Origin: Candidatus Saccharimonadota bacterium
Lineage (GTDB): Bacteria > Patescibacteriota > Gracilibacteria > BD1-5 > UBA2023
Reading direction: 5' to 3'
NCBI GenBank assembly: GCA_042852035.1
Contig: BAAFHK010000003.1
Span: 120,001 to 152,000, forward strand
Length of the DNA stretch: 32,000 nucleotides
A program made the translations under genes and the position numbers. Shown one piece after another: positions 1 to 32,000 of this stretch; position 1 is the stretch's first letter; the number at the start of each line of letters is the position of its first letter. A model generated the notes under the pieces. That model searched no databases. It had not been told where the DNA came from and saw only the letters and a program-made list of their open reading frames with translations.

Positions 1-297
1 TCTTTGCTTTTCGGAAACCTTATTAGAAATGCTATCACCTACAATAAAAGTGGAGGAACGATTGATATTAATGAAAAGGATGGAATGATATCAATTACTG
101 ATACTGGTATCGGAATCGATGAAAAGCATATAAAAAACATTTGGGAAAGATTCTATAGAGTTGAAAGAACTGGTAAGAATCCTGGAACTGGGATAGGTCT
201 CTCGATAGTAGAAAAAATAATACATCACTATGGTTGGGAAATACGTGTAACATCTAAAGTAAATCAGTGAACTACTTTTAACATAAAAATAAAATAG
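1..297 (+). CDS. sensor histidine kinase, C-terminal HATPase_c fragment (5' end outside window)
   Basis: Frame 1 reads NLIRNAITY (N box), DTGIGI (G1), GTGIGLSIV (G2), then VNQ-TGA-TTFNIKIK-TAG. The TGA at 268-270 sits at the Gly of the terminal G-T-x-F box, so the CDS runs to TAG 295-297 under TGA=Gly. Confidence 0.85.
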
Positions 298-352
298 CTT
301 GCAAATGTTCGAAAAAATATAGTATATAACTATTATCATTACTTCATTCCTT

Positions 353-817
353 ATGCGAAGAATTTCACTTCTTGCTGCTCTTCTTATGGTTATGCTTTCA
401 AGTTGTGGAAGCTGAACGAAACAAGGCCCTCAGGCAACTCAACCAAGTCCTTATCCAAGTGTTCCCATGAACGAGGTGGTTTGATCTGGATGAGAGAAAT
501 CATTCATCCCAACACCAGAAGCAGAGGTTATTCCTGCCTTCACAGTCAAATGAACTGAACCATTTTGGTCAGTGGAAATTGAAAAGAACACCGCAACACT
601 CACTCGTCCTGGAACAGGAAGCACTTCTACAGAGACCTTCAACATTATCTGAAGCGATAAGTGATCGACTATTTCTCTACGCTGAGTAAAATGAGATTTT
701 TTTCTTACTCTCATAAAATGAAGCTGTAGCGATGGAGCAAGTGATACGAAATACGCATTTAATGCAACCCTCAATGTGTGAGCTGAGGAACTTCATGGAT
801 GTGCGAATAAAAAATAA
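353..817 (+). CDS. putative lipoprotein (154 aa)
   Basis: ATG 353; N-terminus MRRISLLAALLMVMLSSC has a lipobox (LSSC). The frame is open to TAA 815-817 only if about 10 TGAs are sense. Motifs GTEPFWSVEI and SCSDGASD resemble COG3650-type lipoproteins (from memory, weak). The 107-aa minus ORF 451-774 is its antisense shadow. Confidence 0.6.
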
Positions 818-824
818 GAATTTT

Positions 825-2273
825 TTATATCCTCTCCATTCTTACTACCGTTTCGATATGATGAGTATGGGGAAACATATCTACTGGGGTAATATCTGTG
901 ATTCTATACCGAGGAAGTCCCTCGGTTTTTTCATCGCGATTTTTTCCTATGAATACTTCAAGATCTCGAGCGAGAGTTGCAGGATTGCACGAGACGTAGA
1001 TAATCTCATTCACTGAAAAACTTAAGAGTGTTGCATATGTCGATGGATGCATACCATCACGAGGAGGATCAAGAATAATTGTATCGGCCTTTCCTCAAGT
1101 TTCTAGAAATTTCTTTGCGAAATCCTCAACTTTTTCGTTCATAAATCGAACATTCTTAATTCCATTGTTTAAAGCATTCTTCATTCCATCATTTGATGCT
1201 GATTCTACAAGCTCCACAGAATAAACCTCTTTAAAGTGCTCAGACAAAAGTAATCCAATAGTTCCAGTTCATGCATACAGATCAAGAAGAACTCACTCCT
1301 TATTGTGGATAAAATCGATGGCTACTTGGTAAAGCTTTTCTGCTCAAAACGTATTAACCTGAAAGAATGACTTTGGTTGAATCTCAAAGTGCATTCCAAA
1401 AAGTTCATCCTCAATAATAGGATCTCCGTAGATGCATATCGGATTTCCCGTAACAATATCTGCCCTTCAAGTATTTTCTAAAAAGTATATAGAACGAATA
1501 TTCTTATATTTTTCGGTCAATTCTTGAACCATAAGCGTAAATAAATCTTGTATTTTCTGACTATTTTCTGGAGGATTCCAGAGTGAATGAATCGAAAAAA
1601 TAATCATTATTTCATCTGTTTTTCTTCCTTTGCGTACAACAAGATGCCGCCAAAATCCTTGTGCAGTTTTAGGATCATATGTAGGAAAATTTGAAGCTCG
1701 TGAGAGTTTATCCACATCCTTAAAAAGAGCATTTGTCTGCTCATCTGCAAGAGCACAATATTCACAATTATCGATTCGATCAAACTGTCACTGAGCATGA
1801 AATCAGAAACGGAAATCATCATGAATTCCTTCTCGAGCGGAAATATACTTTCACCATGAAAACTCAACCTTATTTCGATATCCATATATTTCTGGCGAAG
1901 GAACAATCGGATGAAAGACTGGTTTTATCTGATTTGTCTCGAGATACTTTGATATATGATAAAAGGCCTCCTCAATCTGTCATGCCTTAATTCTAAGTTG
2001 ATCTTCGTATTTTATAGTAAGCCATTTTGCTCCACCATAGAGCTGATGACCTGGTTCAAGCTCCTTTTCGATTGGAGATTTTTTTACAACATCTATCTGT
2101 TGAGCTTCAATGTGTGATTTTTTATTTTTGAGAACTCTAAGATTTACAATACTCCCCGGTATTACTCCTCATGAAACAATAATCTTCCTTCCGTCCTGAG
2201 CTGTAGCAAGACCCTTTCCTCAGAATATGAGCTTTTCAATAAGAACGTTGTCGATGATATCATTTTTTGGCAT
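825..2273 (-). CDS. 23S rRNA (uracil-5-)-methyltransferase, RumA/RlmD family (TRAM + SAM methyltransferase), 482 aa
   Basis: ATG at 2273 and TAA at 825-827; length is divisible by 3. Motifs: FFQVNTFGAEKLY, SAM motif I DLYA-G-TGTIG (that Gly is TGA at 1269-1271), IYVSCNPATLARDL, DMFPHTHHIE. The track fragments 825-1052 and 1467-1715 are in the same frame. Confidence 0.88.
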
Positions 2274-2333
2274 AAAATAACCCGCTTAGTATGGGCGGAT
2301 TATAAGAGAAAAGTTGATTCTGCAAATATTTCC

Positions 2334-2936
2334 CTATTTTTTTTGTTTCCTACCAAAAATTTTCCACATAAAATAGACTATAATAACAGGAACTCCCACG
2401 ACCTTAAATTCATGAAGATATTTCACAGCAATATCAAGAACCATCTGACCAAATGTCCATCCAAGCCAAACAAGGATACCACACCAAAGAGTAGCACCAA
2501 GAAAAGTAATCAACCAAAATGGAACCAATGGCATACGAAATATTCCAGCTGGAATAGATATGAGGTGTCGAACAACCGGAATAAGTCTACCAAGAAATGT
2601 ATAGAGATTCTGATTTTTTAGAAAAAGATCTTCTGCTCTTTGGTATTTTTCTTTTGTTATGAGAATATATTTTCCATATTTTTCAAGCAGTGGTTTCCCA
2701 ACCCATCGGCCAATGATAAAGTAATTTGCAGTAGCTCCCGCAACAGATCAAATTCCTCAAGCAAGGATAGAAATATACGGATCTAATCCGCCTGATTTCG
2801 CAATCCAACCCGCAGGAATCATAACAAATTCTGATGGGAGAGGAATAATCGATGATTCCATTGCCATGAGGATAAATATATCGAAATATGAAAGCGTCCC
2901 AAACCAAGCAATTATGTTTTCCAAGATGTGTTGCAT
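2334..2936 (-). CDS. dedA: DedA/SNARE-associated family inner-membrane protein (200 aa)
   Basis: ATG 2936 (MQHILENIIAWFGTLSYFDIF...), then ...SIIPLPSEFVMIPAGW..., ...LGRLIPVVRHLISIPAGI...; ends TAG 2334-2336. Two in-frame TGAs. The track ORF 2683-2958 is an off-frame shadow. Confidence 0.8.
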
Positions 2937-2999
2937 ATAAATAGGAATGAAATTCCATATAAGTTGCTTATTTTCTGTTAGATGTCAAAAAAGAAAAAC

Positions 3000-3027
3000 T
3001 TGCATTTTTGAGATTTTCTCATAAAAT
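3000..3027 (+). promoter_or_regulatory. candidate sigma70-type promoter for nusA
   Basis: TTGCAT (3000-3005), 16-nt spacer, TAAAAT (3022-3027). Confidence 0.4.
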
Positions 3028-3043
3028 CAGCTCCAGATACAAA

Positions 3044-3078
3044 AAGAGACCTGCCCAACGGCGAGTCTTTTTTTTACC
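3044..3078 (+). terminator. imperfect hairpin plus T-run in the nusA leader (candidate attenuator)
   Basis: AGAGACCTGCC-CAAC-GGCGAGTCT (bulged stem) followed by a T8-9 run. It lies between the putative promoter and the nusA ATG at 3102. Confidence 0.35.
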
Positions 3079-3101
3079 CTTATTCTCTTTTTTCATAATT
3101 T

Positions 3102-4190
3102 ATGTTTGATCTCTCGAAAATTGAGGCCGCGATTAATGCCATCTCCGCTGAGAAAAAAATCGCCAAAGAAAAGCTTGTTGAGATTATTGAACATGCTATC
3201 AAAACCGCATACAAGAAGGACTATGCAAGCAAAGAAGCAAACGTAAACGTTCACCTTGATATGAGTTCAGGGTCGGTTGAAATATCTATTGAGAAAACTA
3301 TCGTAGAAGAAGTTACTGACCCAAATATTGAAGTGAGTTTTGAGGATGTTGGAGGAACTGACTCTGGATTTTCTATTGGTGATACGGTTGAGATTGATGT
3401 ATCTGATGAAATTCTTGGAAGTGAAGGCTTTGGTCGTATAGCTTCTCAGGCAGCAAAACAAGTAATCGTACAGAAAATACAAGAGACGGAAAAAGAAAAG
3501 CTCTACCATCTTTTTAAAGATAAAGAAGATACGGTGGTAAATCTCCGTGTCGAACTCGTCGAAAAAAATCGCGTCGTATTCGACTACAATGGAAACCAAG
3601 TTGTTCTACCTAAAAGCGAGCAAAATTCAAAAGACAAATATACTCCTGGGCAACGAATGTATCTCTACGTAAGAAAGGTTGAGATTGATCCTGAGCTTGG
3701 ACCTCGCGTTGTACTTTCTCGAAAGGATAAGGAGCTCGTAGTAAAACTTTTCGAAATGAATACTCCAGAACTCGAGGAAGGAACGGTCGAAATCGTCTCT
3801 ATCGCTCGTATGGCTGGAGTAAAAACGAAAATCATCGTTGCTTCTGATGACGAAGATGTTGATCCAGCTGGATGTCTCATCGGACCAAAGGGTATGCGAG
3901 TTCGTGGAATCGTCGATGAGCTCTTTGGGGAAAAGATTGATATTATCAACTACACAACCGATCAGAAAGAAATGGTGCGTCGTGCACTTATCCCAGGAAC
4001 CGTTGAAGAAATAGAGATTGATGAGGAAAATAACATTATTCGCGCCACAGTAAAAGATGAAGAGAAAGCAAAAGTTCTCGGACGTGGAGGAACGAATATA
4101 AACATTGCTTGAGATCTCCTCGGATATCGAATATCTCTCTCAACCATTGAAGGAAAAGAGGTTGACCCAAAAACCGAAAGTGAAGCGTAA
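3102..4190 (+). CDS. nusA: transcription termination/antitermination factor NusA (362 aa, no C-terminal AR repeats)
   Basis: The 336-aa track ORF has NusA N-terminal, S1 and KH-like regions (...PAGCLIGPKGMRVRGIV..., ...VLGRGGTNINIA). It continues through TGA 4110-4112 (a small-residue position in the KH2 helix) to TAA 4188-4190. Confidence 0.9.
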
Positions 4191-4217
4191 AAAAATCCCC
4201 ATTTATGGGGATTTTTT
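4191..4217. terminator. bidirectional rho-independent terminator
   Basis: AAATCCCCA (4193-4201), loop TTTA, TGGGGATTT (4206-4214), flanked by an A-run and a T-run. Sits between convergent nusA and the 4203-5027 gene. Confidence 0.7.
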
Positions 4218-5027
4218 AAAGAGTTGATTATAAAATGCTCGTTGCTTAACTCATCCTCGATCGGGCCACTCAGAGAGACGAGTTAGTTTTCACTCAAGAG
4301 TAGTATTATACCGAAAAAGACCGAATCGTTTTAGAAGAATTTTTCCATATGAAATAGGCTCACTGTGTTCAATATGAAACGCCATTATTGGAATCTCTGG
4401 AGCACTCCCTTCTGGTGCTGATTCATGAGAAAGTCAGCGAAGAATCTGTCCAAATAAAGCTTGGAACGGCTTATTATTTCCATAATCTTCTCAAGGTCAT
4501 GCAGGAATGAGGAAAATATATCCTCATTCCTGATGTATAGCCTTGAGTTTCATTTTGAGAACTTCAAGAAGTCCATGCATCTCATTTCTTCCACCTTCTA
4601 CCGCTGGTTCAAATTGGTATCATGGAAATTGCTTACGATTCATCTCAAGATTATATGGGCCAGTAAAAAAGAGTGTTTGCCTTAAAATATCATCCCCAAG
4701 ATATCAGAATGCTGGAAGATAATCAGGAAACTTACTACAGTGATGGTTGAGAATAATAACCCCTCTCCCTGCTTCTTTGAGCTTATGAATTTGGGCCTGA
4801 AGTCAGGACTCATCAATTACAGATACATCTCGTATAGGTCACCTTTTTGCTCCATTTTTCATATATCTCACTCCCGTTACTCAGAGCTTTTTTGTCGATC
4901 CATAAAGAACAGCAAAAACAGCTCCTCAAACTTCAATAATCTTTGATCTCACTCAAGGATGCTTTTGAATAAAATGTGGTTTGGGTGGCTTATTAGTATG
5001 TATGTTTTCATCAAGATGGGAGGGCAT
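4203..5027 (-). CDS. hypothetical protein (274 aa), weak PlsC-type acyltransferase-like blocks
   Basis: ATG 5027, 18 nt after the prmC stop. Open with TGA=Gly to TAA 4203-4205 (825 nt). ...GVIILNHHCSKFPDYLP... and ...YIFLIPAGPGEDYG... loosely resemble the NHxxxxD and FPEG blocks. The assignment is weak. Confidence 0.5.
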
Positions 5028-5045
5028 ACATATATAATAAAATGT

Positions 5046-5720
5046 TTAATTATTTGTCAAATAAATCTCACAGAATCGTTCCATTCCTGCATAATCTGTA
5101 AAAAATGTCCCTCTCCATCCAAACTTTTTGAGAACTCATTCTGCTATTTCTCTCTGATCAAACCCAAATTCAATAATAAGGGTTCCCTGATATTTTTTTT
5201 CTCGAAGCTCTTGAAAGAGCCTCTCATAGAGCTCAAATCCTGTTTTTTCTCCTCAGAAAAGTGCCAGCTCTGGCTCAAATCGAGTATCGAGACTCATGTT
5301 ACCCCAGTCTTCAGCCTTGATATATGGGAGATTCGCAAGAAAGAGTAACTCAGAAACATTCGGATCAATATTTGAAAGAAGGTCTGAATGAAGAAATTCC
5401 ACACTTTTTGAGGGGTAGTATTTCTGAAAGTTTTCCTGAGCAATCTTGAGTGCTTCAGGTGATATATCGAGAAATATAACCTCATCGACTAAATCTGCTA
5501 CGGAAGTCCCGATAATTCCTGATCATGAACCAATATCCACAACTTTGCGTATTTTCCCCTGTCGTAAAACTGTTCGCGCTCTACGGATTAATGCTTCGGT
5601 TTCGAGTCGGGGAATAAGTACAGCAGGAGTGACTCGGAATTCACGACCAAAAAAATTCACAATTCCTGTGATATATTCTTCGGGGTAATTGAGAGGATGT
5701 TCTATTTTTTCTTGTTCCAT
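5046..5720 (-). CDS. prmC: PrmC/HemK-like protein-(glutamine-N5) methyltransferase (224 aa)
   Basis: MEQEKIEHPL...FFGREFRVTPAVLIPRLETEALI, SAM motif VVDIGS-G-SGIIG (Gly = TGA 5523-5525), substrate motif ANLPYI (NPPY variant). TAA 5046-5048. Confidence 0.8.
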
Positions 5721-5750
5721 AATTTGCTTCTTTCTTTTGTGAGTTTTTCG

Positions 5751-5766
5751 ATTTTGTCGACAAAAT
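5751..5766. promoter_or_regulatory. perfect 16-bp palindrome upstream of prmC (possible operator)
   Basis: ATTTTGTCGACAAAAT, 31 nt upstream of the prmC ATG, in a 186-nt intergenic region. Confidence 0.3.
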
Positions 5767-5906
5767 TTTCGTAAAAAAATTGCACCTGTTTGAGCGTGGA
5801 ACGCGAGTTTTGCAATTTTAGAAAATAAGTTGGAAACAGAATCCAAAACGAGCAAACAAAAGAAGAACTTTTTGATTCTTTTTTGGTTACAAAAAGAATA
5901 GAGGAC

Positions 5907-6671
5907 TTATGCATTATCAAAGCTCTTTCTGGAAAAAATCCATGCTCAAATGCAAAGAATCGTCAAAATATATATGATTCAGACACTATATCAGCTATAC
6001 CATACTCAAAGATTGATTGGAGCTCACGTTGCGACATAATTTTTTAAGTTCATAGCCTCAAGATTCGGGAAAAAAATGAGAAGTGCACGCCCAATATAGT
6101 AAGCTTGAGTGGATGCCTCCCATCGAGAATAATCAAGCATTGCATATCCTCAATGACCTATGATATAGGAAGCTATTGTAAGAAACATTGCTATCATTGG
6201 AGAAACAAATGTAGAGAAAAAAAGAATGAGAACCAGGAGGGAGAAGAGCTTTAGAATTATTCAGAAGATTGCAGGAAGCATGAGAGAATCAATGCCAAAT
6301 CATTTAAAAAAAAGCAGTCCTATAAGAAGCAATGATTGAAATATCACCATACTCATAACTACTAGAGAGAAACCAAGAAATTTCCCGATAAATATCGAAG
6401 ATCGAGAAACGGGCTTCGAGAGCATAAGAAATATAGTACGTCATTCTATCTCACGAGCTATCATACCTCCGCCAAGAAACAAAATTACAGCAACTCACGT
6501 TAATTCAATAAATGATAGACCAAAATCATAAAGAACCCTCTCGAGTTGTCCAAGCGCAAGCGTTTCTAGAGCATACGACATACCCAGAAAAACTACTCAA
6601 AGAAAAAGGATAAGTGAAAAGAATTTGTTTCGAACCAATTCTCGAATCGTATTGAGAGTAATAGTAAACAT
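5907..6671 (-). CDS. ABC-2 type transporter permease (NosY-like), 254 aa
   Basis: MFTITLNTIRELVRNKFFSL..., conserved ...MIAREIE-G-RTIFLMLSKPVSRSSIFIGKFLG..., about 6 hydrophobic segments. TAA 5907-5909. No adjacent ATPase gene. Confidence 0.7.
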
Positions 6672-6688
6672 GGATCTCTATTTCGGGA

Positions 6689-7078
6689 TTAAATATTGAG
6701 AAGAATCTTCTCTTGCATGGTTTTTAGATCTTCAGGGGTTGCCTCAAACACAGGTTTCCATACAAAGTCTGCCTCAGAAAACGTCGGAAGCAACTGAAAG
6801 TGACAATGAGGAATCTGGTACCCGATAAACGCAGCACAAACCCTATTACATCATGTAGCCGCCTTGATTGCAGGAGCAAGTTTTTGTGCTGCCTGAAAAA
6901 TAGCATAATAGTATGGCTCTGGAACATCTGAAAAATGATCTACCTCAATCTTCGGAACTATGAGGGTATGTCAAGGAGCTTGAGGAAATATATCTAGGAA
7001 TGCAAGAACATACTCATCTTCATAGAGGGTATACGCTGGGACGTTTCCGTTGATTATCTGAGTAAAGATGGATGACAT
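6689..7078 (-). CDS. HIT family (HinT-like) nucleotide hydrolase, 129 aa
   Basis: MSSIFTQIINGNVPAYTLYEDEYVLAFLDIFPQAP-G-HTLIVPK (Gly = TGA 6971-6973); histidine-triad variant IPHCHFQLLP. TAA 6689-6691. Confidence 0.85.
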
Positions 7079-7170
7079 TTTATATAAGTTGGGTTATCAG
7101 TATACTTTTTTTATGGTATTTTAAAAGTGAATTTTTTGTATTGGCGCTAAAATAGCAAAGTGAGAACCTT

Positions 7171-8109
7171 CTAAAAGACTGAAGATATAAATCTTGGATT
7201 TCCATTAAGAAAATCTTTTATATTTTGTGACTTCTTTCATTCTAATTTGACTTGCTTAAGTGTCAAGGTTCATTCTCTACAAGTTATGCCAATGGTGTTG
7301 TCCTGAAATTTCACGACTTGACCAATTTTTGAATTTTCGACCTTCTTTGTGTCATAACTGACTCACTCAAGAAGCAGTCTCTTTTGTTCATAAATAGTGT
7401 ATATTCCTGGCCAGGGAGTATATGCTTGCCACATGTGATAAATAGACTCTGCTGAGGTATTCCAATCAACCACTCCATCATTTTTTTCAATTTTTTTGCA
7501 ATATGTTGCCAAACTCTGTTCCTGTGGAAGTGGGGTTATGCCTCCATGTTCAAGCTCAAGAAGCGTCTGAATAAGTGCTGGACCGGAAACATCTTCAAAT
7601 TTTGCAAAAAGAGTTAATGAAGTTTCCGTTTTATCGATTGGGATTTTGCGAATCTTTAGTATATCTCATTCATCCATACCTTCACTCATCTGCATAATCG
7701 TAACCCCCGTCTCCTGCTCTCAATAAAGAAGTGCCGCCTGAATAGGTGAAGCTCATCGATATTTTGGGAGGATAGATCCGTGGATATTGATACATTTTTT
7801 ATTCGGGGTATCTAAAACGGCTTTTGGTAGTATTTTTCAATAAGCAACAACTACAAAATAATCGCAATTAAAAGAGCGAATTCTCTCTAAAAATTCCTGA
7901 TTTTCTCGAATCCTTAATGGCTGTAAAAGTTCAATTCCATGCTCAAGCGCCACTTCTTTAACGGGACTCGGTCGGAGCTCAGAAGTACGTCAAATAGGTT
8001 TATCAGGATTAGTGACCACAAAAACAACTTCAAATTCCTGAGCTCAAAGTAAATCTCAGAGAACACGAGCAGCAAGGTTTGGTGTACCAAAAAATCAAAT
8101 TCGTATCAT
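7171..8109 (-). CDS. fmt: methionyl-tRNA formyltransferase (312 aa)
   Basis: FFGTP, VVVAY-G-KILP (TGA 7837-7839), NIHGSILPKYR-G-ASPIQ (TGA 7753-7755), C-terminal Fmt domain. 11 in-frame TGAs. TAG 7171-7173. Start overlaps the upstream stop as TAATG (8107-8111). Confidence 0.92.
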
Positions 8110-8564
8110 TATTGGACTTGAGGTGGAGTACGATTACTCTGTTCTTGTAAAATATTAGCAATATTAGAAAGTGAATCTTCAAGCCTAATAAAATGGGGAT
8201 TGTAGTTCGTTGTTTCCGTATATTTATTTACTTCGTGTTGGATTTTCTCGACATAAGGCTCCATTTTTTTCCCAAGGAGCGGAAGGCTAATGAGTGATGA
8301 AAGAAACCAACCTATCAAGCCGAGGATAATACCAGCACCAATAAGAGCACCAACTCATCGCGCAACTCAAGCTATAAGGTTCGGCAAAAGCATCTTCCAT
8401 GGTGAACGAATATACTCCATAAATTCCTCAAGTCATGAAGCTTCTATTGCATCGATAAGACCCTCGAATTTAAGAAGCTGGTCTTGACTGAGAGACTCTG
8501 CCGTTGCTTTCTTTTTGACCGAAAGTGATCGTATCTGCTTTTTTTCTGTAACTGATTTTTCCAT
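8109..8564 (-). CDS. small membrane protein (151 aa), DUF5665-like motif
   Basis: ATG 8564. ...PNLIAGVARGVGALIGAGIILGLIGWF... resembles the DUF5665 Gly-rich TM motif (from memory). Three in-frame TGAs. Translationally coupled to fmt. Confidence 0.55.
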
Positions 8565-8616
8565 ATAAAAAATTTTTTGATTATCATACAGAAAAAACCT
8601 CCTCTCGCAAACCTAT

Positions 8617-8644
8617 TTGCAAAAGGGTCATATTTCTATATTAT
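8617..8644 (+). promoter_or_regulatory. candidate promoter for tRNA-Arg
   Basis: TTGCAA (8617-8622), 16-nt spacer, TATTAT (8639-8644), about 40 nt upstream of the tRNA. Confidence 0.4.
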
Positions 8645-8685
8645 CTGCTCGACCCAATATTTAGATACACTTCAAGATTTAATCT

Positions 8686-8759
8686 GTCCCCGTAGTTCAG
8701 TGGAAGAACACGGCACTCCTAAGGCTGAGACACAAGTTCGATCCTTGTCGGGGATACCA
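8686..8759 (+). tRNA. tRNA-Arg (anticodon CCT, reads AGG), CCA encoded
   Basis: Manual cloverleaf: acceptor GTCCCCG/CGGGGAT (G1-U72 wobble), D stem GTTC/GAAC, anticodon stem CGGCA/GGCTG (one A-G mismatch), loop CTCCTAA with anticodon at 8718-8720, T arm ACAAG-TTCGATC-CTTGT, discriminator A, CCA 8757-8759. Confidence 0.8.
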
Positions 8760-8898
8760 CTCTCATTCTTTGAAGCATATAAACATTAGTCTTTCATTCA
8801 TTTTTGTTCTCATACCTCTCATATTCTCCCACTTCTTTGCGAGACTCTGAGAGACTTTTATTATACATAATGGCATTGGATCATTTGAGTCTATAAAG

Positions 8899-9957
8899 AT
8901 GCATTTAACTATCATAATGATTGGCATTGCATTATTTGAGGAGGCTTTAAGAAATCCAAATATTTTAAAACAAAAAGGGTTCCTGTTCGGTATTTTAATT
9001 TCTTTAATCTTTCTTGTTGGTTCATTTTTTTACGGGAGTGATACCTACTGATTGAGAGAACTTCTTTTTTGAGTCTGAGAGAAACAACATGGGTTACTTT
9101 TACCCATATCTCTTGGACTTCTTTTTTTTCTTCTTATCAATGAAAATAAAAAATCATTAGAACGCATGGTTCATATATCTTTGTGAGCCGCTTTCTTTGT
9201 AACCATTATTGCGATACTAGAAAATGTTCTTCATTATAATATCTTCACTGGAAGTGAATTTCAAAACACTGGAAGTTGGTGAACCATCAGAAGCACGAGC
9301 ACACTCGGAAATCCGAATTATGTAGCCTGATACCTACTTGCACACATACCCCTTCTTTATTACCGAGTACATCGATGGGAAAAATATCTATGACTCGCTC
9401 TCCTGGTTCTAGGTATTGGCATGACCGGAAGCGTTATCGGCATGACGCTATCGACATTCTTTTTTATGGCTCTTATTCTAAAAAAAACATTTCCAAAAAA
9501 CTGGCTTCCAATTCTTTTTTTTCTTGTGATTACTGGAGGCACTGTACTAAGCATATATTTATCAGGAGGTGAGAAGTGGCTGTCTCTCACTTCACGCTTC
9601 GTACTCATGGGAGAATCACTCCTATGAAATATCAACTCTCCAATACACATTTTGGTGGGTCAGTGACCGATGGGAATTATCGATTATTATGAAGCCTCCC
9701 GATCTCTCATTATAGGAAAATATTTTCCTTCATCGATGATTATTGATTCCTCACATAATATTTTTATCGATTTTTTCTTTCAGTATGGGTTTATTGGATT
9801 AGTGTTTTTAGTGTATCCTATTTTTTATTTTTGGAGAAATTACGACCAAGCGAGCAAGTGGAGCATTATCCTCTTGCTCTCTTTTCTCTCACTGAATGTT
9901 TTTGTTGTATCTCATCTTATTCTTTTTTGCCTCGTGCTGGCGAGAAACGAAAGATAA
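8899..9957 (+). CDS. O-antigen ligase/polymerase-like (Wzy_C family) membrane protein, about 352 aa
   Basis: Polytopic. ...RSTSTLGNPNYVA-G-YLL... and ...DSSHNIFIDFFFQYGFIGLVFL... are typical of this family. About 9 in-frame TGAs. TAA 9955-9957. Start is uncertain: the frame stays open upstream to the tRNA, and the first ATG is 8899. Confidence 0.72.
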
Positions 9958-10009
9958 GAATATAAAGTGTTTTCTATTTTATCAAACACTTGATCCTTGC
10001 TTTCAATTT

Positions 10010-10037
10010 TTGATTTTTAAAACTATTTTGTTATACT
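10010..10037 (+). promoter_or_regulatory. candidate extended -10 promoter for the CorC-family gene
   Basis: TTGATT (10010-10015), 16-nt spacer ending TGt, TATACT (10032-10037). Confidence 0.45.
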
Positions 10038-10070
10038 CAAACCCATAGTTTTATATATAATTCTCTTCTC

Positions 10071-11375
10071 TTGGATCCCTTACCAATAATAATTTTTCTT
10101 GCTTTAGTTGCAGCGCTCGCATTTTTCGCTGGTACAGAAATCCCACTCATGTCTGTGAGCCAACATAAACTTGACTGATGGATAAAGCAAAAAAGATGGT
10201 GAGCCCGTACGCTTGCACGACTCAAAAAACAAAACGAACGCCTTCTTGTAACGAATCTTATAGGTACCTTACTTGTAACAAGTGGTCCAACACTCGTAGC
10301 TGAAAAATACATTACACCTGAAGTAATTCAGGCATTTGGTATTTCAGATCACTTAGCAACTACTATTGTATATATATTTGCTTTTCTTACGATTCTTCTT
10401 TTCGGAGAAATCGCATCAAAAATTATCTGAGTACGGTTTTCTGATACTGTAGCTCTCAAGGTTGCCCATGCATATCAAGTGCTTGTTTGGATATTCCTTC
10501 CGGTCACATGGCTTGTGGAATTTTTTATGAAAGGTCTTTGATGGATTCTCTGAGGAAAAATTGACTTTCATGGACATACTACCGTAACGGAAGAGGAATT
10601 TGATGCGTTTATCGATATGTCACATAAGTGATGAGCTGTGGAAGCAGATGAGCGCCGACAGATAAAAAATCTCCTTTCGCTGGGTGAGATGACTGCTGAT
10701 TCAGTAATGACCCCTCGCGTAAATGTGAAGTTTGTGTACCTCGATAATACAATCGATGAGGTTTGTGATTTTCTTATGTCATCTTCTCATTCGCGAGTTC
10801 CTGTTGCCTGAGAAACTACAGATGATGTAGACTATATAATTACATTCAGAGAAGCATTTAAGATGCAAAAAGAAGGTCATGGAAAATCAAAGCTCAAGTC
10901 TCTCGAACTTGAAAAAATCATGAAGGTTCCACTGACTCAACCACTCGATGATCTTTTTGAGAAGTTCCAAAAATCTCGTCGCCATATGGCCCTCGTTCTT
11001 GATGAACATGGAGGAACCTCCTGAGTGGTTACCATGGAAGATATTTTGGAAGAAGTATTTTGAGATATAAAAGATGAAAAAGATAAAGAAGAAATCTATA
11101 TGAGAAAACATCACGGTGGAAAAATAGATGCTGTAGGAACCGTTCTTATCGATGATATTCTTGAAGAATATGATGTACATGCAGAAGATTATGGCATACC
11201 AGAAGAGTATCTATGAGAGGCACTCTCATACGTTATGATGGCTGAAAAAGAAGAATTTCCCATCACCGGATCCGAGGTAACATTTCATGGAACTCATGGA
11301 AGGATTGTACTACGAGCCGTCCTTGTCCAAGACAATGTCATCGAAAAAATTGAGTGCGAAAAACATCATCATTAA
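10071..11375 (+). CDS. CNNM/TlyC/CorC-family protein (DUF21 TM domain + CBS pair + CorC_HlyC), 434 aa
   Basis: TTG start 10071 (no in-frame ATG upstream). ...FFAGTEIPLMSVSQHKL..., ...LFGEIASKII..., ...MTPRVNV...SRVPV...[31 protein letters not shown].... 11 in-frame TGAs. TAA 11373-11375. Confidence 0.85.
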
Positions 11376-11384
11376 ATAAAAATT

Positions 11385-11412
11385 AAAAAATCCTCCATGT
11401 GGAGGATTTTTT
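11385..11412. terminator. bidirectional rho-independent terminator
   Basis: A-run, TCCTCC (11391-11396), loop ATGT, GGAGGA (11401-11406), T-run. Sits between the convergent CorC-family gene and rpsU. Confidence 0.7.
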
Positions 11413-11434
11413 GGATACATATTGTATACGAAGA

Positions 11435-11632
11435 TTACACCTTCTTCGAAAGTGCACGGTAATATTCACGGACGATTGCTTGTTCACGAACCTTTCTTTT
11501 TGAAAGATCACGAGAGTGAGTTTGAGCATTCTTAAGCTTATTTGCAGTACGAGTCTGGAAAAAAGACTTCTTGTAGCGCATAAGGAGTTTTTCACTGGAT
11601 TCAGCTTCTTTACGGATTGCGTAGCAGATCAT
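11435..11632 (-). CDS. rpsU: 30S ribosomal protein S21 (65 aa)
   Basis: Internal Met of track ORF 11435-11740. MICYAIRKEAESSEKLLMRYKKSFFQTRTANKL...SKRKVRE matches the S21 pattern (V-RK-ES-E--L-RFK-S...KRK; compared with B. subtilis S21 from memory). No TGA codons. Confidence 0.7.
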   Translation of the reverse strand: MICYAIRKEAESSEKLLMRYKKSFFQTRTANKLKNAQTHSRDLSKRKVREQAIVREYYRALSKKV

Positions 11633-11666
11633 GGGATGAGGGATAGAAAATAGGAATAACGGGCGG

Positions 11667-11694
11667 ATGATATAGGAAAAGTATATAAAGTCAA
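11667..11694 (-). promoter_or_regulatory. candidate rpsU promoter
   Basis: Minus strand: TTGACT (11689-11694), 16-nt spacer, TATCAT (11667-11672). Confidence 0.45.
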
Positions 11695-11734
11695 GTTTTT
11701 TTCGGGAAAGGATTATGGGCCCTAAAATAAAAAA

Positions 11735-11772
11735 GGACAAAAAAAGCGAAGAGCCCTGCGATTGCAGGGCTC
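11735..11772 (-). terminator. rho-independent terminator of the high-GC gene
   Basis: Minus strand: GAGCCCTGC-AATC-GCAGGGCTC (11751-11772) followed by TTCGCTTTTTTTGTCCTTTT. Confidence 0.65.
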
Positions 11773-11894
11773 TTAAGGAGTTTCAGCTTTAGAGAGTGTT
11801 TGACCACCTCCTTACTGATTCGTCCTTTTTCGCATCTTACTCACACTTGGGGGATGGGATCCCCCTGAAGTCCTCACCACCGAGCGGTGGTGAG
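11773..11894 (-). other. multi-hairpin GC-rich 3' UTR
   Basis: CTCACCACC-GCTC-GGTGGTGAG (11873-11894). GGGGGAT-CCC-ATCCCCC (11849-11865). TAAGGAG...CTCCTTA stem (11773-11780 with 11808-11814) enclosing a 27-nt loop. Confidence 0.5.
11816..11858. repeat. left arm of the imperfect inverted repeat bracketing the high-GC CDS
   Basis: TGATTCGTCCTTTTTCGCATCTTACTCACACTTGGGGGATGGG versus the reverse complement of 13281-13323. Identical blocks TCGTCCTTT, CATCTTACTCA, TTGGG; about 33 of 43 positions match. Confidence 0.6.
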
Positions 11895-11900
11895 AGTGTT

Positions 11901-13181
11901 TTACTTCTTCTTGTCGACAGGAACAATCACTTGGTCCACTGCGGAACCAGGGTTCCCCGGCGTGCCCTCGACCGTACGCGTGGCGATCACGGAGCCGTCG
12001 GGAGCCTTGACCACGTAGGTGGCCTTGGCGCCCGCATTCGGCTTGGGCAGCTTGCCCATGTAGTCCTTGAGGGACTCCGAGCAGGTCTTGCCGTTGGCGA
12101 AGATGACGACACCATTGTCGAGGCGGTAGCAGACGTTGGGGTCACGCTTGCCGCCAGGAGTGGGACGCACCACGCCAGGGACGCTCAGGACCTGAGCTTC
12201 GGCCAGGGCCGTCAGTTCGATCGTGACGGTCTGCGGCGGATCCTTCGGGGGGGTCAGGAGGAGGCGGGTCTGCTGGAAAGAGCAGCCGAATTCCATGATG
12301 CTCGTACCGAAGGAGGTGTTGGCCTGATTGCCATTGACTCCCACGGCGTTCTCCACCCCGTTGCGCACGACACCATTACTGGCACCGCCGCCCACGAGAT
12401 AAGCGAACATCACGTACTCGAAGCCGATCACATCTCGTTCTTGGACGAGTTGGCCTTTTTCGTTGTAGCCGACGATGTTCCACTCACCATAGGTGAGCTT
12501 TCCTTCGGGGCCGGTCTTGGCGCTGGTGGTCTGTTCGAAGCCGTTGTCGTAGCCCCAAGAGAAGAGGCCCGCAATCGTGCCACGGGTAGCCGACAGGACA
12601 CGTTTGTCCGTGATATTAACCTTGCCCACGCAACCCGAACGGACTGTCGTGATGCCACCACCTGGAAGGATGGTGTTGGCGGCTGAAACGGCTGCACCGT
12701 TCACCGGAATCGTGGGATAGTAGGTATTGTTCCCCACCGTCACCGTACCGACACCGCTGCCCGTACCGCCGTTGGCCTGCGCGTTCGCGTTGCCACCGTA
12801 GGCCTGGACCGCATTGCGCAGATTGGTCATGCTCGAGGAGTTGCCTCCCGAAGCAGAGACCTCACGCAGCGCACCGAGGACGTTGGTGTTGACGAGGTTC
12901 ATCGACTGGAGGGCCGTGAGGACCTCGTTGCGATTGCTCGACTGGTTGAGGAGCTGTGCTGCGAGCTCGGCATTGCCCTGGGCCACCGCATCAGCGATGG
13001 AACGAGCTGTGGAAGCAGCATTCGCATCCGCATCAGCGGAAGAAGGTGTGCCACCAGGCGACTGGTGACCCCCGCAACTGGTGCAGGGCTGCGATGTTCC
13101 CGTTGCGTGTGCCAAGCCATTACCGAAAAGCGCGGTGACGACAGCTGCTGCAATGATAGAACTTCTCATGATGGTATCCAT
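11901..13181 (-). CDS. secreted protein of unknown family (426 aa from ATG 13181, 422 aa from ATG 13169)
   Basis: Part of the 463-aa track ORF. Sec-type signal peptide MRSSIIAAAVVTALFGNGLAHA/TG. Strong G/C third-position periodicity in this frame. About 55 Gly codons, none TGA. Stop TAA 11901-11903. No family recognised. Confidence 0.8.
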   Translation of the reverse strand: MDTIMRSSIIAAAVVTALFGNGLAHATGTSQPCTSCGGHQSPGGTPSSADADANAASTARSIADAVAQGNAELAAQLLNQSSNRNEVLTALQSMNLVNTNVLGALREVSASGGNSSSMTNLRNAVQAYGGNANAQANGGTGSGVGTVTVGNNTYYPTIPVNGAAVSAANTILPGGGITTVRSGCVGKVNITDKRVLSATRGTIAGLFSWGYDNGFEQTTSAKTGPEGKLTYGEWNIVGYNEKGQLVQERDVIGFEYVMFAYLVGGGASNGVVRNGVENAVGVNGNQANTSFGTSIMEFGCSFQQTRLLLTPPKDPPQTVTIELTALAEAQVLSVPGVVRPTPGGKRDPNVCYRLDNGVVIFANGKTCSESLKDYMGKLPKPNAGAKATYVVKAPDGSVIATRTVEGTPGNPGSAVDQVIVPVDKKK

Positions 13182-13274
13182 TTTCCTGTGGCCGATTGTA
13201 TGCGGCCGGGGTTTTTGGTAGAGCGGACGGGTGTCCACCCCTTTGCTTTCCGGGGGTGGGTCCCCCCGGTCCCT

Positions 13275-13303
13275 ATTATACCAATCACCCAAATTATGAG
13301 TAA
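13275..13303 (-). promoter_or_regulatory. internal extended -10 promoter (P2) inside the right repeat arm
   Basis: Minus strand: TTACTC (13298-13303), 17-nt spacer, TGG-TATAAT (13275-13283). Confidence 0.4.
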
Positions 13304-13323
13304 GATGTTAAAGGACGACTCAA
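13281..13323. repeat. right arm of the imperfect inverted repeat bracketing the high-GC CDS
   Basis: The reverse complement reads TGAGTCGTCCTTTAACATCTTACTCATAATTTGGGTGATTGG. See left arm 11816-11858. Confidence 0.6.
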
Positions 13324-13396
13324 ACTGTGACTGGCGAGGAGCCAGCACTGAACAGAGTCAGACTTTCTCCACCGTCCCCACAAAGTGAGCGGATGA

Positions 13397-13424
13397 ATTA
13401 TAGTTTATAATATATTTGTGTCAA
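13397..13424 (-). promoter_or_regulatory. near-consensus sigma70 promoter (P1) driving the high-GC gene
   Basis: Minus strand: TTGACA (13419-13424), 16-nt spacer, TATAAT (13397-13402). Sits in AT-rich sequence at the island edge. Confidence 0.55.
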
Positions 13425-13527
13425 TAAAATATTCGACATTTTTAATATTTTACCCATTTAAAAAAAGTTTCTTGACTCCTTAAAGCCAAGACCGGGGTTT
13501 TGTCATCACAAAAAAATCACAAAACTC

Positions 13528-14007
13528 TTATAATGAAGCAGGGACTGTGATTTCTTCACTCCTTCATAAGGCAGAGTTTGTTCTCATACGAAAGTGATCC
13601 CTAATAGAGAGGGGGCTATTATGAAGTGAAACGCTTGCCACTGGATAGAGTACAGGCTCTCTTCGGAAATAATCTTGACCCGTAAGAACAACCAATCATC
13701 CAATATTGTTAGTTGAGATAATAAGATTAAGCTCACGAGGAAGTGATCTTCAATAATTTTCCTTGGAATAAAAGTCCAATGAAGTATTTTCTTCAAAATC
13801 AGAAAAAACCGATGCAATAACTCTCTCTGAATCTACAGAATAACCTTTTATGCGAACATAAAATGGCATAGGAAAAGCACTCATCTCAAGCCTGAGAAGC
13901 GTTCCTATAGGAAATCTTTCAAGAAAATCTGGCGGACTTTCAATCTCGGATGCTTGATCGAATCTATCAGATAATGGCATAGAAGTATCATAACATAATT
14001 TAGACAT
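13528..14007 (-). CDS. hypothetical protein (159 aa)
   Basis: ATG 14007 (MSKLCYDTSMPLSDRFDQ...). The track ORF 13750-14007 continues through 3 TGAs to TAA 13528-13530; checked triplet by triplet. No recognisable motif. Confidence 0.5.
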
Positions 14008-14200
14008 CTATGTCAACTTTCTTTGCCTTTCTAGATTCGATTCTATACAATATCTGACGACGCTCTTCTATTCTTGTTGCTTGCCAACAATACGTGAAAC
14101 TTGAGCTTCGGTACTTGCTACTTGTTGTCTCACCTGGGGCACTTGAGAATCTGGAACGAACCATCGTCCAACCAATCAATCTGCAAAATACATATGTCAC
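14000..14200 (-). CDS. small ORF (66 aa, GTG start), doubtful
   Basis: The stop overlaps the next ATG as ATGTCTAA (14000-14007). The same frame has an ATG at about 14262 separated from it by an in-frame TAG (14234-14236). A competing frame (ATG about 14285) is also open. Confidence 0.3.
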   Translation of the reverse strand: MTYVFCRLIGWTMVRSRFSSAPGETTSSKYRSSSFTYCWQATRIEERRQILYRIESRKAKKVDIDV

Positions 14201-14385
14201 GGCACTCCACCCACTTGTACTGGGGTAGGAATCCTAAAAACTTGTAAAGAGCTTGATACTGGGAATCATAATGTTTCCTTCATATGTGTATAAATTAGAA
14301 TATAGAACTCCCTATTTGCCCGAAAAGAACGAAAAGAGAATAGAGTATTCTACCTAAGAATCAGAAAAAATCAATATTTCCTGAT

Positions 14386-14931
14386 TTAAAAATGTATACT
14401 TCTCACTGCCTGAGGAACTCTCTTTAAAATATCGTGGGCATCAGTTTGATTCGCTGAATGAAGGAGTCAGAGATTATTCTTAAGCTCCTTATCATTCCCA
14501 TGATATACTCAAACAGCGTACACTGTTGGATCTTGATTCCTGAAGGGAACTCACGAGTAAGATCATGTCTCCATATCGCCATCAATATGCTGAGCTTGTG
14601 GTCAATCACATTTTGCGATTATCCCTTCTTGAGGAAATTTATGACCAAATAATTCTTGGTAACGAACCTCAAAGTCGCTACTTATAGGAGCAATCAGAAA
14701 AAATTTTACAAATTGATATCCAAGAGTTTGTCTCTCTTTATCCGTGTAGCTTTCAAAAGAAGATGCTCCATGTGATTCGATTTTGATATAAAGAGGAAAC
14801 TTCTCGAGTCATACGAGATAAATAGCATAATTCTTCCCTTCTTGAAGGACGCTAATAATGTCGCCTCATATAATCATTGGGTTACTGTTGGGTGAAGTCT
14901 GGGGGGATTTTTCTGCAAAATTCGGATTCAT
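14386..14931 (-). CDS. hypothetical protein (181 aa as read; possible frameshift near 14610)
   Basis: ATG 14931 (MNPNFAEKSPQTSPNSNPMII...). Frame open to TAA 14386-14388 with 7 TGAs, 5 of them in the last 76 codons, where the +1 frame (track ORF 14424-14609) is TGA-free. Confidence 0.45.
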
Positions 14932-14937
14932 GAAAGA

Positions 14938-14966
14938 ATACTACCAGACTGTACAAAATTCTGCAA
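14938..14966 (-). promoter_or_regulatory. promoter positioned for a leaderless transcript
   Basis: Minus strand: TTGCAG (14961-14966), 17-nt spacer, TAGTAT (14938-14943). The ATG at 14931 begins 7 nt after the -10 element. Confidence 0.4.
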
Positions 14967-15035
14967 ATATGAATCTCTCTTAGAAGATTTTCTGTATTTA
15001 ATCCCTATATTGTACTAATATATTCTCCAAAAATC

Positions 15036-15767
15036 TTATAAATTGTATTCTTTATCAACAAAAGTATCAATAATGTTCCAAGTCATGAGTAATATTTCAT
15101 CTATCTCCTTCTTACTCATATCTTTATGTCATTCATGTCTCTCTCGGGAAAGGTTATCAACTTTCCATGACTCTACCTTTTCTCGGTTTGCTCCAGTTCA
15201 TTCTACAAACTTCTCCCAAGAATCTCTCTCATTTAATGTATGGTATTTTTTTTCAGTGTAACTTCTCAATAGTTCGATAGCTCGATAACAGTGGTAGCCC
15301 GTATCAAGAGGAAATCGTATAGCCTTATTGAGCTCTAAGAAACATTTTCGAATATAGTCAGCAATCTCTCTATTTTCTCGAAAGATACTGTGAATCTTAA
15401 GCATCTCGTTTCGAAAATTTTCTATTTTGTTCTTATTTTTTTCCTGAAGAACTATTGCGCTTGATGCATACATCTTTTCTTCTTTATCCTCTTCGAGGAT
15501 GGACACTATCTCAACATCGTATCCATTTCAAGAAATATAACTCCAGAGGGAGGCTTCCTCTTGAAAAAGATCTTTTACAGTTTTTTTAAGGAGACTAAGA
15601 TCCCCAGAGAAGGACTCATTCGTCCTAAATAATCAGAAAGCATACCCTCATTGAATACTTCATTGCATCTCCCCGATTCGGGTTGTTATTTGTGGGAATG
15701 TATGATTTAATAGGGCGTGTACGGGATGAACAATTCCGAGAATATGGTATGTTGACATAGTTTTCAT
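15036..15767 (-). CDS. hypothetical protein (243 aa; alternative start 15668)
   Basis: Track ORF 15198-15506 extended through TGAs on both sides. Ends ...NLSRERHE-G-HKDMSKKEIDEILLMTWNIIDTFVDKEYNL, TAA 15036-15038. The ATG at 15767 abuts the typA terminator T-run, so the start is uncertain. Confidence 0.5.
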
Positions 15768-15805
15768 AAAAAAATCCCTACCATTATAGGCAGGAGATTT
15801 TTTTT
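15768..15805. terminator. typA terminator (hairpin flanked by A-run and T-run)
   Basis: Minus strand: TCTCCTGCC-TATAAT-GGTAGGGA (G-U pairs allowed) followed by T7. Confidence 0.5.
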
Positions 15806-15820
15806 GTATAGTTTTTCAAA

Positions 15821-17647
15821 TTATGCCTTACCATTCTTTTTTCTTTCATTCTCTGTAAGCCATTTCTTGCGAAGACGGAGAGACTGTGGAGTAACTTCAA
15901 CATACTCATCATCTCCGATATAGTCAAGACAGTCCTCAAGTGTCATCTGACGAATTGGGGTGAGACGGATAGCCTCATCTGTTCCTGAAGCACGCATATT
16001 CGTAAGTTGCTTGTTCTTTGTTGGGTTTACAACAAGGTCAGAGCCTTTGAGGTGCTCTCCGATAATCATCCCTTCGTAGACTTCAGTTCCTGGCTCAATA
16101 AGAATAGGTCATCTTTCTTCAAGATTCCAGAGAGAAAATGCCATAGCTGTACCACCAAATCCTGAAATCATAGAACCAACGTCACGTTTTTCGATAGTCC
16201 CCTTATACTCATCATAGTGTGAGAACGATGAGTATATAATACCCTCACCCTTTGTCTCAATAACAAATCGTGATCGGAATCCAAGAAGTCCACGAGTTGG
16301 AACCTCGAATTCCATATTCGTCACACCATTTACAGTATTCATATTTTTACAGATTCCTTTTCGCTTCCCAAGCATTTCGAATACTGTTCCTGATGCTGTT
16401 TCTGGAACCCACATGACAACATTTTCAATTGGTTCTTGTTTCTTGCCACCTGCAACCTCGTGGAAGATAACTTGTGGAGCACCGACCTGAAGTTCAAATC
16501 CTTCACGACGCATTGTCTCAATAAGGACTGAAAGGTGAAGTTCACCACGTCCTGATACGATATAAGAGTTTCCATCAGATCCTTCGAAGTCGATTTTAAG
16601 ACCAACATTCATTTCTGTTTCTTTTTCAAGACGCTCACGAATCTGACGAGAAGTAACAAATTTTCCTTCTTTTCCAGCAAACGGCGAATCGTTTACCATG
16701 AATTCCATCTTCAGAGTCGGCTCATCAACCGTGATAGCTGGCATAGCTTCAGTGGCTGCATCGGTCGATACCGTCTCTCCAACGTAAATATCTGGGATAC
16801 CAGCAATTGTGATGATATCTCCTGCCTCTACTTCATCCGTTTCTATTTTCTTAAGTCAGAGTGAAGTATAAAGTTTTGAGATTTTTCCGGTACGTCGTGT
16901 TCCATCATTGGCAATAATGGTAACCTGTTGTCCAACTTTCGCCTTTCCTTCATACACACGACCGATACCCATACGTCCGACATAGTTGTCGTATGCAAGG
17001 TTTGCAATCTGCATCTTAAATGGCTTCGTGGTATCATTTGGTGCTTCTGCTACCTCTTCAAGGATCGTATCAAAAAGTGGATTGATATTCTCACGTGGAT
17101 CAGCAAGCTCCTTAATCGCGATACCTTCTCGAGCTATGGCGTAGACAATACGACCATCGGTAATATCAAGCTGCTCATCAGTTGCACCAAGTTGAACGAA
17201 AAGATCGAAAAGCATATCGACAACAACCTCAGGCTGAGCGGTAGGCTTATCAATCTTATTGATAACTACGATTGGCTTAATTCCAAGTTCAAGAGCTTTT
17301 TTGAGAACAAATTTCGTCTGTGGCATAGGACCTTCATAGGCATCAACCACAAGACAAACTGAGTCTACCATACGAAGTACTCGCTCCACCTCGGAACCGA
17401 AGTCCGCATGCCCTGGAGTATCGACAATATTGATCTTCACATCCTTATACATGACAGCGGTATTTTTCGCATAAATTGTGATTCCACGCTCTCTTTCCTG
17501 ATCATTAGAGTCCATGATCGTTGTCCCGACTTCTTCGTTTTCACGAAATGTTCCTGACTGTTTCAGGAGTGCGTCAACAAGGGTTGTTTTTCCATGATCA
17601 ACGTGGGCGATAATCGCAATATTGCGGAACTTTCTGCTAGCAGACAT
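15821..17647 (-). CDS. typA: translational GTPase TypA/BipA (608 aa)
   Basis: Three track ORFs (16856-17647, 16109-16744, 15821-16069) are in one frame, joined by two TGAs. [17 protein letters not shown] and NKID G-motifs. Full-length similarity to E. coli BipA as recalled from memory. Confidence 0.95.
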
Positions 17648-17776
17648 AATACTATAAAATAATGACGTGCGGAGTATACAGAGAACCCAAAAAAAGCAAG
17701 TTAAAATTTGTTTTTTTATTATAAAAATTTATCATGTCAATATATGGAATCTATAAATACATCAAGGAGATTTTTT

Positions 17777-18262
17777 ATGATTGCTTCTGCGTCTGGACTT
17801 CTAAGCCTTTCTCAGAAAGAAGTTGTTGCGAAACTCCTTGAAGTAAGCTCGCTTAAAATCACAAAACAGGGCAAAGATCTTGGGAAATTACATAATGAAA
17901 TTTACATCGATTTTATGAGAACTTTGGAAGATTTTTTACAGAAAAATAGTGTCCGAGTATCGGCTTTTCATTGACATATTCATCGATCGAATGATGGCAC
18001 TTATACACTTGGATATGATATTGAATATACGAGAGTTGCTCCATGACAGTCGCCCCATAAACACGTAGAGCTCATGAGTAGTGTCTGGAGAGAGACAAAA
18101 AAAGGAAAACTTCAAGCAAAATCAAAAAACTCTGAAAAGTCTCGATCATACAATCAGAAATGGGCTTCATCATTTACTGGAATCACTATTTTCGAACACG
18201 AATCTTGAGATGACGATCTCTATCAAGTAGGTCGGTTTTACCTTGCAGAAAAAAAGAAATAA
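17777..18262 (+). CDS. hypothetical protein (161 aa)
   Basis: ATG 17777 preceded by AAGGAG at 7-nt spacing (one of the few strong SD sites in the window). Three in-frame TGAs. TAA 18260-18262. Confidence 0.6.
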
Positions 18263-18313
18263 AATTTGTGCCTTAAATTCAACTATTGACTCACAAAAAA
18301 TATACGGAATAAT

Positions 18314-18341
18314 TTGATTTTAATTGTGTTTTTTATATAAT
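18314..18341 (+). promoter_or_regulatory. candidate promoter of the giant-gene cluster
   Basis: TTGATT (18314-18319), 16-nt spacer, TATAAT (18336-18341). Confidence 0.45.
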
Positions 18342-18393
18342 TTTGGCTAAATAAGCAGAAACTTCTCTCGATATTTGCGAGAATTTGGAAAAT

Positions 18394-21300
18394 ATGGTAG
18401 AGTTTCTGTACTTTCTTACCCTTTTCCATATGGCAGAATCTGTAGAAATCGTCCGAAGTGATGCAAACACATGACCAACATATCATTTCTCGAACTATAA
18501 GCAGCTCCTTAAGGCCCTTGAGGCAAATTGATATAATGAAAAATGGTGAGCAAAAGATGTTCCAGAGACTTTTTCCCAAATTACTCTGAGTGAACAAGAG
18601 TTGAAGGATTTAGTAAAACGACTTAATCAAGCACAAACTTGCTTTGAGCAACAGAATCTTCTACGGATAATTACGATGAATAAATTGAAATCTGAACTTG
18701 GAAGTATCACGTTTCGCAATACCGAAGAGCTCAAAACTGCAATAGAACAAAGGTGAGTTGATTATCCAAAAAAATACCTCCATCAAAGCGCTGAATCTGA
18801 AATTATAAAGTGATTCTCAGCTCACAGAACTCTCTCTACTTCTCAATGGGAAAAACTTATAACAGACCTAAAGTGAGTAAACGAGTCAGACCCAATGCTC
18901 GATCAAAAACGAGGAGAAATTATTATAGCAGCATTCTGAATTTCAACAGGAACTCCCCGTGCATGAACGGCCTGACTTGAGGCAGCAACTCCTGGACCAC
19001 AAAAAGTTCTTGTTGATGAATTTTATCCGTCTCGCGAGGAGGCTACAAAAGATGCATTTAAATGAGCAACTTCATTCCCTATCACAGTAAAATATTCTGA
19101 GGGAGGAAAATCTTATGAATATCAAGTTACCACAACAGGAAATAAGATGATTTTTGGTTGAAAAGAAATTTCTTTTACTCACAAAGCAGGATCGGTGGCA
19201 AAAATATCTCTCGTAGAAAATATGATTGTATTTTTTGATGCATCGAACAAACAGGTATTTGCAATCGATAAAAGAACATTTGGGTCTGAAATTAGTGGGG
19301 AACTTCTTAAAAGAAATAATCCAAAATTAGAGCTCTTTGGTGATATAAAACTTCAAGTAGCCTGATCCGTAAGTGCAAAAAATATTCCTACCCCTCAAGT
19401 GGAGAAAGAACTCACCGGAGAGGAGCTTAGGCAGTATATTTTTACACTTGCAAAAAAAGAACTCGAAGGGATAACCAGTACTGCGGAAAAGATGACTCCT
19501 GAAGAACTCGAACAAAAGATACAAAGCGCAACTGCTTTACTCGATTTCAAATGGCTTGAAAAAATTCCTGGCATGAAGGATAAAGTAAAAGAAATAATGA
19601 AGTTTGATGTTACTATGGAGTGAGTTATTGGGGCTGGATTTGTCGGCATGCTCGAAAAACAAGGGTATAAAATGCGATTTGTCGGAAAAAACAAAGTTGA
19701 AGTTGGACATGCAAGTGGAAGCACTGATGCAAAGGATGTCGAATCAAAGGTAAATATGCATCTCTCGAATAACCCTCGATTTGTCAGGATGGTTCAAACA
19801 GGAATGCTCTATAGACAACCATCTTTTGAAATGTATCGTCAAAATGTTACCGATGCTGATGGAAAACTTATCAATCCTGAAAAAACAACCATCTCGAACT
19901 ATACGGAGTATCTCATGAAGCGTCGCAAATCCCTCAACCCAACAGAAGCTCTTTTCTTACAATCAGCTCGATACTTTGATAAAGATATTTCATTTGCCTC
20001 TATAGTAACTCAATGAAAGGACTACCAGGCTGTCGTAGGTTTTATGCAGAGCATGACGGATGACGAGGATCTCCGTGGTCTTCTCGGCACTCCTGAAAGA
20101 GGTCCAAACTGAACAGGATGATCTCGAGCCACAGAACCCCCAGCCCCTCCTGCATCAGGCAATGAAAGAGGCGGATCAGGAGGTCCAGCATGAACTGCAT
20201 GACAGGCACTTGGAAAAATTGGTTGACTCATTGGAAAGCTTGGAGAAGCAGGAATTGGTGGATGAATGCGTGTTCTTTGAGAGATTTTTCAAGAAGCTAA
20301 TAAAGCAGGTGGAGCATATGGAACACTCGCAGTAATCGGTCTTATTGGATATTCTATATTTGGAAAAAAAGGACTTGGATTTTGGGGAACCATCGGGGCA
20401 ATCCTTGGTCTCGGTGTGGCTGATACTGCAGCACGGGGTTGATTCAAGGGTATGTTCTCTTGATGAAATACTCCAGGGGGTAACCCAGCCTGAGAACCTC
20501 CAGCTCCAAATGCTGCTGCTGCAGCTGTTGCACCTCCAGCGCCATCCGTATGAACTGGGCCTGCAAATCAACCTTGAGAAACCCCTCAAGCTAAACCACT
20601 TACAGAATCTTCATTTATTGCTCGTGCAGTTGGTCGAGAGAATATTTATGATACAGATGTTGAGAACGAACGAAGCATAATAAATGCGACGAAAAAAATG
20701 AATTTCTTAAAACTTCAGACCGCTCTATCGAAGTGAGATAAACCTTCTTGGAAGGCTGCTGTAGATAGTGCGGGGTTCAAATCTGGAAGTGCTGAGTATA
20801 AGGCTCTTGCTCAGGCAATTCATGCAAAAAATGAGTTTGGACGAAATACTCTCGCTTCAGTCATGAATCATATAAGTATTAATGAGCATATGAAGAGTCT
20901 TGATCCTGCGAATAGTGCAGGACTCTCACTCGAACAGGCTATAGAATACATTATTAAAAAAGAAAATGAAAAGAAGCAGGAAGACGCTCAATGAACTTTT
21001 GAAGTAGAACAACCAGCCTGATCTCCTCCAATTCCTCCATGACATCCATGAGTGAGAGATATTCTTAACAAAAATGAAGCCTACGGTAATCTCGTGATTC
21101 TTGCACGAATGGTTGAAAATGGTTACCTACCAAAAATCAACTTTACCGCAGGCGAAGTTCTATGAGGAACTTGATTTGTACAAAGATTTGTTCGCTGATT
21201 TGTCTGGGTATGACTTGGTGGACCCCTTACGAATAATACGCCTGGTGCGAATTGGTTTTCATGAAAATACCGAGTTCATGAGGAAGCTTTTTATAGCGCT

Positions 21301-22332
21301 GTAAAAAATCTTGTTGATGAAGAGAAAGCTGTTATCAAAAAAGAAACTCCATCACTCCCAAATGAAGCTGTATTTCAATGACTTCGTGATGAAGTAACAG
21401 CAAGAAATGCGGCCCTCTTAGAACTCGAGGAAGCTCTTTCGAGCAAAGATCCTGCAAGAATCAAATCCGCCCTTGCAAAATATCGTGAAGTAGCAAAAAC
21501 ACCTTTCTATAAATGAAGAATAGATAAGGAAAAATTTGCTCTTTCTGAAAGACAGTCTATCACTGCTATAGAGACTGTAAATGCCCGAATTCAGGAAGAA
21601 TACAATACTTGGAAGCAGGCTCAAGATATCGCCAACTCAGAAACCGCAACCCCTGAGCAAAAGAAAACTGCTCTCGAAGCCTCAAATAAATATAATCAAA
21701 GCGTAATGGAACTTGAGGCCCATGGAATAAAGAATCTTCAGCTTCTTTCTCCTGAGGCTCGAGAAGTGGTCATGAAAGAAAATCCTTGGGCTGCAAGAGT
21801 TGCTCAAGCGAATGGTTGACTCGCAAAAATGAATGAAAAACTTGGAAAAGTATGAAGTCATTGGGCAGGAAAAACAATACTCTGAGTGGGTCTAATATGA
21901 CTCCTTTGGGAAAACAAATGATGAGTCGCTGAACTTTGGAATAAGGGTGACTATGTAACCCTCTCAAAATTAGGATGGGATTTGGTTGCTGGCGCTGTTC
22001 CTGTTGTCTCATCAGTTCACGAAACAGCTATGTTGAGTAATGCTGGATGATATCGTGATTTCATTCTCTGAAAGTGATATGAAATGGGAACCCTCGAGAA
22101 GTGATTCCGTGTTGCTGGAGCCATCCCTCTTGGAGTATCATTAACAACAGTTGGAGGAAAACTTGCAGTTAGAGCTGGGGCAAGAGGTGTAGGACAGGCC
22201 GTAATAGGAGTTTCAGAAATCGTATGAAGTTCTGTAAAAACTATCTGAACCGTTGGAACCTTTGGATTCCTTTGATATCAAGCAGTTCATGTTGCCTATA
22301 ATATTCCAATGCACCTTATAGATAATAAATAA
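18394..22332 (+). CDS. giant membrane/surface protein A (about 1312 aa; alternative start 18430)
   Basis: Frame 1 checked line by line: no TAA/TAG from 18355 to TAA 22330-22332, and about 52 in-frame TGAs. Central Gly/Pro linker plus two TM helices (AYGTLAVIGLIGYSIF, GFWGTIGAILGLGVA). C-terminal Gly-zipper-like hydrophobic blocks. Confidence 0.75.
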
Positions 22333-22336
22333 TAAT

Positions 22337-24199
22337 ATGACACTTCCAGAATCACCTCGAGTTACCCCTCCTGAAACTTCCTCAAATAAACTTCTCAATC
22401 AATTCCGTTCCACCCTCGACAAACGCTGGAGTGAGTTCGATGTAGCCACACTTCGTGAAGCTGGATGAGTCAGACTTATACGAGATAATCATGCTGACTT
22501 TATTAAAGCAAAAGCCTCATTTGAGTGAGCAAAGAAAGTTCTAGGGACTATAACAACTGATAAAGAACTTAAAGCGCAGCTCAATGCTCCGGGAGTTCTC
22601 GCAGGTACTATCGCTGATCTTGAGTCATACTTCAGCACGCTCAATGCTCAAGATAAGCAAAAAGAATATAATAAGGTCGTGGCAAGTACTATCGCTGATC
22701 TCTCCTCACTTAAGGCTCAAGTATCAGGAACTTTTGATGACGCAAGAAAAGCAGAACAAGCAAGAGCTACAGCAAATACCCCAATCCCTACCCATCAAGG
22801 CAATACGAACCCTCTTGCATCACTTGAGGCATCTATCCCAGAAGTCGCTACTGTCGTTACTGGACTCTGAGCAACAGCTGCAAGTACCGGGCTCGTGTCA
22901 GAATGATGGCTTAAAACAAAAATGAAGTGATGGGTGACTGATTTTGAAGAGTGGATTACTGAACTTCTTCCAGATGGTGAATGGAAAACTAAAATTACTG
23001 GCTTTTTTACCATGCTCAAAGTGAAGCTCGGTATAACGAAACCAGATGAAAGTAAACCAAATACACCTGAATCAACAAATTTTATAAGCGATGCTACTTA
23101 TACTTCAACTGTAACAATAGTACGAAAATTCTTTCTTCCAAAAGATTCATGAAATGCTTGAGAACTTTATGCCTATAAAACATTCTGAGAGAAAACTTTT
23201 TCTGAACTCTCACAGATATATGCAAATAGGGGGAGTAAGTCTATTAAAGAAGCTCTAAATATCCCAAAAGAAGCAAAAATTACTGACAAGGAATTGGAAG
23301 TTTGACTTGCAGCTGTAGTTGATGAGTCTCAAAAGAAATGAAAAATATTCGTAAGCCAATGTCGTAGAACATGTGGTCCAGATTTTTCAAAACTTACAAT
23401 GTTTGAGTTATTTCAAAAGGTTTGAAACCCGTTATCATACCTAAAAACTCTTGCACAAATCGATGTAACAGATAATCCTCAGGAATTATTTGCTAATTTT
23501 GGGTTCGAGATTGATAAAGAGTGAAAATGAGTAGGTGACCTTGCCGAAAAGGCTGATAAACTTTCTCTGTCGGCCAGAAAAATATTTTTCATTTCTGCGA
23601 TGGCATGAGCAAGATATACAAATACTGAACAATGAATGACTAGTCTCAAACAAACGCTAAACTGGGGTGATATTGAGAAGGATCCTAAGCTCAAGAAAGA
23701 ATGTGAGGATATCCTAAAGTTTGGTGAAGCATTTCGATGAAAAATACTCAACAATCCAAGTATTCATCTTGGTTATAAAGAAAAATTCCAAGAGGTCTTT
23801 GATAAAAAATGACTTTCTTTCCGTGGTCTCGCAACACTCTACTGTATGCTTGATGGAAAAACTGACTTTGAAAGCATGACTTGACCTGAGAAGCTCTGAT
23901 TTTACTGAGCATGTGGGATGCTAGCAAGCGAGATGGATAGCTTTGAAAAATGAGGCTTTTCTACTGCATATCTCAAAAAACTCTGATCTGATTCACATGA
24001 AGTGCCTGAGGATGTAAAAGAGTTTTGAAAAGAGGTTCTTGGATGAGTAACTTCAAAAATAGCAAGTGGACTTTGGGAGTCTGCAAAATTTATTCTCTGA
24101 GTGTGAAAAGAGGCTCCTGAACTCGCACTTGGTGCCCTTGCTCTTTGGTATTTTTGATGAAAAGCCCGTAAACGCATGCACCAGTTTACTCACCATTAG
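22337..24199 (+). CDS. large orphan protein B (620 aa)
   Basis: The ATG at 22337 is 4 nt after the stop of A. Frame 2 checked line by line to TAG 24197-24199. C-terminal hydrophobic segment EAPELALGALALWYFGGKARKR. A 16-nt exact intragenic repeat GTACTATCGCTGATCT occurs at 22605 and 22686. Confidence 0.75.
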
Positions 24200-24200
24200 C

Positions 24201-25217
24201 ATGTCCTCAAGACCAGCTCTCCTCCTCGCCGCAGCCCTCGCGCTCACTTCCCCTTCTGATGAAGCAATTGCTCGATGATGAAGGTGAGGTTTTTCTGTGG
24301 GAAAATCCGTCAATAAAGTTTTAATAGCGCCAAAATCTGCACCAAAAACCCCAACGAAACCATTTGAATGACAAAATACTGGAACAACAACAAAACCTCT
24401 ATATCCAGGAAACTCTAGCACCGCTGGAGTACTAACAAGAGTTTGAAGCGCCACCCGGACGACACTTGACTTCCTTGCTCCAAAGGATGATTTCATGCGA
24501 AATCTTTACCTTCTTCGAGCCTTTTCTTCATGAGCCCAATACCTTCTATTTACACCAGAAACACTTGATAGCGTGGCAGGAGTTCAGTATAAAACAATGA
24601 TGAAAAATGCTCAAGCCCTACCGCCAACCCATCCAACATCACTACGAATAAAGAAAATCACCGATCGTCTTATTAATGCGGTAGAGTTTGACCCAAAAAT
24701 TCCTCAATCCATAAAACAAAGGATGAAGTGGGAAGTACAAGTAATAGCCTCAAATACGGTCAATGCATTCTGTCTTCCTGGTGGAAAAATGGCAATATAT
24801 ACTGGAATCATTGATCAACTTCACCTTACTGATGATGAAATAGCTGTAATCATGGGACATGAGATTACCCATGCACTCGAAGATCATTGATATAAACGAC
24901 TCAAAGAGTCACTTGCTCTAAGGGGAATTACTGCTGTTGCCTGAGCAACAAGTGGGAGATATATTGGAGCATTTGATCTCGCCTGAGAACTCTGGCTCCT
25001 ATCGAATTCACGCGACCACGAACGCGAAGCAGATAAATGATGACTCGATATTGTACTTAGGGCAGGATATGATGTATGTGCTTGAGAAAAGGTCTGGGAA
25101 AAAATGGGACAAGCTTCAAGGTGAGCTCCACCTGAAATCCTTTCAACTCACCCACGAACCACTGAAAGAAGAGAAAACCTCAGAGAACAGGCTCGTCGCG
25201 TTTGATGAAAGTGCTAG
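24201..25217 (+). CDS. M48-family zinc metalloprotease (YggG/LoiP-like), 338 aa
   Basis: The ATG at 24201 is 1 nt after the stop of B. Signal-like MSSRPALLLAAALALTS; NAFCLPGGKMAIYTG; HEITH at 24858-24872; ...EREADK-GG-LDIVLRAGYD...STHPRTTERRENL. TAG 25215-25217. Confidence 0.85.
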
Positions 25218-25235
25218 ATACAGAAATAATTTGAC

Positions 25236-25277
25236 ATATGTATATTTTTAAATATAAAAATATACATATTATTTTTT
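25236..25277 (+). terminator. perfect 15-bp AT-rich palindrome plus T-run (terminator and/or operator)
   Basis: ATATGTATATTTTTA (25236-25250), loop AATA, TAAAAATATACATAT (25255-25269), then TATTTTTT. Confidence 0.5.
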
Positions 25278-25289
25278 AAGTCATTATTT

Positions 25290-26216
25290 ATGAAAAAATT
25301 GCAAGGAGCTGCAATTGCTCTTACGGCAGCATGAGCACTTATGAGTGGATCAGCAGCAGGATCAGAATCAAGAAGAGTTGGTGAAGAGGTATGTACGTAT
25401 TCTCAGAATATCCTTTCAGGAAATCCCTCTGACCCAAATGGTGTAAATTGGCATCTTCCATGATTTATTCGTCCAATAATTGTAGACTGTAGCACTACGG
25501 TATCAGGAAACACAACTGCAAACGGGAAAATAAAATATACTCGATCACCGAGTCTTACTACTCCAAGTACTGGTACAGCTCGTGCCAATACTGTTCCACG
25601 GGCACAAACAGAAATTGAGCAATTCGCAGCCTGAATCAATCAACCAATCAAAAAGGGTGACGATGTAAAACCATACTATGCACCCCAAAGAAAACCAACA
25701 ATTACTATAACTGGATGAAATGTTATCTGAAATGCTTCAGCTGAATGAGTGAAAGAAGCATGAGACGTTTCATTAATTCAAGCAAATCCTACTTGAAATA
25801 CAGCAATTGCACAGATGCGAGCAACCGATGTTCGTAACCAAATTATTGCAGCTCTTCGTGCAACTTGAGCAACAGTAACTGGTGATAGTACTATAAAAAT
25901 TTCTTCAAAAATACATCCACTTACTCCGGATGAACTCGGTGCCATCTATGCTCAATCTCTTCAGAGAAATGGAAATGGTACCAATCGTGCAATGGAGGAA
26001 ATCGCTGCCTATAATGCCTGAAGCGTATCTACTGCGGCTCTCGAAAGTGCCATCTGAGAAAAACGTTTTGCCGAAGCAACCGTAACATATACAGCAACGG
26101 GGGTAAATAGAACCGTCGACACGTCGAATTGGAACTATGCATATTGGCTCGGGATTCTCTCGATACTTTGACTGTGAGGAAGGGGGATGATGCATAAGAA
26201 TCGAAAAAAAATCTAA
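25290..26216 (+). CDS. secreted protein D with C-terminal hydrophobic anchor plus basic tail (308 aa)
   Basis: MKKLQGAAIALTAAGALMSGSAAG signal-like N-terminus. The C-terminus is ...NWNYAYWLGILSILGLGGRGMMHKNRKKI. Frame 3 checked line by line. TAA 26214-26216. Confidence 0.7.
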
Positions 26217-26220
26217 TATA

Positions 26221-26243
26221 AATGGGGCCTCGCCCCATTTTTT
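26221..26243 (+). terminator. rho-independent terminator
   Basis: ATGGGGC-CTC-GCCCCAT followed by TTTTTT. Confidence 0.7.
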
Positions 26244-26271
26244 GACAAATTGATATGAGTTGTGATACAAT
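26242..26271 (+). promoter_or_regulatory. candidate promoter of gene E
   Basis: TTGACA (26242-26247), 18-nt spacer, TACAAT (26266-26271). Confidence 0.4.
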
Positions 26272-26298
26272 TACCCTATCTACTATTAATTTCTCTAT

Positions 26299-26520
26299 AT
26301 GTCACTCCCTTTAGCTCAAGACCTTCACTCGTTTCACGAAGAAGCCATTAAACAAAACTCTGGTAAGGTCCGCTGGAGTGATTTCGAGAAAATCGCTCGA
26401 ATACAGAAAAAAGATATCCCAGAAGTTAAGAAAACCATGGAAGCCAATATTGCATGGGTAGAAACAGCAAAAAATCCAGACGGAACTCCTTATACAGAAG
26501 CACAAAAAGTTGCAGCATAG
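26299..26520 (+). CDS. 73-aa ORF, in frame with and possibly the N-terminus of giant protein E
   Basis: ATG 26299 is the first start after TAA 26287-26289. Ends at TAG 26518-26520. The same frame continues open for 1323 more codons. Confidence 0.5.
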   Translation: MSLPLAQDLHSFHEEAIKQNSGKVRWSDFEKIARIQKKDIPEVKKTMEANIAWVETAKNPDGTPYTEAQKVAA

Positions 26521-29500
26521 GCAGAATGGATTCGCTATCTTAACTCCGTTATTGAACTAGAATCATCGTGGAGATCGGGAAGAATAGCTATAGAAAATCA
26601 CCACCTCGAGAACTACTCTGCAACAAAGGAAAAAACGAAAGCAAAGCTTGCGGAACTTTTTGGAGAAGTAGCAGGATCGGGTAATGCTCCAGGAAACTGA
26701 CCGAATGGTCCAGCAGCTGCAGGAGAAAGCATTAAAGTTGATGGTCCTGATTTTATAAATGAAGCCGTAAGACTCATCGATGATCCAGAGAATCTTAGAA
26801 AACATCTCGAAAAAGTTGATGGAAAGATTGATCAGGCAGGAAAAGATAAACTTCTCGAATTCGTCGATGATATGATTGCCCGAGAATGAAATAGAGCAAA
26901 ACAAAGAAAACTTGAACGAGTAAAAGAAGAAATAAAGAAGCTAAAACTTCGAAGTACTTCTCCAGAGGTCATAACAGAAGTTTCAGTAGAAAAGCTCATT
27001 AAATGAGTCCAGGGAAGGCTTGAGGACTACTCAAAACAAAAATGATATACCGCAATAAAACTTGAGGGCACAGGAGTGTATGCAAAATGAGTTGAAAAGG
27101 CTTCAGCCGTACAGGAGTACCAAGTAACCGTTCATCGAAAAATCACCGTGAATGGTTCGACTTCAGACGCTTCTCCAATAGTAATCTCTGGAATTTGGCT
27201 CCAAACAAAACAACTCTGACCACTTAAAGCAGAAGATGTTCTCTTCAAAGAAATTACAACAAAAATTGAAGAAGCAATGAAGTCCCCAGAATCACAAAAA
27301 GATAGTATACTTGAGGCAAATAAGAAATTTCTCGAGGCAAATAAGGTAAAAGTCGATGCTCTTCTGAAGAGAATTCCAGAAAATCCAAACCCAACTTGGC
27401 TCGAGCAAATACCATCACTCATCAACAACCCAACAAATGAGAATATAAAGAAACTCCAAGAATATTTGGGTATAACTCCTGGAAGCGGAAAACTCGATGA
27501 TGCTACAATAGTAGCACTTGAAAAGGTACTTCCCGCTGGAACACCAACATGAAGAACTGATGTTTGATCTTCAGGAGGAACTCAAGGATGAAGGGAATGA
27601 TCTCGAGAACAAGTTGATTCAGAAGCTGTTGCATATAAATACAATAAACGATACCTCGCAAGCAATCAAAAAAGATTCGGTGATATTCAAAGAAAACTTT
27701 CCGATGCTTCCGATGCAAAACTTAAAAGTCTTGCAAATATACTAGATATATATATAGAAACTCCAAGCCCGGCAAATGCACTCTCAATTCAAAAAGCACT
27801 CAACGGCAAAGATTTTTCAAAGTGACTCACTGAAGATAAAATGATAGGACCTGTGAGTTTAGCGGCTCTGGAATCTGTCATAGGTATTGCATCCCCTAGG
27901 GATCCTGATGGGGCAGGTGGAACGGGTGGCTCTTGAAGGAGAAGAAGAGAAGCTCCTGGATCAGGAGGAAGAGAAAGTGGACCTGCATGAGCACCACCAG
28001 CAGGACAAAGAGACAGAAATCCTCTTGCCTGAGGAGATGCTACAGGGCCACAAGAGTCACTTAATCCTCAAGATAGCACTGTTTCTTTTAGCCGATCTGG
28101 ATCTCTTATTCTTCTCAATGCAAAGGATAAAGAAGGAAATGTTATCCGTGGACTTTCTTATGCTGAACTCCAAAAACTCTCAGGAGCAACCCTCAATAGT
28201 GACCCAAAAATCAATGAAAGAATGAAGGGTGAATATAATCAACTTATCCTCCTCTCTACTATCGCCGATATATGGGTACAAGCAGCAAACAAAGATATGG
28301 ATAATTTGTTTGTTGGATCACTTCGAAGTGGACGAAAAGAGATATACAAACGCAATATTGATGCTATTACCAAATATATCTCTGGTATGCAACAAAAATT
28401 CCTGAAGGGAGAATCTGTTCAGAGTGATATATTTGATGCCTATGCAAAATTTGATTCTGCAAATAGAGACGCGTGAGTTACTCCACCGATAAATATCGAT
28501 GATCTCCGAAAGGCTCTTAATATCGTCCAAGCAAGTGGCGGTACAATGACACAGAAACGTGCTGATATATTAAAGACTCTTTCATCAGTATTTAATACAA
28601 CCGCAACTGAATGAGTAAAGAATACCGCAATGGCTGAAGTAATGAAAATAGAAGTATTCAAATCTGTTCGTGCAAAGCTCGAAGATGCAAATTATTTATC
28701 AACATTTATTGGCTGAACGGGAAAAGAGCGACTTGATCTTCTTCAAAAGGATTTCTGACTGACTTATGATCAAGCCTATTCACTCGCTCGAGAAGTGCGT
28801 GATGTTCTTCAGGGAATGAACACAAACAAAGAAAAAATCAAAGATTCTCTTGCGGCTCAATGAATTCCAGCAGAACAAAGAGATGAGAGAATCAAGCAAG
28901 CAGTTCTTCTTGCAACAAGAACAGTACTCAGTAAATGAGTTGTTGATAATAAAATAGACACCGTAAGTTGACCTTATGTAGAGGCTTACAAGACGGCAAG
29001 TAGAGACCTTACAACATCTCAGATTATTGATATATCAGTTCAGATAGCTATTTCTATGGCACCTATGTGAGCATGAATGCTTGCTGTACGCGGAGCTGCA
29101 GCTCTCGGAACAAAAGTGCTTCCTGGACTTGCTGCATCATGAAGTCGGACAGTTGCTTTATGAAAAATTGCAGGGGAAGGTATAGCATTCTATGAAGGAT
29201 ATAATCTTACGAATAACTTCCTTCGTAACCAGGATACCGAGAATTTCTTGGGTGGACTCACAGAAGGCTGGAGAGATCCAAAAGAGATAGTCAAGAGTGT
29301 CGCAATGGTATGAGTCATTCGCGCTATGGGAATGATACCTGGACAAAAGATTGATGCGATGATTCTAAAAGATAACTCAAAGATGAGACAGCTTGCACTT
29401 GAAGCAGGAAAGGTTGCTGGTATTGCAACAGCCGTGACTGTAACAAGCCAATGAGTAGAAGCAATGTTCGGGGAAGATTTTCATCCTACCCCAGAAGAGT

Positions 29501-30492
29501 TTATTCAAGCAATTATCATGACGGCGCTTTTCAGGAATCTTCCAAAAAAATCTCTAGGAAAAGCGGAATGAAAGAAGCCTGAAGGACCAAAAGAAAAATC
29601 ATCTACCACTCCAGAATGACACGAACTTACTCCTATTACAAGTAGGGCTGGAATAAAGGAAGTACGAACACGACAATCTGCTGATCCGACATATAAGCCA
29701 GAAATTGTAGATGCGAAAGGAAACGTTCTTACTGTAGAGTCTATACGCTGATCAAATGGTCGAGAAGTACTCACTGTTAAGGATGTAAAGGGAAATATTT
29801 CTGAGATTAGTGCTGCTGATCTTGTAAGTGGAAATTATAGAGCCCTCACACGAGCTCAGGAAGCAGCAAAACCAGAAGAAGCAAGAGGAAATGAAACCAC
29901 AAAACCTGAATGAGCGGAACTTCAGAAGTTTTTGACTCAATCTATAAGCGCTAAAGATATTCGAAATGTTCAACGAGCCATGCAAAAGGATCCAAATCTT
30001 TTCCCTCAGTTCATTGCTCAAGATGGAACTATATGGACTATTCGCTCTATAAAAGGAACAAACGCTTCCAATACACAGATTGAAATCGGACCTCTTGGAA
30101 AGCCATCAGTAGCTCGGAGAGCGACTCAACAAGAATTTGTAGAGGGACTCAATAGAAATATTTTAGACCTTACAGTTACCGATACTTTAACACGACTAGA
30201 AAAGATAAAAAAGTGACTCAGTGAACTCAAAAGTCCAAACCTAGAAGCAGTCAAAAAATGGGCAAAAGAAAATAAAGGAATCCTTATTGCATGAGGTGTT
30301 GTCATAACTCTTGCTGGATGAGCAGCTTACTTAATTGGTATAAATGGGCGCGGTGAGGTCCAAGTAGTACCTGCAGATAATTGAGCTGCTACTATGGATG
30401 ATGCTGTCGATGGAGCCGTGGGAAGCACTATTCCTCGAGCTGCTACTATGGATGATGACTCTGCTGCAGCTTGAGCTGCTACTATGGATTAG
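26521..30492 (+). CDS. giant membrane/surface protein E (1323 codons open after the TAG; first canonical start ATG 26872)
   Basis: Frame 1 checked line by line to TAG 30490-30492. There is no ATG/GTG/TTG in the first 117 codons. Two peptidoglycan-binding-like motifs, Gly-zipper/TM blocks (...ISMAPMGAGMLAVRGAAALG..., ...GILIAGGVVITLAGGAAYLIGI...), and a C-terminal AATMD repeat. Confidence 0.7.
30383..30489 (+). repeat. three exact copies of GAGCTGCTACTATGGAT at the 3' end of gene E
   Basis: Copies at 30383, 30437 and 30473 (54 and 36 nt apart, in frame) encode (G/R)AATMD(D) three times. The last copy is followed directly by the stop. Confidence 0.8.
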
Positions 30493-30513
30493 TACTAACC
30501 CTTTGAATTAATT

Positions 30514-30541
30514 TTGACATAATTATAAATTATATTATAAT
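30514..30541 (+). promoter_or_regulatory. consensus sigma70 promoter of gene F
   Basis: TTGACA (30514-30519), 16-nt spacer, TATAAT (30536-30541). Confidence 0.55.
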
Positions 30542-30570
30542 TATAAAAATTACTCTTTAATTATTTATAT

Positions 30571-31716
30571 ATGAAAAAAATAATTGGTCTTGGTGGTGTT
30601 ACTGAAAGATTTCCCACTGGTCGAAATGTTGCCCAACAAGAACTCTGAGTAGCAGCATACCGATTTGAAGAGTCTGCCAAGGCGAAATGAATTGATTGAA
30701 TATCAGGATTTGAAGAGCTCAAGAAAAAAATTGAAGAGCTCACAAAGGAAATAAGCGAACTCCAAGGTGAACTCTGAACTCTCCGGGAGAATCGAGAGAA
30801 AATACTGACTCTCAAGCAAAGAATGGTGGAAGCATTTCAATTTTTTATAGAAAGGTCTTTAACTATAGGAAAGGGGGCTCTCACGATAGCTCGACTGGTT
30901 GATCCAACGATACCCACTCGTACAGTAGAAGCTGATCTTAAAAAACGAATTTCAAGCGCGGAATTTCGATGAAGCCTCATTGAATTTGTAGAGAAAATGA
31001 CCGATGCTACTTTCCAAAAAATTTCTAAAGCCGTAAAAGAATCTCAATCTACAGATTTAGCAAGTGATTTCTGAGTATTTGAACAGAATCGAACCTATTT
31101 TGCGTCGAGAAAAGATGAACTGGATACCATTGAGGCTGATATTAAGGCAAAGGATGGAGAAATACAAGATGCTAAAGTAAGAAAATCAACTGTGGAAGGA
31201 ACTTATAACGAACTCAAGCCCCTCTACGATACACTCAAACAGAAAGAGTGATCTGCAAATCTTCGAACATGAGCCTCTCGTACCCTCGCCATAACTCTAT
31301 GAGGAGTAGCTACAGCTTTAGCGCTTTCTACTACTGGGGCCCCAGAAAAAGCTCCACAAATATCAGGAGGAGGACAGACTGTAGCATGAGCAAGAAATAC
31401 GGCTCCTTCTGTAGGGCAGCCAAATGCCTGACATCAAGTTGTTCTCAGTGGAAATCTACTACAAATCTCACCTAATACATGAGGAGTCAATAATGCATTT
31501 CCATGAAAAAATGGAAAATACCAAGTGGAAATAAATGGTGACATTACTACCTGAGCAAGTGGAACACTTACCTACAGGATTGGATCTTCTCCCAAAGCAA
31601 GCATGCCAATAACTCTTAAAGAGGGTTTGAATATGCTCACCACGCCTACTGGCGAAAGACTCAGTATTGTCATCGTGAGAAGTTGAAATGGAGCATCTTT
31701 ATCAGTTCTTGACTAA
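30571..31716 (+). CDS. coiled-coil-rich orphan protein F (381 aa)
   Basis: ATG 30571. Frame 1 checked line by line. About 17 in-frame TGAs. K/E/L-rich N-terminal two thirds and a Gly/Thr/Ser-rich beta-like C-terminus. TAA 31714-31716. Confidence 0.7.
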
Positions 31717-31722
31717 GAAAAG

Positions 31723-32000
31723 CTATTTTTTTGGAAAAACTTTATTGAGAACCCTCTCGTCCTTTCTCCAATTCCTCGCTACCTTCACTCGAAGGGCGAG
31801 GAATATTTTTTTTCAGAAAATTTCTTCAAGAATTATTCTTGATTTTAACCCGATTTCTCCGATTTTTTTCCCTCATTTCCCTATGACAATAACTTTCTGT
31901 GATTCTGTTTCAACATTTATATAAGCCTGAATAGAAAGCATTGGATGTGGCTTATCGGGGGTACCTCATTTTTCCTCGATTTGAGTTACTTGCACAAAAC
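31723..32000 (-). CDS. era: GTPase Era, C-terminal KH domain (5' part outside window)
   Basis: ...INVETESQKVIVIGK-G-GKKIGEIGLKSRIILEEIF-G-KKIFLALRVKVARNWRKDERVLNKVFPKK, TAG 31723-31725. The KH GxxG Gly is TGA at 31873-31875. Codon boundary at 31998. Confidence 0.85.
31771..31813 (+). terminator. hairpin plus T8 downstream of gene F, embedded in the era coding sequence
   Basis: ATTCCTCGC (31771-31779), 16-nt loop, GCGAGGAAT (31796-31804), then T8 (31806-31813). Confidence 0.4.

Follow-up and report, generated by a model that had tools for sequence, protein, structure and literature searches.

A probable long-range RNA helix between the 5' and 3' untranslated regions of a single-gene mRNA in an uncultivated bacterium that reads UGA as glycine

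Few bacterial mRNAs have been described in which the transcript's own 5' untranslated region (UTR) is paired with its 3' UTR, and two of them, hbs and icaR, were retrieved here for comparison. In the hbs mRNA of B. subtilis a 14-bp interaction of the 5' UTR with the 3' UTR modulates cleavage by RNase Y, the pairing shielding the leader from endonucleolytic cleavage through a duplex that overlaps the mapped RNase Y site (Braun, Durand and Condon 2017, PMC5737220). In the icaR mRNA of S. aureus, pairing of the 3' UTR with the Shine-Dalgarno (SD) region creates a substrate for RNase III, and the 3' UTR masks the true SD sequence and represses translation (Ruiz de los Mozos et al. 2013, PMC3868564).

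The locus described here lies in a 32-kb stretch of DNA, the whole of which is referred to as the window, and consists of a gene bracketed by an imperfect inverted repeat (Table 1). An earlier note on this DNA had offered three readings of the repeat arms, namely the ends of a mobile cassette, the sites of an invertase encoded elsewhere, or a duplex between the two UTRs of the mRNA. We favour the last of these: the arms probably make up a long-range RNA helix in a single-gene mRNA, one as its 5' strand and the other as its 3' strand, with a likely stabilising role, a reading supported by the position of both arms inside the predicted transcript, by compensatory conservation and by three full-length folds.

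As in hbs, the mRNA is single-gene, presumably highly expressed and provided with a structured leader, a segment of its 5' UTR is predicted to pair with its own 3' UTR, and by analogy protection from cleavage is the role that we would propose for the helix. The predicted window helix differs from the 14-bp hbs duplex in its length (22–37 pairs) and in lying about 70–110 nt, or in the window fold about 100–150 nt, upstream of the start codon, it shares no sequence similarity with hbs, and its host is a candidate phyla radiation (CPR) bacterium with UGA read as glycine, whereas the host of hbs is a Firmicute. The likeness to icaR lies in the intramolecular pairing of 5' and 3' UTR, in a double-stranded RNA of sufficient length for RNase III and in the composition of the strands, a pyrimidine-rich, anti-SD-like strand (UCCUUU in the window) facing a purine-rich, SD-like one (AAGGA in the window). 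Unlike icaR, the window helix is clear of the ribosome-binding site and its SD-like strand is in the 3' UTR.

In RNase III substrates, flanking complementary sequences form a helix of about two turns with an internal loop, and in rRNA precursors and the mRNAs of phages T7 and lambda such sequences likewise flank a long functional RNA. The predicted window fold provides double-stranded RNA of this order (about 20 bp or more from distant segments; 22 pairs here), and its cleavage could, hypothetically, yield a trimmed product with paired ends, although the enclosed RNA differs from those stems in being a protein-coding mRNA of a CPR bacterium. The mRNAs of S-layer and other abundant surface proteins have long stabilising 5' leaders, a strong promoter, a signal peptide and strongly biased codon usage. 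The strong promoter, long structured leader, signal peptide and biased codons of the window gene may be compared with these as a lead only; its protein lacks an S-layer domain, and S-layer-type leaders act on their own at the 5' end and are not known to have a 3' partner.

Table 1. Parts of the predicted transcript unit, with positions in the window.
Feature	Position	Strand	Description
Operator-like palindrome TGTCAA-N8-TTCGACA	13419..13438	.	Overlaps P1 -35 box; read from sequence
Promoter P1	13397..13424	-	TTGACA, 16-nt spacer, TATAAT; 12/12 sigma-70 consensus matches
Outer 5' leader domain	13324..13390	-	Upstream of 5' arm; about 3 hairpins closed by GCUCA/UGAGU
5' arm of long-range helix (right arm)	13281..13323	-	Core paired in minimum-energy fold 13295-13318
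Extended -10-like motif TGGTATAAT	13275..13283	-	Read from sequence
Inner 5' leader and ribosome-binding region	13170..13274	-	GC-rich hairpins CCGGGGGG/CCCCCGG, GUGGAC/GUCCGC, GGCCG/CGGCC
CDS	11901..13169	-	422 codons and TAA stop; alternative start 13181
Proximal 3' UTR	11859..11900	-	Two GC-rich hairpins: CUCACCACC-GCUC-GGUGGUGAG, GGGGGAU-CCC-AUCCCCC
3' arm of long-range helix (left arm)	11816..11858	-	Core paired in minimum-energy fold 11820-11845
Distal 3' UTR	11740..11815	-	Short hairpin, then intrinsic terminator (stem 11774-11749 and T-run; scan)

The inverted repeat described in the earlier note was recovered as stated. Gapped local alignment of the CDS flanks gave 34 identities in 44 columns with a score of 35, reached by none of 2000 dinucleotide-preserving shuffles of these flanks (mean 16.9, sd 2.2, maximum 31). 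Both arms share the blocks TCGTCC, CATCTTACTCA and TTGGG.GAT.GG. Their longest exact match is 11 bp and indels are present; because these small indels split the arms, a repeat search lists them as two separate hits, I2 (11828-11852 / 13288-13312) and I18 (11816-11828 / 13310-13322). The distances given to the gene also hold, the left arm ending 42 nt past the TAA stop (11901-11903) and the right arm beginning 111 nt upstream of the start codon (ATG, 13169), a distance that becomes 99 nt for the alternative ATG at 13181.

Consensus scans place both arms within one predicted single-gene transcript, between promoter P1, which lies outside the right arm as the earlier note had it, and an intrinsic terminator. 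Transcription is predicted to start near 13390 on the minus strand, giving a leader of about 220 nt, a CDS of 1.27 kb and a 3' UTR of about 160 nt, and the neighbouring upstream gene ends with its own terminator at 13491-13470. The locus is probably regulated by a DNA-binding protein, since an operator-like palindrome overlaps the -35 box; ATGTCAAATA..TATTGACA is kept in the ten orthologous loci. The most conserved block of the leader, GTCGTCCTTTAACATCTT, falls in the 5' arm. The extended -10 motif that had been seen in the right arm is indeed present, overlapping the inner end of the arm, but none of the orthologous leaders has it, a GGCGTTCA..GACGC hairpin taking its place there; the promoter scan omits it because it has no -35 box, and it is probably an incidental peculiarity of the window. 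No Rfam cis-regulatory family matched the UTRs at its gathering score; sub-threshold matches to rnk_pseudo (24.8 and 30.2 bits, gathering 55) and RsmY (21.9, gathering 57) sit downstream of the 3' arm, in the part of the distal 3' UTR around the terminator.

At least 10 related metagenomic loci (designated here by L numbers) carry the whole unit of promoter, leader, CDS and 3' UTR, as does a tandem paralog within L004, whose protein is only about 18–30% identical yet which retains the 5' arm. A TTGACA-N16-TATAAT promoter is found upstream of all eight aligned orthologous loci (TAGAAT in L002), as well as in L134 and L137, and both proximal 3' UTR hairpins are also present in L002. The gene neighbourhood is common to the window, L001, L004, L006 and L134, with BipA and small ORFs on one side and a small basic ORF, CNNM, a Wzy_C-like gene, DUF5665, Fmt and HIT on the other; this synteny holds in all contigs long enough to judge. 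The parts of the unit outside the arms (promoter, outer leader and terminator) are as conserved as the rest. The orientation of the gene relative to P1 and terminator is identical in all 11 assembled loci, a count that, like others of its kind, overstates independence because the loci are phylogenetically related and represent about 7 to 9 distinct lineages. A chimeric assembly was rejected, the arrangement being found again in independent assemblies of many samples. Among distant homologs, L138 and L140 have no 5'-3' complementarity, and L139 is the only case with pairing that reaches the SD region.

Complementarity between the arms is not lost in the orthologs; the arms co-vary there and in the paralog. 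Cognate arms have a duplex energy of -298 kcal/mol in sum, as against -241.5 +/- 12.8 for permuted partners, which reach the cognate energy in 8 of 100,000 permutations. Formal counting was restricted to a core of 18 pairs, with the register given by sequence homology in a hand-registered, N-padded alignment; 91.7% of the cells in this core are paired, compared with 33–52% when the partners are slid. Double-sided changes occur at 4 of the 18 core pairs (covariation score reached by 3 of 500 shuffles), formal covariation being modest because the core sequence is so conserved, and the variable extension, whose register is partly structure-guided, contributes much of the co-variation signal. The core holds 22 G-U cells and 16 unpaired cells, only 2 of the latter being C-A in our own reading of the alignment. 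In 11/11 loci the sense-RNA duplex exceeds the antisense duplex in stability, through G-U pairs. The isolated arms form 25–38 pairs across loci, and the 3' arm varies in register and loop length (2–8 nt versus 5 nt) with its complementarity kept. Individual matched changes include CAUCUUACUCA / UGAGUAAGAUG in the window, which is one whole C-G pair shorter than other loci, ..CAUUC / GAAUG.. in L002, AUUCUCACUCAG / CUGAGUGAAGAAU in L001, and CAUCCUCACU / AGUGAGGAUG in the L004 paralog, where a U-A pair has turned into C-G. Two analyses were set aside: a plain MAFFT alignment of the arms, which misplaced the register of the 3' arm in the window and in L001, and duplex prediction on whole UTRs (duplexfold), which over-extends pairing and was not used as evidence.

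Comparison of the loci shows the arms to co-evolve, in a pattern of change that fits pairing in the sense-strand RNA. Of the features looked for in UTR pairing of the hbs and icaR type, the locus has the placement of both segments within one transcript, by prediction, and the compensatory maintenance of their pairing (4 core pairs, the permutation result and the sense bias above); pairing over a ribosome-binding site or a mapped RNase site was not found in the window. The strong conservation of the 5' arm, even in the paralog, suggests that something beyond pairing may also read this arm.

Structure prediction points to the same helix. RNAalifold, applied to leader-plus-3' UTR constructs of six loci, finds the arm-arm helix independently (columns 82-112 with 318-351), and predicts compensatory pairs in the outer-leader hairpins (for example CG three times and UA three times at columns 10/78), compensatory changes in orthologs for the inner-leader hairpins (columns 186-207 and 220-239) and compensatory pairs in the terminator stem. 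The earlier note had suggested folding the full transcript for 5'-3' pairing, and the arm-arm helix formed in the minimum-energy folds of all three whole transcripts (the window, 1651 nt, L008 and L004), with pair probabilities of about 1.0. In the window the fold has 22 arm-arm pairs (9 + 13; probabilities 0.55–1.0), leaves the ribosome-binding region free and makes a closed domain of nt 1-72. Fold z-scores were -3.25 for the leader and -7.1 for the 3' UTR.

The product of the CDS is a secreted protein with a signal peptide, of a family that was not recognised. Pfam gave no matches to it, it has no S-layer or other recognisable domain, and a search among 1.84 billion proteins returned 9 close homologs and 22 representatives. 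The AlphaFold2 model has a helical N-domain and long beta-hairpins; Foldseek found nothing in the PDB at E < 0.2, and the top weak matches, to beta-pore-forming toxins, are a lead at most. The earlier note had called the CDS foreign, which is borne out by its composition: GC is 61% compared with about 38%, GC3 is 0.73 compared with 0.28 in neighbouring genes, and, in a host where UGA codes for glycine, UGA accounts for none of its 55 glycine codons but for 33% in the neighbouring genes. The gene itself, however, is an old syntenic resident of the lineage. All orthologs have GC3 of 0.69–0.80 and zero UGA codons, and the gene is no recent arrival, since a lastingly high GC3 goes together with near-saturated synonymous sites between orthologs. 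A literature search on Gracilibacteria and Absconditabacteria found no description of the gene or of its composition anomaly. The GC-rich block was also considered as a large non-coding RNA, and this was rejected on the 463-codon open frame, the signal peptide, the conservation at protein level and the saturated synonymous sites.

The composition of the CDS and the position of the arms at its boundary are what would be expected if the arms were the terminal inverted repeats of a mobile, non-autonomous cassette by which a foreign, GC-rich gene had entered an AT-rich genome. This reading is largely refuted, and we hold it to be very improbable. The gene has the same neighbours in the window, L001, L004, L006 and L134, promoter, outer leader and terminator are conserved beyond the arms, and near-saturated synonymous sites with a lasting high GC3 speak against transfer in the recent past. 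Neither the target-site duplication nor the multiple copies or variable sites of IS/MITE-type elements were found: no direct repeat flanks the arms (left ..CCTTAC/TGATTCG.., right ..GACGACTCA/AACTGT.., slash at the arm edge), the 32-kb window holds no further copy of an arm, and scans for a hairpin-plus-arm pattern (an 8-base hairpin block and the arm) gave no unrelated copies, with one match, by chance, in a high-GC contig of the metagenome and 0 in viral contigs. In the genome collection a degenerate 16-mer of the arm was swamped by chance matches, none beside a leader hairpin among the matches listed, and that scan is uninformative. An inverted repeat around the gene of a surface or secreted protein, with a strong promoter outside it, might instead mark recombination sites at which an invertase encoded elsewhere flips the gene off P1, and since such bacteria probably interact with host cells, surface variation is plausible. 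Inversion would, though, part the CDS from the terminator and from the conserved orientation of the inner leader, and only one orientation, with the gene in line with P1 and terminator, was seen among the 11 assembled loci from different samples. The arms are also imperfect, with no exact match beyond 11 bp and with indels, and diverge asymmetrically through G-U-type mismatches. As the earlier note had said, the window appears free of transposases and recombinases: no recombinase, integrase or transposase Pfam domain was found in its ORFs translated with UGA as glycine (code 25), several of which have no Pfam match at all. Phase variation of this kind is thus highly unlikely.

A regulator that binds both arms as DNA sites, one downstream of the promoter and the other past the gene (to loop the DNA, say, or to block transcription), is the least remote of the rival explanations, although we still judge it improbable. 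It would account for GTCGTCCTTTAACATCTT being nearly invariant in orthologs and kept in the paralog, which exceeds the needs of pairing, and the separate operator-like palindrome makes control of the locus by a DNA-binding protein probable in any case. Against it, no single motif is kept by both arms, the 3' arm shifts in register and loop length, and lineage-specific double changes preserve pairing and not sequence. Furthermore, the great majority of mismatches are of G-U type when read on the sense strand, with the sense duplex the more stable throughout, an asymmetry that a double-stranded DNA site does not predict.

We return to the helix between the two UTRs. In the mechanism that we propose, the mRNA would be transcribed from the consensus sigma-70 promoter and end at the intrinsic terminator near 11740, and leader nt ~73-96 would pair with 3' UTR nt ~1546-1571. 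The helix would comprise 9 + 13 bp, parted by a small internal loop and extensible to about 37 pairs (duplex energy about -46 kcal/mol), and would leave the coding region as a closed loop of some 1.45 kb, with the 5' domain and the terminator hairpin outside. Its role is likely mRNA stabilisation or RNase III-type processing. Both ends of the mRNA may be hidden from 5'-end-dependent and 3' exonucleolytic decay, or RNase III may cut the helix as a processing stem, which would leave the mRNA trimmed and its ends base-paired; either route would give high and durable expression of the secreted protein. No rnc gene was found among the Pfam-annotated ORFs of the 32-kb window. The helix may also be repressive, if its cleavage by RNase III triggers decay, and translating ribosomes and co-transcriptional folding could block contact across 1.45 kb. 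All of these steps, from the start of transcription and the 3' end to pairing in the cell and any cleavage, are predictions.

More tentatively, the helix could possibly be one element of an undescribed, lineage-wide mRNA architecture in these UGA=Gly bacteria, made up of the closed 5' domain, an end-joining helix of 25–37 bp and an actively maintained GC3 of 0.7–0.8 (genome 0.28) with complete avoidance of UGA. Selection at the RNA level would then have shaped the whole message for unusual stability and heavy translation, in the service of a major secreted protein. As an alternative, the conserved UTRs and arms may act as homology handles for recurrent allele replacement, with GC-biased gene conversion keeping GC high.

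Compared with the few cases described, the predicted helix is much longer. It shows compensatory conservation over orthologs and a paralog, and it occurs in an uncultivated lineage with UGA read as glycine. If confirmed, it would make end-to-end closure of mRNA a recurring bacterial strategy and provide a ready-made, testable RNA element. The gene family keeps a GC-rich, UGA-free CDS in AT-rich, recoded genomes over long evolutionary time, and as such bears on the interplay of codon usage, recoding and mRNA structure.

The earlier note described an imperfect inverted repeat around a GC-rich gene, and a repeat search recovered it in place, as two collinear pieces with small indels between them. 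Aligned locally with gaps, the sequences on either side of the CDS gave 34 of 44 identical columns and a score of 35, which none of 2000 dinucleotide-preserving shuffles reached (mean 16.9 ± 2.2, maximum 31), excluding a chance origin. The spacing also agreed with the note, as 42 nt separate the TAA stop codon from the end of the left (3') arm; the distance from the right (5') arm to the start codon is 111 nt if translation begins at the ATG at 13169, and 99 nt if it begins at that at 13181. No further arm copies were found within the window.

Both arms are inside a predicted 1.65-kb single-gene transcript. Alignment of ortholog flanks showed conservation throughout: of the promoter and the terminator, of the leader with its several hairpins, in which the 5' arm (GTCGTCCTTTAACATCTT) is the most conserved block, and of the structured 3' UTR that holds the 3' arm. 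The extended -10 motif (TGGTATAAT), previously read as a promoter-like feature of the right arm, proved specific to the window, and orthologs have a hairpin there. The window UTRs gave more stable folds than shuffles (leader z = -3.25, 3' UTR z = -7.1), and an Rfam search of the UTRs returned no family at threshold. Sub-threshold matches to the rnk_pseudo leader (RF01772; 24.8 bits in the window and 30.2 in the related locus L137, 2509-2601 on the plus strand, gathering score 55) sit on the distal 3' UTR and terminator in both loci, and probably reflect a generic hairpin-plus-terminator shape. The palindrome over P1's -35 box may serve as an operator, or may be two -35 boxes placed back to back; its equivalent (ATGTCAAATA..TATTGACA, TGTCAA..TTGACA) is kept in ten orthologous loci.

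Features of the GC-rich locus and its surroundings (window positions unless a locus is named)
Feature	Position	Strand	Details
Palindrome TGTCAA-N8-TTCGACA	13419-13438		over -35 box of P1
Promoter P1, perfect TTGACA-16-TATAAT	13424-13397	-	sequence scan
5' (right) arm	13281-13323	-	
GC-rich gene CDS	11901-13169	-	~422 residues, signal peptide
3' (left) arm	11816-11858	-	
Sub-threshold RF01772 match	11740-11812	-	
Strong intrinsic terminator, then T-run	11774-11749	-	sequence scan
Terminator of upstream gene	13491-13470		sequence scan
Promoter-like site of basic ORF, TTGACT-16-TATCAT	11694-11667	-	
Basic 65-codon ORF	~11408-11605	-	
Terminator of basic ORF	11412-11385		
Small ORFs beside BipA	13528-14007, 14386-14931, 15036-15767	-	
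Large ORF	10149-11375	+	
Very large ORF	18394-22332	+	1312 aa
Very large ORF	26872-30492	+	1206 aa
Tandem GC-rich paralog in L004	5193-6338, flanks ~4900-6500		between main gene and CNNM

The arms vary jointly between lineages. The window pair (CAUCUUACUCA / UGAGUAAGAUG) is shorter by one whole C-G pair than those of the other loci, among them the metagenomic loci L002 (CAUCUUCAUUC / GAAUGAAGAUG), L004 (CAUCUUUACUCUCUU / AAGAGAGUCAAGAUG), the L004 paralog (CAUCCUCACUUCU / AGAAGUGAGGAUG) and L001 (AUUCUCACUCAG / CUGAGUGAAGAAU). In a core alignment of 18 pairs, standard pairing holds for 91.7% of cells, compared with 33-52% when partners are slid. Register was set by sequence homology in this core, and with an eye to structure in the helix extension beyond it. 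Complementarity, whose loss in orthologous cassettes the earlier note counted as refuting, is kept, with four core pairs changed on both sides and an observed covariation score reached by three of 500 shuffles. An alignment-free test of every 5' arm against every 3' arm gave a cognate sum of -298 kcal/mol against -241.5 ± 12.8 for permuted arms, with 8 of 100000 permutations reaching the cognate energy.

The sense RNA duplex exceeds its antisense counterpart in stability at all 11 loci, although these loci are related by descent and such counts are not independent events. The core holds 22 G-U cells and 16 unpaired cells, of which, by our own reading of the alignment, only two are C-A; this asymmetry fits pairing in the sense transcript, not a strand-symmetric DNA feature. 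RNAalifold, run on leader-plus-3'UTR constructs from six loci, independently predicted the long-range helix, and also local hairpins and a terminator stem in which compensatory changes occur. The full-transcript folding suggested in the earlier note recovered the arm-arm helix at minimum energy for all three transcripts (window, 1651 nt; L008, 1745 nt; L004, 1752 nt), with pair probabilities close to 1. The structural evidence is computational throughout. Comparison of loci shows the arms coevolving to remain complementary in sense RNA; both are predicted to lie in one transcript, and the modelled helix is thermodynamically favoured.

Of the three readings offered in the earlier note, a 5'UTR-3'UTR duplex is therefore the one supported, by arm coevolution, sense-strand asymmetry and the full-transcript folds. 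That the arms are the ends of a mobile cassette was rejected, given the conserved synteny and equally conserved sequences outside the arms, the absence of target-site duplication at them, and the lack of extra copies in the window or of real ones in metagenome and viral contigs. An invertible segment is unsupported: all 11 assembled loci show a single orientation, the arms match imperfectly and have diverged asymmetrically, and, in line with the note, no recombinase or transposase domain was found in window ORFs translated with code 25. Paired DNA operator sites would account for why the 5' arm is so unusually conserved in sequence, but not for the G-U asymmetry or for the way the 3' arm shifts register.

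Two distant homologs lack 5'-3' complementarity. The distant homolog in L139 keeps a motif homologous to the 5' arm (GTCGGCTCTTTGCCAACTTACTC) in its leader, and its 5'-3' complementarity is moderate (-30.3 kcal/mol, a value that 9 of 300 shuffles also attain); its 3' UTR is able to pair with the arm-like motif and the SD region. Together with the 353-aa neighbour upstream of it, this homolog makes up a GC-rich block (L139 1672-4233, 0.62-0.68 compared with 0.38-0.53 beyond), and a serine recombinase (Resolvase/Recombinase domains) lies ~2 kb downstream, at 6228-7233, on this standard-code contig.

Gene order is the same in the window, L001, L004, L006 and L134, with BipA and small ORFs on one side of the GC-rich gene and a small basic ORF, CNNM, Wzy_C-like, DUF5665, Fmt and HIT on the other. 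The basic conserved ORF (MICYAIRKEAESSEKLLMRYKK...), directly downstream of the GC-rich gene's terminator and with signals of its own, has no Pfam match, and by eye we take it to resemble ribosomal protein S21. Pfam matches are also absent from the three window ORFs that separate BipA from the GC-rich gene. At this position L006 and L134 carry four small genes, sharing those of 154, 134 and 162 aa, and a functional link of this block to the GC-rich gene is possible. The L004 paralog comes with a TTGACA promoter and a leader of its own, and its 5' arm (GACGTCCTTTAACATCCTCACTTCT) is matched by a 3' arm (AGAAGTGAGGATGTGGGACGT). Proximal 3' UTR hairpins are of one type (CTCACCACCGCTCGGTGGTGAG...) in the window and L002 and of another (CGTCGGGACGACG...) in L011, yet the L011 protein ranks first against the window protein in both E-value and coverage (65% identity, 88% of query). 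The C-terminal tails of proteins P0002 and P0003 are unrelated. This mosaic look suggests recombination within the locus, or frameshifts.

The window (GC ~38%) has almost no long ORFs under the standard code, and with TGA as a sense codon ORF coverage is 77 kb instead of 20 kb. In large ORFs, including the three tabulated, ~3-4% of codons are TGA. It sits at what we take to be conserved glycine positions of BipA and the CNNM-family protein, hence the genome uses code 25 (UGA = Gly), as do Gracilibacteria and Absconditabacteria. Translated this way, the window is ordinary chromosome, also encoding a tRNA U5-methyltransferase, VTT-domain protein, NusA, methyltransferase, ABC-2 permease, tRNA-Arg and M48 peptidase. 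The two very large ORFs, of no obvious family by eye, have many TGA codons, hydrophobic C-terminal segments and Pro/Ala/Gly-rich stretches, one of which causes a GC bump at 20001-20500.

The GC-rich gene has a GC3 of 0.73 compared with 0.28 for 16 neighbouring genes pooled, and none of its 55 glycine codons is TGA, compared with 33% in neighbours (P ~2e-10). Orthologs all have 59-63% GC within flanks of 38-46%, and the tabulated ortholog CDSs (L002, L004, L006, L008, L011, L012, L134, L137) all have GC3 of 0.69-0.80 and no in-frame TGA. Because this is kept in all orthologs despite conserved synteny and near-saturated four-fold synonymous sites (35-43% identical to the window gene), and since the distant homologs L138, L139 and L140, on contigs with TGA as stop, are also GC-rich relative to their own flanks, high GC3 is a maintained family property, not a fading trace of transfer. 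The earlier note's "foreign CDS" is thus foreign in composition but no recent insertion. Homologs are rare (nine close ones among 5.8 billion clustered proteins; 22 representatives among 1.84 billion proteins), and the protein has no Pfam domain. Its AlphaFold2 model (mean pLDDT 67) shows a helical bundle at the N terminus and, after it, very long beta-hairpins; Foldseek found no significant match in the PDB, the best weak matches being beta-pore-forming toxins (E ~0.2-1), a lead only.

The predicted duplex has 22-37 pairs, interrupted by a small internal loop. It does not involve the ribosome-binding site, and it encloses the inner leader, coding sequence and proximal 3' hairpins. Together with the consensus promoter and extreme codon bias, it suggests an arrangement that keeps an mRNA long-lived and heavily expressed, in which the duplex could shield both ends, or RNase III could trim the mRNA to a product whose ends are paired. 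The nearest parallels are the 14-bp interaction in Bacillus subtilis hbs, shorter than the window duplex, which modulates RNase Y cleavage (PMC5737220), and the 3'UTR-SD pairing in Staphylococcus aureus icaR, which blocks initiation and makes an RNase III substrate (PMC3868564). Because the helix, unlike that of icaR, leaves the ribosome-binding site unmasked, stabilisation would be favoured over repression. Intramolecular 5'-3' UTR pairing in bacterial mRNA is a known, rarely documented class, of which the window helix is a further variant, absent from Rfam; it accompanies a gene family of strikingly anomalous, unexplained composition, in genomes where UGA encodes glycine.

Follow-up and report, generated by a model that had tools for sequence, protein, structure and literature searches.

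Which proteins are encoded between typA and era on this contig, and what may they do together? The window, that is the whole stretch of 32,000 nucleotides analyzed here, stems from MAG HHAS10 (class JAEDAM01, order BD1-5). This organism lives in activated sludge as an episymbiont of Zoogloea; FISH placed its cells within Zoogloea clusters, and code 25 has been reported for it (PMC11393006).

Genetic code and gene calls

UGA encodes Gly, not Trp, in the bacterium that carries the cluster. In fmt, six of the 13 UGA codons fall on conserved Gly positions of solved PDB Fmt structures and none of the 13 on Trp, and further UGA codons occupy the Gly of the DLYxGxG methyltransferase (SAM) motif in rlmD and of the KH GxxG motif in era. 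These codons, together with the assignment to a MAG living with Zoogloea (PMC11393006), bear out the code-25 CPR episymbiont proposed in the sequence-only reading. The same reading was correct in predicting that the region breaks up under table 11, where no plus-strand ORF exceeds about 147 codons, in placing six long plus-strand genes (A to F, Table 1) there once UGA is read as sense, and in naming typA and era as flanks, as seen from their Pfam matches. Its statement that routine pipelines would miss the cluster has to be withdrawn, because the ORFs have already been called: GenBank annotates the six genes as hypothetical proteins under table 25 (GAB0175241-47), and Logan and IMG contain the same ORFs under table 4. 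UGA makes up 29-53% of the Gly codons in the cluster genes (52 codons in gene A), which resembles other native genes and differs from the GC-rich island. Since typA and nusA avoid UGA, its heavy use in the cluster may indicate modest expression.

Table 1. Positions of the cluster genes, their parts and neighboring elements in the window.
Feature	Position	Strand	Basis
typA/bipA, flank outside the cluster	15821..17647	-	Pfam GTP_EFTU, EFG_C, BipA_C on called fragments
Two promoter-like sites upstream of A, intergenic gap	18286..18341	+	10/12 matches each; consensus matches only
Gene A, 1312 aa from first ATG	18394..22332	+	homologues, hhalign, profile search
A domain 1, alpha/beta, aa 370-550, conserved G-x-LY-x-x-PSF-x-x-Y motif	19501..20043	+	AF2 pLDDT > 90; alignment
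A Gly-rich segment and hydrophobic hairpin, aa 611-690	20224..20463	+	hydropathy runs 638-657, 660-676
A domain 2, all-alpha, aa 730-860	20581..20973	+	AF2 pLDDT 93-98
A C-terminal module, aa ~1207-1270, diverged PT-TG / DUF4112-like counterpart	22012..22203	+	family alignment
Gene B, 620 aa, GAB0175242.1, all-alpha	22337..24199	+	homologues; AF2
Gene C, 338 aa, M48 zinc metalloprotease, GAB0175243.1	24201..25217	+	Pfam PF01435
Gene D, 308 aa, GAB0175244.1	25290..26216	+	hydropathy, sequence reading
Intrinsic-terminator-like hairpin directly after D, 9-bp stem, U run	26220..26243	+	-12.9 kcal/mol, z -3.3
Promoter-like TTGACA-18-TACAAT, extended TG, upstream of E	26242..26271	+	11/12 matches
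Gene E, 73 codons, TAG 26518-26520, 1323 codons	26299..30492	+	ORF; L009 alignment
Perfect sigma-70 consensus TTGACA-16-TATAAT upstream of F	30514..30541	+	12/12 matches
Gene F, 381 aa, GAB0175247.1	30571..31716	+	homologues, hydropathy
era 3' end, KH domain, flank outside the cluster	31723..32000	-	Pfam KH_2 5.7e-13

Conservation and layout of the cluster

A to F are real, native and conserved genes. Their ORFs are intact over 300-1400 codons. Eight or more other organisms contain homologues of the cluster proteins, with 20-60% identity and in conserved order, and A, B, D, E and F each have homologues in related uncultured bacteria, so the earlier label of orphans no longer applies. No fewer than five other organisms, among them L003 (where the cluster lies between dnaN and ATP synthase genes), L009, L005, L006, and L007, share the order A-B-M48-(D)-E-F in differing chromosomal contexts. 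Three more distant relatives (L010, L011, and L012), which were found through A alone, keep only A and B, and the adjacency of the two genes holds there as well. Since M48, D, E, and F are missing from these distant loci, the six genes need not represent one machine. A and B form an old, always adjacent core pair, with B directly following A in nine of nine related loci that reach past the 3' end of A; the HHAS10 clade has, in addition to A and B, the M48 zinc protease, predicted to be secreted, protein D, predicted to be secreted and anchored, and the putative membrane proteins E and F. All genomes inspected have the cluster amid housekeeping genes (typA/era, dnaN/ATP synthase, tuf/ribosomal proteins), and the gene directly upstream of A codes for a PG_binding_1 protein in L010 and a glucosaminidase in L011.

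The three best plus-strand promoter-like sites of the region coincide with the gaps preceding A, E, and F, and both sites upstream of A rank among the best. Together with the hairpin after D, these sites are best explained by three predicted transcription units consisting of A-B-C-D, E, and F.

Features of the individual products

The GenBank version of A (GAB0175241.1 / HHAS10_11200) starts at 18430 and contains 1300 aa. The protein is a fusion of two families, A1 and A2, which are encoded by separate genes in L005 and L006 (hhalign values of 99.5% for A versus A1 and 99.0% for A versus A2), and only 48 representatives of the A family turned up when 1.84 billion proteins were searched exhaustively with a profile. 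Sequence identities are 43% to the homologues of L004/L009, 33% to L003 and 25% to L010, and they are spread unevenly: compared with L009/L003, the Gly-rich hairpin, which is bordered by Pro/Gly/Ala-rich linkers, is the most conserved part of A (54% mean identity), followed by the other conserved regions (31-43%, with 41% in the C-terminal module), the linkers (21-28%) and the N-terminus (7%). Fold searches gave no match for domain 1 in the PDB and none for domain 2 in either the PDB or BFVD. The C-terminal module carries the motif D-x-G-x-(I/V)P-x-(V/I)-G ... R ... G-x-IP-x-G and is followed by a conserved tail of only about 50-70 aa.

Of nine C-terminal segments of the A family, three match PT-TG and six match DUF4112, a small membrane-protein family, and the common motif may therefore simply be a membrane-associated hairpin. 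PF14449 (PT-TG) matches the A-like proteins of L012 (5.8e-6, 26.6 bits, gathering score 23.5) and L011 (1.1e-4, 22.5 bits) in the part homologous to aa 1207-1270 of A, while A of the window gave no Pfam match, either as full-length protein or, even at E <= 10, with its C-terminal 230 aa. PT-TG marks polymorphic toxins, and many PT-TG proteins are devoid of a known toxin domain (bioRxiv 10.1101/2025.10.01.679605). The A-like proteins of L012 and L011 resemble such "PT-TG singleton" proteins in matching PF14449 with scores that reach or approach its gathering score, in the absence of a known toxin domain, and in the shared motif D-x-G-I-G-x-IP-x-x-G-G ... G-x-D-L ... R-x-L-S-x-x-E-R ... G-x-IP-G-x-G. 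The A family differs in that A of the window stays below every threshold, that LXG, WXG, VgrG or RHS parts are lacking, that the module sits at the extreme C-terminus with a short conserved tail and the N-terminus as the variable part, and that the proteins comprise 950-1300 aa with an internal Gly-rich hairpin.

The B homologues are conserved proteins of 540-730 aa. Hydrophobic segments of B lie at aa 170-188, where the segment is weak, and at the C-terminus, and its entirely helical AF2 model (mean pLDDT 62) retrieved no fold match from the PDB. A common architecture of A, B, and E had been suggested, but no paralogy was detectable: all BLASTP E-values were at least 0.1, and hhalign gave 0.2% for A-B, 0.2% for B-E and 19.8% for A-E (E 1.2e-3, about 80 columns). 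The description of the proteins as Gly-zipper-rich does not hold either, although Gly-rich hydrophobic segments do exist. A contains 18 GxxxG motifs, compared with 15.1 +/- 3.5 in shuffles, and five [GAS]xxxGxxxG motifs, compared with 4.0 +/- 2.0; no enrichment of glycine zippers in hydrophobic helices was found, most motifs of A and E being located in linkers, and motif counts revealed no canonical glycine zipper in B and F.

C clearly belongs to the M48 proteases, as had been recognized before, with a Pfam match of 3e-29 to PF01435 (102.6 bits, gathering score 20.3) and a zinc motif HExxH present as HEITH. It starts with a signal-like segment that reads as a putative signal peptide, and its homologues in L003-L007 are 50-60% identical. 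In its M48 domain with HExxH it resembles the periplasmic or exported proteases BepA, LoiP, and YcaL of Proteobacteria; BepA and LoiP are also its best partial matches in NCBIfam, and outside the CPR, betaproteobacterial M48 proteins come closest to it, with 40-45% identity. It deviates from the BepA/LoiP group by its score of 61.6 bits compared with an equivalog cut-off of 570 bits, by its occurrence in a bacterium thought to possess a single membrane, and by the position of its gene between those of giant membrane proteins. D combines a putative N-terminal signal peptide with a C-terminal hydrophobic anchor, and its homologue in L006 (43% identity) carries a lipobox-like LAAGC.

In GenBank, E is entered as two proteins, GAB0175245.1 with 73 aa and GAB0175246.1 with 1206 aa, the latter starting at the ATG at 26872. 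As judged from the homologue of L009, which aligns across the TAG without a break at 48% identity, E is a single ancestral gene interrupted by an in-frame stop codon. A hydrophobic block at about aa 905-1020 is followed by a sequence that is duplicated within the protein (about aa 1101-1145 and 1199-1247) and by the final hydrophobic segment (aa 1327-1350), and the acidic tail contains three copies of AATMDD. Its C-terminal region is 33% identical to an 811-aa protein of L003, and the E-like protein of L003 shows a weak match to a bacterial SH3 domain (SH3_3). F has a single hydrophobic segment (aa 238-258) between a coiled-coil region at the N-terminus and about 120 aa at the C-terminus, with homologues in L003 (32%) and in L004/L009 (26%, encoded there on the opposite strand).

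According to these sequence comparisons, A, B, D, E, and F resemble no characterized protein in the databases searched. Pfam, NCBIfam, and PHROGs revealed neither catalytic nor other domains in them, and PADLOC returned for A-F only a coiled-coil-level JetC match of F (7.5e-4, 15 bits), in agreement with the earlier statement that no catalytic motif is seen outside the protease. Altogether, Pfam, PHROGs, NCBIfam, PADLOC, PDB sequences, Foldseek, and tblastn against phages and plasmids identified only M48 and, in two distant A homologues, PT-TG.

Proposed role and alternatives

The reading placed first here, with about an even chance of being correct, is a lineage-specific envelope complex of membrane-anchored proteins in Patescibacteria using UGA as glycine (BD1-5 / JAEDAM01). 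The conserved Gly-rich hydrophobic hairpin and the C-terminal PT-TG / DUF4112-related module would hold A in the membrane, the large helical domains of A and the Pro/Gly-rich linkers between them might combine with B into a scaffold, protease C and protein D would work on the outer face, and the whole complex would most likely serve the cell surface or the attachment to, or attack on, Zoogloea. The envelope location suggested by the sequence-only reading stands as plausible, given the hydrophobic segments in every product (membrane segments are defined here as hydropathy runs), the strong conservation of the Gly-rich hairpin of A, the putative signal peptides of C and D, the lipobox of D in L006, the wall-related genes upstream of A in L010/L011, and the weak SH3 match in L003. 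Signal peptides appear to be absent from A, B, E, and F, and a large share of these proteins may therefore lie inside the cell; anchoring by hairpins would leave their bulk in the cytoplasm and fits an inner-face scaffold as well as a surface apparatus. The PT-TG match of the A-family module and the host-dependent lifestyle (PMC11393006) are also counted in favor of the envelope complex. Counted against it are the missing PT-TG match of A in the window, the in-frame stop in E, and the UGA usage hinting at modest expression.

That the ORFs are no genes at all, but chance open frames from reading UGA as sense in AT-rich DNA, has practically no probability left. Many spurious ORFs of 150-376 codons do indeed open up on the opposite strand in this way, but ORFs of 1312 and 1323 codons tightly packed on one strand, homologues with conserved order in at least eight other organisms, confident AF2 domains, and a bona fide M48 domain in mid-cluster refute this explanation. 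It is likewise very improbable that the cluster is a remnant of a mobile element, encoding either tape-measure and minor tail proteins of a phage or components of a conjugation or type IV secretion system of the monoderm type. Length, helix content and Gly-rich hydrophobic stretches are common to tape-measure and cluster proteins, several tape-measure proteins are among the weak, non-significant Foldseek matches in BFVD, and PHROGs includes a family matching the M48 gene. However, sequence, profile or significant fold similarity is lacking (best BFVD E-value 0.16, TM-scores of about 0.1; no PHROGs match for A, B, D, and E), tblastn with A and E found no match in 50,697 phage and 72,556 plasmid records, relatives of E were not found in IMG/VR, and the UGA usage is native. 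Moreover, neither the window nor the related loci contain capsid, terminase, tail, integrase, VirB4 or VirD4 genes, and Pfam and NCBIfam revealed no domains of VirB4/VirD4 ATPases, VirB6-like proteins or relaxases in A-F and the proteins of the relatives. The negative results with phages and plasmids, PHROGs, BFVD and neighboring genes thus largely refute a mobile-element origin, and homology to tape-measure or conjugation proteins, which the sequence-only reading had singled out to be looked for, was found neither by profiles nor by tblastn or Foldseek.

Two further explanations retain some weight. Glycine-zipper LXG toxins such as TspA and TelE serve as a model for regarding A as an exported, polymorphic-toxin-like effector, whose PT-TG-like module, hairpin and short hydrophobic C-terminal tail would permeabilize the Zoogloea membrane, with B as partner or immunity protein and M48 processing the effector. 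The PF14449 matches in L012 and L011, the use of PT-TG as a polymorphic-toxin marker, with many PT-TG proteins devoid of a known toxin domain, the hairpin as most conserved segment, and the parasitic lifestyle agree with such a function, which nevertheless seems quite unlikely. No LXG, WXG100 (WXG), VgrG, RHS or FHA domain was detected by Pfam or NCBIfam in A-F and 20 proteins of relatives, and no secretion ATPase is among the called neighbors. The usual layout of polymorphic toxins (constant N-terminus, variable C-terminus, immunity gene) is even reversed in its variation, with 7% identity at the N-terminus and 41% at the C-terminus; the tail behind the module is short and conserved, B is a conserved downstream gene, and most C-terminal segments match DUF4112. 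Alternatively, the proteins may constitute a membrane scaffold on the inner face (for division, shape, chromosome or pilus positioning), acting as a lineage-specific stand-in for missing cytoskeletal or divisome parts. Cytoplasmic coiled coils would be tethered via hairpins and Pro-rich linkers, for which ZipA and FtsK are precedents, and the apparent lack of signal peptides in A, B, E, and F, long N-terminal helical regions preceding the first hydrophobic segment, the housekeeping neighbors and the native codon usage would be consistent with this role. We consider it unlikely as well, if less so than a toxin, as identities of 20-40%, compared with 50-60% for the linked M48, and the variable N-terminus of A indicate a very fast divergence, which proteins of core cell biology do not usually show, C and D of the predicted A-B-C-D unit appear to be secreted, and wall-related genes adjoin A in L010 and L011.

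The predatory Absconditabacterium Vampirococcus lugosii offers a comparison, since its membrane proteome is rich in very large proteins with a proposed function in host recognition and attachment (PMC8080830). These giants are set apart from A, B, and E by their description with WD40, PKD and other interaction domains, which A, B, and E lack, but V. lugosii and HHAS10 share code 25, a place among the CPR, a host-dependent lifestyle, and the possession of giant membrane proteins (PMC8080830).

Gene content, genetic code and annotation

Under the standard bacterial code there are almost no long ORFs anywhere in the window; with UGA as a sense codon, six tightly packed plus-strand ORFs (A to F) occupy 18.3-31.7 kb, flanked, as had been noted from the sequence before, by typA on one side and the KH end of era on the other. 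The longest UGA-free in-frame stretch comprises 147 codons, which roughly matches the limit of 144 aa that the sequence-only reading had given for the fragments obtained with table 11. A to F are real, native and conserved genes, which encode predicted membrane-anchored proteins and a predicted exported protease (the M48 protease C).

Coordinates of the features, with the amino acid identities of the cluster proteins to their homologues
Feature	Sequence	Positions	Strand	Description	Identity
tRNA-Arg(CCU)	window	8686-8759	+
GC-rich island	window	11800-13400		1.5 kb, 61% GC in 38% GC genome
Island ORF	window	11901-13178	-	426 aa, signal-peptide-like start, GC3 73%
U	window	17744-18262	+	172 aa, between typA and A
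A	window	18394-22332	+	1312 aa, 52 UGA codons	43%, 33%, 25%
B	window	22337-24199	+	620 aa	29-40%
C	window	24201-25217	+	338 aa	50-60%
D	window	25290-26216	+	308 aa	43%
E	window	26299-30492	+	73 codons, TAG, then 1323 codons	30-48% (parts)
In-frame TAG of E	window	26518-26520	+
C-terminal repeats of E	window	30350-30492	+	AATMDD x3
F	window	30571-31716	+	381 aa	26-32%
PG_binding_1	L010	472-1716	as A homologue
Glucosaminidase	L011	8990-9940	as A homologue
bAvd / 23S_rRNA_IVP	L009	19829-20215	-	about 6 kb from cluster

Of the 13 UGA codons in fmt, six correspond to conserved Gly residues when aligned with solved Fmt structures, and none corresponds to Trp. A UGA codon likewise stands at the Gly position of the rlmD methyltransferase motif DLYxGxG, and another at that of the KH GxxG motif in era. 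As judged from these positions, UGA is read as glycine in this genome, the usage reported for the source MAG HHAS10 from activated sludge, which is classified as c__JAEDAM01, o__BD1-5, f__UBA2023 (PMC11393006). In A to F, UGA accounts for 29-53% of the Gly codons, a share that is matched by rlmD, fmt and the ABC permease but not by typA and nusA (4%) or by a GC-rich island (0%), and the cluster is regarded as native because it resembles the native genes in this respect, unlike the island. In native genes other than typA and nusA, UGA supplies 18-53% of the Gly codons, and its near-avoidance in these two may reflect a codon bias that is linked to expression in code 25. The sole RNA gene detected in the window encodes tRNA-Arg(CCU); the tRNA-Gly(UCA) expected for code 25 was not found within it. 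The island ORF contains no UGA among its 55 Gly codons and yielded neither a Pfam match nor a plasmid DNA match; the island has the appearance of DNA recently acquired from an organism with high GC and the standard code, possibly the Zoogloea host, or else of a chimeric join.

The proteins of the cluster are deposited in GenBank as GAB0175241.1-GAB0175247.1 (HHAS10_11200-11260); their contig is 256 kb long and belongs to a MAG labelled 'Candidatus Altimarinota bacterium', and exact look-ups returned 'hypothetical protein' for every one of them. The Logan and IMG calls of the same or related contigs use table 4 and thus show Trp at the UGA positions of the proteins. The expectation that routine pipelines would miss the region was therefore not borne out, since it is called in all three resources and merely left unannotated: as A to F show, public pipelines now call code-25 genes, yet annotation is absent. 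The cluster is also absent from the discussion in the paper describing HHAS10 (PMC11393006).

Conservation and the A-B core

Six related loci from other organisms (L003-L007 and L009, with L004 and L009 from the same one) were reached via close homologues of the M48 protease, followed by inspection of their contigs. The cluster had been described as orphan from its sequence, but A to F have homologues in other organisms with identities of 25-60%, and the conservation in related genomes whose absence would have spoken against the sequence-only reading as a whole is indeed seen, with the gene order being retained. L003 encodes A-like (1141 aa), B-like (636 aa), M48, E-like (811 aa) and F-like (366 aa) proteins, and L004/L009 encode A (1099 aa), B (658 aa) and M48, followed by genes for F-like and E-like proteins in the opposite orientation. 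L007 contains A, B and M48. In L005 and L006, separate genes for A1 (about 740 aa) and A2 (850-940 aa) precede B and M48, followed in L006 by a D-like gene and in L005 by one for a 266-aa product without detectable similarity to D. The flanking genes vary among the loci, which shows that the cluster travels as a unit; in L003, dnaN and a NUDIX gene lie at one end and ATP synthase at the opposite end. A bAvd / 23S_rRNA_IVP gene lies near the cluster in the L004/L009 organism; bAvd is an accessory protein of diversity-generating retroelements.

Three further loci were found via A alone and are thus unbiased with respect to M48. L010 consists of PG_binding_1, A, B and a partial gene at the contig end without M48 similarity, L011 (GenBank 'Candidatus Gracilibacteria bacterium', GC 22%) of glucosaminidase, A-like, B-like and a 742-aa protein, and L012 (GC 28%) of A-like, B-like and a 734-aa protein; M48 is absent from the L011 and L012 loci. 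Because these loci keep A and B together without M48, the A-B pair forms the conserved core, to which M48, D, E and F were added in the HHAS10 clade. In two of these distant relatives, the gene immediately upstream of the A homologue is related to peptidoglycan and has the same orientation. When 1.84 billion representative proteins were searched exhaustively with a profile, only 48 members of the A family were retrieved at E <= 1e-3, and many of these are fragments called under table 11; the family is thus narrow, fast-evolving and lineage-specific. Pattern searches with A in genome and metagenome contigs, with the A-family alignment in both large collections and with E in viral contigs confirmed no related locus, back-translated patterns being blind to UGA-Gly codons and only two patterns being usable. 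A word-indexed protein search with A, and with B, D, E and F joined and stripped of low complexity, was likewise empty, although B, F and A-like proteins belong to the collection; its 8000 candidates are apparently taken up by coiled-coil and low-complexity words, so that this outcome does not speak for absence.

The closest non-CPR relatives of C are betaproteobacterial (Comamonas, Burkholderiales; 40-45% identity), and the known host Zoogloea belongs to the same class. The sequence comparison hints at a host-to-symbiont transfer, which would be old because C now uses UGA for 50% of its Gly codons. The small ORF U, whose N-terminus TSRRFFMIASASGLL resembles a twin-arginine signal, has no Pfam match and no homologue in the related loci.

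Protein anatomy and candidate functions

A corresponds to a fusion of A1 and A2 (hhalign probabilities of 99.5% and 99.0%), while the cryptic paralogy of A, B and E that had been considered was detected neither by hhalign (A-B 0.2%, B-E 0.2%, A-E 19.8%) nor by BLASTP, and glycine-zipper motifs proved not to be enriched, contrary to the initial description. The best-conserved part of A is a Gly-rich segment with a hydrophobic hairpin (residues 611-690), which shares 54% identity with the L009 and L003 proteins; the corresponding values are 31-43% for other conserved regions, 21-28% for linkers and 7% for the N-terminus. An AlphaFold2 model of residues 331-1312, based on a 27-sequence alignment, shows two confident domains (pLDDT above 90) at aa 370-550 and 730-860 as well as a long helical region, with low confidence for the Gly-rich and hydrophobic parts; the model of B is all-helical at moderate confidence. 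Foldseek searches with both models against PDB gave no match at E <= 0.001, and none was obtained for A against BFVD (best value 0.16). PDB sequence searches (A-family profile, B, D, the E2 part of E and F), searches of Pfam, PHROGs, NCBIfam and PADLOC, and tblastn with A and E against records of phages (50,697) and plasmids (72,556) yielded coiled-coil noise at most, apart from M48 and the domains described below. An apparent OmpA-like motif in D was supported neither by Pfam nor by PDB sequence search.

Besides M48, the one link to known biology is the C-terminal module of the A family (D-x-G-I-G-x-IP-x-x-G-G ... G-x-D-L ... R-x-L-S-x-x-E-R ... G-x-IP-G-x-G). It is matched by PT-TG (PF14449) in L012 (5.8e-6, 26.6 bits versus a gathering score of 23.5) and in L011 (1.1e-4). 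Among nine C-terminal segments, the match is to PT-TG in three and to DUF4112 in six; A from the window matches neither. PT-TG is a marker of polymorphic toxins, and many PT-TG proteins lack a recognisable toxin or trafficking domain (bioRxiv 10.1101/2025.10.01.679605).

To our knowledge, the means by which CPR/Patescibacteria episymbionts attach to their hosts and feed are largely unexplained. The group of HHAS10 has very small genomes and still spends 13 kb on this conserved cluster, and HHAS10 is among the few such episymbionts with an identified host. In FISH, it is located inside Zoogloea clusters, and the Zoogloea signal fades near it (PMC11393006). The cluster represents a concrete and testable candidate for the host interface, because its most conserved part is a membrane hairpin and relatives carry a toxin-associated module. 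We rank first, at about even chances, a lineage-specific envelope complex with A and B as core and with a probable role at the cell surface or in interacting with Zoogloea. An architectural scaffold at the inner face of the membrane ranks second and seems rather doubtful; it would reveal how minimal cells build architecture lacking the usual parts. Toxin-like membrane-inserting effectors, ranked third, are favoured by the PT-TG matches in L012 and L011 and are nevertheless unlikely, since the A family, as far as its sequences tell, falls outside polymorphic toxin systems: it is at most 'like' PT-TG proteins, because a trafficking domain was not found, the variable end is the N-terminus instead of the C-terminus, and the tail beyond the module is short and conserved. 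A mobile-element remnant comes fourth and is highly improbable; phage tape-measure and conjugation readings were rejected, as PHROGs for A, B, D and E, tblastn of A and E against phages and plasmids and Foldseek of A against BFVD were all negative. Chance ORFs, ranked last, are practically negligible for genes conserved in this way.

A further and bolder reading, which we put forward as a long shot, would make A and B the core of an undescribed host-interaction apparatus in UGA-as-glycine Patescibacteria. The giant, PT-TG-bearing A would put its conserved Gly-rich hairpin into the Zoogloea membrane, assisted in the HHAS10 clade by E, F and a protease acquired from Betaproteobacteria. If true, it would add a new mechanism by which episymbionts open or hold their hosts.

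Gene E and predicted transcription units

Of the promoter-like sites on the plus strand, the best three fall into the gaps before A, E and F, with a perfect consensus before F, and D is followed by a 9-bp hairpin and a U run; this arrangement agrees with the joint inversion of E and F in L009. The TAG codon interrupts a conserved stretch of E, and the uninterrupted L009 homologue aligns with residues 6-143 at 48% identity straight across it, with Ala opposite the TAG, which shows that E was formerly one gene. The TAG, which recurs in a second assembly (Logan, DRR350542) that probably derives from the same sample, could be due to a recent nonsense mutation, to variation within the population or to readthrough at this site. 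A similarity of the hydrophobic block of E to the C-terminus of A from L010, convincing by eye, failed to reach significance (E 0.097 in BLAST; z 3.7 in Smith-Waterman, surpassed by the best shuffle). E contains an internal duplication (Smith-Waterman score 57 versus 24 +/- 4.3 for shuffles), and the C-termini of E and of its counterparts in L003 and L009 all consist of short peptides repeated in tandem, which read AATMDD (x3) in E, APAQTGTRES (x4) in L003 and P(T/S)DVPVP (x4) in L009.
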